Origin: Azolla caroliniana
Taxonomy: Eukaryota > Plantae > Polypodiophyta
DNA: 64,000 nucleotides
Direction of reading: 5' to 3'
NCBI GenBank assembly: GCA_043228905.1
Contig: JBHGNT010000015.1
Coordinates: forward strand, 7,626,001 to 7,690,000
In this document: positions 1-64,000 of the stretch, in pieces
How the letters are laid out: the number at the start of each line of letters is the position of its first letter
How positions within the stretch are numbered: position 1 is the stretch's first letter
The notes under the pieces: generated by a model
What the model was told of the DNA's origin: nothing
Seen by the model: only the letters and a program-made list of their open reading frames with translations
Databases searched by the model: none
Position numbers and translations under genes: made by a program

Positions 1-2000
1 TTTGCAGTTCTTATGCAGTGGTACATAAATAGGTTTGCATCCAAGCATACCATACTTCTTCAACATAGTTGTTCCATACTGTTTTTGCAACATATATATA
101 CCACTTTTAGATCTGATCATCTCAATACCAAGAAAGTATCTCAACTCTCCCAAATCTTTCATATGAAATTACATTTCAAGATTTTTCTTAAGCTTCCTTA
201 TTTCATCCATAGAATCACCTCCAATGATTAAGTCATCAATATATATCAAGATAACAACAATGCAATCATTTATCTTCTTTACATACAGTGATGGATCAAC
301 TTTTGACATTTTGAAAGCAAATTTTTTCAAAGATTCTGAATGTCATGCTCTCGGTGCTTGTTTTAGTCCATAAAGAGCCCTTTTTAGCATACAAACATAT
401 TCTGGATGCTTTTTATCTTCAAAACCTGGTGGTTGACACATATATACTTCTTCTTCGAAGTTACCATGTAAACAAGCATTTTTTACATCCATATGGTGCA
501 GAACCCATCTTTTGGCTGCACTGACAGCAAGTAATGTCCTCAATGTTGCCATCTTTGCAACCGGTGCAAAAGTTTCATCATAATCAATTCCTTGCATTTG
601 GGCATATCACTTTGCCACAAATCTTGCTTTATGTCTACTTACATTCCCATTGGAATCATGCTTTGTTTTGTAGACCCATTTGCAACCTACAACATTTTTT
701 CCTTTTGGTAACTTTACCAAATCCCATGTTCTGTTTTCAACTAATTCATTTATTTCTTCTTGCATTGCTTTCACCCATTTCTTATCAGATTTTGCTTCAT
801 CAAAATTATTTGGATCAGAGATTTGTACCACTTTAGACATGTATGCATAATGCATTGCCATGTATGTATCATAACCAAATCTTTGAACAATCTTTTTCTC
901 TCTATATGATCTTCTCAGTTTTTGATTTGCATCTTTCATTGCCTTTTCCATACCAGGGATTTTCAAGGCTCCTATACCAAGCTCATCATCCAATGATGTA
1001 TTTGAATCTACATCTTCCATGTTTCTAGACCCATCAAGTATTTCATATTCTGGCATCTTCTGTTTTCCCTTCCTATCATCATATTTTTTGTGTCCTGCAT
1101 TTTTCCCACTCCATGCCTTTGAATCAGATTTATTACCAGAGTTTTATGATGGTCCAGTACATTCTATTGATGTTGAACCTTTCTATCCAACATTGCTTCC
1201 ATTTCCACGACAATCTCTTCCATTTTCAGATTTTTCTCTGTCTTCATTTTCACAGTCTTCATCAGTTTCGACATTTTCTTTTGGGTTGTACTAGCTGCCC
1301 AACTCATCAAATATTACATCACGACTTACCACAATCTTTTTTGTCAATAGGTTATAGCATCTATACCCTTTTTGCTCCTCTGAATATCCAACAAGAACAC
1401 ATTTTTCAGCTTTTGGATCAAGCTTACTTCTTACTTCAGCAGGTACATGAACATAGGCAAGGCATCCAAACACTTTTAGATGTCCTAAACTAGGTTTCCT
1501 TCCATAGAAACATTCTTTAGGAGTTACTTCATGTACTCCAGATGTTATACATCTATTTAAAATCAATTTTGTTGTGTTTACAACTTCTGCCCAATATTAC
1601 AATGGCATATTTTTTTTCAGTCATCATGGCTCTTGCTATGTTAATTGTGGAGTATATCTACATGTAAACTGTCTACTTATTCTTTGATTGCATAGAAAAT
1701 CAGAAAACTCATTTGAGAAATATTCTTCTCCTCCATCAGATCTTAAACATTTTATATCCAGCCTACTTTTCTACCATGCATTTGAACTTACGAAAGCAAT
1801 CAAATACTTCACTTTTCTCTTTCATGAAGTAAACCTATGTTTTCCTTGAGCAATCATCAATAAATGTTACATAAAACTTACATACACTAATTGATGCATT
1901 TTTTGTTGGTCCCCATACATTTGTATGTACCAAATCCAACAAATTTTTGCTTACATGTCTTTCATGAGGGAAAGGCAACCTATTTTGCTTTCCATATTGG
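1..2000 (-). mobile_element. Degenerate Ty1/Copia family A, integrase to RT portion (copy 1)
   Basis: Minus-strand ORF pieces QYGKQNRLPF/LDLVHTNVWGP (INT), [65 protein letters not shown] and YIDD near 230-245. Many stops and frameshifts. Closely similar to 23811-24683 and 29967-30560. Confidence 0.95.
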
Positions 2001-3223
2001 TTGACCCGTTCGATCCTGCGCGCCTCCACCTTTTCAGTCGGCTTGTTTGCTCGTGCAGCCTTTCTCAGCTCCCTTGTTGTCGCGGTGTTGGCGCCTCTTC
2101 CACTGCCCTTTCCTCTGCTTTTCCTTTAGTTGATTCGGCATCTCCGAATCGAACATTCGAACCGAATCGGTTGTCTTTGATTCGTTTCTGCTCTTGCCCG
2201 AATTGGCTATCTCCAATTCTTCTTCTATCTTCAGGCCCTTAACCACATCAGACCATGTCTTGGTCTTGGCCTTATCTTCCTTCTTGGCTTTATCTCCCCC
2301 TTGTTTGGCTGACTCCGGCTCTTCCCATTGGTTGCTGCCCTTGTTTTTGCCTTCGGCTTCTTCAGCCAACCCGAAATCGAATTCTTCATCTGACTCTACT
2401 TCGTGGTCATTCCCGCTCCTTTCTTGGTCTTTTGTCGCCCTCAAGTTCGGCACGTCGAGGTGCCATAAACCAAGCGCACCCAAAAAATGTTGCAACTTGT
2501 CAAGACGAAGGCGCTTGGTAAAGATGTCGGAAGTCTGCCGATACGTCAGGGCTCCCATGTTGAGTAATCGGTGTCTTTCGGGTCGGGTCGATTTTCTTGT
2601 GCTCCTTTGATGTAGCTCCCAAGATGCAAAGTTATTTCGATCCAACTTCTCGCTAGGGAGAGTGCTCCCCATTTGAGTTTTCATTGTCGATGAAGCTTTC
2701 TTTCTTCTTTTCCTTCTCTCTCGAACACAAGCTATGTAGTCACACTACGATAGCGATGAGTCGGTTCTTCTTGAACGTCGACGTAGAACACAACACGCAC
2801 GGATGGGCTAGATCGAGCTACCAAACCGCTCTGCTACCATGTAAAGCATCGATGGTGATTCTTGTGCAACAGATTAGGTTAGAGATGTGTGTTATGTGTG
2901 TGTGAGAGAGAGAGAGGAGAGCAGAGAAACATAAGATAGATAGAAAATGGAAATACTCAAGAAGATTGTATATTACAAAGGAGATTAACCGACCAATTAC
3001 GAAGTAGGAGGAGGGTGCTTTATATAGCCATCCTCTCTGTTCATTAACTATCGAAGCTCATCGGTCATGGGGAATGTGGAAACTCATTAGTTATGTGTCA
3101 TACAATATGATTCTATGACACATAGGTAATGTGTAGAGAGTAGTGGTGTGACTTTTGACCTTTGAGTGTTCATACACTCTCAAGGGTGTGCACACTAGAC
3201 TAGGTTGAGCTTGATTCTCAACA
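2001..3223 (-). mobile_element. Internally deleted Ty1/Copia family B: 5' LTR, PBS, gag start fused to RNase H end and tail
   Basis: LTR 2840-3223 (minus TGTTGAG...TTTACA), PBS TGGTAGCAGAGC at 2828-2839. ORF 2034-2684 runs from MGSTLPSEKLDRNNFASWE into SDIFTK..DKLQHF and then a charged tail. Confidence 0.85.
2840..3223 (-). repeat. Copia B-type LTR
   Basis: TG...CA termini, TATA box, adjacent Met-type PBS. Shares blocks (TGAGAATCAA.CTCAAC, TGTGTCATAGAA, TAAGCACCCTCCTC) with the LTR at 60000-60317. Confidence 0.8.
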
Positions 3224-4955
3224 ATTTTGTAGCCTTCCGGCTTTTTTTCTTAATACTAATGAAGGAAATCTTTTTGGAGAGAAGAGTGAAATAAACCTTT
3301 ATTATTATCCTTAGTTTGAGGACTAAATCAAAGTATGTTTATAAAGCATGTCAATTTAAACCTCAACTATATGACGTATGGTTTGTTCTTTTGTTTATAA
3401 ATATGTTTAGTTTGATATAATGCACACTAACCATTTGCTCCTAACAAAATGGATTTAACCCAATGTTGCAAATACAAGCACTGTTATTTGTGAATATTTG
3501 GTAGGGCTCATTGTACATAAGACGAATGTCGATGTATTTGGCCCATGCATTCAATGTCCATTAGTGTAAGTATTAATGAACTTTTTTTTTCCAGAAAAGT
3601 GCTAATGAACTTTTAATAATAACCTAACTTTGAGCTCATTAATGTGTGTGTATAAAGCTTATGATTTCTAGGCTTAGGTGGTTGTTTCAAGTATCGTGCA
3701 AGGATGTTTGATATTTTGTTGATTACAACAATTTTTCATCTTTCTAGTACAAGATTAGGCATGCCATCAACTTTCTCCTAAAATACTGACATCATAAAGA
3801 TCCTTATCTACAAGTTGTGATGATAGCATTCCCATATAAAAGTTAGTGTTAACAATACCTACAAGTGCTCATTATTAACTTTCAACTTTCCTTATATGGC
3901 ATGAACCTAGCACACGTACACAATGTTGGTTCAGTTGTTTAATGAACACTAAAAAGCATTGGAACAAGATGTAATTTGTTATTCGGCAATGAGGGGGAAA
4001 CTAAACAGAAATGTTTCAATATGTATGATAAAAGAAAGTAGAATGTAGTTTTTCTTTATTTTGAATCCACAAAGCTGGGATTTAACATAAATATCGGTAT
4101 CTTCTTAATAAAGAAGTATAAAGCTTTTTAAGAGAATCTATAAAACTAGGATTTATAATGACCAATTATTATGAGATGCAATCAACGTGCATGCATCTGT
4201 TACCATAAAAAGTCGCTTCATGTTGTAAATGGAATCTCAATAAGGAAATTCTCACTTAATGTTTTTTAGATTGTACACACATACATATTCTTAGAGCATC
4301 TAATGCATAACAAAGGGCACCCTCCTTGTTATAGCTTTTTAACATTGCTTCATAAAGGCCAAGGTTTCGCGGTAATGCCATAAATATTCTATTTTATTAT
4401 AGTATTAATATAATGCCTCCAATGAAATCTCAAATGTAAACATGAATTTATCAACTAAAATACTAGAGGTTAAAAATCTTCATATATGTGTTATCTTTTA
4501 CAATATACTAATACCCTTTTCACTAATTATTCTTCCAATGGTCTTTGTATTGTAATTTACTACTTAAAATACCACCATTAAAAGTTTGACGATGTGTGAA
4601 ATCACTTTTTCAAGAAAGGGAAAAAGTAAGTATTTAACTCTAACTTTTGCTTTAGCTGTATATACCGATATTTAACAATTGCCAAAGTTGATATTACCCT
4701 TTAAATGAGCGTATTTATAATATGCTTTCTCACAATTGCTTCCAGTTGTTGGGTTGTGAAAAGTGATTTTTAAATCCATAATTTGTTGGAGAAACCATTA
4801 GTTTGGTTGGTCTCATATATGATATCATGGTGAAGGACACATGCCAAGATTGGAAATATTTCTCAATAGCATGCAATGTTTTGAACCATAGGCTTAATGT
4901 TATGTATCTTGTAAACTACCAATTAATTTATAAACTTGATGGAAGATTCTAAATG

Positions 4956-5040
4956 GTGTTTGCCACGTACCTAGTGTTTTATTTGTTAGCAAAAAGTGTG
5001 CAAACGTGTGCAAGTGTTTGCCACGTACCTAGTGTTTTAT
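4956..5040. repeat. 27-bp direct repeat
   Basis: GTGTTTGCCACGTACCTAGTGTTTTAT at 4956-4982 and 5014-5040. Confidence 0.9.
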
Positions 5041-6619
5041 GTCTTCATATCCAAACAAGTGCAAGTGTGCGTACGTATACTATGTATGTATCTCAGTGTG
5101 TATGTATGTCCAAGTTGATAATATAAATTGTAAAGGAGATGGTTCCACATTATGGTTGTTTATTTTGTGCACTCCTTTCCAAGTTGATATCAAATTTTTG
5201 CAAGACGTGTCAGCTTCAAAACAAAATATTGTGATATGTTTTGTTACACAAGATTCATTATTTTGCATACATGAAAATGCATTTTCAATATCAATTTCCA
5301 TTTAAACTTTATGACGAATAGAAATGTTTGAAAAGTTGCAAGGTGTCGATGTTTGATTTAAATGCTCTTTTAAAAAGTTTATGAATTACAAATATAAGCA
5401 AGATATGATTTTCATGTGTTGCTTAGTGCGATGTCGAGTAAGGCCATGGGACAATTAAGATAACTTCTAAATAAGACCACTAAATGTTTTTGCTTAGAAT
5501 ATATAGGAACATTGCAATTAAAGTCAACGTGTATGCTATTAATATTAATTTTTTCTATGAATAAAAAATACTTGTATTATATACCATAGAAATCGAGTAA
5601 GCACCTTAGAGTGTGTCATCCAAATCATACCAAAAAGGGGAAAATGTGAAAGGTCACACAACCATTCTAGCTTTTAAAAGTGATCCTTATGACTTGTGGA
5701 TGGATATTTTTTTCGTGGTAAAGGACAATTTTTGTCAAGTGACAAAATGTAATGTGCCATCTCCATTACCCAAACATATCCATGTCAATGGTATCTCATC
5801 ATTTTAGTATTTGATGTATAGTGTATTGCAACGCATTTTGATATTTGTGTTGTATGTCAACAGTTCACAAATTGTAGTTTGACTAGGCATGATGAAGAGG
5901 ACACTCAAATCAGGTACGCACAACAAATCTATTATGCAATTAATTAGATGCATTATTCATGAGTGGGCATAGTCTGCATTGATCTGCATATTAAGTTATC
6001 CATAATTCTAAACTTAAATCATCATAATCTAGGCTTTTGTTGGAAACTTTACTATTATGGAATGAGAATAATGGATACAAACTTCAATGAATTCTAAGCA
6101 ACAAGGGGACCACTCACTAAATTCCTATATAATATATGTGTATGTGTGGGCGTGAGTGGTCTACTGTGATAGAATTATCAACGACCAAAAATCTTTTCTT
6201 TACTTCCTATCATTCAAGCATATTTCACAACTCTCTCATTGCCTATACGGGTTCATTCACATTTTGCTTCTTGATTGATCTAGCAATTTTCTTGATTGCT
6301 CATGTGGACTCATATCACTTTTCTCGGTGTCGCTACACATTTGAAAAAGGAACCTTTATAGATGAGGGCATCTCAACAATAGGAAAATTTTGCAAGATTA
6401 TATTTCAAAACATATAAATTAGGTGTATTACACTTTAGTACATTAAACCCATCAAACTCACTTAAATGAATGTACGGAGAGTGTTATGATAATCCTATTA
6501 GAACTACTAGATATAGTTGCTTTCTAACAATCGTTTGGATTTTATGTGATTACTTCTTGGTGTATTTCCATGAAGTAGCAATTTTATGTTTCGCATTGAA
6601 CATCTTTAGTGAGATGTAC

Positions 6620-7975
6620 CTCTCCTTATGCATTCGGTCAACATTCCTTGTATTTGCTTGTTCGACCCATGTTTTGTCTTCTTTTCTAATTTTTTCCTAA
6701 GCATCCCACTTGGATTGTTTTGCCTTGCTTTGCGTGGTGACTTGATGTACCTCGGTTGTGACCATGTTGATAGCTTGAGCTTTTTCTTTCTCCTTCTCTG
6801 GGCACTTATTTGCATAATGACCCTCTTTTCGGCAGTTATAGCATGTTGGGTTTGCCAACTCGCTTGACCCTCCTTGTTCGTTTTGTGTTTGTTGTGGTTG
6901 GAATTGTTGTCTCTCTCGTTCATCTCGAATCCAGGGATTGTTTTGCCTTGCTTTGCGTGGTGACTTTATGTACCTCAATTGTGATTATGTTGATGACTTG
7001 GGCTATTCCTCGCTCCTTCTCTAGGCACTTATTTGCATAGAGACCCTCTTTTCGGAAATTATAGGATGTTAGTTTTGCCAACTCACCTCATTTGTTTTGT
7101 GTTTGTTGCAGTTGGAATTGTTGTCTCTCTGGTTCATTCTAAATCTAGGGATTTTTTTGCCTTGCTTCTCTTGGTGACTTTATGTACCTCGATTGTGACC
7201 ATGTTGACAGCTTGAGCTTTTTCTCGCTCCTTCTCTAGGAACTCTTTCTAATGTGATTACATGGGGAAATGTCTTTTGGATGGATGTAAATGTGGACAAG
7301 CATAATTATGAAAGAGAAAAGATATTATTTACCCTTCAAACTAGGGGAAGGGAAGTTAAGGACATACCATACTCAACCTCAAATCAACTGAATGTGGATG
7401 CCATAGTATGGGTTGCAATATCATCGGTGGCTCTATGGAATATTTCGATAGATCGATGTAAAAATGTGTTTCAGCAAATAAAGAAAAATCTTGTTCATTG
7501 TGTGAAGGAAATTTTGTCAATGCTTATCTCAATTTTAAAAGGACAATATGACTCCTTCATAGGTGATGAAGATATGATTTTTCTGAAACAACAATCCTTT
7601 AAAGGCAGGTGGAACAATTTGTTCATTTTTGTGGAGAGAAATGACAAAATGGATTGGCAATATGTACCCCTTGGATGGTTATTTCCTCCATAGGTGGAGG
7701 TTGGTTTCAATTATGACATAATGGGGGATATCTTACCTGCCACTAAATTGTATCATTATATGTATTTTATACACTTATTGGATTGGTAATGGAAACTATG
7801 GTGTAGTTTTTAAAAGAAAAAAAGAAAAAAAGAACAAAACTTATTTGCTTAGTGATCGTCTTTTCGGCAATTATCGCATGTTGGGTTTGCCGACTCACTC
7901 GACTCACCTCATTCCTTTTTTGTTTGCTACGGTTGGAATTGTTGTCTCTCTCGTTCATCCTAAATCCAGGGATTG
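6620..7975 (-). repeat. ~220-bp tandem repeat derived from a Gypsy gag zinc-knuckle region
   Basis: Units start near 6712, 6935 and 7148, with a further partial copy at ~7840-7975. Minus frame reads CYNCRKEGHYANKC..AINMVTTEVHQVTT, homologous to 13980-14190. Confidence 0.85.
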
Positions 7976-8500
7976 TATTGAAACAACCTAGCTTGTCTAG
8001 GGCGTCTCTGATCATCCCATCTGTCTTCATGTGGTTGAAATCGGCAATTACTTTCTTAGCCAGACAACTACCCATGGTATAAAGGTCGACAAAGCAGTCG
8101 TAGTCGTAGTCGGACAAGTATGAAAGGACAAAAATCAAATTTTAATTTTGCTAAGTAGAAAAATAGCGTAATTTAGAAAATAGGACAGTTAGTATAAACT
8201 GTAAGTTCTTGCCGAACAGGTTAGTGTAATATCTTAGAAACGCCTCTCAAGTCACCTATAAAAAGGGTCGTTGAGCATTGTATCATTATTGATATGTTTT
8301 GGTATTAATATAAGTTTATTGCATCGAGTACTCTGTCGTTTCTATACCTATGACTATGTTGGAAGTTTTGTTCGTTGTATTCTATACATATTTATATTTA
8401 TAACCAATTGTCGATCAATGGTTATGTTTTAATTTTATTGGGTAAGTTCTGAGTAACCTAAGTGTTGTAGTCTGAGACTATTAGGGTGGAAACCTTAACA
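7974..8500 (+). repeat. Putative solo or truncated LTR
   Basis: TG start, CCTATAAAAAGGG TATA box, ends CCTTAACA. No TSD found. Confidence 0.4.
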
Positions 8501-8719
8501 ACACCTCGTGATGAACATCATCGAGTTAGCAAGTGAAGGCAAGATCCAAGAGAAATAATGATAGAAAGATAGACAAAGAATGGCACACAAGATGTAATTG
8601 TATTATTCAAACTCAGAGTTACAATAGAATGGAGGCAACAACCTTATGAGCTAGGTTACATAGCATAGCCTATTATATACTAACTATGCTAGGGAAACTG
8701 CCCTTTCACATATTTACAA

Positions 8720-10500
8720 AATTGTCCTAATCTTAATTCCGAGCTTCGTCTTGTCCTCCGTGGCCCCTTCTCATTCTTGAGCTGCTTGATGAGTTAGGCG
8801 ATTGCCTTTGCCTGTACTTCATACTCCATAAATTGGGTCTGGTAGGTCACTTGCAACCTATCCAAAATCGTCTTTCCTTGTTTCACTTCCTCGTAGTGAT
8901 GCGATTGGAGTTCCAGTCTCCGTTCCTCCATTACCTTCGTCTTCATCTCAACCATCATCTTCCCTTGATCTCTCAGCACCTCTGTTTTTTTCTTCAGCTT
9001 CGTCCGGACCTCCTTAATCTTTTCTTGTTGTCGATCATAATCCGACCCTAGCTTCTTATGTTCCGCTTCGAATTACTTATGGTCCCTGTGTAGCTTCTCA
9101 AAGTCTTCTATTTTTTGCTTCAAGTGCTGGTTGATTTGAGAGCACGCCCGATCTTCTTGGTCCTTTTGTTGCTAGATCTCTTCCTTTAGCCTCTCTATCT
9201 CCGTTTCGACCATCCTCCGGAGCTTGTCTTTTTCCTACAAGAACTTCTCTATTTCCTCCTTTAGTCGGTCATTGTTTGCTTGACTCTTTCGGAGACATTC
9301 CTCAGTCTTTCATTTCTCTTCATTGGTTGCATTCCTCTATTCTCTTTGTCTCTCTCTTAATGCTTCTTGAGCAGATAATTCGTCCCTTAATGTTTGCATT
9401 TCGTGTTCCCCCTTAGCGTCTTTTTCCGGGGTTGTACTGGCCACCTGTTCTACATATGTTTCCGAAGCTTTCTTCTGTAAATTGGTCGGTTCTACCGGCT
9501 CTGTTCTAGAACTTGTGATTTGGCCCATCTTTGACATGAGGACCGCAAACTACTTGGCGCTTGTCGGCTCCTCCAGGCTCTGAATCCGATTTCGAGCCTT
9601 ATCCAATTTTTCAGTTGTGGTCAGCAACTGTTCTACCCGTATCCGCTCCATCCGTTGCTCTTCATCTATCCGATCAGCCACACTGGATACCTGCTTCCCA
9701 CGCCATTCTAACCATTGCCGGAAGATTCCGTGTTATGTAAGTACGACGAACTGTTGTACTGGCTCCAATTCTTGCTCCCCCCTGAGCCATTGTGCAAACG
9801 ACTCCACTTGCTCTGGTGTTCGCTTCGGTTGGTGTTCCTCTTGTTATTGCTGCCCTAGAAGAGCTGGTGGTGTATGCCCTTCTAACTCCGGTTCTAGTTG
9901 AACCATTGTCACCGATTCTAGTCCGTTGGTTGGCTCCGTTTTTGGTCTAGGTTCCACCATCGTTGAGGAGGGAATTGGTGTATTGTCCTATTCCACCATC
10001 GCTGATCCTTCCCCTTGTTGCTCACTATTGCGCTTCCTTTGGCGACGTTGGAGGGTTTCGGTTTGTTCTTGTTCAACCTCCTCTTCTGCGATTTCCAGGT
10101 TTACCCTGTATACCAGTTCCTCCTGGACTCTTTCATGCTGATGTACCTTTATCTTGATCGATTTTGCTGACTTTTTCGGAACTTTCTCCACCCGGCTCCT
10201 ATCTCCGAGTATCGACACTTCTTCTTTCTGCCAAGATGAGTCCCTTGCTATCCATCCGGGGTTGTGTTTTGGTAAGAGTTGCTACCGTTTGGATGGCTTG
10301 TTGGGCGTGATCTCCGGCCGGCCTCACTTTTTCCGCTTGATGGTGCGTGTCGGGGGTAACAATATTGTTACACACTGTGCTAATCCGCCCCATGCTTTCT
10401 TCCCATCCATTACGGATGTGATTCCCGCTCGTAGTGAGTCGGCCACTATCACTGCCCAGTCCACCTTAAGGCCCACAAATGTGGCGATGATGACACCGAC
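8720..10500 (-). pseudogene. Decayed copy of the Gypsy extra (post-pol) coiled-coil ORF
   Basis: Minus frames VGVIIATFVGLKVDWAVIVADSL, LRDELSAQEALRERQRE and LQVTYQTQFMEYEVQAK match 18101-21097. Confidence 0.85.
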
Positions 10501-11237
10501 TGTCAGGATCAGTACTAAGACAGAGAAGGAATTAGTACTAAAAGATGAGGATTAGTACTAAGAGAGGTGTAGAACTCTCGAGAGAAGGAAAGAGTGAGCG
10601 AGAGAGAGAGCTAGAGAGATAGAGAGAGAGAAAGGGTGAGAGAATGATGATAAAAGATATATATTATGTGAAGAGAGTGTACAATAGTAGCTAGGAGGCT
10701 TAAGACTAACGTTGAACCGATTAGGTTCGAAAAAATGCCGTGTGCCTCCTTTTATAGTGTTCTCAGGAGTACTCCTGAAGTTTCTAGAATGTCCGAGAGA
10801 AATCGGGAATATACATCAATTTTCTATAATAAAACATAAATGAAAATAATATTTTATGTATTACAATGTGTGGTCTAATGGTCAAGAGCTCGACCCATGT
10901 AGCATAAGGCCATGGGTTCGAGTCTTGCCATATCATGACACTTATCCCCCTTTTAAAACAACGAGTGTCACAAGTCGTTTTGGATTGAGGACCCGGTTTG
11001 TCTGGATATTGACGATGGAAGTCTTCAAGAAGAGCACGAGCATTTGTCACATTCTCTATCGGTTCCCAAGTACGCTCACTGGGACTATATCCTAGCCAAT
11101 CGACTAGATAGTAGAACTTGTTGCGAACAATCTTGGAATCAAGGATGGCGGCAACCTCGTACTCAGGTCCATCTTCAATTTCAATCAAGGGTGGAGGCTG
11201 TGTAATACGTCATGGGATGGTGCTCTCTTGATAGGAC
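10501..11237 (-). mobile_element. 3' end of a Tcn1-like chromovirus (chromodomain, PPT, 3' LTR)
   Basis: Chromodomain YEVAAILDSK..YYLVDWLGYSPSERTWEP, PPT at 10941-10955, LTR 10501-10940 (TGTCATG...CTGACA). Same family as 24684-29966. Confidence 0.92.
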
Positions 11238-11786
11238 TTGCCATCACTCGGTTTGGGGCCTTTCTTGGCCGGTTCGGACTTCGTTCCCGAAGATCCACCC
11301 TTCATCCTTTCCGGCCCGCCTGAAGAACCCCGTTACGCAGTACGGGTACAATGAGTACATGGCACATCACTATGCGTACATGACCAAAGTAGCGGAAGTG
11401 TGTGTGCCGGAGAGCTACACAGAAGCAACAAAGGACGCAAATTGGTGTGCCGCTATGGAAGAAGAAATGCGGGCACTCGATGCCAACGACACATAGGACC
11501 TCGTTGACCCTCCCCGACACTGTAAACCAATCGGTTGCTAATGGATGTACAAGGTAAAGTACAATGTTGACGGTTCGGTTAACCGGCACAAGGCCCGGTT
11601 AGTGGCACAGGGATATGCTCAGACCCACGGAACCGACTACGGCGAGACCTTCGCTCCGGTAGCGAAGATGATGAAGATTCGTGTGGTACTGGTAGTTGCC
11701 GCGGCAAGGGGGTGGCATCCTCACCAGATGGATGTGAAGAATGTGTTTCTTCAAAGCGACCTTCAAGAAGAGGTCTTAATGATCCA

Positions 11787-12220
11787 TGTTACCGGCCGGC
11801 AAAGGAGTCCAGAGTGGGAAACGGAGAGCTAATTAAGTAGTAGGAATGTGGTTGTAATTAAGCTATGAGTGTGGACGGACGGACCGGAATCGGTATGCCG
11901 TTCCGGATCCGGACCGATCCCGAACAGGTGCGGATGGCACCGTTTTGTAATACAGACCGGAAACCTATTTAAAGGCCCGGATACAATGTAATAGTTAGCG
12001 GTTAATTAATGAAAGCTTAAGCGTTGTTATCTCTCTGGGTTAATTGCCGTTCTGTCTTAATTGTTATATCTTACGCGTGTTATGAAAGACGATCCTAATA
12101 AGTAACTTAATTAAGTCGGATTAAGCGTTGAAGTCTAATCTGGTTGCCGTAACACCCTTTGGTGAAGTGTCTCCCGTAGACACCCTGTGTTAGGCCATTG
12201 TCCGGCCCGAAGAGTTAACA
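11787..12220 (+). repeat. 5' LTR of the Gypsy element
   Basis: TGTTAC...TTAACA, near-identical to 21152-21585. Confidence 0.97.
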
Positions 12221-12227
12221 CAGTTTT

Positions 12228-12238
12228 TGGCGACCACG
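12228..12238 (+). promoter_or_regulatory. Primer binding site, tRNA-Arg type
   Basis: TGGCGACCACG 7 nt after the LTR, complementary to the plant tRNA-Arg(UCG) 3' end as recalled. Same PBS at 47138. Confidence 0.75.
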
Positions 12239-12273
12239 ATTCCTGTTTTTGCAGCGAACGACGGCACGGATGG

Positions 12274-14200
12274 ATGTCTAGATCAACGCACGACCTGGTT
12301 ACAGATCGAACTCGATGCCTTGCCGAAAGGCAAAGGAGACGCGAGGCTTTCCAGCAAGCGGCGCAGGAAATTAGAGCGGATCGCTCGTTTTCCAACGTAA
12401 TCCGGAGAGTAACGGAGGACTCCCTCTGGTTAAAACAAACATCGCACCCGGACGACGGCAACAGCCTAAGCAGCCTCCGGGAAACCGAATCCCTTCTCCA
12501 CATGTTGGCAAACGGAGAAGGCGAAGCAGAGGCCTTTTCAGCATATGAATCGGACTCCGAAGGGGAATACAACGTGCACACGAACTACCGTAGCAGCAAC
12601 GAAACCCCGGGCGGACCGGAGGACGAAGGATCGGATACCTTACCGACACCGGAACCGGACCCGGAAGTGCTAATGCTGGAACCCTCGGAACCAGCAGAGG
12701 AAGAACGACCTCCGACACCGGAAGTCGAAGAGGAGAGGCCTCCGTCACCAAAGGAAGAGAAACAACCGACACTGGAATCAAATCGGGAAAGACCATCGAC
12801 ACCAGAGAAAATTCCGGAACGAGCACCAACACTACCAGCCCGGACGACGACATGCCGTTCCAGTACTCCAAGTATAGAGATGATCCGGACGCGAAAGCTC
12901 ATGTGCACGCCTTTGAACAGACATGGGAAGCCAACCATGTGTCCCAGCGATTGACCCCAGAGGAAGAAGAACGTTCTAAGATAGCGGAATTTGGCGTCAC
13001 ATTGGAGGGACCAGCAGCAAGATGGCGCCGGACGCAGGACCCGATTTAAAAGCTAAATTCATGCATTTTTTTCAAAAGGAGGTGGACCAGACCGTAATGG
13101 TAGGCTTATTTTATACCATCCGGCAAGAGGCAGGGGAGAGCATTCCCCAATTTGCCAGCCGGTTTCAACGGATGCATAGTCAGCTTGCCCGTGCACCCCC
13201 GAAGGAGGAATTACGGACGATATTCCTAAACGCGCTCCGGGAACCCCTACGCACGGTTTGCACGGTAATCGATTTCCGCACAAGTACCATCGACCAGGTC
13301 ATTGACCGGGTGAGAGAGATGGAAAAGACAAGCTCCTGGCTCACACTAGGAGCACTTCAACGGGCGTTACCGTCCGATGAAGACCTCCAGTTTCGGCAAG
13401 CAATACAGTGCACAACCTGCTTGAATTCCAGACACTCGGCTCTAGAATGCACTATGAGGACGCAATGTGTAATCTGTCAATCCAAGAGCCATATGACGGA
13501 TAGGTGCGAGTATAATCTGTTGAATCGGCAAGCACCGCCCGTCCGACAAATTGAGCCACGCAGTAGCAGGGATGAAGAAGACGAACGCTGGCGGCGAATG
13601 GACCGTGACCGACCGGCACAGGAGGTCCGGTATGGCGATCGACGGGAAAATGATGTCCGGTACGGTGATCGGCTAGATAACAATGACCGGCATGATCGGT
13701 ACCAGGATTACAATAGACGATACGAACAGTACGACCGGGAGCACTCCCCCGGGTATCGTCAGCAACGGGAGAAATACGGCAGATATAACGGGAAACCCTG
13801 TCAAGAGTACCGTAATAAGAAGAGCTATAACAAAAAATGGCATTTTAAAAAAGGCAGCTACCCCCGAGATCCGGAACAAGGAGCTCCAAGTAGCCAATCG
13901 GTACAAAACCCCGCGCGTACCGTAGGACCTACCCCGGGTACAATAGACAATGCCGAATCTAGCAATACCCGGAAAGCCTACTACTACTACTGCCGACAGG
14001 AAGGCCATTATAGTAACCAATGCCCGGTGTAGAGCTATGAAAAACGACAGGCGGTAAATATGGTAGTCCCGGAGGTGGCAGACCTGCAGCAGGTGACCTC
14101 AAGGTCGACGGGCATGGCCAAAGAATGGGAGACACAGGAGACCATCCGGAAACAAGCAACGGAATGGGTAAAGAAAGCAAACGAGCAGAATGTCACAGAC
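12274..14200 (+). pseudogene. Gypsy gag (frameshifted) with zinc knuckles
   Basis: YRDDPDAKAHVHAFEQTWEAN, GPAARW, IRQEAGESIPQFASRF, CVICQSKSHMTDRC and a degenerate YYYCRQEGHYSNQC knuckle. Confidence 0.9.
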
Positions 14201-17200
14201 TTACAGCAGCAAAAGGAGAACACCGCAGGGCTTGCCGGCGGTAGTCACTCCGAGAACGTTACCACTAGGAAGACTCCTACAACTCGTGCCAAGATTCACG
14301 GAAGGACTGAAGACGACCATGACGGCAGGAGAACCATCACCGGCACCGGTACTCTTCTCAAATCCGGAGGAGGGACCAACAGTGGTAGATACCAGCAGTC
14401 TGGTAATCACTGCCATTGTAAAAGGGAAAGAACTCCCCGACACAGTTATAGACGGAGGCTCTGGGGTAAATGTAATAAGCCTCCGGACATGTGATGACCT
14501 AGGAATCCACGAGTGGGAGCCGTGTCCGTTCTGGTTGCGGATGGCCGATACAAGCTCAGTGCGGCCGACAGGATTAATACGGAAATTAGAAGTCACCGTC
14601 GGCGGTCATACATTTCACATCTCGGCCGTAGTGCTACAATTACAGGCACAAGGCGCATACCCGCTATTGCTGGGGCGGCCATGGTTGAAAACGGCACATA
14701 TCAAACAGAATTGGCGAAAAAATATAATTACCTTCCGGCGAGGAAAAGCCAAGGTACGGGTATGAACACAGCCAAGGACGAGCACTGGCAAGGAATGTAC
14801 ACCGTTGTATGCGGAATACGTCAACATGCTAGAAGGGTTAGCGGACGAAGAAGAAGCTCAATACCTGCAGGAAAACCCGAAGATCATACCCCTCTTCGAA
14901 ATTGACATTGCCGAAGCCGTAGCACCATACCTACCGCAACCGGAAGAGGCGGAAGCAGAACCGGATAAAGACGCAATCCGGGAGTTACGGCAAGCGCAGG
15001 AAGCGTTGGAACGGGAAATGGCCGTTTCACAACGCGTAAAAGCATCGCAACTGGAAGAGGTGAATTTAGGCACCACGGACGAAGCAAAACCGGTGCACAT
15101 CGCCAAGGAGATGAAGTCCGGAGACAAAACGGCGATGATAACACTTCTCACGGAATTTCGCGATGTATTCGCCTGGTCATACGAAGACATGCGAGGACTC
15201 GACCCTCAGTTATACCAGCATCAAGTGCACTTGAGCAAGGACGCAAAACCAGTGGCACAAAGACGGTACCGGATGAATCCCAATTACGCCGCCAAGGTCA
15301 AGGAAGAAATCGACAAACTGCTAAGAGTTGGCTTTATCCGTCCGGTAAAGAAAGCGACATGGCTGAGCCCGATCGTAGTCGTACCGAAGAAGAACGACAA
15401 AATTCGAGTTTGCGTGGACTACCGGAAACTCAATGCGGCTACGGTAACGGATGCGTTTCCACTTCCGTTCACAGATGGAGTGTTGGATGCCGTCGCCGGC
15501 CATGAGGTCTATAGCTTCCTAGACGGATTCAGCGGGTATAATCAGATCCGGATGCACCCCGACGACCAAGAGAAAACGGCATTCGTCACCGAATGGGGGG
15601 TGTTTGTGGCCGTGGTGATGATGTTCGGACTCAAAATGGCACCGGCAACATTTCAACGAATCATCATGGAAATCTTTGGTGGATATATACCGGCTTTTAT
15701 GCAGGTTTTCCTTGACGATTTCGCCGTCTATAGCCGGGAGGAGGACCATTTTCAGCACCTCCGTCTTTGTCTAGAAAAGTGTAGAGCGTACCGGCTAAGC
15801 TTGAATCCGGCAAAGTGTGTATTTGGCGTGTCCAGTGGAACCTTATTAGGACATATTGTGAGCCAGGAAGGTATTGTGAGCCATATTAGAAGCACCGGCG
15901 CCGGTAACAGCAAAGGCATTAAGCCGGTTCTTAGGCCAGATCCGGTGGCACAGTCGGATGCTCCGATACTTGGCCGACCTGGCTACACCGTTGCATGCCG
16001 CCGTACATCGCACACCATTCCAGTGGGCCGATACTGAGGATAGGGCGTTTAAGGCCCTCAAGGTACTATTGTCGCAGGCACCGGTAGTACAACCTCCGGA
16101 TTGGAGTAAAGAATTTCACGTGTTCGTGGACGCCTCTGACATCGCAATCGGAAGCGTACTGATGCAGCTTACGGAACCAAAGTGGTACCGGCCAGTGTAC
16201 TATGCCAGCCGGAAGCTATCCCAAGCAGAATGGAACTACTCTACTACGGAATGGGAAGCCCTAGGAATGATCTACAATGTGACAAAGTTTCGGCACTATT
16301 TATTGGGAAGGAAGTTTTCCTTCCATGTAGATCATTCGGCACTCCTTTACCTAGTGTCCAAGGTGTCACTCACCGGCAAATTGGCCCGGTGGACCTTATT
16401 GTTACAGGAGTTCGAGTTTGAAATATTCCACCGACCCGGTATACAGCATGCCGTAGCGGATTACTTAAGCCGATTGTAGTCCGGAGAGACGGGGGACGGA
16501 GTACCGGATGAGTTTCCGGATGCGGAGCTGTTTTGAGTCACTACGGAGACGACAACAAATGAGATAGTGGCCCAGGAAGACAAGTGGCTCACAAATATGC
16601 ACCAGTTTCTGAGCACAGGACTGCCTCCGGAAGAGCTGAACCGGGACGAATGCAAACGCCTGGCGGTGCAAAGCCGACATTTCTGCTTACTGCAAGACAC
16701 ACTGTACCACTAGGGCGCGGATGGCATATGGAGACGGGCGGTGCGCAGCGATGAAAAGGAACTGAGACGGAGGGAAGCCCACTGTGGAGTTGCCGGAGGT
16801 CACTATGCCGGAGATGCGATGGCCAGAAAAATATGGCAAAGTGGCCTATGGTGGCCAACGACATTAAGAGATGCGGTACGGTACGCAAAAGAATGTGACC
16901 TATGCCAAAGAATGGGCCAGCCAACGGAGCAGGCTCGTATGCCACACCAGCCGGTACTACCACTCGAGCCATTCCACAAGTGGGGGCTGGACTTTGAGGA
17001 CCGTTCAAGCCACCGACAATGAGAACGGGTAATCGGTACGTTATCGTTGCTACGGATTACTGCACGAAATGGGTGGAGGCCAAAGCTTTACGGGATAACA
17101 CCGCTGCGTCAACGACAAAGTTTCTATATGAGTACATCTGGTGCCGTTACGGATGCCCGATTGAATTGATAAGTGACCAAGGGGGGCACTTTCTCGGACA

Positions 17201-17942
17201 AGTAGTGGAAAGCCTAACGACCTTCTATGCCGTGGTCCACAAACGAAGCACACTTTACTATCCACAGGCGAACGGATTAGCAGAATCAACAAACAAGACG
17301 CTCCAGAATATCCTTCGGAAGATCGTCAATGAGAACTGGACGGATTGGGACACAAAGCTACATAGCACGCTTTGGGCATACCGGACGGCATACAAAACGA
17401 GCATCCAAACAACACCGTTCCGGTTGGCGTTCAGACTCGAGGCGGTCATGCCGGTAGAATTCCAAGTACCTAGCTTACGGATCCAGCTACGAGAACGGCT
17501 GAACGAGAAGGAGTCGGAGACAATAAGGTTGACAGCGCTGTGTGAGCTCGAGGAACAACGGTTGGCTAGCATCCTACATTTAGAATTGGAGCAACGGCAA
17601 CGGAAAGCATTCGTCGACCGGCACAGGAAAGGTAAGGAAAAAATGTTCGCAATCGGCAAACCGGTGTTAGTATTCCAAACCCGGATGGGCAAGATGCCAG
17701 GTAAACTACGGTTTAGATGGACCGGACCATATTGGCTAACACGGGAGTATAATGGGTCCTACCAGTTAGGGACACTTGCCGGCGAAGTGCTAGGCAAATG
17801 GGTCAACGGATTCCGGTTAAAGGCATATAGAGGACCGATGCCTAAGAACCCGTTTGAGCAAAGGACCGACGGCAGAGACGGAAAGCCGGGAACCGGAGAG
17901 AATGAGGCCGGTAAGGGTCCGAGAGGACCAACGGACAAGTGA
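14190..17942 (+). pseudogene. Gypsy pol: protease, RT, RNase H, integrase (several stops and frameshifts)
   Basis: VIDGGSG; WLSPIVVVPKK, FLDGFSGYNQI, FLDD; FVDASD..HVDH; H-H-C-C zinc finger, WGLDF, ISDQG, PQANGLAE, WTGPY. Confidence 0.97.
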
Positions 17943-18100
17943 CGTTACACTAATAATAATAATAACTGAAAAAAAGAAAGAAAAAAAAAACAATCATGCA
18001 AAAGCGAGGAATGAATGGAGGAAAGAGTGAGGAGCGAAAAGGTACGTAGTGGGCATTTAAAGCGCCACCACAGGACATAATGCTATTTTAAGTACGCGAC

Positions 18101-21097
18101 ATGCACACACTCGAAAAAGGCGCCAGAATGCACAGACAAAAACCACTGCACGTAGAGACCCTCTACTTTCGCGAACCCAGGAGCACAGAAGCACCAAGAC
18201 GCTGCAAGATCATCAGACGAGAACCTGCGCACAGAGAACCCCTGCCTTCTGAACTCTCTCTTTCTCAACCCCACTCTCATCACCATCCATCCTCGCCACC
18301 GCAATCCGACCCCGACACAGAAATGGACCCGCAAACGCTGTCGGAAGCCGCCAAGACATGGCTGAAGCAACACGGGCTCGAGGGCTTCTTGATGATGATG
18401 GAAGTACCGCCACACAAAGAAGCCGACAAAGTGATCAAGGAAATCGATACAGAGGTCATAACGGCAGAGGCGATTCGAGCGTTAACAGGCCTTCCGGAGG
18501 GAGGCATACTCACGATCGACAATCCAACCCCGGAGCAACTCATCAGGTATTTTGGTGAGTACTCTCTAGCCATCAAGGGCTACCGGACACAGGGCGGCGG
18601 AGATATGCTGTTCCGCGAAATTGCTCGTGTGCTCCATGAATACGGCCACGTGTACCCTAGACCTCCTGTCATGCTGCAAAACCGGGCAGGGATGATCATC
18701 ACCACCTATGAAGGGATCAAGGTGGATTGGCCGGTATTGATCGCAGACGGGTTGTGTGCGGCGATCGAGATCGTCAGAGGCAAAGACGGGAAAGAAGGCC
18801 GAGGCGGACGAAGGATATGGCATGCCGTAACGCAGTGGCTCACCTTGCTGGTGCCACCCGTTCAGACCGTCCAGCCCAAGAAGTGAGGAAGAGTGGCGAA
18901 CGGCACCCCAAGGACGGCTTCCAAACGACAACAGTTGTTGGCCTCTAAGGCCAGTAAGGGAAAGGCGGCGGATGCAGAACAGGCGGCAGCAGGAAGCAGC
19001 AGCCGGAAGCGCCCAACGGAGGCGCAGGAGGAACCACCGGCACGGCCCGTAATGGTCACACTCCGCCGACCGGTGAATCGAGAAGTGGACCCCTTGGCGG
19101 CAAAACTCAATGCCAGAGCTCAGGAGGAGGAAATAGAGGAGGAACCTACGGAGCACCTCCAGCGACGGTCGTCGGTAAGGACCGTTGAGACAGCCGGGAA
19201 ACGTTCGAACCCTCAGACGGAGGGAACACCGGCTCCCCATACTGAGACTCCCACGCCAAGGAAGGAACCGGAACCGGTGCAGATGGCACCAGAAACAGAA
19301 GCCCCGGCACCACCGGCAACACCGGCAAGTCCCATCCCGCCAGAGCCGGAAAGGTCACTGCAGCCTCCCTCGGTCAGCCAAGAAGAAGCGCAAGGGGAAC
19401 CAGGACAGCAGGATGGTCCACGGGCAGAAACGGAACTGCAACTCGGCGCAACCAGGCGGGACTACCCCTCTACAAGTGAGCCCATCTGTGAAACCTCCGT
19501 GCAAGCACAACAAGGCACCGGTAGCCTGTGGCTCCGGTGGATAGGCGAACAGATAGCCGGAGCAGTGGGGTATATTGAGGCGGAAGAAAGAGCGCACAGC
19601 GAACGGTTGCTCGTCACAACCGAACAACTAGAGACGGCCCGGTCCAGAATCCGGTGCCTTGAGAAAGACTTGGATCAGGTCACGACAGAGATGGCCAAAA
19701 TACGGATCCAATCACCAGTGACTCCGGTAAGTGTACAGAATAAAGAAACGGAACGACCTGTACATAGCAATAAGACCCCAGCAACGGAAACCGTTTCGGC
19801 GAGAGATGCGGCGCAAGCTCAGGAGCTTGCGGAATTGAGAGAGGAACTTGCCACACAAGAAGCGCTAAGGAGCCGTGAACGAGAATTGAAGACGGCGGCC
19901 GAAGCCGAATTAAAGAAGACTGCTGAGAACCTCCGTCGGGCAGAGGAGAGCCTCCAGAAAGGCCATCAAGCGTACGACCAGCTAAAGGAGGAGAAAGACA
20001 AAGTGCTGCAGGAAAAGGACAAGCTGCGGAAAACGGCGGAAACAGAGATGGAACGGCTAAAGGAAGAGCTCCACCAGCAGAAGGACCGCGAGGACCGGGC
20101 CCGTCGTCAGATCAACGCATGGCTCAACCAAAAGACGGATGATTTTGAGCACCTACACCGGGACTACAAACGGCTGGAAACGGAGCATAAAGAACGGATG
20201 GTCGAGCTCCAGCAGGCAGTTGATCGGGCCGCGATGGCGATCGCCGACGAACGGGCGGAAAATACAAGACGCTTGGATGAGGCGGAGAAGGTCCGGATGG
20301 AACTCCAGAGGCAACAACAGGAAGACAAAGAGAGAGCGTCAACAGTATTGCAGAAATTACAAAGCGCATATCAAAGGCAATTGACGCATTACAAGGCACA
20401 GGCGGAGGACAACATCAAAATCATCAAACAACTGAAGGAGGAACGACAAGCGGCGGAAACCAAATCACAATTGGGAACGAGCCGGATTCAGTCCATCCTA
20501 CGGGCATGGCTGAATCAGACAAAACACTTGATTGATGAAAGCTCCGTAAAATGGTGGACAAAGTGGGCACAAAACGCGGCGGAACTCCAATTGCAACAGG
20601 CGGATGTGGCAAACCAGCGGAAGGAAGGAGATGACTGTTATACGTTGACTTCCGAGGACTTCACCGCCATACGGGACGAGTTGGCCGACGACTTCCAAGT
20701 CCTGGCAGATGAACAGCTGGCGCAGGTCAAGCAGCTCGTAGCTCAGCTGGATGATGATAGGCTGGACGCTCAAATCTAGTTTGAAAGCTACGAGCGGTCC
20801 CGGGTGCGGGAAGAAAAAGCATGGGAAGCGGCAATGGTTAACCTTAGTGATGAGGAACCGTCGCCGGCTGAGGGCCAGCCGGGAACCAGTCAACCGGAGA
20901 CCACTACGATGCAGGGAGCAAGGACGGAGATGCCGGTGTCAGAGCCACAATCGGAGGAGCAGCCGCAGCAACCACCAACGGACCCGCCGCAGCAGACTGC
21001 AACAAAGCAGCAACAACAACAACAACAACAACCACTTCCAGATGAACCATTGGAGCCTCTCGAACAAAGCATTCTGGACATTTTGGACGAAGAATAG
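18101..21097 (+). pseudogene. Extra retrotransposon ORF: N-terminal plant-mobile-domain-like segment, disordered linker, long coiled coil, polyQ tail
   Basis: ORFs 18101-18886, 18893-20779 and 20804-21097 are in one frame, broken only by a TGA (18884) and a TAG (20777). Likely start is the ATG at 18323. Confidence 0.85.
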
Positions 21098-21151
21098 CAA
21101 GGGTTGGTTGTGGATTCGACGTACAAGGTACTGTCCCACGGGCGTGCCATG

Positions 21152-21585
21152 TGTTACCGGCCGACAAAGGAGTCCAGAGTGGGAAACGGAGAGCTAATTA
21201 AGTAGTAGGAATGTGGTTGTAATTAAGCTATGAGTGTGGACGGACGGACCGGAATCGGTATGCCGTTCCGGATTCGAACCGATCCCAAACAGGTGCGGAT
21301 GGCACCGTTTTGTAATACAGACCGGAAACCTATTTAAAGGCCCGGATACAATGTAATAGTTAGCGGTTAATTAATGAAAGCTTAAGCGTTGTTATCTCTC
21401 TGGGTTAATTGTCGTTCTGTCTTAATTGTTATATCTTACGCGTGTTATGAAAGACGATCCTAATAAGTAACTTAATTAAGTCGGATTAAGCGTTGAAGTC
21501 TAATCCGGTTGCCGTAACACCCTTTGGTGAAGTGTCTCCCGTAGACACCCTGTGTTAGGCCATTGTCCGGCCCGAAGAGTTAACA
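21152..21585 (+). repeat. 3' LTR of the Gypsy element
   Basis: Matches 11787-12220 and is followed by the ATCCA TSD. Confidence 0.97.
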
Positions 21586-23810
21586 ATCCAACCCCCGGGA
21601 TTTCAGTCGGAGATAAACAAGTCGGCGGTATGCCGGCGTAAGAAGTCGCTTTACGGTCTGAAAAAAGCCCCTCGAGCATGGAATGCGAAGACCACGCACC
21701 AGTTGCGTAAGATGGGGTTTGTGACCTCTAAATCTGACTCCTCGTTGTTCATCCGGCAAGGTCCGGACGGTTCGGTTTGCATCCTACTTTATGTTGATGA
21801 TTTAGTCATCACCGGACCTAGACTCAATGAAATCGGCCGAGTAAAGTACCAACTGTTGGACGCATTTGAAATGAAGGACCTGGGGGACCTTCATTAGTTT
21901 CTTGGGATCGAGGTGATCCAAAACCCCTATGGCATATTGGTCCCACAACGACACTATTTGTTGAACATGTTGTACAAGTTCGGCGTGCCGGAATGCCGAC
22001 CTATCTCCACACCCTTCGACTGGAACTTGAAGCTCCGTCCCAACTCTAGACTGGCCTGCAATAAGAAACGGTTCCGACAATTTTTTGGAAGCCTCATATA
22101 CCTGACAAACACTCTACCCGACATCAGTTACCCAGTCGGAGTGATCAGCTAGTTCATGCAGAAGCCGACCGTCTAGCACCTTCAGTGCGCACATCGGATA
22201 CTCTGGTATGTGAGTGGCCCGAAGGATCGGGGATTGTTATACCGGCATGGTATAATCGAAGAGCTAGTTGGATATACAGATGCCGACTGGGCCGGAGATG
22301 CATCAGATCGCCGATCCACCTCCGGTTACATGTTTTCTCAACGTAGCACGGTTGTTGCGTGGAGCGGCAAAAAGCAACCAACAGTGGCTCTGTCAAGCAT
22401 TGAGGCTAAGTACTGGGGAGCTACCAATGCCACCTGTGAAGCCATCTAGCTTCGGTGACTACTACGTGACCTCCGGATCGAGGTACCAACCCCGATCCTG
22501 ATCTATTCTGACAACATGAGCAACATTCAGCTCGCCAAGAACCTTGTATTCCATGCTCGGACAAAGCACATAGAAGTGCATTATCACTTTGTTTGCGAGT
22601 GGGTCCTGAGCGGTGAAGTTGAACTTCGGTATGTTCACACGGATCGGCAGGTTGCCGACATCTTCATCAAGCCGCTAGGATCGGACAAGTTGCAACATTT
22701 TTCGGAGATGCTCGGTATTCAGCATCTCGATGTGCCGAAGTTGAGGGGGAGAAAAGGAAAGGGAATGGATGGCACTAGACAAGGAACCAGGAAGGGAAGA
22801 ACCAACAAAGAGGGAGACGAGAGGAAAAAGGAAGCCGAGTCGACAAAAGAAGTCGGCACATCCGAACAAGTCGGATCGAGCGGAAACGGCGGTAGAGTCA
22901 AGAAGGATAGAGCCGACCGGAAGGAGAAGGCCAGGACCCGGACATGGTCTGATACGGTGAAGGGCCTGAAACTGGAAGACGAGTTGGAGAACACTGACTT
23001 GGACAAGAGCTAGAACAAATCGAAGGAAACCGATTTGGTTCAAGATTCGGAGAAACCGGATCAACTAAAGGCCAAACTGACACGGACATGGACACAGCGG
23101 AAGTCGACGCCAACACGAAGGAACCGATGGGTCGACAAGCGCTGGAGTCGTAGCAGCAAGGGAGCTAAAATGGGCCTGTTGAGTAGACAAGCCGACTGAG
23201 GAGGTCAAGGTGCACAGAACTAGAAGGGTCGTGGCAAACAAGATCAAACCGGACGTGGAGTGTGAGCAAGGTGGAGCAACGACAAAAGGAGCCGCGATAT
23301 TGAACCGGCTGCCACAGACACTAAAACCACGATCTGACCTCAAGTTGAGCTTGAGGGGGAGTATTGAGCGAGCAAGCTCAACCGGATCCGGATCTGCTGA
23401 AGAAGCCTGAGCTGGATCAACATCCGGAAGGATGAGCCGGATCGGTATCCGGATGGTATCTAGAAACAACCGGCCGGATAGGGGAGACGGATCGGAGAGC
23501 CGGATTCAAGCGGGAACCAGAAGCCTAGTAGTAGCCTAGACTACTAGGTAATCCTTGTCTCGTAGTTAGTGTTAGTCGAACGTAGGAATATTGAAGTACC
23601 TGTCAGTCCTTTATGGACTTGTATAAATAATGTTGTTTAGCACGTTGTATGTACAGAGTTTTCAAATTGATATTTTGAATTGCGTTTATGTTCTGCTCTC
23701 TCTCTCTCTCTCTCCCGCGTGTACTCTTTGTGTATTAAGCTTCTCCATTAAACCTTCATCTTATTCTCTGTTGCTTTTGCAGGTTTACATTCACAGTTAC
23801 CATGTTATCA

Positions 23811-26800
23811 ATACCTTGCATCTGGGCATATCCCTTTGCCACAAGTCTTGCTTTATGTCTACTAACATTTCCATTGGAATCATGCTTTGTCTTGTAGACC
23901 CATTTGCAACCTACAACATTTTTTCCTTCCGGTAACTTTACCAAATCCCATGTTCTGTTTTTAGCTAATGCATTTATTTCTTCTTGCATTTCATTCACCC
24001 ATTTCTTATCAGATTTTGCTTCATCAAAACTTTTTGGATCAAATATTTGTACCACGTTAGACATGTATGCATAGTGCATAGCCATATATGTGTTATAACC
24101 AAATCTTTCAACAGTCTTTTTCTCTCTATCTGATCTTCTCAGTTTTTTATTTGCATCTTTCATTGCTTTTTCCATACCAGGGATTTTCAAGGCTCGTATA
24201 CGAAGCTCATCATCCAATGATGTATCTGAATCTACATCTTCCATGTTTCCAGACCCATCATCAAGCATTTCATATTCTGCCATCTCCTATTTTCCCTTTC
24301 TATCATCATATTTTTTGTGTCCTGGTTTTTTCCACTCCATGCATTAAATTTCGATTTACTACCTGAGCGTCCAGATGTTCTAGTACACTCTATTGATGTG
24401 AAACTTTGCTGTCCAACATTGTTTCCATCTCTATGGCAATCTCTTCCTTTTTCAGATTTATCCTTGTCTTCATTTTAATAATCGTCATCAGTTTCTACAT
24501 TTCCTTTTGGGTTGTACCAACTGCCCAACTCATCAAATATTAAATCATGGCTTACCACTATCTTTTTTGTCAACAGGTTATAGCATCTATACCCTTTCAC
24601 TCCTCTAAATATCCAATAAGAACACATTTTTCAGCTTTTGGATCAAGCTTACTTCTTACTTTAGCAGGTACATGGACATAGGCTGTCATGTCTCAAACCC
24701 ATGACCTTATGTTATATGGGTCGAGCTCTTGACCATTAGACTATATGTTGTAATACGAAGGATATTATTTTCATTTAAGTTATACTATAGAAAATTGATG
24801 TATATTCCAGATTTCTCTGGAACATTTTAGATACTTCAGGAGTACTCCTGTGAACACTATAAAAGGAGGCACAAGGCATTATTTCAAACCAAATCGGTTC
24901 ACACCACTCTTAAGCCTCCTAGCTACTACTGTATATTATCTTCACATAATATATATCTTTTGTTATCATCATTCTCTCTCTCTCTCTCTCTCTCTCTCAG
25001 TATTTCCTTCTCTCGAGAGTTCTACACCTCTCTTAGTACTAATCTTCATCTTTTACTACTAATTCCTTCTCTATTCTAGTACTATTCCTGACAGTTTGAA
25101 TAGATTTCTCACCTCTTTCCTCATCTTCCGTGTATCTTCTTACGTTTCCCTCCCTTCATACTAATATCTTATTCCTCTTTCCTCTCATCCTATGGCCACT
25201 ATTAATGCTCAAGAATATCAATCCGTTTTCTCGGAGCTGCAATGCTTGAAAGAGAAGTTCCTTGCTTTGGAACAAAAAAATCAACAGTTGTTAGGGGTCT
25301 TCAACAAATCTCCTTAGAAAAGCAACAAACGCAACAACAACATGGGGAACTAGTGTTACGTGTGCAACAACTCGAAGCAACCATAGTAACGATGCAACAA
25401 GAAGGACCCAGTACGCAAGGGATTCATAAAGAACCCAAGATTGGCCTTCCCATGAAATTCGATGGAACGTGATCGTAGTTTAGAGGATTCCTTAATTAGG
25501 TACGATTATTCATTCAAATGCATCATCCCCGATAAGCCACTAATGCATTACGAGTGGGTTTAGTAGGCACGTTGTTAAGTGGCTTTACTTTGGCATGGTT
25601 CGCTCCGTTGTTAGAAAATGAATCTCCTTTACTAAACAATTTTGAAGAGTTTTTAAGCGAGTTTAAAGCTTGTTTTGGAGATATTGATAGCATAAGGACA
25701 ACAATAAACAAAATCCGACGATTTGGTCAAGGTGATCGTCCAACGTCCGCATACGTTGTAGATTTCTGCCTACTCACCTCTGATATCCCCTAGGATGACC
25801 AAGTACTAATGGAGCAATTTCGTTATGGTCTACGTAACGATGTCAAGGGTTTACCCTTGACCTTCCCTGAAGAACCAAAGCCACTGATAGAAGCAATCAG
25901 TCGTGTGGTGAGATGCAACGACCGTCTTTTTGAACGTCGTTCGGAACGTCAGTTCAGATGCCAAGAGCAAGATCAAAGCCCACCTACGCCTTTTCCAAGG
26001 GATTCATATAATGCGTCTCTAGTGAATACTCCAACTCCGATGGAAATTGACACTATATGTCATCGCGGACCATTATCGGAAGAAGAAAAGTAGCGACGCC
26101 GAGCAAATCTACTATGTCTTTATTGTGGTGGACCAGGGCATATTGCAGTGAATTGTTCCCATAGGCCAAGAAGATAGGTAAACCAAATAATTGCTTGTTC
26201 TAATTGTATTAAACCTGAGTCTATTTCAGTAGGAATATCTGGTAGTCCTAATAGTACTAATAGCCCAAATCTATTGAACAGATTTGATGTCCTTAGTCAG
26301 TTAGAAGAAGAGTTAAATAACTATGTCCAGCCAAAATAGGAGTCGTTTGGTTGGACGACCCTAGATCTGTGCATCCCATTAGTGGTTCCATTCCCTGTAA
26401 GCAAGTTAGCAATGTGTTCTTAGCCCAAGTAAGAGTTAACTTTACTAAAAATACCTCTCCAATACATGTCTCAGCACTCCTAGATTCCAGAGCTAATTCT
26501 TGCTTCATGGATAGGAATTTTACCCAAGCTCATCAGATATCCCTGAGAAAACTCCCGTGTCCAGCCTCTATAGTAGTCATTGATGGTCATCCCATTGCTT
26601 CCGGAAATATCATAGAAGAGTTAGAGCCTGTTAATATTTTCCTAGATAATTTAGCGTGTGACTAGTATCATTTAATATAATTAGTATCCCAGAACATCCC
26701 ATTGGTTTGGATTACCATGGTTCGAATTACATAACCCAGACATAGATTGGAGAACAAGAGAAATTCGGTATTGACAAGGCCGAGGATCTACTCATAAGAT

Positions 26801-29800
26801 TGCAACCATTTCGCTACATCAATTGCGTGAGGAAGGATGCAAGGAAGAAATGATTCTCTTCGTAGTATTAGTAAAACCTTCCAACACCACTAAAGATGAG
26901 TCCACCATTCAACTTCTAGAGAAGTATCGTGATTATGCCGATGTGTTCGATAAAGTACAAGCCAATACGCTTCCTCACCATCGACCATAGGATTGTCCCA
27001 TCGATTTACACCCGGGAAAAGAACCACCATGGGGACCGATCTACAATTTGTCACCAACCGAGCTAAAACTCCTTCGAGCCTATATAGAGGAGAATTTGGA
27101 AAATGATTTCATTCGATATTTGAAATCCCAGCCGGTGCACCCATTTTTTTCGTCAAGAAAAAGGATGGATCACTTCATCTCGTCGTAGATTACCGTGGCT
27201 TGAATAAGGTCACCATCAGGAATAGGTATGCACTTCTTCTACGTCAAGTTTTTTACAACAGATCAATGGTGCAAGGTTCTTCACAAAGATTGACTTACGA
27301 GGAGCATATAACCTTGAACGGATCCGACCAGGAGATGAATGGAAGACCGCGTTTCGCACCAGATATGGGCTCTTCGAGTATATGATCATGCCATTCAACG
27401 TCACTAATGCGCCAACAGTCTTCCAACACATGGTAAATGATATATTCCGAGATCTCTTGGATGTTTTTTTAATCATCTATTTGGATGATGTACTGGTTTA
27501 TTCCACGTTCATTGCGAGATGTGCAATGTTTTTTAGGCTTTGCCAATTTCTACTGCAAGTTTATACATGATTACTCAAAGCTTGTTCTGCCTCTCACATA
27601 GCTTACCAAGAAGGGACAATCGTTCGTTTGGTCTGAAGAAGCAAACATGGATTTTGAGAGTCTTAAGAAGGCATTTACATCAGCTCCTATTCTAGGTCAT
27701 GTTGATCCGGAAAAACCATTCATCATTGAAGTAGATGCGTCGGATTTCGCCTTGGGTAGCATTCTGTCATAACAAGGCGATGATGAAAATCTACATCATG
27801 TGGATTTCCACTCACGCAAGTTTGACGTCGTCAAAATCAACTATAAAATTCATGATAAGGAGCTATTAGCAATAGTGGACTCTTTTATGCAATGGAGGCA
27901 TTTTCTAGAGGGATCTTCTCATCAAGTCACCGTATTCGGTGATCACAAAAACCTTGCCTACTTTCAGAATGCTCATCTGTTAAATAAACATCAAGCCCGG
28001 TACGTCCAATTCCTCACTCGTTTCAACTTCAAAATTACATATTGTCTGGGGAAGAAACAAGGGAAGGTAGATGCATGTCACGACGCTCGTATCTAGCACT
28101 GCATCTTGGCAAGCCAGCTTTCTATAACCAAAATCAAGTAATCCTAGGATCGGCATGACTGCAAGCAACGCAAGTCTTTGGTGTGCCTTAGGATTCCCAC
28201 GTTATAGATACCATATGTGAGGACTTGAAGATAGATGCTTTCACCCAAGCCATAGTAGCAAAAATTGATCCCTCTCGAGCACCTTGTTCACAGTCGCAAC
28301 AACCAGGTAAGGACTATCGACAATTCGAATGTTATGATGGATTATTATTCTTTAAGAAACTCTTGTATATTCCTAATGGTTCTTGTCGCCTTCGAGTAGT
28401 CCAAAACTGTCATGACACATATACAGTTGGGCATTTTGGTAGTACTAAAACATTAGATTTAGTACAACAATCATTCTGGTGGCCCCATATGCAACACTTT
28501 GTCGAAGATTTTGTTCGGACTTGTGATACATGTTGTAGAAAAAAAATGCCAAGGCACCATCCATATGGTTTATTAAAACCATTACCAATTCCAAGCAAGT
28601 CGTGGCAATCCATTGATTTAGATTTCATCATAGATCTTCCGATCTCTAAGGGATTCGATGGGATCTTAATAGTAGTAGATCGATATACGAAGATGGCCCA
28701 TTTCCTGCAATGTACTAAGGAAATCTCCAGTGAGGAAATAGTCGAAATTGTCATGTGTGAAGTATGTCGGCATCATGGCCTTCCCGATAGTATCATCAGC
28801 GACCGTGGACCCTAGTTCATCTCGAAATTCTGGAAGCACCTCTTTAAAATGCTCAAGGTCACTTGTAACCTCTCCTCCCGCGGTGGTGTGTATTTGAAAC
28901 CCTAGAGTTACCCACAAATCCTTGCGGAGAGGATCGTTTGGAGTGGTTAGACAAGATACAAGGGGATTTATCTACTCATCTACAACAAGCTCAACAAACA
29001 CACAAGGATTATGTGGATCGTCATTGGCTTCCATCCAATTTTAACATTGGAGATCGGGTATGGCTACTACGACGACACATCAAGACTATTGGCCCATGCA
29101 AGAAGTTGGATTATCGGTGATTAGGTCCTTTCCGTATTATCGAAATAATTAATGATGTCGCTTTTCATCTCGATCTACTTCCATAACTTCAGATACATCC
29201 GGTGTTTCATAGTTCTCTCCTCGAACCCTATCAAGACAACACCATCCCAGGTCGTATTAAACAACCTCCACCCCCAATCGAACTTGAAGATGGACTTGAG
29301 TACAAGGTTGCGGCCATCCTCGAGTCAAGATTGTTCGCAACAAGCTCTACTATTTTGTCGATTGGCTAGGATATAGTCCCATCGAGCGTACTTGGGAACC
29401 AATAGAGAATGTGACCAATGCTCATGCTCTTCTTGAAGACTTCCATCGTTAATATCCAGACAAACCGGGTCCTCAATCCAATTGTGACACTCGTCGTTTT
29501 AAAGGGGGGATAGTGACATGATATGGAAAGACTCGAACCCATGACCTTATGTTACATGTGTTGAGCTCTTGACCATTAAACTATATGTTGTAATACAAAA
29601 GATATTATTTTCATTTAAGTTATACTATAGAAAATTGATGTATATTCTGAACTTCTCTGGAACATTCTAGAAACTTCATGGGTACTCCTGAGAACACTAT
29701 AAAAGGAGGGACAAGGCATTATTTCGAACCAAATTGGTTCAACGCCACTCTTAAGCCTCCAAGCTACTACTGTATATTTTCTTCACATAATATATATATT

Positions 29801-29809
29801 TTGTTATCA

Positions 29810-29844
<35 letters not shown>

Positions 29845-32561
29845 ATCGCTCTCTCTTTCCCTCTCTCTCTCACTCTTTCCTTTTCTCGAGAGTTCTACAC
29901 CTCTCTTAGTACTAATCCTCATCCTATAGTACTAATTCCTTCTTTGTCTCAGTACTATTCCTGACATAGGCAAGGCATCCAAACACTTTTAAGTGTCCTA
30001 AACTAGGTTTCCTTCCATAGAAACATTCTTCAGGAGTTACTTCATGTACTCCAGATGTTATACATCTATTTAGAATAAAGTTTGTTGTGTTTACAACTTC
30101 TGCCCAGTAATACAATTGCATATTTTTTTCAATCATCATGGCTCTTGCTATGTTCACCAGAGTTCCGTTTTTTCTCTCAACAACTCCATTTTGCTGTGGA
30201 GTATATTTACATGTAAACTATCTCCTTATTCCTTGATTACATAGAAAATCAGAAAATTCATTTTAGAAATATTCTCCTCCTCCATCAGATCTTAAACACT
30301 TTATTCTAGACCTGGCTTGCTTTTCTACCATGCATTTGAACTTACAAAAGCAATCAAATACTTCACTTTCCTCTTTCATGATGTAAACCCATGTTTTCCT
30401 TGAGTAATCATCAACAAATGTTGCATAAAACCTACATCCACTAATTGATGCATTTTTTGTTGGTCCCCATACATGCGTATGTACCAAATCCAACAAATTT
30501 TTGCTTACATGTCTTTCATCAGGGAAAGGCAACATGTTTTGCTTTCCATATTGGCATGCTTCACATATTTTTCTCATCTTACAGTCTTTCAACTTAGGCA
30601 GTCCAGCCACTGCATTTTTCCTCAACATATTTTTCAAGGTTTGCATATTTATGTGACCGATTCTTTTATGTCACATCTCCACATCTGAGATTACATTCAT
30701 TCCTTCTGCAAACATGGTTGTAATATTTTTAGGCATATCCACATCTATCACAAACATTCTTCCTTGTCGTTTTCCTTTTGCAATAAGCTTTCCCTGTTTC
30801 TCTGTAAAGCACCCACTTTGCTTAAACTTAACTTGCAATCCTTGCTCTACTATTTGTCCAACAAAAATAAGATTTTTTGCAAGGTTTGGCACATGCATAA
30901 CATTCAGCATATACTTTGTTTTCCCTTTTTCTTCCCACAATGGGATATCTCGAACATGCTCGATTGTATGAGTGGTGTTATGACCTGTCTTTACATAACC
31001 AAGAATCTTAGGTTCTCTTAGACTTTGAAACCAATTTGCATCTCCAGTCATATGATTAGATGCCCCAAAATCTACATACCACATATAATCTTCATTGCAT
31101 CTCTGTGAACATTCAGCCATTGTTGTTGTTTCATGTTGCATCACAAATGCACCATCTTTATCTCTTCCCTCTTTTTTCATCATTTTGCTTTTTATACCAT
31201 TCAGCCTGTGTATGGCCTGGTTTTCCACAATACCAACAACCACAATAATTCAAATAAGCTTGCTTACCTCTACCTCAATTGCTCCCCCTGCCTCTTATGT
31301 TGTTTCTTCCACTTGTAGCTTGTTGTCCTCTTCCTTGATAATTGTTGTTGGTTCTAGTTGAACCAAATCTTCCATGGCTTCTTCCTTGGCCTCTTCCAGC
31401 ACTATTGTAGAGGGCTTGGCCCTTAGTCTTAGAGTTTCCTTTGTTTACATCATCCATCTGACTTCTTTCTTCCACTACAAGCATTGAAACTATATTTAGA
31501 AAACTTGGGATACTATCCCTTGTGAGAATAGATGTTTTGAAGCTCTTATATTGAGGTCCTAAGCCTCTTAAGCATATTTCCACCATATCATCATCTTTCT
31601 ACCTTCACATTAATAGAAGCAAGTGACTCACATATGCTCTTTATTTTCAAAGCATACTCATTAACTGCCATCTTACCTTTTTCCAAGGTATTTAGCTCAG
31701 TCCTCAACTGAAGCTTTCTAGCCTTTGTGTTTATTGGAAACAATAGATTACCAAATTGTCCCAAGCTTCTTTTGGAAGCAAAGCATCTTGTACGTGTCCA
31801 AGCATCGAATCTGAGATGCTAAGTGACAACCAATGCAATACTTTCCTTGCCCCTGGATTCCATTCCTTAAATGCTTTAATCTGTGCAGCTGTTGCATTTT
31901 CTTTAGAGATCTCTAGAACCTCTTCTTGGTCTTCTTCAATGTAATCCCAGTATCCTTTTCCCATCAGAAAATTTTTCATTCTGAATTTCCACGCAAGGAA
32001 ATTGTTTTTGTCCAACGTTTCTGTGACTATTTGGCGTCCATTCTTAGCAACCATTCTCTCTTCAAAATTAGGGATTTTGCTACGATGAACTTCAGAGACA
32101 CCTCTCTGATTCAAACCAGCAACCAGAACCAAACTTCTTAGATTTATATTGTTCCTCTTTACAAGCAACTCTGCTTCGATACCATGTTATGAAGGTGCTC
32201 CGACTCTTCTTTGTGCACATTGGATGGTGATGTGCTGGATTGTTTAGTGTGCTCAAGACAGAAAAGGAAGGGGGGAGGAGACTTACCTCTGTAGCAACCC
32301 AAAAGCTTCTATTTCATTACACGCAGAGAAACCTCTCTCGTCAGCCTTCTCATACAACTACTCTCTTCCTCTCTCTTACTTTTTAACCTAAGTATATAAG
32401 TGACTTACATATGCAACTAATTAGTTGTGAGTATCTAATTAGTTGTGACTAGCTAAATAGTTGTTTTACTTGTATTCCCAATAAGCATCACATGCTTTTG
32501 TTGGGCTTGTTTCTTAACACTTATGACAACGATGTACGTGATTAATAGATCACCCTCAACA
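23811..32561 (-). mobile_element. Ty1/Copia family A copy 2 (5' LTR, PBS, gag, PR, INT, start of RT), split by the chromovirus
   Basis: LTR 32185-32561 (minus TGTTGAG...ATAACA), PBS TGGTATCGAAGC at 32173-32184, gag LDKNNFLAWKFRM, PR WYVDFGASNHMTG, INT CEACQYGKQ and LRSDGGGEY. Confidence 0.93.
24684..29966 (+). mobile_element. Full-length degenerate Tcn1-like chromovirus (Ty3/Gypsy)
   Basis: LTRs at 24684-25093 and 29514-29966, TSD TAGGC on both sides, PPT at 29501-29513. Sushi/Tcn1-type gag EPKIGLP.KFDG..LAW, PR ALLDSRAN, RT YLDD, RH HDKELLAIV, INT WWP..CDTC and ISDRG, chromodomain near 29290-29450. Confidence 0.95.
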
Positions 32562-34730
32562 CCCTTGGAAGGAGACAAAACCACAAAGAGTATGGACCGG
32601 TAAAGATGTATCTTACCTGCATCTGAAGGTGTTCGAGTGTCTCGCATATGTGCATGTTGCAAAGGAAAAGAGAGCAAAGTTGGACCCGAAGTTCCGGCCA
32701 TGCATATTCCTTGGATACGACGATGATGAGTTCAGTTACCAAGTGTTGGATCTGGTCGACAAGAAGGTGTTCCAGAGTCGGCACATAATCTTCATGGAAG
32801 ACAAGACCATTGCCAACTGGGAAGCAGAGAAGAAGATGATGGACTCTAGATTGATCAACAGAAACCGGCTTGACGATACATGGACTTACTCGGATGACAC
32901 TCAACGAACCAGCCGGTTTCGAACAAGAAACCAAACTGACCAAAGACGAAGAAGAAGAAGACACCGAAGCTGGACAAAACCCCGAATCAGACTCGGATGA
33001 GGAGCAAACGGAGGAACTAGTAGTCGGAAATCAAGGATGAAGATATATCCTCTAAGAGAGAGAAGAGCGCCTCGGAGATTTTCGGATGAAGAGCAAGTAT
33101 TGCTGACCAATGAGGGGGAGCCTGAAAGCTTCGAAGGAGCAAAGGAAGACACCCACAACCGCAAGTGGTTGAATGCCAGGCAGGACGAGATGGATTCCCT
33201 GCATGACAACCACACATACGAACTGACAGAGTTGCTGAAAGGAAAGAGGGCACTCCGGAACAAGTGGGTGTACAAGCTGAAACCGGGAGACGCCAGAAAT
33301 CAACCAAGGTATACGGCCCGAATCATGGTGAAGGGCTTCGAGCAGAAGAAAGGTGTGCACTTCGATGAGATCTTTGCCCCGGTAGTAAAGATGACATCCA
33401 TCCGGACGATGTTGAGCATAGCAGCAAGCATGGACCTTGAGGTTGAACAACTCGATGTTAAGACGACATTACTCCACGGGGACCTCGAGGAGGAGATCTA
33501 CTTGCAGCAACCGGAAGGATTTGAGAAGAAAGGGAAAGAGCACCTGGTGTGCCGGTTGAAGAAGAGCCTATACGGACTGAAGCAAGCACCCCGGCAATGG
33601 TACCAGAAGTTTGACTCCTTCATGACCGATCAAGGGTACCACAAGACGCATGCTGACCACAGTGTATTCGTGAAGAATTTCGACAGAGGAGACTTCCTGA
33701 TACTCCTACTATATGTGGATGACATGTTGATCGTCGAACCAGATAGAACCAAAATCGGAAATCTGAAGAAGGCCTTGAACCGAACCTTCTCAATGAAAGA
33801 TTTGGGTCCAGCAAGACAGAATTTAGGGATGCACATCATCCAGGACCAGTCAAAGAAATTGTTATGGCTATTACAGGAGAAGTACGTGACAAAGGTGCTA
33901 AGGTTCAACATGAAAAATGCAAAACCAATCGGGTCGACACTTTCGGCAAACTGCAAGTGGTTCGGAAAGCAGAGCCTGAAGACAAAGGCAGAGAAGTCAG
34001 ATATGATGAAGATACCATATGCCTCTACTGTCGGAATCTTAATGTACGCGATGGTTTATACCCGACCAGATATCGGATACACAGCCGTAGTGGTCAGCCG
34101 GTTCATGAGCAATCCGGGAAGAGAACATTGGAACATGGTCAAGTGGATACTCCGGTACTTGAAAGGCACCTCGAGTATGTGTCTTCGGTTTAGCTCAGGT
34201 AAACACGAACTGGAAGGCTTTATGGATTCGGATACATCGGCTGATGTGGATACCAGTCGGTCCACATCCGGATACGACATGACATATGCAGGGGGAGTAG
34301 TATCGTGGCAGTCGAGGCTGCAGAAGCCTATTCTGCTGTCAACAACGGAAGTGGAGTACATGGCAACTGTGGAAGCTGGCAAGGAAGTAATCTGGATGAA
34401 GGACTTCATCGGAGAGCTAGGGATTTGACAAGAGGAATATCGGCTCTACTGTGACAACCAAAGTGCCATCCACCTTGGTAGGAACGTGGCCTACCGTTCC
34501 TGGACCAAGCACATCCAGAGAAGATATCACTGGCTCTGAGAGAAGGTAGAAGATCAAGACTTCGTGCTGACGAAGATCCACACTGAAGAGAACGGGTCGG
34601 ATATGCTGACCAAGGTGTTGTTAACTGATAAACTGGACATGTGCCAGAAACGGATCGGACTAACGAGAAATCCCATGCCAGAGTGAAGGGGGAATGTGTT
34701 GGGAATTCAGTCCCTCCAGATGGGATCCGA
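32562..34730 (+). mobile_element. Ty1/Copia family C (Tork/Tnt1-like) INT end, RT, RNase H, PPT and start of 3' LTR
   Basis: ORF 33037-34428 has KRALRNKWVYKLK, EQLDVKT, LYVDDMLI, PYAS.VG.LMYAMV.TRPDI and SWQSRLQ. PPT GAGTGAAGGGGGA at 34681; LTR start TGTTGGGAA at 34697. Confidence 0.95.
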
Positions 34731-34734
34731 TACC

Positions 34735-36786
34735 CTTTGTCACGTCGCAAGCACTGGGTCACGTAGTGCCTTGGCTGTTGTAAAATGAAGCAATGCACGC
34801 TAGACTCGCCTCTTTCGGCTGTTGGTAGAGCCACTGGCTCAGGTTGTGGCGTGGGCTCATTGCGAGGTCATGGTTGGTACTGGTAATGTCGCATGTTGCA
34901 GGGTTTCCTGCGGTAGTCGCGTTGATTGTTATTGTGAGGTCAGTGTCGGTCCTCCTCCGAACTATCGTCTTGTGGGCGTTGGTTGCGAGTTTGTCGATCT
35001 CCTCCATACGCCCGCGGTTCGGTTGGCCCACCTCTATTATTTGTGGGGCACCTATTTCGTAGTGTTGCCCGTTTCTATTGTCGTATCGGTCATTTCGATG
35101 GTAGTCGTCATCATTTCTATCTTCATCTTCCCAATAGTGGTCGTCTTCTCGGCGAGCATATTCATTGTAACGAGGGCACTCCTCATGCCGATAGCGTTCA
35201 TCCTAGCGAAACCGCTTGTTTGGTTGCCTACCGTTGTGTTGTGGTTCAATTCTCCGAATTAGTGCCCTGGGTTCACTCAAGAGGTTATACTCACATTGAT
35301 TGATTGTATCTGCCCTAGAGTGGCTGATTGGGCCGTGAGCTCACATATTACACTCGACCGCCGAATGTCCCGGATTGAGGAAGATAGTGCACTGAATTGA
35401 TTATCGGAACCGGTACTCATCATCCTGTGGTCACACTTGTCGTAAGGAGGTCATGGACATGTTCTCTTTTGCATCTTCCATCTCCAACTGCAGGAAACCG
35501 ATCGATTATCGTGTCCACTGTCTGGCCCGTCAAATCAAGCATGCCCAGCGTCGTTCGCATAGATCTGCGTGAGGCCAAAAATGTATCATTCCCCGCCTCC
35601 TCAGTGGGTGCTCACTTTAGTTAGGTTTTGGAAGTGAATGATAAAATCTATGGACTCCTGACTAAACTGCCTAATCGAATCAAACTGGCCAATGATTTCG
35701 CGTTAGGGAACACTTCGATGGAACAGGCAAAGGAACATCATTCGAAGTTGGTCGAAGGTTGTGAAGGAGCCCAGGTCCAGCTGCGAGTGCCACCGCTTGC
35801 ACGTCCATCGAGAGTGAGCCCAAATTAAGCAATTCTGGATGTGTTGGCCTCGGCTTTTGGTAATCGTTGCAAGACGTGGTTGGCATTCCACGTGTTGAGA
35901 AAAGACCTCGCATGGGTCTCAATATCGGGTTTACCATTGTAGCGTGGGTATAGAAAATTCATGATGTCGAGAATGTAAAGGCCGATGTTGTTGTGGTCGT
36001 GCTCTAGTGGCAACGATGTGTGGTTGGCCTCAAAATTACTTCCGCTGGTGCTTATAATGACCGGGTGAATTGGGGAGAGGACCTTCTATCCAATGGTATT
36101 GTGCTTGGTGTGTGAGGACTTGAACACGCTTTCTTCGATGTGCAACAAATGGGTGTCGAGGCACGACTTTTCCAAGGTGAGCTCTGCCACCCGTTGGGAT
36201 TCTGCCCAAGTCTGAGGTTTGCCTCATCGGTTTGTCTCTCTACCACCTCGTTGACTAGACAACATTCATTCCCCGATGTTCTTCTATCTACTCATCAATT
36301 GACCAAGCGGGCCAAATGTGTTATCGTCTTAGGATAACACGGTGTTGAATTGCCGGTCCTTTTGACTATTCGACTCAAGGTCTTGTGGTAAGGGATAGAG
36401 TAGTGTTTGCTTCCCTTCAAACTGGTTTGATGATTTCGAACTACTGACTTAAATGAGGATCGAAACTAAGATTGTGCGATTGTGGAAATGACAAGCTGGC
36501 TATAATTGACTGTATACACAAAGGACGCATGCATGAACTCAACACAAATGAAGGACAACACAGTGCTCAAAGTATTGGAGACAAACAGAATTCTACTAGG
36601 CAAAAAGTGATACACAGTTCTTCGATCATCCTTTACAAGCTTTCCATGGCCCTTTATACAAGCTCATGAACAGTTATGTCTGCACATGAATCGTTACATC
36701 TATTCAATATCTTTTCTATTTTTACAATTATCTATTTCTTCATAATAGTTACTCGACCCTACCCATTCCCTTTATTCTTTCTAACA
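34735..36786 (-). mobile_element. 5' part of a Gypsy relative (LTR and decayed gag)
   Basis: Minus YNGKPDIETHARSFLNTWNANH..SRIA is homologous to gag at 12860-13000. Candidate LTR 36319-36786 (TGTTAG...ATAACA) followed by a TGG-starting PBS at 36301-36314. Confidence 0.75.
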
Positions 36787-37132
36787 GGCCTTCATCCTTG
36801 CTACACTTGGCCGATCAACCCAGCCAACATGCTCAAATGTTAGATTGTACATGAGTGAGAACAAAGCACTCTTTTACTGTTATATTACAATATGTTCAAT
36901 GATATACATGCTTAGGGGTTGACTCTCAATTTATGCACGTGGGACACAGATTTAGGGCATTGAGTACTACTTACTCTCTCTCTCTCTCTCTCACACCCTA
37001 CGTTTTACACAAGGACAACGACAATAAACTACAAGAGTTGGGCTTTCACTCCAACACAATTCTCATACATGAGAGAAATTACCAACTAATAATTATTTGG
37101 GATCTCTTGAACCTTCTAATGCAACACTATAC

Positions 37133-37760
37133 TATTGGGAGACAACCTCAACATAAGCCAAATAGGCTATAGGCCGGTAGGTAGGATCGGCTGAAGAAAT
37201 CGACAACCGAGTCAGTTGGGATAATTGGCTGGAGAAGCCAAATGCTAGATCGGCTAGGAGCCAACAGGTCGTTTGAGGCCTATACTCCTATTTTAGAAAT
37301 AGGACTAGTTTAGGTAGTTAGTGTGAGTAACTTCTTTATGAGCATTGAAGCACTTGTCCATAAGTCAGCCAGTCCTTTGGAGGACTTGTATTAAAGGTGC
37401 TCAATGAGTACATCATCATGTATTGAGTGTTATTATCTTCAATAGAATTTTTGTTTTCTTCTCTCTTACACACACATTGTTTATTCTCCATCTCAGTGTA
37501 TACCTAGCGGTTGTTGTCTGGCTAAGCCGACTATGTCTGTTGATTAGCTTCCACATCTAACTCTCCTACATGGTATCAGAGCGCGAGGGTTGAAGATCGT
37601 CTACATCTGACAAGTGCTTAGTATAGACAAGCTTTTGAATCTTCAGACAAGACGGATAGGAACATGGACAGAGGAATGGGTAGCTCCCTTCCAATAGAAA
37701 ATCTTGACAAGAGCAACTATGTATCTTGGGCATACAAGATCCACCAATACCTGGTTGTAT
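37133..37760 (+). mobile_element. Copia B-like LTR, Met PBS and gag start (truncated)
   Basis: LTR ends CCTACA at 37570, PBS TGGTATCAGAGC at 37571-37582, then [26 protein letters not shown] from 37676. Confidence 0.8.
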
Positions 37761-37799
37761 GCAGCAAGCAGAGTCTTGTACTGCTTTGCCTTGTGTGTC

Positions 37800-38243
37800 C
37801 ATGATCAGATACATGTACCTCACAATTCTAAGACATTGTCTACGGGTAAGTGCACTAAGTTAGCCCCACGGTTTTGTGGACCTTTTCAAGTTCTCAAACG
37901 CATTGGTTCATCAGCCTATCGTCTCACTCTTCCCGATGGCATTGAAATTCATCCACTTTTTCATGTAAGTCGTCTAAAAGAACTTCTAGGTTTTGGCGAC
38001 AATACAGTTACAACTGAAACTCTAGTTACTTCTGAAGAATTATCTTCTAAACCACATGTACCAGAAAGAATTCTCGATATTAAAACAAAAATTCCGCGTA
38101 CTAAAATAATCCGAGAATTTAAATTTAATTAAATGGATGGATAAATCTATCAAAGATGCCATATGGGAACACAAAAATACTCATAGAACTAATTTCCCTA
38201 ACTTTCCATTGCAAGAGTGCAATGTTTTAAAGAGGGGGGAGTA
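37800..38243 (+). mobile_element. Chromovirus integrase C-terminus, chromodomain and PPT
   Basis: [43 protein letters not shown]; PPT AAAGAGGGGGGAG at 38229-38241. Confidence 0.9.
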
Positions 38244-39250
38244 TGTTACAGGCATGACCATATAAAATCCCGTGGTAAGAATTTAGCGTAGTATTCTATA
38301 CACGTGGATAAGTGTGAGGGTTAAATGAGAGTGTAAAGAAGGGGAGGATTACTTTTAATCCTCGGGATTGAGACAACCCATTAGGCCAAGTGTGAACTTG
38401 CATGGGGGCCTAGGTACCCTCATTTCATCATCTCTTGACTACGTCGAGACTCTGTTCTTGTGGTGGGTCAACTCTTGTAATGAGCGTGCTAGCACCAAGT
38501 ACGACTCGATGCCATGGTGGTGGTATGGGACGCCGATCGAGGCTCAAGTCCGTCTCAGTTCCTTCGCTCGGGGGTAGTCGGGTGGATCGGCACCCTTTTT
38601 TCTCTCTCTCCTTTCTTATTTCATATATCTTTAATCCTTAACATATGCTTACGTTACACCATCGCTCTAACAATTGGTATCAGCGCTTATGTTTCTAATG
38701 TTTCTTTTGTTACCCCATTTTTCGTTAGAGGGTATACCGTTAGATTTAGGGTTCGTTATTCTTCTTCTTCTTCTTCTCCCCCTTCGTGTTCACTTAGGGT
38801 TGACTTCAGCTCGTCTCCTGCGCAAGACCCCGCTTGGCGCGACAACCCCGTGAGCTCCCGACCTGCGGCTTGGCAGCCAACGACTACTGTAACCTACCTT
38901 GGTCTGGCTCGAAGCCGGGAGTGTATTCCTCCTTTTATATATATACATTTGCGTCTGTCTGTGTATATTGGTGTCTCTGTTGGTGTCGGGTACTTCCCCT
39001 TTTCCTACGTTTCCTGTACATAAGGGCGTGAGTCGGGTCGGCCTGTGTGTGCGTGTGTGTGTGTGTGTGCGTGAGTCGGCGTCAAGTGCACGCTCCCTCT
39101 CTTTCTCCCTCTCCCTTCGGTTGCTTCCGTTGTGCTTCTAGGATGCCCCGGAAATGGTGAAGCACGACTTCCTACGCTCCGTCACTCCCTAGTCCAAGAC
39201 CCCCGTGGTCCCGCCTTTCTCCATGCACGTGCGTAACAACGCGACATCTT

Positions 39251-39268
39251 TGGTGAACCCGACGTGAA
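39251..39268 (+). promoter_or_regulatory. Primer binding site complementary to tRNA-Trp
   Basis: TGGTGAACCCGACGTGAA is the reverse complement of the plant tRNA-Trp 3' end (TTCACGTCGGGTTCA-CCA) as recalled. Confidence 0.85.
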
Positions 39269-39283
39269 AGACGGCAAGGGAGG

Positions 39284-40615
39284 ATGGAGTCGGAAGACGA
39301 CGACCTCGCGGAGATGGTGGCCGAAGTGGTGTTGGAGTCGGCACGAGTGGTGATGAGGCGAGAAGCAGCGCAACAAGCAGTTGAGCAAGTGGTCGAAAGA
39401 GTCGGCCGTTTCAACGGGGACAAAGTCCCATCTTACTTGGAAGCCTACAATGCGGAAATGGAGGAGCGCGGTGTAGACAAGGCGTTGAGGCTGGAGTTCT
39501 TCTGTCAGGTCGTAGTTGTCCGGATGCATGCAGAAGTAAAGGAGCTCCATGAGGCTCATAGTTCGTGGGAGGCCTTCGAAGAGGCGCTCCTGAAGGCATT
39601 CGGGGGACGGCGGAAGAGCCGGGGACAACACGACCTCGACCAGTGGGTAGCATCGGCAAAGACCCACCGGGGCGCGACCAAGGCGTTCCGAGAGTTCGAG
39701 CGACGGCTTGCTCGGCTCCCGAAGCGGGAACAAGGTTTGGTGGGGGCGGACAAGGTCCTATTGTTCGTCAGGTCGATCGACCGAGCGGAACGGGAGGTCA
39801 TCGGGATTGAGCTCGAAGAAGATGACGGGGCGAATGGGCTTACGGAGGACTGGTCGAAGGTCGGAAGGGTGTGCCAACGGCTAGACGACGGCGTGCCATC
39901 ACAACGGGAAGAGGCCGAACGGCAAAGGGAGTTGGCAAGGGTTGGCGTTGAGGCCCGGATTGCGGAGGCGTACGCGGCTCTCGAGGCGATGCTCGAGGAA
40001 GAGGAAAGACCGAGGCTGCAAGCCGAGACTGAGGAGACGGATTTGCCCCACGCGACGACAGAAGATGGGTACGTCGGTACCACAGGAGAGGGTGCGGAAC
40101 AAAACGCCCTCTCGACTTGCGGAGACAGAACGGCCAAGGACGAGGCCGAGATACAGATCGCGGAACCGGATAGTTGGGACCAGCGGTTTCGGCAGTGTCA
40201 GCCCGAAACCCCGGAAATCGGGGAAGCAAGCCCAAGCGGGGCTTGCGTGATCGGTAAGGAGACGACCGCCGACCACGAAGAGTCGGTGGCTACGGACAAG
40301 GGCGTAAAACGGATGGGCGAATCTTTGCGTCTTCTCACACTTGCTCCCGAGACGACGACAGTCGGGCTCGAGTGCCCACATAAGTCCCAAGAGGGGGAAG
40401 GCGGCCACAAGAGACCAAGAATCACCGGCGAGACGATACGGGGAAGGAGCGGACGAAAGCCCACGGACCCGATTCCAGAGAACTCGGCATTCGGGCCCGT
40501 ATGCCCATGTAAGACCGAGGAGTTGGATGGTAGTACCGAGGAGTCCTGGCATGATGCCAACGAAGATGGATGGGAGATGGCCGGCGAAAGGGTCGACGAG
40601 GAGACCAAGGAATGA
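39284..40615 (+). CDS. Gag-like capsid protein (443 aa, open frame)
   Basis: Starts just after the PBS. VGRFNGDKVPSYLEAY, SWEAFEEALLKAF, FREFERR..KVLLFVRSI resemble a Ty3/Gypsy capsid; acidic disordered C-terminus. Confidence 0.7.
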   Translation: MESEDDDLAEMVAEVVLESARVVMRREAAQQAVEQVVERVGRFNGDKVPSYLEAYNAEMEERGVDKALRLEFFCQVVVVRMHAEVKELHEAHSSWEAFEEALLKAFGGRRKSRGQHDLDQWVASAKTHRGATKAFREFERRLARLPKREQGLVGADKVLLFVRSIDRAEREVIGIELEEDDGANGLTEDWSKVGRVCQRLDDGVPSQREEAERQRELARVGVEARIAEAYAALEAMLEEEERPRLQAETEETDLPHATTEDGYVGTTGEGAEQNALSTCGDRTAKDEAEIQIAEPDSWDQRFRQCQPETPEIGEASPSGACVIGKETTADHEESVATDKGVKRMGESLRLLTLAPETTTVGLECPHKSQEGEGGHKRPRITGETIRGRSGRKPTDPIPENSAFGPVCPCKTEELDGSTEESWHDANEDGWEMAGERVDEETKE

Positions 40616-40949
40616 CCCGACCGGGGACCGAACCACGCGACGCTCCGATACGGGTGGAGCGTGATCCGGTCGTGGATTGTTCGATCGGGGCCGGATTCGG
40701 CATAAAGGTGCCGATACGGGAGAGGGTGCGGGACGAGCCGCCCTCTTTTACATGGGGAGAAAGACCAACCAGGCAAAGGTCGAGAGTTGGAAGGAGGGTG
40801 ATCAAAGGTTCGGAAAGAGTCTGGCAAGATCGGCATCGGAGCCGAAACTCTGGACATTGGAAAATCAAGCTCAGGCGGGCTTGCTTGATCACAGAGTGGA
40901 TGCTATCCACCGACACCACTAAAAGGGGCGGTGGCCCGGACAAGTCGCC

Positions 40950-42750
40950 GAAAGACGTTGTAAAATCGGTTACCCCACGTCCTATCCGGAGACTTCGGCA
41001 GTTTGGCCGACGTGGCAACATAAGACCGAGGGAGAGAGATGGAAGATGGAGGCGGGATTGCAGCAAGGAGAGCGACGACAAGTTCGGGAGAAGTACAGGA
41101 GAATGGAAGTCGGTCCTATGGAGTTCCTTACACCGATCCAGTTGTCGGCTCGAGTGCCGGCGTGAGTCCTATAGGAGAGGTTGGTGGCGACAGGAGATCA
41201 GGACCCTGCAATCCGGAGAAGGACGAACGGACCCGAACGAGAACCGGGTGGAACGGACTTCTGGAAAACCGTTCCGGGAGGAAGGGAGAGAGCAGGCCTA
41301 CAAAGAGGCCAGGAACACGGCACGTCAGTACCACAGGAGAGGGTGTGGAGCGAGCCACCCTCTCGACTTACGAAAGAAGGAATACCCGGGATAAGGGTCA
41401 GAGATATGGCAAGCCCGAGGAGGATCCTTCACACCGGTTCTACAGAAACCGGCGGTCGGCCTAAAGTGACGAATGGTGGCGGCGAGGGGACGAAGGCAAA
41501 GGGCTACGGATAGGCGGTCTATGGAGATCCTCACACCGATCCGGCGGTCGGTCCGAGAGCCGGCGTGAGTCCTATAGGAAAGGACGGTGGCGGCAGGTGA
41601 ACGTGACCAACAGGAGAGGATGGCGGAGGTAGAGCGGTGCAGCTGTGACCTTACACACACCGATTCTAGAGACTCCAGCAGCCAACGACAAGAGGAGGCG
41701 TGAGACCTAGAGTAAGGAACGGTGGCGGCGGCGGGCAACCGAAGCCAGAAGGGGAAGTCCCACGAAGATACTCACATTGATCCGGCGGTCGGCCCGAGAG
41801 CTGGCGTGAGTCCTATAGGGGAGATCGGTGGTGGCAAGACAACGTGATCGGACGATAGGAGGTGGAAGACGGCAAGGAGGTATGAGGCCGGCAAGGCGGC
41901 TACAGACCATGTCAAACCTTCCGGCGAGTTGAGTGGGCGTAAGGAAGTCCGGACCTATGGGATCCCCACACCTAACCAGAGACTCCGGCAGTTTGGCCAA
42001 CATGGCAACATGAGACCGAGAGAGAAGGTTGGTGGCGGCGGGAAACGGGACCCGACTACGCGGAAGACAGGAGGAGAGTCCGGGAGGGACTCAAACAAAA
42101 GACACCTGGATTTCGGCAAGCGACGAAACGAAGACTGGTCCTATGGGATCTTCACACCGGTTTCAGATACTTCGGTTGTTCGGCCAACGTGGCAACATAA
42201 GACCGAGGGAGAAGGAAGGTGGCGGCAAGGGATGGGACCTGGCATCGACAAAGGAGCTGGTAAGACGGGCGGACGAAGTGCAAAACCCTCACCGGCCGGT
42301 TACGGTTTCGGAAGGAGCCAGTAGGGGCAAACACGGGGAGGTGTGTCAGGCCGGAAAGGCACACCTGGGACGGAACAAGAGTCTCACAAGTGGCCATCGC
42401 GGGCTGGATCGAAGCGTGACTACGGGACGGTGTTCGGCACGGGCGGAGCCAAACAAAGGAAGCGGAAGATGGCACAAGGGAGGTGCCGGGAACGAGGTGA
42501 CAAGTGCATAGTGGACTACACAGGGTCGGAGTCAAGGGATGACAAGGGAGTCCGGAGGAGGATCCTCCACACTCGCTTCGTCGATCTCGGCAGTCAGAGT
42601 AGCGAAGATTGACACGGCAAGCCCGGGATGACAAGCTGGTGGGGCGAGGGGATGACGGCAAGCGGAAGACTCGGGACCTGTTGCAGCAGCCCAAAACGGG
42701 AAAGGCGAAGCGGGCCACTATGGGTATTCCTCAAGCGGAGGACATCGGGC
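40950..42750 (+). repeat. Array of degenerate GC-rich hairpin repeats
   Basis: CCTATGG..CTCACACCG-like motifs near 41115, 41420, 41518, 41760, 41953, 42140 and 42558. GGCGTGAGTCCTATAGG x3. TGGCAACAT(A/G)AGACCGAG x3. Confidence 0.8.
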
Positions 42751-43561
42751 ATACGGCGGAGAGCGGGGCGTTCATACGGCCGAACAAGGGCCAGCGGAAG
42801 TACGCATACTATGGAGATCGCGGTGAAGGACCCATCGACAGGTCGAACAAGCCTACGGGGAGGTAAGCGCGAAGGAAGAACTGAAGCCGACGGATCAAAC
42901 CGGCAGCGAGCCGAGATGCGGATTACGGAAGACCGGTTTCTCACCGGCTGAAATCTCTCACCCTTCACCGGATTTGGCACGTACCGGTGGACGTGCGGTT
43001 TGGTGGGGGCGGATGTCGTGAAGAATTTCGGCCAGAGGCGGAAACCGGGAAACATTGGCTACATCGGTGGGGTGCAGCATGTGTGCTCACCCTTGTACAT
43101 TTAGTGTGAATAACGAGGGCGCCTTTATGGGACAGACGATCCCATGTAAGTCGGGATTTATCCCACATTGTAACACATCCCTCTCCTTGTTCTATAAAAG
43201 GAAGCGAGCGCCCTTTGTGAAAGGGTTGCCCATTTTTCGTTAGAGGGTATACCGTTAGATTTAGGGTTAGTTATTCTTCTTCTTCTTCTTCTTCTCCCCC
43301 TTCGGGTTCGCTTAAGGTTGGCTTCAGCTCGTCTCCTGCGCAAGACCCCGCTCGGCGCGACAACCCCGTGAGCTCCCGACTTGCGGCTTCGCAGCCGACG
43401 ACTACTGTAACCTACCCTGCTCCGGCTCGAAGTCGGGAGTGTATTCCTCCTTTTATATATATACATTTGCGTCTGTTTGTGTATATTGGTGTCTCTGTTG
43501 GTGTCGGGTACTTCCCCTTTTCCTGCGTTTCCTATACATAAGGGCGTGAGTCGGGTCGGCC

Positions 43562-43593
<32 letters not shown>

Positions 43594-46500
43594 AGTCGGC
43601 GTCAAGCGCGCACTCCCTCTCTTTCTCTGTCTCCCTTCGGTTGCTTCCAGTGTGCTTCTGGGATGCCCCGAAAACGGTGAAGCACGACTTCCTACGCTCC
43701 GTCACTCCCTAGTCCAAGACCCCCGTGGTCCTGCCTTTCTCCACGCACGCGCGTAACAACGCGACAACGTAACGAAACGATCATAGCCACAATGATAGTG
43801 AGAACGTAGGGCTTGACCCACTTCATGTGAGGTTGCTCCTATGAAACACATATCCAACATCCCTCCCTCATTACATGGATATGATGCCACCATGAGATCA
43901 TTCTTACGAAAGGTATTCGTAATGACGTCACCATGTGCTAGGCCATGTGGGCCTACTACAAAAGGAGGGCTCATTTCGCTTGACAATTAGGTTGCACTTT
44001 GGCGTATGCCATCGTAATTATGGGACTTGAGGTCGGTAACGTACCAACATAGTGTGTGGTAAATGAGAGGGAAATAAGGACTCTTCACATATATGTTTCT
44101 TTTAAAAAAACAGATATAGGCAAATGCCTCGCATATCTCTTATACGCATAAAACATTAAACTTTCAACATGAGCAACCTATTTGGTTAGCTCAAGTGTTT
44201 AATGCATTTGTTCTCGAGGTCTCGAGTTCAAATATGACCAAGATCATAAAACATTGTTGATACATATGACTATAATACATGTTTAGACTTTAGGTCTAGG
44301 TGCACTTCGGGGTCCTCATAATAGGACTTGAAGAGCCGAAACCACATAAGTCGGCACAAAAACATAGTTTATTATTAACATTTTTTTTGTGTATAAACTA
44401 TTCATGACGCGAACGTACATGGTTGAGCCTCGGGGAGCCGCCATGAAAAAATAGATATAGAGACCAGGGAAAGAAATTCATTTGTCACACCCATGGTTTT
44501 TAAAACACCTTTGTGTTACCATAGTAACCTGATCTTCAACCTCATCTCATACGTCTAGAGGGGTATTGATGTGAGATCATGATATCGATTAATGTTTGCC
44601 CACATTATATGTTTACATCATGACATGATGTTATGACTATTTGTCAGACCTTATCCTATTTCTTTCCCAGAAATAATCATTCAATGGCTCAGAATAACGA
44701 CCTGATGTCATCCGCTCAAGCAGAAGGAACTCAAGGAAATCCTCTTAGACCAATCTCCAGTCAGTCGTATTTCTTACAAATAAAATTTTTCCTTAGTTCA
44801 ACCGCTCATCAGATTTCTGAACTTCCGCAATCTCAAAGTTCTCTCGAGGCACATGTCATTAGTTTTCAACATGAAACTAATAAACCCGATGAGCGTTAGG
44901 GTGAACCTTCATTTGTCGTAAAGCACCTGGTTGGGCCGATGGGAGTCTAATTTTGAGCTATATCCCACGCCAAATAGTACGAAGATTGCATATGTCGGCC
45001 GAGAACTAGGGGGTAAGGCCGCTGTCTAGTTGCATGGGCTCTGCACATTGGGGAAATTGCCCGATACGTGGACAGATTTTGTCATAGTTTTGAAGGGCCA
45101 ATTTTTGCAACCTCCATCTCCAACCGAGGCAACACAAGCATTAATGAACCTCTCTAGCCGGAAATTTTCTTCGCTAGAAGACTATGTCCACCATGCTAGA
45201 ACCCAATTCCAAAAATCAGGTCTAGAAGGGGACAATTGGTTAATAGCTTGTTTTGTCAATGGCATCTCCAATTCTAACCATCACTCGATAGTGCACGATA
45301 AGGATCCAAAATCCTTCAAAGAGGCCGTTGCAATATTTCTTCGCTATCAATGCACTTCGAAGAAGGACCATAACAAACCCAACAAAGCGGTCGGGACTAA
45401 GCAGTTGCAATTAGCTGGGAAAACGGGATCGCGATTGTAAGCGACAACATCCTATTTGCAAATTCTCCAAAAAGAAGGGTCATACAAAAGAGCAATGTCA
45501 AAAGCTCCAACAGAAAGAGCACGACAACAAAACAAAAGTTCCAGACCATAAAGGCCAGATTCCTAATGTCCTTCATGTCTATACACATCATTTAAGTAAT
45601 TGTCAATGTTCTTTCCCTCACTATGTATTGGGACCCAATGATTTACTATGTCTAACCCATCATAAGTGATCACACATATAAGGTGCACTTGGCTGATGGA
45701 AGAGTACAATACATCAACGAGGCGATTCATTCATTAGGAATTTCTATTGATACTTATATAGAGGAAGTAGACTTCCATGTAATGAATCTTTGTACCACTG
45801 ATGTAATATTGGGTTATCCCTGGTTTTTTAATTAAAACTCTTCTTTATCTATTGATTGGGTTCATCATTCAATTACTTTTGTACTAAACGATTGTAATCA
45901 TTTTATTCAATGTGCTGAAAAACAATCTCTTTCGATTGTTTTCTCACCCTCAATATTCGAGTTGTCTTGCTCTACTTTATTTTATTGTGTACTTGATCCG
46001 GACATTCAGGTTTACAATATCGATAATGTCTCAGTTCAATTATCATATTTTGAACAACAACAACTTGATGAAATCTTAAATGATTCTTATGATGTTTTTT
46101 CCGAGTGAACTACCACATGGGTTTCCTCCTAAAAGTAATACAGACCATCATATAGATATTGTACCTGGCACTGCACCAATAAGTATACCTCCTTATCGCT
46201 TAAGTCGATCCGAAGAGGATAAGGTATCTAAGCAACTCACTGACTATTTACGAATGGGTTATATACGTTATAGTAAATCTCGATGGGGTGCACCTGTTCT
46301 CTTGGTAAAAAAGAAAGAGGGCACATGGCGTATGTGTATTAATTACTAACGCTTGAATAAAGTGACGATCAAGAATTCATATCCATTGCCCAGGGTTGAC
46401 GATCTAATTGATTGTCTCCAAGGATCTTGGTATTTTACGAAACTTGATCTCTATAGGGGCTACCATCAAATTCGTATAAGTGAGGATGATGTTCCTAAAA

Positions 46501-46685
46501 CGGCATTTCGTACGCGCTATGGCCATGACGAGTTTTTGGTCATGCCTTTCGGTTTGACCAATGCTCCGGACACATTTCAACAAGAAATGAATGACATTTT
46601 CCGAGAACAACTTGGAAAATTTGTCGTTATTTTCTTCGATGATATTCTAGTTTATAGTCGTACATTAGAAGAACATGCTAAACAT

Positions 46686-49600
46686 TGTTGGCCGGTTAGG
46701 CCAAAGTATGAAAGGGGAGCCGGTTTTGTGATAAAGGGAGTTGTAATTAGAATTAATTATTATAATTATACGATCAGACGGACGGACCTAGAATCGGTAT
46801 GCCGATCTCGATCCAGAGCGGTTCGTAGCCAGTTGCCGGTTGGCACTGATTTGTAACACAATCGGATACCTATAAAAGGGTCCAGATATGATGTAACCGA
46901 AGACGGATAATTAATAGAGAAGTGCTGCTATTTTCATATCTTGTCTATCTCGTTATTTCCGTTCTATGCTTAATGATGTTGATTCTACGCGTGTAACTAA
47001 TCGATCCAGATAAGGATCGAGGAGGGTCGATTCTGTGTTACGGTCTTCCCAGTCCTTACTGTACCACCCATTTGGTGAAGTGTTCCAGGAGGACATCCTG
47101 TGTTAGTGGCTTGTCCAACCCCGCATTAACACAGTTTTGGCGACCACGATTCCTGCTGAAAGGAGTGAACATCGGGGGAATGGATGACTAGGGCAACGAA
47201 CAACGTAGTCGCCGAACGAGCAAAAAGACTGGCCGAGAGACTGCGGAAGTGGGAGGCTTACCAGCAGGCGGCAGAGGAGATACGGTCGGATCATGTCTTT
47301 TTCCAGAGTTATTTGGCGGGTCGCAGAGGAGTCACTCCGATTGCAACAGAACCACCACTTGGAGGAAGGAAGTAGTCTGAGTAGTCTACAGGAAGTGGAG
47401 TCCATTCTACAGAGACTTGCCACAAGGGACGACGGTTCGGAAGTGTTCTCCGCAATCGAATTATATTCGAACGGCGAACACAGTGTCCAATCGAATTATC
47501 GTAGTAGCCACGATACCCTAGCCGACCCAAAAGAGGACGAGTCGGACCACATACCGACGTCGGAGTTGGAAACAACAAAACCGGAGGCTCTGGACAAAAT
47601 GACCGACGTGGACCACCAAGAGGAAGAGTAAGTTCCGACACCACAACCCGAATCAACAAAGGAACAGGAAAAGTGAGATCCGACACCACAGCCCAAGTCA
47701 CCGACGGAATAGGAGGAGCGAGTTCCGGCACTGCCCCCGGCAGCACAAGAAGATGACGACATAATGCATTACCAATATCTGAAGTATCGGGATGAACCAG
47801 ACGCGGAATCCCACATACATGCGTTTTGCCAAACATGGGAGGCGAACCATGTCTCCCAACAGCTGACCGAAATAGAGGCCAAACGATCAAAAATAGCAGA
47901 ATTCGGCATGACTTTGAAGGAGCCAGCAGCACGATGTCACTCTAAGCACCTCACCGGTAGTATCGCCATGTTTGAAGAGTTAAAGATAAGATTTCTACGA
48001 TTCTTCCACAAACAGGTGGATCAAAAAGAAATTGTTGGGCAATTCTATGTGACATGACAGGACCCTTCAGAAACCATTTAGTAATTCGTTATCTGGTTCC
48101 AGATGATGCATAGTCAACTCACTAGAGCACTGCCAGAAGAAGAAGCGAAAGTAGTATTTTTGGCAGCGCGCCGGGAACCCCTCCGAACCGTTTGTCTGAT
48201 CATAGATTTTCGGACCAGCACAATAGACCAGGTCATTGACCGGGTCATGGAGATGGACAAAAATAGTTCGTGGTTGACGATGGGAGCACTCCAAAGCACA
48301 CTCCCTACCAAAGAGGACCTACGCTTTCGCTAGGCGGCCCAATGCACGACGTGCCTTAATCCTGCGTAGTCAACAGTAGAGTGCACGATCAAATCGTAGT
48401 GCGTGTTATGCCAGTCCCGGTCACTCACAATGGACCGCTGTGAATACAACCTGCTAAATCGGCAACCTGCACCAGTCCAGTACATCGAAACCTAGAACGA
48501 CCAAGAGGATGCAGAAGAAAGATTTTGGCGAGACAATCGCTACAGACCGACACAAGATGTCCGATACAGCGATAGACGGGACGATTATAACCGGGACCGG
48601 AACGATCGAAGTCACGACTAGAATGGTGATCGTTATGATCGAGATTACTCCCCCACCTACAATAGGAGGATAGAGGATCAATGGGGAGACTATGATAATC
48701 GGCGCCGGCAAGGATATCGGAACAACTGACGCTATAATAAAAAACAGAACGCTCGAAAAGAGGAGCATCAAGAACCGGCGAAGGATTACCAACGGGAGCG
48801 GGATAGAAGCATAACTAGTGCTCAATCGGAACAATGAAGGATAAAGGAGCCCAACCGGGCAGTATCCAATTTTCAGCTGGGTAACGCGCCAAAAGCAGAG
48901 TCTAGAAATACGCTGAAGGTGTATTGCTACTATTGTTGGCAGGACGGCACTACACCAATCAGTGTCTAGTGAAGACTAACGAAAAAAGTCTGGCAATCAA
49001 CATAGTGGTCGTAGAGGTGGTCGACATCCAGCAAATCACTACCAGGTTGAAAGGAAAGATGGCCGAATGGGAGGCTCAGGAAGCGATACAAAAACAAGCC
49101 ATAGAATGGATCGAAAAAGTGAACAGGATGGTCGCCAGTGAGGACAAATGGCTGATGAACATGCATCAGCACTGGACTGCCTCCAGAAGAGTAAAGTCGA
49201 GACAAGCGGAAACAATTGGCGTTACAAAGCCGACACTTTTGTTTATTGCAGGATACGTTGTACCACAATGGAACAGATGGTATATGGAGAAGAGCGATCT
49301 AGAGTGACGAAAAGGACACAATTTTACGGGAAGCTCACTGTGGAGTCGTTGGAGGACACTATGATGGGGACGCAATAGCAAGGAAAATATGGCAAAGAGG
49401 ATTATGGTGGCCTACAACACTAAAGGACTCTATGCGGTATGCAAAAAGTAATGTGCACGAACCAGAACTCCCCGACCTAAGAGAGGAGTTAGCAGCTCAA
49501 AAGGCCTTACGAGCCAGATATAGGGAGCAAAAGAAGACACCGGAGGAGGAGAAGCGAAAAATAGAAGAAAATCTCCAAAAGACTCAGGCAGCTAACAACC

Positions 49601-50604
49601 GGTTAAAAGAGGAAAAAGACAAATTGTTGCAAGAGAAAGACAAGTTATGCCGGATGGCAGAAGGACAGATTGAACGACTGAAAGAAGAGCTCCGACAACA
49701 GAAAGACAGAGAAGACCAAGCAAGAGGTCAAATTAACCGGAGGTTAAATCAAAAGACCGAGGACTTTGAAAGACTACATCGGGATCACAAGCACTTGGAA
49801 GCAGAGGACAAGGAAGTTGATGGCGGAATGTGACGGGCAACAAGAGAAGATAAGAGAACTCCGGAATGAAGTAACCAAGAAAACGGAGGCGCTGATTGAA
49901 GAACGAACGAAGGCGGTTGAGTCTGCAAAGCTAGTAGAGGAAGCGGGAAGAGAAAGGACGGTGCTCACCGGACAGCACTATGACGAGATGGAACGAGCAA
50001 AATTGGCTTTGGATAGTGTTCAAACAACGTATCAAACCCAATTGCTGGAATATGGGGTGCAAGCACAGGCAACCGCAGGCCTGATAAAGCAGTTAAAAGA
50101 GGAAAAGCAGGATGCGGAGGACAAATCCAAGATGGGACTCAGCCGGATCCGCACCATTGTGCTAGCATGGAAAGAAAGGACAAACAGTATGATTAAGGAA
50201 AGCTCAGTGCAAGGGTGGTCGAAATGGGCACAACAGGCGGCGGAGTTACAAACTCTGCGAGCGGATGCTGAGAATCGGTGAAAGGACGGTGACAACTTCT
50301 ACAAGATGGATGCGAAGAGCATTGTAACCATCCAGGAGGATTTGTCAGACAATTTCTTGTCCCTAGCAGGAGAACAATTGGCAGCGGTGAGCCGGCTGGT
50401 AGAACAGTTGGCATAGACGGTACGAGCGGGATCGTAGACGGCAGGTGGCATCACAAATGACAGCGGCAATCAACATAAGTGATAGAGAGCAATCTCCAGA
50501 GCAGCCACTGAATGTTGCTGGAACCGGAGGAGGCCAGCCAGACGAAGCCCGAGTGGAGCAGTCGGAAGTAGTCAGACCAGAAGAGCCAGCAGAAGCAGAA
50601 TGGG
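46686..50604 (+). mobile_element. Internally deleted relative of the 11787-21585 Gypsy element
   Basis: LTR 46686-47131, PBS TGGCGACCACG at 47138, decayed gag, short INT zinc-finger piece 49130-49450, coiled-coil ORF remnant 49450-50600. No 3' LTR. Confidence 0.9.
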
Positions 50605-53600
50605 TGTTACGAGCATGACCATTTAATATCCCGTGGTGAGAATTTACCGTAGTATTCTATACACGTGGATAAGTGTGAGGGTTAAACGAGAGTGTAAAGA
50701 AGGGGAGTATGTTACGGGCATGACCATTTAATATTCCGTGGTGAGAATTTACCGTAGTATTCTATACACGTGGATAAGTGTGAGGGTTCAATGAGAGTGT
50801 AAAGAAGGGGAGGATTACTTTTAATCCTCGGATTGAGACAACCCATTAGGTCAAGTGTGAACTTGCCTGGGGGCCTTGAGTATCGCTATAAATAAGAGGC
50901 CTAGCTACCCTCATTTGGTGATCTTTTGACTACATCGAGACTCTGCTCTTGTGGTGGGTCAACTCTTGTAGCGAGCGCGCCAGCACCAGGTATGACTCGA
51001 CGCCACGGCGGTGGTATGGGACACCGATTGAGGCTCGAGTCCGTCTCGATCCCTTCGCTCGGGGGTGGTCGGGTGGATCGACACCCTTCTTTCTCTTTCT
51101 CCTTTCTATCTATCATTAGTTCATCCTTATCTTAAGCTTACTTTAGTACCAAGATCACTAATATTTGGTATCAGAGCTATGTACTAATGTTTCTTTGTTT
51201 CTCTTTTGTCTTTTGATTGATGGTGATCGATCGATGTGTGGTCGGCCTTGATCTAGACAACGATCAACAAAGAACTTCGGTAACTCTTTCCGTAATTTTT
51301 TTTTCTATTCTCTCTTCTCCCATCTAATCATGTGTTTAGTTTATATGTCATTTTTTTTCATTAAGTCAATGATGTTGTAATGGTCTTTAATTGATTATCT
51401 AAAACGTTTACATATGTGCACGAGGTCAATACGTCGTTTGACATATAAATAATATGTGATGAGTGTCGTATGCGTACGAGGTTAATACCTCAATTACGTA
51501 TTACATTCATGAACATATGTTACGTTTGCGTATGAGTTTAATACCTTGATTTGTTGTAAAGGATATGTGTTTGGTCTCGTATGCGTAAGAGGTCAATACC
51601 TCAATTGCGTATTACGATGATCTCTTATTTGTGGATGTTTCGTGTGCGTAGAGGTATATACCTCGATTACGTATCTCGATCACATCATTTGTGGCTATTT
51701 AATATAACGATATTTTTAATATAGGCATATGTGGTCACGTATATGCGTATTTGATCGTATATATGTGATAAGTAAACATATGTGTATATTCGTTATTACA
51801 TGATTATATCGAAAGTTGTCCTTGTCGGGAAAAGGATGTTGGTGGCTATCCTCACATTTTTGTGAGAATGGCGTTGTCACCATCCCTTTTTCAACAATTT
51901 TTTATTGTTGACAACCCCGTTGATGACCTCGATTTCGTTACGTAAAGAAACGCCTATAGCCATAATGATGTTGAGTACGTAGGGCTTGACCCACTTCAAG
52001 TGAGGTCGCTCCAATGACACACGTATCCAACATCCCTCCCTCGTTACATGGATACGATGCCACCATGAGCTCATTCTTACGAGAGGCATTCGTAATGACG
52101 TGACCATGTGATGGGCCACATGGGCCTACTACGAAACGAGGGCTCATTTGGCTTGACCATTAGGTTGCACTTTGGCGTATGCCATCGTAATTACAAGACT
52201 TGAGGTTAGGTAACGTACCAACATAGTTTTGGTAAATGAGGGCGAAATAAGGACCCTTGACATATATGTTCTTTTTAAAAAAACATATATGATCAAATGC
52301 CTCGCATATCTCTTATACGCATCAAACATTAAGCATTCGAGAAGAGCAACTTACTTGGTTGGCTCAAGTGTTTAATGTATTTGTTCTCGAGATCTCGAGT
52401 TCAAATATGAGCAAGAGCATACAATATCCTTGATACATATGAATATAACACATGTTTAGACTTAAGGTCTAAGTGCACCTCGGGGTCCTCGTAATAGGAC
52501 TTAAAGAGCCGAAACCACATATGTGGGCAAAGAAACATAGTTTATTGTTAACATTTTTTTCATGTATAAACTACTCATGACACGAACATACATGGTTGAG
52601 CCTCGGGGAGCCGCCATGAAAAAATCGATATAGAGATCAGGGAAAGTCATTAAATTGTCACCCCCATGGGTTTTAAAACACCTTTGTGTTACCATAGTAA
52701 CCTGATCTTGAACCTCATCTCATATGTCTAGAGGGGTATTGACGTGAGATCATGATATCAATTAATGTTTGCCCATGATATGTTTACATCACGACATGAT
52801 GTTATGACTATCTCTCTGACCTTATCCTATTTCTTTTCCAGAAATAATCTTTAATGGCTCAAATTGACGACCCGATGTCATCCGCTCAAGCGGAAGGAAC
52901 TCAAGGAAATCCTCCTGGACACATGTCCACTGAGATGTATTTGGCACAAATAAGCCAATACCTTAGTTTCACTGCTCAACAAATGACCAAACTTCGGCAA
53001 TCTCAGAGTGCTCTTGAGGCACGTGTCATTAGTCTACAACGTGAGACTAATAGACCTGATGAGCAACAAGGTGAACCATCATTTGTCGTTAAGCCATTTA
53101 CGGGAGACAAAAAGGAAAGAACCGAAGAAGCAATCTACACCTGGTTGGGCCGATGGGAGTCTCATTTTGAGCTCTATCCTACGCCAGATAGTACGAAGAT
53201 TGCATATGTCGGCCGAGAACTCGGGGGTAAGGTTCCGTACTATGGGGAAATTGCCCGATACCTGCACAGATTTTGTCACGGTTTTCAAAGGCCAATTTCT
53301 GCAACCTCCCTCTCGAACCAAGGCAGCACAAGTTTTAATGAACCTCTCTAGCAGGAAATTTTCCTCGCTAGAAGACTATGTTCACCATGCTAGAACCCAA
53401 ATCCAAAAATCGGGTCTAGAAGGGGACAATTGGTTGATAGCTTGTTTTGTCAATGGCATCCCCAATTCGGACTATCACTGGATAGTGCACGATAAGGATC
53501 CAAAATCCTTCAAAAAGGCCATTGAAATAGTTCTTCGCTATCAACGCACTTCGAAGAAGGACCAAAACAAACCCAAAGAAGCGCCCGGGACTAAACAGTC

Positions 53601-53790
53601 GCAATTCGTTGGGAAACGCAAGACACCCAACGAATTCCTGGATCGCGATTGTAAGCGACAACATCCTTTTTGCGCATTCTGCAAAAAGAAGGGTCACACA
53701 AAAGAGCAATGTCGAAAGCTCCAACGGAAAGAGCACGACAGCAAACCTAAAGCTTCAGACCATAAAGGTCAGATTCCTAATGTCCTTGAG
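50605..53790 (+). mobile_element. Met-primed chromovirus-type Gypsy copy 2 (LTR with 105-bp duplicated start, PBS, 1.7-kb leader, gag)
   Basis: LTR 50710-51163 matches 38244-38672, extra copy of its start at 50605-50709, PBS TGGTATCAGAGC at 51166. gag from 52854 with CAFCKKKGHTKEQC. Confidence 0.9.
51410..51675. repeat. Five palindromic ~35-bp repeats at ~56-bp spacing
   Basis: Consensus GTATGCGTA.GAGGT.AATACCTC.ATTACGTA; cores at 51422, 51478, 51534, 51589 and 51651. Confidence 0.8.
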
Positions 53791-56380
53791 GTCAGATCAA
53801 GGAGATTTGTGATGCACTCAAGTCCATCAGCATGATTGTGGACCAAGACGAGATGGTGCAAATTTGCCTTGGTGGGTTAGCTCAAAAATACGGGATGATA
53901 TGAACGGCTATCTTCACGAGGGAGAAGCCTGCGTCATTTTTAACTTACAATCAATACCTCGTAAACGAGAACCACACAGGTGCATCAACGAGCATACACT
54001 CTGACAACAAGATGTTCTACATAGAGGCGAATTGGCCCCGCGGTCATGGAGGACGAGGCGGATCCGCATGCAATGGAGGTGGCCGACAAGAGAAAAACTA
54101 GAGACACATAGGAAGTGTCAACAACAATGGACCCTGCACAAGTAGGGGGAGTTAGGGTGGTGCCGGAAGCTGGCAAGAAAAGGCCATGGACTTCTGGTAT
54201 TGTGGCCGAAAGAATCACAAAGAGAGAGAATGTTGGAAAAAGAAATTGAATTTGAACAGAGCCGAATCGAGTTGTGCCGATGGAGAAAGGTGGCAAAGGT
54301 CGCACTACACTGAAGGCTGAGGGCGAGCCGAAACTAGCCCTGCATTTGTGATGAAGCTGAAAGCTGAATCTTGACCACCTGAAGGTGGCAAAGTACAATG
54401 TCGACGGTTCGGTCAAACGGTACAAGGCCCGATTAGTGGCGAAGGGATATGCACAGACCCACGGAATCGACTACGACGAGGAGCGAAGATGACAACGGTT
54501 TGTGTGGTACTAGTTGTTGTTGCGGCAAGGGGATGGCATCTTCACCAAATGGACGTGAAGAATGTGTTTCTTCAAGGTGACTTTGAAGAATGGGTCTATA
54601 TGATCCAACCCCCCAGTTTTGAATCAGAGCTGAACAGGTCGGCGGTGTGTCGACTCAAAAAATCATTGTATGGTTTGAAGCAAGCCCCCCGAGCTTGGAA
54701 TGAGAAGATCACCCACTGGTTGCATGAGATGGGGTTTGTGGCCTCAAAGTCCAACTCTTCACTGTTCATTCGGAAAGGTCTAGACCGTCTGGTTTGTATC
54801 CTACTATATGTAGATGATCTAGTCATCACCAGACCCGGACTCTATGAATTCGGCCAAGTGAAGTCCCAGTTGTCGAACGCATTTGAAATGAAGGACCTGG
54901 GGGACCTTCATTATTTTCTTGGGGTCGAGGTGATCCGGACCCCCGACGGCATATTCCTCTCACAACACCATTATGTGTTGAATATGGTGTACATGTTCTC
55001 CATGACGAAATGCCGACCGATCTCCACACCCTTGGACCGTCCTGCAATGAGAAACGGTTCTGACAAATTGTCGGAAGCCTTATCTACTTCACAATCACCC
55101 AACCCGACATCAGTTATCCGATCGGAGAGATCAGCCAGTTTATGCAGAAGCCGACAGTGGAGCACCTTCAGTGCGTGCATAGACTATTGTGATATGTGAG
55201 CGGCATGAAGGACCAGGAACTGTTATACTAACATGGTATAGCTGGAAAGCTAGTCAGATATACGGATGCCGACTGGGCCGGTGATGCATCGGATCACCGA
55301 TCCACCTCCGGTTATATGTTCTCTCTTGGTAGCACGGTTGTTGCGTAGAGCAGCAAAAAGCAGCCAACAGTGGCTCTGTCGAACACTAAGACTGAATACC
55401 AAGGCGTTACCATTGCCACCTGTGAAGCCATCTCGCTTCGCCGACTGCTGCGAGACCTCCGGATCGAGGTGCCGACCCCGATCTTGATCTTTTGCGACAA
55501 CGTAAGCAGCATACAGCTCGCCAAGAACCCTGTATTCCATGCTCAAACAAAGCACATAAAAGTGCATTATCACTTTGTCTATGGGCAAGTCCTGAATGGT
55601 GAAGTTGAACTTCGGTATGTTCACACAGATCGGTAGGTTGCCGACATCTTCATCAAGCCGCTTGGATCAGACAAGTTGCATCACTTTTCGGAGATGCTCG
55701 GCATTCAGCATCTCGACGTGTCGCACTTGAGGGGGAGAACGGGAACCGAAACGGGTAATAGCACCGGATAAGGAGCCAGAGAGAAAGAGAAACGAACCAA
55801 GACAGGGGGAGATAAGAAGAAAAAGGAAGCCGTGTCGACTGGAAAAGTCAACATATTCGAGCAAGCCAGAACAAGCAGTGGTGGTGGCAGAGTAAAAAAG
55901 GATAGTCTAAGAGTCGACCGAAAGGAGAAGCCCAGGACCCGGACATGGTCCGATGTTGTGAAAGGCCAAAAAACGGAAGATGAGCTAGAGACTACCAACT
56001 CGGACAAGATGATCTAGAGACTACCAACTCGAACAAGAACCAGATCCGTGTCCGGATGATATCCGGAACCAGGAGCCGGATCGGATTGAAACCAGTAGGC
56101 CGTTAGAGGCCTACGGATCCAGCCTAGTACGTAGGCATATTTTTTGAGCATTGAAGAACCTGTCAGTACTTCTGTCAGTCCTTTATGGACTTGTATAAAA
56201 GTGCTCTCTGAGCACATTCTATGTATAGAGGATTATTATTTTTGAATTGAGTTTATGTTTTGTTCTCTTGTCTCTCCCGTGTATTCTCTATGTAAGGTCT
56301 GCATTAAACCTTCTTCTCTACGTTCTGTTGGTATCCGGTTGAGCCGGTTTGTCATACTCTTCCACATATTATTGTTGACA
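53790..56380 (+). mobile_element. Ty1/Copia family B deleted copy (gag piece, RT, RNase H, tail, partial LTR)
   Basis: EMVQICLGGL gag, jump near 54370 to [39 protein letters not shown]. 56040-56380 resembles the LTR at 23362-23810. Confidence 0.9.
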
Positions 56381-56399
56381 ACCCTCAAAGCTAGAAACG

Positions 56400-57698
56400 A
56401 AAAGGCTCAACGAGTTGATCCCAAGGGTGGCCGGCAAGAGGAGGTCAACTACATCGGCTCATTAGCCGAAGTATTGACTAACGACCCGTACATTCTATTC
56501 ATTGAACACTCAGTCGAATCAGAAATTCTACTTACGACTGAAGAGTCAAGCACTTGGCTCCCGGATTCAGGCGCTTCATATCATGTGACTGTTAGGAATA
56601 TGTCCCTCCAGAGGGAGGAACCGACTGTTCGGGCCAAGAAGTGCTGAAAGTCAAAGACTAGGAGAAGCAAATTGTTCGGGACGAGTACCGATGGTTGAAG
56701 AGTTGACTGCGAGAAAGTCGACTGTCAGAGTCGACAGAAAGGAGATCCAGGTCGAAGACGCGACTGACTAATCCAGCCGACTAGTCGAACCGGCTAGACA
56801 ATCAACACTAGGGTCAACTAATGGCTACTTATTATCATAGATAATAATAGTAGTGATGTGTAGTAGGGGTTACATTTGTAAACAACCCATACAGGGTATA
56901 AGTATAAATACACTTAGGGCAAGTTGTGTGTGTATGTGTTTGCGAGAACAGTGTGTGATCCTCTGTTGTAGCTAACAATAGAGAAGAGTGAGAACGTGAA
57001 GAGAGGTTAAGCAAGCGGCGCCATAACTATGTTCTGTAACAGCATATGCCAAGAGCCCTGCGCAGTTGATACACTTGGTGTAGAGAGTATTCTACTCTAA
57101 TCTCATCATTGTATATCCACTGTATAGTGAAGCTCTGTTCTCTATGGTTTTCTCCCGCTTTAGGTTTTCCGAACTATGTATTTCAGCGCATTCCTTCTTG
57201 TGGATTGACGATTCGTTTCTCAACAGTGACTCCTCACAGATCTCAGTTTCGGCAATACTTGTCCCGGCACTTCAACTCTGTCCGAGTTAGAAATTCGCAG
57301 CACTGTGCTATAATTGAAATCGGCACAGTACAACTTAACCTTCTTGGTGGCTCTACATTAGAACTACACAATGTTCAACATGTACCTGAGCTCTCACGAC
57401 CGCTGATCTCAGTCAGACAACTTGATGAAGATGGCATCCATGTGGGCTTCTCATCAAGAGGGTGGATACTCCACTGGGGGAACCTCCTACTTGCTCGAGG
57501 TTCAAAAGTACATTCATTGTACCCGCTATACATCACACTCAAAGAGGGTGACTTGTTTTTGGTCGACATTCCAGTGTCATCGTTATGGCACGAACGACTC
57601 GGTCACCTCAGCAAGGCCTGCATAACGCACTTATCCAAAGCCGGATATATCCCCAAACTCTCATTCTCCGACCATCAGTTTTGCAAGCATTGCCAATA
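56400..57698 (+). mobile_element. Copia protease and GAG-pre-integrase fragment carrying a solo LTR
   Basis: WLPDSGASYHVT|PHR, VQHVPEL..LISV.QLD, LWHERLGHLS, FCKHCQY. Confidence 0.9.
56590..57225 (+). repeat. Solo LTR (636 bp) with GTGAC TSD
   Basis: TGTTAG...TCAACA flanked by GTGAC at 56585-56589 and 57226-57230. The start resembles the Copia C LTR at 34697. Confidence 0.92.
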
Positions 57699-58630
57699 TG
57701 ACATGACACAGTTCCGATAGATTGTTAGAAGCCTGATCTACCTAACCATCACCCAACCGGACCTCAGCTATCCGGTTGGCTTGATCAATCAATTTATGTC
57801 GCATCTAACGTTCAATCACCTTTAGTGCGTCCAGAGGATATTGCGATATGTCTGCGGCACTAAGGATCGTGGGATGCTATATCGGACAAGTGTAGCCAAA
57901 CAGGTCGTCGGTTCAAAGTAATCAATACCCCAAAAGGCATATTCATCAGCCAAAGACATTACATGTTGAATATGCTCGTCAAATTCTTCAGGAAGGATTG
58001 TAAGTTCGTCTCGACTCCCCTTGACAGGAATGTCAAGATTTTCCATGGATCAGGACCGAGTTGTGACATGACACGATTCCGGCAGATTGTTAGAAGCCTA
58101 ATCTACCTAACCATCACCCAACCGGACCTCAGCTATCCGTTCAGCTTGATCAATCAATTTATATCGCAACCGACATCCAATCAACTTTAGTGCATCCAGA
58201 GGATATTGCGATATGTCGGCGGCACTAAGAATCGCGGGATGCTATATCAGACAGGTGTAGCCAAACAAGTCGTCGGCTCGAAGTAATCCGTACCCCAGAA
58301 GGCATATTCGTGAGCCAAAGACATTACGTGTTGAATATGCTCGTCAAATTCGTCATGACAGATTGTAAGTCCGTCTCGACTCCCCTTGACAGGAATGTCA
58401 AGCTTTGCCATGGATCAAGGCCGAGTTGTGACATGACACAGTTCCGACAGATTGTTAGAAGCCTAATCTACCTAACCATCACCCAGTTGGACCTCAACTA
58501 TCTGTTTGGCTTGATCAATCAATTTATGTCGCAGCGACATCCAATCACCTTTAGTGCGCACAGAGGATATTGTGATATGTCAACGGCACTAAGGATCATG
58601 GGGTGCTATATCGAGCAGGGGTAGCTGAAC
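57699..58630 (+). repeat. 365-bp tandem triplication of a Copia RT C-terminal segment
   Basis: TGACATGACAC at 57699, 58064 and 58429; each unit encodes RQIVRSLIYLTITQPDL. Confidence 0.92.
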
Positions 58631-60317
58631 AACTCGTCGACTACACATATGCTAATTGGGCGGAACTGCAGGTGATCACCCATCAACATCGGGATATGCT
58701 TTCTCATTTGGGAGTGTAGTGATCGCCTGGTGCAACAAAAAGCCGCCAACAATGGCACTATCGAGCACTGAGGCCCAATACAAAGGAGCGACATGTGAAG
58801 CCATTTGGCTCAAACAATTACTAAAGTATCTGCGGGTAGAGGTTGTTGATCCAACGATGATCTACTGTGAAAACCTCAGCATCATCGAACTTGCTAAGGA
58901 CCTCGACTTCCACGCTCGGACATAACATATCAAAATGCCTTATCACTTCGTGTGCGAGCGAGTTCTCTCTAGTGTATGTTTTGACAGATCCGTAGATGCC
59001 CGACATCTTCACCAAGCCTCTCAGACTTGACAAGTTGCGTAAATTCTCGGGCATGCTTGGGCTACAACACCTCGACTTTCGGAACTTGAGGGGGAGAGTC
59101 GAAGTTGAAGTCGAAGAGAGACTTGACAAGAGAGACGAATCGGCGGAGGACAATGAATCAGACAAGAGAAGAATTGGAAGAAAATCAGCCAAGGGAAGAC
59201 CAGTAGACGACTTCAGCTATCTGGCCGACCTCCTCAGCCAATTCATGCAGAAACCACATGATATTCATCTAGATTGTGCTAAGCAAGTCTTACGATACGT
59301 GAGTGGTACGATGGGTTACGACATTCTCTACAAGTCGGCAATGTTGATTCGACTCAACGGGTACATAAATGTCGAGTGGGTCAGCTACAAAGCTGACTGA
59401 CATTCAACTTCAGGATCCGTCTTCTCTATTGGAAGTGGGGCCATATCATGGAGCAACAAGAAGCAGTCGACCCTTCCCACTATCGAGCACCAAGGCCAAA
59501 TACAAGGGCACGACCATAGCTGCATGTGAAGCCATATGGCTCAAAAAGATTCTAAAGGATTTGGACGTCTCCATCAATGATCCAATCTTAATATACTGTG
59601 ACAATCTCAACAGTATGTCTTGATCAGAACCCACTCTTTCATGCTCAAACAAAGCATATCGAGGTGCACTACCACTTCATCTGAGAATGTATCCTTGCTG
59701 GGGATGTCGACCTTCAACACATCAGCACAAATCTTCAAACGATCGACATTTTCAAGAAAGCTCTAGGAGTCAACAAGCTTCGGCAATTCACGTTGGACCT
59801 TGGTTTGTTGACCTTTGACTTGGCAAGCTTGAGGGTAGTACCAACCAAAGTCAAAATCAGAGCCGGGCATACCAAAAGTCGAACACTAATGGAGCCAAAA
59901 TCGGACGAGCAAGCAAAGCCGAAAGGGAACGAATGAGTGAAGCCAAAAGCCAAACATCGAGGCTGAACGCCGACTCGCACCAAGTTGAGCTTGAAGGGGC
60001 GTTTTGAGAATCAAACTCAACTAGAGTGTGAATACACTAATGTGTCATAGAACATAACTTCTATGCCACATAGTTAAAGAGTTAGTTAAGGTTTCCCCCC
60101 TTTCTTGAGAAGGTTGTTTTAGTGAGCAAGTATAGAGAGAGGGTGACCTTATAAGCACCCTCCTCTCTCCCTTTGTAAATTGTTGGTTGTTATTGTTTAA
60201 TGTGAAATATGCAATTTCTATTATCTGTCTATTTTGCGTTTGTTCTCTCTTCTCTTATACACACAGACACCATTGATCTACTTCTGCAACATATAATCAC
60301 ACAGTTGATTATTTACA
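58630..60317 (+). mobile_element. Two successive Copia B-type RNase H remnants, PPT and 3' LTR
   Basis: STSGYAF..ALSSTEA..DIFTKPL (58630-59100) and a second remnant at 59200-59830. PPT CAAGTTGAGCTTGAAGGGG at 59981, LTR ~60000-60317. Confidence 0.85.
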
Positions 60318-60920
60318 AGGCATTCAATATATACATCATATGTATCCATATATGATTTAGGGTTACGTGTTCATATTTAAGCATTTATTGCATAGCGAAA
60401 CCTAATCGAACATGTTGAGAATCTTAACCATTTGAATATGTGTATGTATCTCTAGAATTAGTTTCTCAAGGATAAATAGCTAGTCAATGTTTAGAAAAAG
60501 GGGAGACTCTTTATTTATTTTATTTAAATTTTTTTTTGGGGGGGCGGGGGGGCGGGGGGTGGGAAATGCTCTTTATAGAATAAATGTTGAGATGCTGAAG
60601 GAGATTCTCATTTTGTCTGTTCTTTCTCCCACAATTAATGGGGTAGGCAAGGTGAGAAAACAGGGGAAAATAAGAAGAAAAAATCTTGTGGGGTAGGAGG
60701 CATTTTCAAGGTTGTTAGTTCTTAATCTATACGTGTATCAGTATGTATCTAATAAACTCACTGTTGTCTGTATGTATCTCTATGTATGTTTATAGTATAT
60801 ATATCTATCGACAACGTGGGGTGAGGTGGGGTGGGGTTGGTAGGTGGACTTGTCGGGATAGATAGATGTGTAACTTGGAGACAAAAAAGACAGATTGGAG
60901 AGGGGAGCTTCTTATCTCAG

Positions 60921-60921
<1 letters not shown>

Positions 60922-60951
<30 letters not shown>

Positions 60952-60980
60952 GTTTGTGTGTGTGAGAGAGAGAGAGAGAG
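60922..60980. repeat. Compound microsatellite (AT)n(GT)n(GA)n directly before the start codon
   Basis: Read directly from the sequence. Confidence 0.95.
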
Positions 60981-61871
60981 ATGGCCAGAGATGGAGGAGA
61001 TTTATTAGAAGAAGGGTTGCTTAGCACACCCCAAGACAAAGACAAAGACAAAGGCACAGGCACAGCACAGGAGAAGGAGGAGGAGGAAGATGGATCATCC
61101 AGCAGTTTGGAGGAGAAGCTACGACGGAGCCTTGCGGATCTGGTGGAGCACCGAGCATCGGCGGCATCGAGCCTCCGGCGCCGTCAATGGCGGTTGGAGA
61201 AGCCGAAGGCAGGGGCCAGAGGAGGAGAAGGAGAAGGAGAGGAAGGAAGAGCTGAGTGGCGGAAGAAGTTGGGGGAGGCCCTTGAGTCCACCACTGCCCA
61301 CATCATCATCCTCTCCCTCCTCCTCATCGACCTGTTGGCCACTGTAATTGACATCCTACACACAATCCACGCAGACTCCCGCAACCTCTCCACTTGCCTC
61401 TCCCTGCTTCACTCCTGCACTTGCACTTCCTCCGACTCTACGGACACCTCTGATCCCTGGGAAGCCCTGTCGTATATCGGCATCGTCATCCTCTGCATCC
61501 TCTTCCTCAATATCCTCGGCCTCCTAGTCTCCCTCGGTCCCCGCACCTTCTTCTCGCACCCCGGCTATGTCCTCGACTTTGTTGTAGTAGTAACCGCCCT
61601 TTCCCTTGAGTTCTTCCTTGACAGTGACAGCAGTATCGGTCTTCTCGTCATCTTCAACTTGTGGCGCATTGTCCGAGTTGCACATGGCATCTTCGAGTTC
61701 ACTGACGAGGCATGGGAGAAGAATGTGAAGAAGCTCGAAGCACAGATTAATTCAGTCGAAGCCAGACGGCAAGCTGACCTTCACACTATCAATGAGCTGC
61801 GAGCTCGCATCTGCTACTTGGAAGAGCAACCAAATCAAGGTTCACATAAGGGAGATGATCAATATTCTTGA
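60981..61871 (+). CDS. Hv1: Voltage-gated proton channel (Hv1/HVCN1-like), intronless, 296 aa
   Basis: Four TM helices without a pore domain. S1 IIILSLLLIDLL carries the Asp selectivity residue, S3 VLDFVVVV, S4 LWRIVRVAHG with the WRxxR signature, and a C-terminal coiled coil. Confidence 0.88.
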   Translation: MARDGGDLLEEGLLSTPQDKDKDKGTGTAQEKEEEEDGSSSSLEEKLRRSLADLVEHRASAASSLRRRQWRLEKPKAGARGGEGEGEEGRAEWRKKLGEALESTTAHIIILSLLLIDLLATVIDILHTIHADSRNLSTCLSLLHSCTCTSSDSTDTSDPWEALSYIGIVILCILFLNILGLLVSLGPRTFFSHPGYVLDFVVVVTALSLEFFLDSDSSIGLLVIFNLWRIVRVAHGIFEFTDEAWEKNVKKLEAQINSVEARRQADLHTINELRARICYLEEQPNQGSHKGDDQYS

Positions 61872-62712
61872 CGATCGTCGAATTGCTCCCGCTGTTCATA
61901 TGATTATGGTTGACCGAAATGTTCACATGATCAAAATTATTTACCTGGTGATCTAGTCATTGATCATTGTGTAGCTTTCCCAACCTTTAAAATAATATAT
62001 TCCTTCGCATCTTGTGTTGTCTTGGATATTCTATTCTAAGTTAAGTAGTGACAAGAAAACTACCGTTCATATATGTTTTTATTAAATAAATAGTAGTTTA
62101 ATAAGTCACAGAAATGAAAACCCTTGTTCATCGTGCCTACTTCATAGCATGATCTGGCTTCATAACTTGAAAGTTCCAAATTAATCAACATGCAACATGC
62201 TTTTGAAACTAGAACGTGTACATAGGAATGCAATTTGAACAAAATGATATTTTTCTTGAACACTGGCCCCTATGATAAGAGAAAGTCAATTTCCATACTC
62301 CATACCATCATCATAATTTAATATCAATACCCAATATTATGTTTTTTTTTTATTAACTGCATTGGGCAGAGCAAAGAATTTAAATAGAAGTTGTCGTTCA
62401 CAATGCAATGCCTTGCAATGAAATGAGGATACGAGTGGTGGATGATAAAAGAAATGTTTGATAGACCAGTTTTCATCATTCAAGTCTAGGGAAAACCAAA
62501 ATGAAAGCCCTCTCAGTAAATGAAGGAACTTCGTGCAATGATGGTGGTCAACCATAATTGCGACAAAATATCTGAGCAGTGAACATCTTTAACATGACAG
62601 TGATTTGTCATTGTGTACATCAGTGACATGATACACCAACCAATATTGTGGGAAGATGCATAAAAAATTATCAATGCCTCTCTTTTGATCCAGCTTTGGG
62701 CTGTGGTGTCCA

Positions 62713-62805
62713 TTATTTCCACAAAGTTGTGCCACCCCCGAGTGGAACTTTTGGAGAGAACATAGATGAAGTCCATATATTCGGACACAAGTTAAGCTGT
62801 AGACT
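62713..62805 (-). CDS. RSY3: Terminal exon of a tRNA(Ile)-lysidine synthase (TilS)/RASPBERRY3-like gene
   Basis: After a CAG acceptor (62806-62808) it reads SLQLNLCPNIWTSSMFSPKVPLGGGTTLWK*, matching the recalled RSY3 C-terminus F.P.VPLGGG. Confidence 0.8.
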   Translation of the reverse strand, partial: SLQLNLCPNIWTSSMFSPKVPLGGGTTLWK

Positions 62806-62899
62806 CTGCCAACATTAGGAGCATCTTATGAGTCCCATTATTTTATCAGCTAGATATAATTACATATACAAAACATTCAAGAAAAGTTTGAATATATAC

Positions 62900-63727
62900 C
62901 GGAATGCTAATGAGAGCTCCCTCAGCTGACACAAGAACGGGTAAACTTCTTCTTACTATAAGGGGAATGCTCTTCAGCCTGTGTAGAGCCTGTGCTTTTG
63001 AGGCTAATGACCTAATAGAGCAACACGGTAGAACAGGTGCAGAAGAAACATAGCTTTGATTCCTGTAAGCACCTTGTGACAAATTAAATCCCTCCTTTGC
63101 ATGCCGATAGAAGAAAGCCCAATCCTTCTCTTCCATGAACCGAACCCATAAAGTGTCCACCTTTTGAAACAAACAACATTTGATCTCATCCGAATTTACC
63201 TTGTTATGGTTTTTATTTTTACCCCATGCTATCAGAAACCGGTTCGTGAAATAACAAGCATGCCCACAAGGTATCTTTAGTTGAGAACTTAGATCTACAT
63301 CCTTTCTTCTACAATTACCACCAAAACCAACCCTTTGTGTTTCCTGTTCCAATGGCTTCATCGACAAATCATCCACTATTTTTGAGAGAGCCATAATGCA
63401 TTTGTCTGAAAGTATGCCTTCCTGCTTAGCCTTAATTAAGAAATCTTCTGTGTCCTTGGCATTTCTAAGCTTATCAACAAGATCAGCTTCCATTTCATTA
63501 GACCCATCGATAGTTTCCACCTCAAACTTGACATCACCTTTCTCACACTTTTGATTCATCTCTGTAAAGCCTCCATGTCCACTGTTCACCTGATGATACG
63601 GCCAAATTGAGTTGATAGGTTCTGCACTCAATGGTGCCTTCGAATCATGTGAATGAGAGATTAAGAGCCGAGAACCTTTTGATCCTGGCACCATGCATAT
63701 GTTGCAGCCAGCAATAGTTAATGCTCC
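62900..63727 (-). CDS. RSY3: Penultimate exon of a TilS/RASPBERRY3-like gene (upstream exons outside the window)
   Basis: TTTCAG acceptor at 63728-63733, GT donor at 62898-62899, 276 codons. GALTIAGC..PGSKG, YF.NRF, LKSIP..RRSLPVLV..G.LISIP are typical of plant RSY3. Confidence 0.82.
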
Positions 63728-64000
63728 CTGAAATTATCAAAATACAAATGATATACCACATGAAACTAAATCATATTTCTTATCCTTGAAAATAGAATGA
63801 GTAAACAAATATGTAAATCATTAAAAGACATAAAAGCAAATTCTCTGGTTTCATGAGAAGCATGTGGAAACATTCATTCAATGAGACCTCAACTTGTTAG
63901 CTTCTAATCTGAACAAGAGTAAATCTTTTCATGAGCTCCAACCTATTTCGTTACATCTAAATTTCACAATAGTATGCTAGAAATATCCGCTTCATAGTCT

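Follow-up and report, generated by a model that had tools for sequence, protein, structure and literature searches.

Polymerase III (Pol III) promoters in long terminal repeats (LTRs) have so far been known from short, non-autonomous elements, in which they drive the element's own RNA. The nearest described system is Helenus, with TRIMp3, in which the LTR sequence is tRNA-derived and boxes A and B are conserved while tRNA function has been lost (PMC10886601, Kojima 2024). The LTR of the lycophyte Helenus-1_SMo, given in the supplement of that study, also has AGGTC before the B box, as does the unit described here (hereafter the cassette). However, Helenus elements are short (~0.3 to 1.3 kb), non-coding and tRNA-primed, whereas the elements studied here are chromoviruses of ~5.6 kb that encode gag-pol, prime themselves and have a separate TATA box. 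In addition, the tRNA-like part of Helenus lies on the sense strand in two of the supplement LTRs and is proposed to drive the element's own transcription, while the cassette is antisense and sits at the U3 edge (PMC10886601). The same paper argues that transcription of the autonomous partners has to rely on Pol II, and remarks in passing that part of a tRNA is present in "not a few" Repbase LTRs. Cassandra and Ajax TRIMs resemble the cassette in having an LTR-borne Pol III promoter, but theirs is 5S-derived (type 1), the elements are non-autonomous, and the Cassandra promoter drives its own sense transcript (PMC10886601). Helenus is thus a closer parallel than Cassandra, which the initial annotation of this locus had named.

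The elements themselves resemble the plant Tcn1 chromoviruses and, as far as descriptions can be compared, P. patens RLG1, with a chromodomain, a self-priming primer-binding site (PBS), Tf1/Sushi-like relatives and a very high copy number (PMC6317226, PMC2864245, PMC7466625). The self-priming arrangement has been reported for Tcn1 (PMC6317226), and RLG1 lies in heterochromatic islands yet is transcribed (PMC7466625). The term "polymerase III" does not occur in the main text of the Tcn1 papers (PMC6317226, PMC2864245), nor "tRNA" in that of the RLG1 paper (PMC7466625). In the literature on Tcn1 LTRs we found no account of such a unit, Helenus being the nearest, although subscription papers, Repbase notes and supplements may hold one. 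A third likeness is to the tDNA and ETC barriers of yeast and mammals, in which a TFIIIC site dominated by its B box separates a Pol II promoter from foreign chromatin; they belong to the host and their function as barriers has been demonstrated, whereas the cassette is transposon-borne and its barrier role putative (PMC13578239, PMC9540200, PMC11811891). Pol III barriers are known in yeast (PMC9540200, PMC13578239) and are stated to be undescribed in plants (PMC13578239).

The window analysed here is a 64,000-nt stretch of the Azolla caroliniana genome, in which the following features were assigned:

10501..10940, minus strand: 3' LTR of a truncated chromodomain Gypsy copy, an inverted repeat of the LTRs at 24684 and 29514 (~88% identity)
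10712..10722, minus strand: self-primer sequence complementary to the family PBS (11/11 complementarity in the full-length elements L163-L165, L381, L383 and L384)
10750..10757, minus strand: predicted TATA box of the element's sense Pol II promoter, judged by position (34 nt upstream of the self-primer in intact copies)
10829..10863, plus strand: AT-rich tract upstream of the cassette, by its AT content a candidate TFIIIB landing zone
10864..10936, plus strand: cassette in the tRNA register (positions 1-73), on the strand antisense to the retrotransposon (register table; 13 bits, E 0.22, with the host-tRNA covariance model)
10871..10881, plus strand: A box (T8 to G19), TGGTCTAATGG; T8 in 11/11 and A14 in 9/11 family rows
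10907..10911, plus strand: variable-loop positions 44-48, AGGTC in the family, with C at 10910 in the window copy; A44, G45, G46 and T47 in 11/11 family rows
10915..10924, plus strand: B box (G52-C61), GGTTCGAGTC; 19.0 bits with the position weight matrix (PWM), reached by 0/200 shuffles
10941..10954, minus strand: polypurine tract (PPT), by sequence just outside the LTR; its complement is the TTTT of the initial annotation
11012..11161, minus strand: chromodomain at the pol end (Pfam PF00385, E 3.7e-15)
24684..29966, plus strand: full-length decayed chromodomain Gypsy (Tcn1-like) element with reverse transcriptase, RNase H and integrase Pfam matches and the target site duplication TAGGC
24684..25093, plus strand: 5' LTR of this full element, with a shortened start; its minus-strand cassette has a mutated B box (C56 to T)
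29514..29966, plus strand: 3' LTR of this full element; cassette on the minus strand at ~29515-29588 with A and B boxes intact (A plus B match at 29583, minus; model match 12.8 bits)

The sequence bore out the basic claims of the initial annotation: boxes A (10871) and B (10915) at a distance of 44 nt; a position antisense at the U3 edge of an LTR (10501-10940, minus strand); and recurrence in both LTRs of the element at 24684-29966, with a shortened start of the LTR at 24684. The two LTRs of that element are 90.7% identical to each other, and the B box of the 24684 copy reads GGTTTGAG. Canonical A and B boxes at tRNA spacing were found twice in the 64-kb window (10871, plus; 29583, minus), both times inside the chromodomain Gypsy LTRs, against a mean of 0.01 matches per window in 100 third-order Markov simulations. 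Several other features were seen around the truncated copy. Directly upstream of the PPT, at 10955-10982 in the window and likewise in family copies, is a short inverted repeat that reads AAAACGAC / GTCGTTTT in the latter and whose core is retained in several subfamilies. From our reading of the open reading frames at 11236-12086 and 12980-20779, a Copia-like sequence appears to interrupt the truncated chromovirus, and beside it there appears to be a large Gypsy element that is not a chromovirus and has an additional ORF region at its 3' end.

The elements are gag-pol chromoviruses of ~5.6 kb, as at L163, which has open frames of 404 and 1194 aa and identical LTRs, and the named homologues are retrotransposon proteins from fungi, amphibians, fish and algae. 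In families A, C and D, 11/11 nt of the PBS are complementary to the element's own LTR, at a site 32-34 nt after the TATA box. This separate TATA box and the self-primer lie ~120-250 nt further into the LTR than the cassette. Because the elements self-prime, the cassette is excluded as a primer or PBS, and since it faces outward it is unable to produce genomic RNA. Lying backwards in autonomous, self-priming elements with a TATA box of their own, it must therefore have another role than the promoters of the short elements.

Taken as a tRNA, the window copy is poor. ARAGORN found nothing in the 64-kb window or in the 30 nearest copies, and Rfam gave no tRNA match at E≤10 for the window copy, a check that the initial annotation had proposed for a family LTR consensus. 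With a covariance model trained on 16 host tRNA loci, the two intact cassettes were nevertheless the top two matches in the window (13 bits, E 0.22; 12.8 bits). In the tRNA register, with G-U pairs allowed, the window copy pairs in 5/7 positions of the acceptor stem, 3/4 of the D stem, 2/5 of the anticodon stem and 4/5 of the T stem. The acceptor stem did not hold up as a feature of the family. The G that gives the fifth acceptor pair occurs in only 2/30 nearest copies, the 5' acceptor strand differs between subfamilies without a compensating change of the 3' strand (70 copies), and 5 nt of the 3' strand are missing in the youngest subfamily. The 91-nt RNA of the window was predicted to fold as a single long hairpin (-34.3 kcal/mol, z -5.05), with no cloverleaf. 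A functional tRNA gene was rejected, as the copy falls below the covariance-model and ARAGORN thresholds, and acceptor and anticodon stems are unconserved across families (34/77 and 23/55 pairs).

At 10897-10899 of the window, family A has ATG at anticodon positions 34-36. Fern genomes reportedly contain thousands of dispersed His(ATG) tRNA predictions, and LTRs of the family A type could be a source of these. For Azolla, >7,500 tRNA genes have been stated (PMC13578239). Local alignment to the host tRNA set, which is incomplete, gave no consistent best isotype for a donor tRNA: Arg(TCT) was best for family A, and Ile, Lys, Gln or Gly for others. The host genome also holds large single-isotype tandem tRNA arrays (Lys-TTT, Arg-TCT, Gly-GCC, Ile-TAT and Thr-TGT) with many decayed copies (L031-L080 and L196-L225; G000 C5, C22, C4, C11, C9 and C2).

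The window's own family (family A) is abundant, with 1,705 genome occurrences of an exact 24-mer around the LTR TATA box, and at least 3,174 genome sites for a pattern of variable-loop motif plus A-box core, compared to 1 for the reversed control. We sampled 70 copies through the TATA anchor, and hence independently of the cassette, and counted changes on a tree for 63 of them, 7 being dropped as their LTR start was not found by pattern. The boxes had 4 internal and 23 terminal changes, compared to 52 and 265 for the rest of U3 (p=0.54), so that within this family they are not better conserved than flanking U3, a comparison the initial annotation had also called for. Canonical A plus B boxes were found in 29/63 copies and the B box in 49/63. 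CpG decay in the B box (12/60) did not differ clearly from that of other LTR CpGs (55/183, p=0.14), and gave no clear sign of protection from methylation. In the youngest A subfamily G10 has changed to A while the B box is intact. In an older subfamily, A' (L227-L255), the B box ends GAATCC and is separated from the LTR end by a longer spacer, and the hairpin over the same region is differently encoded. On the window's family alone, the initial reading would nearly stand refuted.

The picture became broader among divergent families. The genome was searched with a chromodomain profile, blind to the LTR, which returned 150 matches; LTR starts were read behind 70 of these, of which 4 could not be parsed, and families B, C, D, E, G and H were uncovered in this way. 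A metagenome scan by pol alignment added 79 loci. We then scored the antisense strand of the first 130 nt of each LTR start with a PWM trained on host tRNA boxes, against 200 dinucleotide shuffles. Of 44 scorable LTR starts (7 others were too short, and a few of the negatives have an LTR start guessed by pattern), 18 scored above all 200 shuffles, which corresponds to 11 families; 2 were borderline (p 0.05-0.06) and 24 negative. The cassettes scored 13.7-32.1 bits, compared to at most 12.9 bits for the sense-strand control and at most 11.8 bits for the next 130 nt. In family C the host-tRNA model gave 28 bits (E 1e-5), and RF00005, whose cut-off is 29, gave 25.2 bits in a match over the whole model; the metagenome families L305, L306, L302 and L299 scored 17-19 bits at the LTR start.

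Two well-supported clades hold these families, one with A, L299, L307, L302, L305, L306 and G (support 0.98) and one with B, C, D and E (0.99), in a tree from which 27 loci were left out for low coverage, all of the loci it takes in being unnamed. Pol identity of representatives, computed partly from decayed copies, is ~47-59% between the clades and 68-76% within clade 1, and U3 is poorly alignable among the eleven families. The antisense tRNA-type promoter is, on these alignments and scores, a clade-wide pattern and not a one-family accident; the original observation is confirmed as real and is broader than first described. Because the node uniting the two clades has a support of only 0.51, one gain followed by losses and two separate gains are both compatible with the tree. 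The unit is absent from the related lineages L315, the L325/L353/L368 group and the L311 group, and degenerate in H and L313, and is therefore dispensable. Possible decayed remnants of a B box were seen ~12 nt from the LTR edge in L353, L368, L389 and L313 (all negative or borderline), hinting at ancestral presence followed by loss. In the metagenome locus L346 (pol 47% identical), the antisense motif GGTTCAAATC lies beside the LTR edge, in a place too close to the contig end for scoring. In viral contigs the chromodomain query found no relative, and the alignment query three distant loci.

Across the eleven families, T8, GG18-19, AGGTY44-48, GTTCRA and the AT-rich upstream tract are retained. 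In the register table, which omits D and gives A' a row of its own (11 rows for ten families), T8 and AGGT44-47 are present in 11/11 rows and A14 in 9/11; as the table is anchored on the boxes, part of this invariance is built in. In an unanchored MAFFT alignment, 9 columns of the first 130 nt were invariant and 12 nearly so, compared to 2 and 1 in the next 130 nt. The T8-G53 spacing is 44-45 nt in 9/11 families, and the B box lies 6-40 nt from the LTR end. Pairing summed over the family rows was 34/77 (44%) for the acceptor and 23/55 (42%) for the anticodon stem, and 66-67% for the D and T stems, which overlap the boxes. The claim of a captured tRNA or SINE head is therefore sustained as to a tRNA-type origin and retention of the boxes, both visible only across divergent families, while a conserved cloverleaf is not.

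The cassette could be a passenger, an ancient tRNA or SINE head in U3 that persists merely through the slow evolution of LTR ends. The lack of excess conservation within the window's family, the decay of its CpGs like that of neighbouring ones, and its absence or decay in several related lineages all fit such a history. Yet over the 11 families the letters and the spacing of the boxes have persisted, whereas the sequence that separates them, and the 6-40 nt from the B box to the LTR end, have undergone turnover. The changes at positions 56-57 point the same way: at the family level TTCGA has changed to TTCAA, which is still canonical (B, C and L299), and TTTGA occurs in a minority of copies only. 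We regard a mere passenger as improbable and consider that the cassette is very probably a selected type-2 Pol III promoter element.

The upstream region is in line with a promoter element of this kind. The 35 nt upstream of the cassette have an AT content of 0.69-0.94, above that of the next 100 nt upstream in 10/10 families tested, and the values at 21 host tRNA loci are 0.63-0.86. An AT-rich or TATA-like upstream region has been described as a feature of plant type-2 Pol III promoters (PMC13578239). The retained positions also coincide with known TFIIIC contacts. In yeast, G47 is among the bases that TFIIIC contacts, and binding or transcription is affected when positions 44-47 are changed (PMC11724288), which would account for the otherwise odd retention of variable-loop letters. 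The A box is weak in families D and E. Family D has LTR pairs that are 99.7-100% identical and TTCGA in 33/39 copies, with an A box that is weak and displaced. Of the features of a type-2 promoter, the order and spacing of the boxes and the AT-rich upstream region were thus found, and a close T4 terminator was not. The TTTT at 10951 that had been annotated is present, but it lies outside the LTR beside the PPT, and T4 was found in only 3/21 3' LTRs (picked by pattern out of the 70-copy sample). No common terminator was seen, the first antisense T4 being 36-992 nt from the 3' LTR edge (20 loci), which does not support the proposal of a defined ~90-nt transcript ending at the T-run of the PPT. 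Poly(A) libraries X8-X10, which bear a different species label, had 11-16 reads each, with no clustered starts or ends; of the other public runs, X1 is probably DNA and X3 yielded 3 contigs.

These data bear on whether the product matters as RNA. The cassette might be a functional Pol III gene, with selection acting on its antisense RNA, which could mimic the tRNA elbow or, through its complementarity to U3 and the PPT, modulate packaging, silencing or reverse transcription. The conserved letters of the cassette are also the D/T-loop tertiary residues of tRNA, which speaks for an RNA function, as do the retention of the A box, the AT-rich upstream tract and the exact tRNA spacing in most families, the 7/7 acceptor stem of family C and the strong hairpins (z -3.5 or lower) of A, B and C; the fixed T8-G53 spacing and the D and T stems at 66-67% would likewise fit a constraint on RNA. 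However, there is no common fold, with z above -2 in 8 families, there is no common terminator (36-992 nt), transcripts from 5' and solo LTRs would enter random flanks, and the A box is eroded in the youngest lineages. A selected antisense RNA is accordingly a possibility that we rate as unlikely, although better placed than the passenger.

The folds also bear on a further idea, that a replication hairpin at the start of U3 is selected and the likeness to tRNA is coincidental. It draws on the long hairpin of the window copy (z -5.05) and on the similar hairpin, of different sequence, in subfamily A'. Strong hairpins are, however, confined to A, B and C; 8 of the 11 box-keeping families have none (z above -2), and family C matches RF00005 over the entire model. 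The cross-family folds largely refute a selected hairpin, which we take to be very improbable.

In all families 6-40 nt separate the B box from the end of the cDNA, a position that would suit an action on unintegrated cDNA or on targeting: bound TFIIIC could tether the pre-integration complex, or elements that target Pol III could use the LTR as a landing pad. Among 326 overlapping LTR-start matches, there was no recurrent nested insertion upstream of the A box, and the 69 breaks in the alignments came from satellite-type derivatives, mismatches between subfamilies and deletions, which argues against a landing pad. In addition, the chromodomain is already a likely targeting device. We consider an action of this sort quite improbable, slightly more so than a passenger.

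A binding site that acts as DNA agrees better with the two trends noted above: the B box has outlasted the A box in the youngest lineages (D and young A), which favours a role at the DNA level, and the lack of a conserved terminator fits such a role better than a defined RNA. Given the identity of its motifs with structurally mapped contacts, the cassette would probably be bound by TFIIIC, and TFIIIB would usually be positioned on the AT-rich upstream tract. The resulting complex at the LTR edge might form a barrier between the element's Pol II promoter and silent chromatin. By analogy with tDNAs, such a barrier is the reading that we favour and may quite possibly be the main purpose of the cassette. 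More tentatively, we propose a clade of autonomous chromoviruses in which each LTR has an outward-facing tDNA insulator, so that the chromodomain would send the element into heterochromatin, as is likely, while TFIIIC/TFIIIB would keep its Pol II promoter open. Against the barrier counts the decay of B-box CpGs, which is like that of other CpGs, and the nulls within the window's family together with the lineages that lack the unit indicate that any benefit is modest or conditional.

If the proposal is true, the genome would contain thousands of mobile TFIIIC sites, and the cassette would be the first Pol III-type chromatin barrier in plants. It would offer a concrete answer to how heterochromatin-targeting retrotransposons stay expressed, and it makes the question of plant TFIIIC barriers approachable by single-base changes in the B box. 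Thousands of sites per genome could also affect TFIIIC titration, genome folding and the annotation of tRNA genes.

Finally, copies of the cassette were also seen outside intact LTRs. An AT-rich dispersed repeat carries them in tandem, each together with the LTR edge and ~35 nt of the upstream tract and with T-rich DNA behind it. The period is 333 nt at L252:1-1551 and ~240-350 nt at L231, L233, L236, L245, L248, L249, L254, L256, L397-L399 and L405. This repeat may be a second mobile element that has captured the unit. At L397-L399 and L405 it adjoins a shortened LTR without the Pol II promoter region.

Follow-up and report, generated by a model that had tools for sequence, protein, structure and literature searches.

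Organization of the element

Analyses of a 64,000-nucleotide stretch of the Azolla caroliniana genome (the window) identified a Ty3/Gypsy LTR retrotransposon, with an LTR pair, a target site duplication (TSD), a PBS (primer binding site) and domains in the order gag-PR-RT-RH-INT, followed by a large extra ORF in the sense orientation (Table 1). The flanking sequence indicated that the element had inserted within an older Copia RT region. A contig in run X1 joins the flanks 11783/21589 without the element, and represents either the unoccupied site or a further copy of the Copia around it. The integrase stop of the window copy is at 17940-42. Neither a chromodomain nor an extra RNase H was seen in the window gag-pol (Pfam) or in the domain list of a relative, P0278, and PF13456 (additional RNase H) was not matched in P0278 or the window pieces. 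Another relative, L101, has an unbroken 1853-codon gag-pol frame, identical LTRs and an 877-codon extra frame.

Table 1. Features of the retrotransposon and its extra ORF (window coordinates).
Feature	Position	Strand	Remarks
Left TSD	11782..11786	+	5 bp; identical 5 bases at 21586-21590
5' LTR	11787..12220	+	434 nt; 6/434 bases differ from 3' LTR
gag-PR-RT-RH-INT	12166..17942	+	Broken in window copy; Pfam domains recognisable
PBS	12228..12240	+	13 nt complementary to host tRNA-Arg(TCG) 3' end plus CCA
A-rich tract after pol stop	17969..17990	+	Also in sister subfamilies and family B
Conserved non-coding-type block	18036..18105	+	Candidate internal promoter; TATA-like box at 18054
Extra sense ORF	18128..21097	+	989 codons from most conserved ATG; two stops in window copy
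Globular head	18323..18883	+	Predicted VANC21 (DUF1985/PMD-type) fold; conserved Lys/Arg at model positions 85, 119, 121, 157
First in-frame stop (lesion)	18884..18886	+	TGA
Basic patch, then Pro/Glu-rich variable linker	18887..19516	+	Patch putatively NLS-like
Short conserved helix and long predicted coiled coil	19517..20479	+	dN/dS 0.13 for 19811-20479
Conserved C-terminal helical domain	20480..20815	+	No known family; contains second stop (TAG, 20777-20779)
Acidic/polyQ tail	20816..21097	+	Ends in short conserved hydrophobic-acidic motif
Sense copy of tRNA-Arg(TCT) 3' end plus CCA	21133..21149	+	2 nt before 3' LTR, at polypurine-tract position
3' LTR	21152..21585	+	Six AATTAA/TTAATT sites

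The element has no polypurine tract. The copy of the host tRNA-Arg(TCT) 3' end found in its place matches at 17/18 bases, and is present in 35/40 window-family copies as well as in families B-E. Priming of the second strand by a tRNA is possible. The PBS has switched between families, corresponding to tRNA-Arg(TCG) in the window family versus tRNA-Arg(TCT) in families B and C, with the 3' tRNA copy unchanged. Locus L121 (~1450-1520, minus strand) contains, in DNA form, ~50 bases of tRNA-Arg with its CCA, immediately upstream of a family-B head; this fits the primer tRNA having been copied into a deleted element.

Several other features were observed. Five loci (L013, L035, L043, L049 and L050) have internal deletions that removed most of pol and kept the extra ORF and LTR sequence at both ends; these copies were selected by head similarity, so no frequency can be derived from them. 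In L066, short units are strongly repeated (CTAGAA x11) 430 nt past the tRNA-end motif, at the expected LTR position. Elsewhere in the window, a GC-rich element at 38756-43766 has ~500-nt direct repeats 4.5 kb apart, with a weak gag match and no pol match in the ORFs tested, and an open frame at 60966-61868 matching the ion-transport family PF00520 is probably a host gene exon.

The extra ORF and its protein

The initial annotation described one reading frame, split by TGA and TAG, whose restored form stops 54 nt short of the 3' LTR. This description was borne out: the frame at 18092-21097 (+) comprises 1002 codons with only two internal stops before a terminal TAG (21095-97), and 54 nt separate it from the LTR. 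The ATG at 18128 is conserved in 38/41 family copies, and an ATG occurs in similar context in most sister subfamilies; the ATG at 18101, present in 35/41 family copies, is a possible alternative start. The position of the second break is a sense codon in 59/61 other aligned copies, and the natural relatives P0004, P0009 and P0013 are unbroken (972, 990 and 994 aa, respectively), which together indicated that both stops are lesions of the window copy. Open stretches of at least 950 codons were found in 4/40 window-family copies. The extra frames of other loci reach 980-1135 codons, the open-frame lengths for families B-E being from loci picked for long frames and so not representing frequencies.

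With mismatches permitted and without a shuffled control, the three motifs of the block behind pol were identified in 74, 73 and 66 of 81 loci, and TATA-like boxes lie ahead of the ORF in 7/7 of the family B and C loci examined. Judged from these motifs, the block would fit an internal promoter.

All of the protein regions proposed in the initial annotation (the head peptides, Pro/Glu linker, coiled coil and polyQ tail) were found. The coiled coil, the extent of which was estimated by our own heptad heuristic, covers ~370 residues, compared to the ~350 aa claimed. The C-terminal domain has 33-36% identity between distant families and had no usable match in the Atlas. A simple hydropathy scan detected no TM segment, with a maximum 19-residue Kyte-Doolittle mean of 1.29 for the window protein and 0.87-1.31 in 8/8 proteins, in agreement with the earlier view that this is not a classic env.

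Copies, families and selection

Searches with the extra-ORF head identified at least 150 genomic matches with 93-100% identity (best 150 of 4522 candidates scored). Eighty loci together with the window formed eight subfamilies. More distant queries identified families B, C, D and E, which have the order gag-RT-RH-INT, sense ORF, LTR, and some of which include young and unbroken elements (e.g., L101). Relative to the window, these families have head identities of 32-45% and RT identities of ~80-91%. Two further decayed relatives of the extra ORF lie in the window itself, at 8767-10518 (-) and 49468-50410 (+), with pieces of 34-69% identity.

Comparison with the sister subfamily L141-143 gave dN/dS values of 0.097 for the head, 0.126 for the coiled coil and 0.084 for the C-terminal domain, with 0.35-0.50 for the linkers and tail, 0.056 for gag and 0.023 for RT. 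A separate within-family head dN/dS of 0.15 was not relied on because the copies had been selected by head similarity, which biases this value; most between-subfamily dS values of that separate analysis are saturated. Loci covered over less than half their length, or falling under the per-segment identity thresholds (paralogous neighbours), were removed ahead of counting. In the window subfamily, shared variants were more synonymous than private ones in the head, coiled coil, C-terminal domain, tail, RT and INT, a shift that was absent in the linker, mid and N-extension segments. Head and RT distances were correlated (62 loci), and both trees split the window group from families B and C. These data showed that, in at least five families, the extra ORF has been passed on together with gag-pol and maintained by purifying selection. 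The accessory gene put forward in the initial annotation is therefore real, element-specific and selected, with dN/dS clearly not near 1.

The ORF does have the position expected of an env-like gene (sense, between pol and the 3' LTR). It is nonetheless very improbable that it encodes an env-like membrane protein or derives from neutral capture of a host gene, as the hydrophobic segment is absent in 8/8 proteins and purifying selection in the element lineages is strong. In addition, each of the 112 loci examined was interpreted as an element copy or a fragment of one, and no host gene was recognised among these listed matches, below which a single-copy host homolog could lie.

A profile search identified 269 proteins at E<=0.001. 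For two of these, P0124 and P0146, identity to the best scored matches in the A. caroliniana genome was only 27-38%, which suggests that other hosts also carry the domain. No relatives of the locus were found by related-locus scans of metagenome or viral contigs.

Predicted fold of the head

An initial model built on 23 close sequences was of poor quality (pLDDT 44). The predicted head fold matched VANC21 (PDB 9lnk), with 166/187 residues aligned at 9% identity, and VANC21 was the top structural match, 4 Z units ahead of rank 2. Foldseek searches of the head against PDB and BFVD gave 0 matches at E<=0.001, the VIA re-examination of Foldseek's 182 chains gave no match, and neither did a PDB sequence search with the head profile. 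It is improbable that the VANC21 match is a chance helical likeness and the head a new, unrelated fold targeting a host protein (e.g., an RNA-silencing or chromatin factor), given the gap to rank 2 and the extent of the alignment. Moreover, the sole match is an accessory protein of a plant transposon, and it belongs to the family group to which both the initial annotation and the Atlas had already pointed.

At the sequence level, HMMs for PF10536 (PMD), PF03078 and PF20167 had no match to the window protein or to 23 and 30 relatives, and PF10536 was not among the 25 families listed of 40 for 140 members. Searches of the host genome with PF20167, PF10536 and PF03078 also returned nothing, a result that implies no absence since the controls were equally silent. 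Athila elements were sought in viral contigs for profile comparison and none were found. The language-model Atlas leads for the head were Transposase_32/ATHILA (0.83-0.87), not PMD. By sequence membership, then, the extra ORF was not classed as a PMD, Athila ORF or env protein (no PF10536 or PF03078/PF20167 match, no TM segment). VANC21 is reported in two papers to be structurally homologous to the PMD proteins MAIN/MAIL1. The "PMD-like" label given to the head is thus supported only indirectly, through the predicted resemblance to VANC21, and not by PF10536. We conclude that the head is predicted to have a VANC/PMD fold, and that the extra-ORF protein may work like VANC.

Comparison with known systems

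The following comparisons draw on the cited papers; PMC10508981, PMC12844716 and bioRxiv 2024.09.27.615353 were also used. VANC21/DUF1985 proteins are anti-silencing proteins of VANDAL (MuDR) transposons (PDB 9lnk; PMC5735166). The extra ORF resembles them in its predicted head fold, its role as accessory gene of a plant transposon, its coiled-coil part, its combination of a conserved domain with variable low-complexity regions, and its family-level divergence. It differs in being carried by an LTR retrotransposon, in its low identity (9%), in its frame without introns, and in that no tandem target arrays or demethylation footprint were found. Assignment as VANC by carrier was rejected, as the ORF is encoded by Gypsy elements and not by a VANDAL/MuDR DNA transposon. 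Descriptions of VANC restrict it to dicots, with a proposed derivation from captured MAIN-like genes (PMC13547354), whereas the host here is likely seed-free.

In non-chromovirus Gypsy elements, a globular head with a coiled coil behind it is also a feature of PMD-A, PMD+coiled-coil and Tr28+coiled-coil ORFs of Tat, Ogre and Retand (PMC4408406; PMC5418596; PMC11963269), which share the tRNA-Arg PBS and 5-bp TSD. Their ORFs are 3' antisense or 5' sense and accompanied by an extra RNase H, whereas ours is 3' sense with no extra RNase H, and it has no PF10536 or PF04195 match. Such ORFs are known in Tat lineages IV-VI, in other orientations and with the extra RNase H, and PMC4408406 reports that extra ORFs of any kind were not found in Tat lineages I-II or moss Tat-like elements.

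The Athila 3' sense extra ORF (PF03078 ATHILA, PF20167 Transposase_32) is similar in position and orientation, and its predicted coiled-coil oligomer and NLS have been reported (PMC11728184; PMC6317226). Athila likewise has no extra RNase H or chromodomain, and represents the nearest named Atlas clusters for the head. Unlike Athila, the element has a tRNA-Arg PBS rather than Asp/Asn/Ala, short 434-nt LTRs, no HMM match and no polypurine tract. Phygy/Selgy are similarly non-chromovirus Gypsy elements of seed-free plants without an extra RNase H, although PMC6317226 gives them no extra ORFs, a 4-bp TSD and a tRNA-Trp or -Ala PBS, in contrast to the ~1000-codon extra ORF, 5-bp TSD and tRNA-Arg here. 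Gene23 of maize Grande is likewise an accessory gene located behind pol, where it has a promoter of its own and yields a nuclear product (reviewed in PMC7264820), properties that are putative for our ORF, being deduced from sequence; gene23 is antisense and ours is sense. The closest named RT-RH relatives, ranked by identity with a relative's Pol as query, were from the liverwort Riccia (49-54%), the fern Adiantum (47-49%), Marchantia (45-48%) and Vitis (45-47%), a further point of difference from Athila.

A possible anti-silencing role

VANC21 is reported to remove methylation and to bind a motif of 9 bases, tandem arrays of which have been amplified in non-coding regions. We observed an excess of AATTAA in the window LTR and of CGGATC in family D. 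There were no repeated 6-mers in families B and C, no tandem arrays were evident in families A-D, and no extra conservation of AATTAA sites was seen. CG and CHG transitions were ~5-8x A/T transitions, evenly along the element including the LTRs, and this indirect mutation-footprint test showed no protected LTR. The uniform CG/CHG decay indicates that copies were methylated after insertion, and that any protection is transient, local or absent.

Based on these observations, we propose that intact relatives make a nuclear coiled-coil protein with a VANC21-like head, which binds motifs of its own element to counter host silencing. Transcription of the extra ORF would start at an internal promoter of its own, located behind pol, and would not involve splicing. 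The conserved basic residues of the head are predicted to form the DNA-binding face, the basic patches would carry the protein to the nucleus, and the coiled coil and C-terminal domain may oligomerise it, so that several heads could engage dispersed short motifs. Binding would leave the LTR or internal promoter open to transcription, at least for a time, both in cis and, for family members, in trans. We consider the case for this mechanism to be evenly balanced because the footprint is uniform and the LTR motifs are patchy.

A protein with the same DNA-binding fold could instead tether the pre-integration complex to chromatin, or import it to the nucleus, replacing the chromodomain missing from this lineage. 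This would account for the missing demethylation footprint and patchy LTR motifs, and is consistent with an integrase without a chromodomain, with the NLS-like basic patches, and with the nuclear-import role proposed for such ORFs (PMC7264820). We nevertheless regard tethering as rather unlikely, as the head divergence among families (32-45% identity) would be equally or better explained by targets specific to each family than by one host target common to all. A role in the virus-like particle, as a structural protein or RNA chaperone that perhaps aids the unusual tRNA-type second-strand priming, seems less likely still, and the particle-scaffold idea of the initial annotation gained no direct support. 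The long coiled coil would suit such a role, the divergence rate of the extra ORF equals that of gag, and families A-E have both the gene and a tRNA copy at the polypurine-tract position. However, co-occurrence within one lineage reflects shared ancestry, the head resembles a dsDNA-binding nuclear protein, no capsid or viral fold was listed for it in the structure searches, and the separate promoter block argues against co-translation with Gag.

Implications

The function of plant LTR-retrotransposon extra ORFs is described as an open question (PMC7264820), and whether PMD originated in a Gypsy element or a host has been called "fully open" (PMC5418596). The present analyses indicated that strong selection maintains a large extra gene in a high-copy retrotransposon group, and the predicted fold of the front part of its protein suggests that the gene would likely aid the element in resisting shutdown. 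We found no prior report in the accessible literature of a VANC-fold or PMD ORF in Gypsy elements of ferns or other seed-free plants. The natural head variants, with 32 to 97% identity and each with its own LTR, would make prediction of motif from head testable in vitro.

More tentatively, we speculate that this is retrotransposon-encoded, sequence-specific anti-silencing of the VANC type in a seed-free plant, with each family's head co-evolving with its own LTR motif. The VANC, PMD and Athila/Transposase_32 "env-like" domains would then belong to a single, ancient superfamily of DNA-binding domains that Gypsy elements already carried prior to seed plants, and host MAIN/MAIL genes and VANC would derive from a retrotransposon accessory gene. 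A VANC-fold gene maintained by selection in at least five Gypsy families of a plant that is likely seed-free, and for which Pfam PMD searches were negative but uncontrolled, would mean that the fold is older and favor its origin in transposons.

What the first reader, a model, noticed from the sequence alone, without database searches (positions are those of the whole stretch)
38714..43766. tRNA-Trp-primed, gag-only LTR element
Seen: two LTRs, an 18-nt PBS matching tRNA-Trp, an open 443-aa gag-like ORF, a PPT, and 2.4 kb of GC-rich repeats where pol should be. Known: plant LTR elements mostly use tRNA-iMet, or Arg/Lys/Asp in Athila/Tat; Trp priming is best known from avian retroviruses; TR-GAG elements are gag-only parasites. 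Inference: a distinct non-autonomous lineage that supplies its own capsid and borrows pol from a partner not in this window.
Basis: partly seen in the sequence, partly recalled or inferred. Interest (0 to 1): 0.72.

Follow-up and report, generated by a model that had tools for sequence, protein, structure and literature searches.

The report
Capsid-only parasite of Trp-primed retrotransposons
This is one damaged copy of a plant jumping-gene family, with hundreds of copies, that keeps its own capsid gene but has no copying enzymes and likely borrows them from complete, equally tryptophan-primed elements in the same genome; the priming is normal for that group and such parasites are known, although these carry an odd repeat-built tail.

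Summary
The element is real and is not a one-off deletion. It is a decayed copy of a pol-less LTR family in a seed-free land plant: at least 272 copies, and 0 of 43 position-ordered copies carry their own pol. Trp priming is no novelty: tRNA-Trp and 4-bp NCGN target duplications are listed hallmarks of the Phygy Ty3/gypsy lineage (PMC6317226, supplement). The genome holds 5,561 such primer sites; 35 of 64 sampled lead into autonomous-type gag with a nucleocapsid region, many in young complete elements. The family shares only LTR tips, PBS and PPT with them, and its capsid coding region shows purifying selection (p=0.0004). The GC-rich repeats are not pol remnants; they match the repeat-built tail that a young sister family keeps in frame with gag up to the PPT (16 of 19 copies). 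Another sister is a chimera: its capsid N-half groups with an autonomous family, its C-half with the parasites. Verdict: a TR-GAG/Quinta-like parasite of Phygy-like helpers, in a new structural variant. Trans-mobilisation is inferred, not shown.

The parts
38714..39246 (+). 5' LTR, truncated: first 215 bp lost
   Evidence: 93% identical to 43229-43766; full LTR length from the 3' LTR and from 17 complete copies
39251..39268 (+). primer-binding site, 18 nt, tRNA-Trp(CCA)
   Evidence: the same PBS in autonomous elements
39284..40615 (+). gag ORF, 443 aa in this copy (family mode 479 aa); no CX2CX4HX4C zinc knuckle in the full-length family ORF tested, no protease
39404..39898 (+). capsid (CA) region, aa 41-205; about 39% identical to autonomous gag; under purifying selection in transmitted variants
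39899..40705 (+). low-complexity, repeat-derived tail of the gag ORF, interrupted in this copy by a premature stop at 40613-40615; conserved aromatic C-terminal motif in frame at 40646-40705
   Evidence: weaker constraint, p=0.013
40706..42990 (+). GC-rich, T-poor degenerate repeats; no coding constraint in this family; homologous to the in-frame gag tail of sister gag-only families; no pol homology
43002..43013 (+). polypurine tract; with about 30 nt upstream and the first 30 nt of the LTR it is 80-91% identical to many autonomous elements
43014..43766 (+). 3' LTR, complete, 753 bp, TGTCG...CGACA
43767..43770 (+). right target-site copy ACGT (NCGN type); the same four bases at the empty site of the paralogous host element (51940-51943)

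Best explanation
The stretch is a damaged copy of a gag-only LTR retrotransposon family with hundreds of copies, which likely makes its own capsid protein and likely borrows protease, reverse transcriptase, RNase H and integrase from complete tRNA-Trp-primed, Phygy-like Ty3/gypsy elements of the same genome. Shown: no own pol in the copies sampled; dispersed insertions with NCGN target duplications, so a Phygy-type integrase acted on them; conservation with autonomous elements only at the cis-signals (last 55-60 bp of the LTR plus PBS; PPT plus first 30 bp of the LTR); purifying selection on the capsid coding region; a separate gag-only clade about 40% identical to every sampled autonomous gag. 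Inferred: transcription, co-assembly of the parasite's Gag with helper Gag-Pol, priming by host tRNA-Trp, and template switching in mixed particles, which would explain the chimeric sister family. The best helper candidate is the older autonomous family of L061/L088/L120 (84% over the last 64 nt before the PBS; L061 LTRs 95% identical), whose age overlaps that of this family (LTR divergence 0.02-0.05). The repeats are the likely relic of a repeat-built tail that replaced the nucleocapsid and pol; this family now stops translating it after about 480 codons.
For: Copy number: 150 of 150 scored gag hits at 87% identity or more; 272 exact matches of a family 27-mer, control 0. No pol: 0 of 43 position-ordered copies show nucleocapsid or protease after gag; 27 of the 43 include their own 3' LTR and none has pol before it; 41 of 43 continue into the family tail and 2 break off in gag; one sense-strand pol (L160) is a nested element with its own PBS. 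Pol profile: best score below 0 bits on 19 test sequences, 1351 bits on the control. TSD: 17 of 40 copies had two whole LTRs; 12 of 17 exact 4-bp TSDs, 16 of 17 within one mismatch, central CG on at least one side in 17 of 17. Selection: capsid N:S 131:59 in singletons vs 19:29 in variants shared by 4 or more copies, Fisher p=0.00036; no such shift in wrong frames or after the stop; indels shared by 2 or more of 27 copies: 1 in the ORF (in frame) vs 45 after the stop (7 in frame). Helpers: 35 of 64 sampled PBS sites lead to gag with a nucleocapsid region (after removing 2 extra sites); 21 have two LTRs, RT and IN, 12 of them with LTRs 99.3% identical or more; L084 has open gag-PR and RT-RH-IN frames. 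Clade: C-half capsid tree groups the 10 gag-only rows at 100/100 against 10 autonomous rows (20 of 49 rows used). Chimera: L112 and P0005 are 63-66% identical to autonomous L063 in the N-half and 72-73% to the window protein in the C-half; AU tests reject the swapped placements, p=0.030 and 0.0025.
Against: No expression, protein or particle data. Only 1 of 43 position-ordered copies keeps the 479-aa ORF, so this family looks largely inactive now. The full LTR is not shared with any sampled autonomous family, so the helper is not pinned down. Only 64 of 5,561 PBS sites were classified, so a rare autonomous member of the gag-only clade is not excluded. The capsid C-half model is low-confidence (pLDDT under 50 for residues 109-133 and 148-209) and Foldseek gave no match at E<=0.001. 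Without a zinc knuckle, how this Gag would bind RNA is unknown. The AU groups were named after a first tree was seen and used LG+G4 without a mixture model. RT was not compared with REXdb Phygy references.
Confidence: 0.8

Rival explanations
1. The family is an ordinary internal-deletion derivative of an autonomous element that still exists, or recently existed, with the same gag and LTR; gag conservation is inherited from that parent and the parasite's Gag is not needed.
For: Only 64 of 5,561 PBS sites and 150 gag hits were examined; most copies have broken ORFs; sister families L075/L085 match only about 100 aa of the capsid query and still spread.
Against: 0 of 17 gag-only-clade sites in the census and 0 of 43 family copies have nucleocapsid or pol; the clade has diversified to 50-55% capsid identity, all without pol; the tail in place of pol has no pol homology; selection acts on variants shared among pol-less copies.
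Confidence: 0.1
2. The Gag is selected for a role other than packaging its own RNA, for instance as a dominant-negative capsid fragment that restrains competing Phygy-like elements or helps the host, and the RNA rides in helper-made particles.
For: No zinc knuckle; a long tail that is net acidic over most of its length; truncated capsid proteins that restrict retrotransposons exist (a Ty1 CA-CTD restriction factor is listed; the mechanism is recalled).
Against: Selection is seen along transposing lineages of hundreds of dispersed copies rather than at one fixed locus; the chimera indicates co-packaging with helper RNA.
Confidence: 0.07
3. The repeats are decayed pol or an env-like or antisense extra ORF, as in Athila/Tat elements.
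For: The position between gag and PPT; ORFs of 200-280 codons occur on both strands.
Against: No pol match by tblastn or profile; no coding constraint in three sense frames; 9-17 stops in each of six frames of a well-kept copy; DNA and peptide matches go to the sister families' gag tails. Antisense frames were checked only for stops, not for selection.
Confidence: 0.03

Closest known systems
Phygy lineage (Ty3/gypsy, non-chromovirus; Neumann et al. 2019, PMC6317226: passages and supplementary file 3 rows seen)
   Same: tRNA-Trp PBS, 4-bp NCGN TSD; the helper elements have gag-PR-RT-RH-IN order filling nearly the whole internal region, and their named RT relatives are liverwort (Riccia sorocarpa) proteins at 56-70%.
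   Different: Described from Physcomitrella patens as 7.7-10 kb elements with a polyprotein; the helpers here are about 7.2 kb and this family is about 5 kb without pol. RT phylogeny against Phygy references not tested.
TR-GAG elements (Chaparro et al. 2015, PMC4350172: abstract, methods part and passages seen)
   Same: LTRs, PBS, PPT, a single gag ORF (433 aa in TR-GAG1), no RT; multi-copy.
   Different: TR-GAGs are generally under 4 kb with 5-bp TSDs and TR-GAG1 keeps a zinc finger; this family is 4.7-5.9 kb with 4-bp NCGN TSDs, no zinc knuckle, and an internally repeated tail.
RLG_Quinta with RLG_Cereba in wheat (PMC11302176: abstract and passages seen)
   Same: A long-lived gag-only partner of an autonomous gypsy element, with gag plus an extra domain of unknown function, shared LTR termini, PBS and PPT, a diverged gag, and recombination around gag.
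   Different: A different lineage (centromeric, CR-domain integrase); Quinta shares larger LTR parts with one helper family, while here several helper families coexist and one parasite branch has taken a helper's LTR end and capsid N-half.
GAG/PROT-retaining non-autonomous families of sugar beet (PMC13570524: passages seen)
   Same: 28 of 115 families keep only GAG/PROT, sizes exceed the TR-GAG limit, and short internal duplications are frequent.
   Different: No in-frame repeat tail running to the PPT appeared in the passages read.

Membership tests
Phygy | PBS complementary to tRNA-Trp | tested here: met
   vs PMC6317226 supplement
Phygy | 4-bp TSD of type NCGN | tested here: met
   central CG in 17 of 17 family copies; NCGN on the left in 19 of 19 sister copies
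Phygy | RT/RH/INT group with Phygy references in REXdb | not testable with these tools
   No REXdb profiles held; the element has no pol; helper RT's named hits are Riccia sorocarpa proteins
Phygy | polyprotein spans nearly the whole internal region, 7.7-10 kb | tested here: not met
   Not met by this family; the layout is met by the helpers, which are about 7.2 kb. It is a derivative, not a typical member.
TR-GAG | LTRs, PBS, PPT, TSD | tested here: met
TR-GAG | single ORF with gag homology and no RT | tested here: met
TR-GAG | at least two copies | tested here: met
TR-GAG | length under 4 kb (1-6 kb in the authors' automatic filter) | tested here: inconclusive
   4,685-5,859 bp in 17 complete copies: over the stated 4 kb, inside the 6 kb filter
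TR-GAG | 5-bp TSD | tested here: not met
   4-bp NCGN
TR-GAG | transcribed | not testable with these tools
   no RNA holder listed
Quinta-type semi-autonomous partner | LTR termini, PBS and PPT shared with an autonomous family; gag conserved at protein level only | tested here: met
   80-91% at the termini, gag about 39% in protein with no DNA match
Quinta-type semi-autonomous partner | one identifiable helper family | tested here: inconclusive
   best candidates 84% over 64 nt, others 75-81%

The most novel reading that the evidence does not exclude
A long-lived guild of capsid-only retroparasites has replaced nucleocapsid and pol with a tail built from peptide repeats; in its young branch the frame is held open for 1,000-1,400 codons up to the polypurine tract while the sequence and even the final frame drift (for example to escape nonsense-mediated decay of a long 3' UTR, or as a disordered packaging arm), and the guild changes helpers by taking over a helper's LTR end and capsid N-half.
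Probability: 0.3. Interest if true: 0.62.

Novelty: new variant of a known kind. Interest (0 to 1): 0.38.

Why it matters
Gag-only parasites of gypsy elements are known, so the category is not new. This genome offers an unusually rich natural test of how they persist: 17 of 64 sampled Trp-primed sites belong to one gag-only clade, with old and very young families, several candidate helpers and a helper-parasite capsid chimera. That makes helper choice and the use of a retained gag testable from sequence and RNA data. The open, sequence-indifferent tail of the young sister family is the part a specialist would find odd. Four literature searches (plus 77 on semi-autonomous elements in ferns and bryophytes; listings read) showed no description of non-autonomous Phygy derivatives, but the library lacks most subscription papers and genome-paper repeat libraries may already hold these families.

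Tried and rejected
Tandem Repeats Finder: 0 arrays in 36000-47000. Rfam: 0 matches in 38600-43900. Decayed pol: rejected. Coding constraint after the stop: none in three sense frames. Amino-acid-level selection on the sister family's tail: not shown; shared N:S 27:8, 27:16 and 35:8 resemble wrong-frame controls, and the capsid part had too few variants. Pairwise dN/dS (0.22 for the capsid) was not relied on, because those 40 copies were picked by gag score and, for 20 of them, with a preference for long open frames. Sequencing runs: no RNA holder listed; no reads were laid. Foldseek: no match at E<=0.001, although its top five rows are Arc and PNMA2 capsids. The search of protein representatives gave 810 hits at E<=0.001, mostly unnamed fragments, and did not fix the range. 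A pattern for a second sister family was mis-spaced and found 3 sites; not used. Script faults: one search printed nothing; the tblastn part failed and was redone; the family TSD calls were off by one base and were redone; the frame-dependent L093 results were in a wrong frame and were redone; one search matched only 12 of 20 sister copies, all 20. Earlier-findings look-ups returned nothing. The host lineage is unresolved among seed-free plants.
Full report
Observation. The complete LTR is 43014-43766, 753 bp, with TGTCG...CGACA ends. The 5' LTR starts 215 bp short. The flanks match a second copy of a host LTR element at 50695-53787, which shows the empty target ACGT; about 740 bp of that host element are missing to the left, so one deletion removed the left junction. 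The PBS at 39251-39268 pairs with host tRNA-Trp(CCA): the pattern has 62 exact genomic matches and 6 of 6 loci tested are tRNA-Trp. The ORF's first half is a retrotransposon capsid: Pfam is weak (E=0.075), but the ESM Atlas puts it next to Retrotrans_gag clusters (0.95) and the confidently modelled N-domain matches dArc1 capsid at Z 11.1, rmsd 1.8, 77 residues. The C-half of the model is low-confidence.

A family, not an accident. The genome (523 Mb) gave 150 of 150 scored gag hits at 87% identity or more and 272 exact matches of a family-specific 27-mer, both lower bounds. I fetched 40 copies chosen by gag score and, to avoid that bias, the first 43 of the 272 by position (three already held). 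None of the 43 has a nucleocapsid or protease hit after gag; 27 include their own 3' LTR with no pol before it; 41 continue into the family tail and 2 break off in gag. One sense-strand pol was checked and is a nested element with its own PBS; other pol hits lie beyond the 3' LTR, on the other strand or are of other lineages, and were not each traced. Seventeen of the first 40 copies have two whole LTRs: 4,685-5,859 bp long, LTR divergence 0.020-0.052, 12 exact 4-bp TSDs, central CG in all 17. The window copy is older (0.065) and damaged: it lacks 36 nt present in 57 of 59 alignable copies and stops 30 codons before the family's C-terminal motif; that stop is shared by 1 of 7 copies alignable there. 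Only 1 of the 43 keeps the 479-aa ORF.

Trp priming is the lineage norm. Neumann et al. 2019 (PMC6317226; passages; supplementary file 3) give Phygy as tRNA-Trp 81% and TSD 4 bp NCGN 100%. The genome has 5,561 exact Trp PBS 17-mers, control 0. I examined 64 of the first 71 listed sites (7 skipped, 3 of them at known family copies): 35 lead into gag with a nucleocapsid region, 17 into the gag-only clade, 12 were unclassified (after removing two extra sites of L120). Twenty-one have two LTRs with RT and IN between them, 12 with LTRs at least 99.3% identical; L084 has open gag-PR and RT-RH-IN frames. Named relatives of its RT are Riccia sorocarpa proteins, and a host gene points to a seed-free land plant without fixing which. 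A comparison with REXdb references was not possible, so 'Phygy-like' rests on PBS, TSD and layout.

What is shared with helpers. At DNA level the element matches autonomous elements only over the last 55-60 bp of the LTR with the PBS and over the PPT with the first 30 bp of the LTR, at 80-91%; other matches in that call come from neighbouring gag-only copies inside the fetched stretches. Gag is about 39% identical in protein. The closest LTR ends (84% over 64 nt) belong to the older autonomous family of L061, L088 and L120.

Gag is maintained. With a real copy as reference, capsid variants seen once run 131 nonsynonymous to 59 synonymous, those shared by four or more copies 19 to 29 (p=0.00036); wrong frames and the region after the stop show no such shift. 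The tail to codon 479 shows a weaker shift (p=0.013). Shared indels number 1 in the ORF and 45 after the stop. In a C-half capsid tree the 10 gag-only rows form one clade at 100/100 against 10 autonomous rows (20 of the 49 rows).

The repeats. A pol profile from 25 natural proteins scores below 0 bits on the window stretch, 17 family internal regions and one sister tail, and 1351 bits on a decayed autonomous control. The repeats match, in DNA (68-88% over 37-125 bp) and in peptide, the tails of sister gag-only families. In the young sister L093 (40 of 40 hits at 99-100%) that tail is in frame with gag: 16 of 19 copies with a 3' LTR have ORFs of 1,011-1,419 aa that end within 30 nt of it or run into it, in three terminal frames; the frame has no internal stop in 1,222 codons against 21 and 25 in the other frames. 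Amino-acid constraint there was not shown, and deletions between in-frame repeats keep the frame by themselves. Neither ORF tested has a CX2CX4HX4C knuckle. So the window family likely descends from a long-tailed form and has retired the distal part. Why the frame stays open is unknown; escape from nonsense-mediated decay is my guess (search listing only), and the window family's own success with about 2 kb after its stop argues that it is not essential.

Recombination with a helper. L112 and the database protein P0005 group with autonomous L063 in the capsid N-half (98/96) and with the parasites in the C-half; AU tests reject the swapped placements (p=0.030, 0.0025), and L112 carries L063-type LTR ends. 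This is what template switching in a mixed particle would leave; the groups were named after a first tree, so the p-values are optimistic.

Known comparisons and verdict. TR-GAG (PMC4350172) defines gag-only LTR elements; RLG_Quinta (PMC11302176) is a long-lived gag-plus-unknown-domain partner of RLG_Cereba with the same pattern of shared termini; 28 of 115 beet non-autonomous families keep only GAG/PROT (PMC13570524). The element works like these. It fails two TR-GAG descriptors (5-bp TSD; under 4 kb) and is a derivative rather than a typical member of Phygy. Searches (listings) showed no account of non-autonomous Phygy derivatives; the large supplementary tables of PMC6317226 that list single elements were not among the text held. 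New variant of a known kind; interest 0.38.

Noticed in passing
G000:C8:17.80-17.82 Mb (L187), C5:10.10-10.11 Mb (L188), C16:4.99-5.11 Mb (L189): Host tRNA-Trp(CCA) genes are amplified in arrays: 62 exact pattern matches genome-wide; three stretches hold 8, 7 and 13 Trp genes plus two copies with a CTA anticodon, with periods near 1.2 kb and 0.87 kb. Whether this relates to the load of Trp-primed elements is untested.
   Followed up: partly
L093 and L167-L186: A very young gag-only sister family: 40 of 40 scored hits at 99-100%, 0-3 LTR mismatches in 11 copies, ORFs of 1,011-1,419 aa reaching the PPT or LTR in 16 of 19 copies, in three different terminal frames; no internal stop in 1,222 tail codons against 21 and 25 in the other frames and a mean of 36 in shuffles.
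   Followed up: yes
L112, P0005; probably also L094, L111: Chimeric gag-only family: LTR end and capsid N-half like autonomous L063, capsid C-half and tail like the parasite clade.
   Followed up: yes
L075, L085, L073: Gag-only families that match only about 100 aa of the capsid query (N-half) yet have LTR pairs 96-100% identical; their tails and those of P0002-P0005 and L093 end in a Trp-rich basic motif.
   Followed up: partly
window 38228-38713 and 43767-45573; paralog 50695-53787: The element sits inside another LTR element with an iMet-type PBS (type recalled); a second copy in the window shows the empty ACGT target site.
   Followed up: partly
window about 11787-21585: A young LTR element (LTRs 98.6% identical over 434 bp) with gag, RT and integrase frames and long extra ORFs after integrase at 18092-20776.
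   Followed up: no
window 60966-61868: Single open frame for a voltage-gated proton channel-like protein; named relatives from ferns, a lycophyte and a liverwort at 49-56%.
   Followed up: partly
window 39225-39246 and the same place in other families: The last 20 nt of the LTR look like a short hairpin whose arms differ in step between families (seen by eye); not folded or tested.
   Followed up: no
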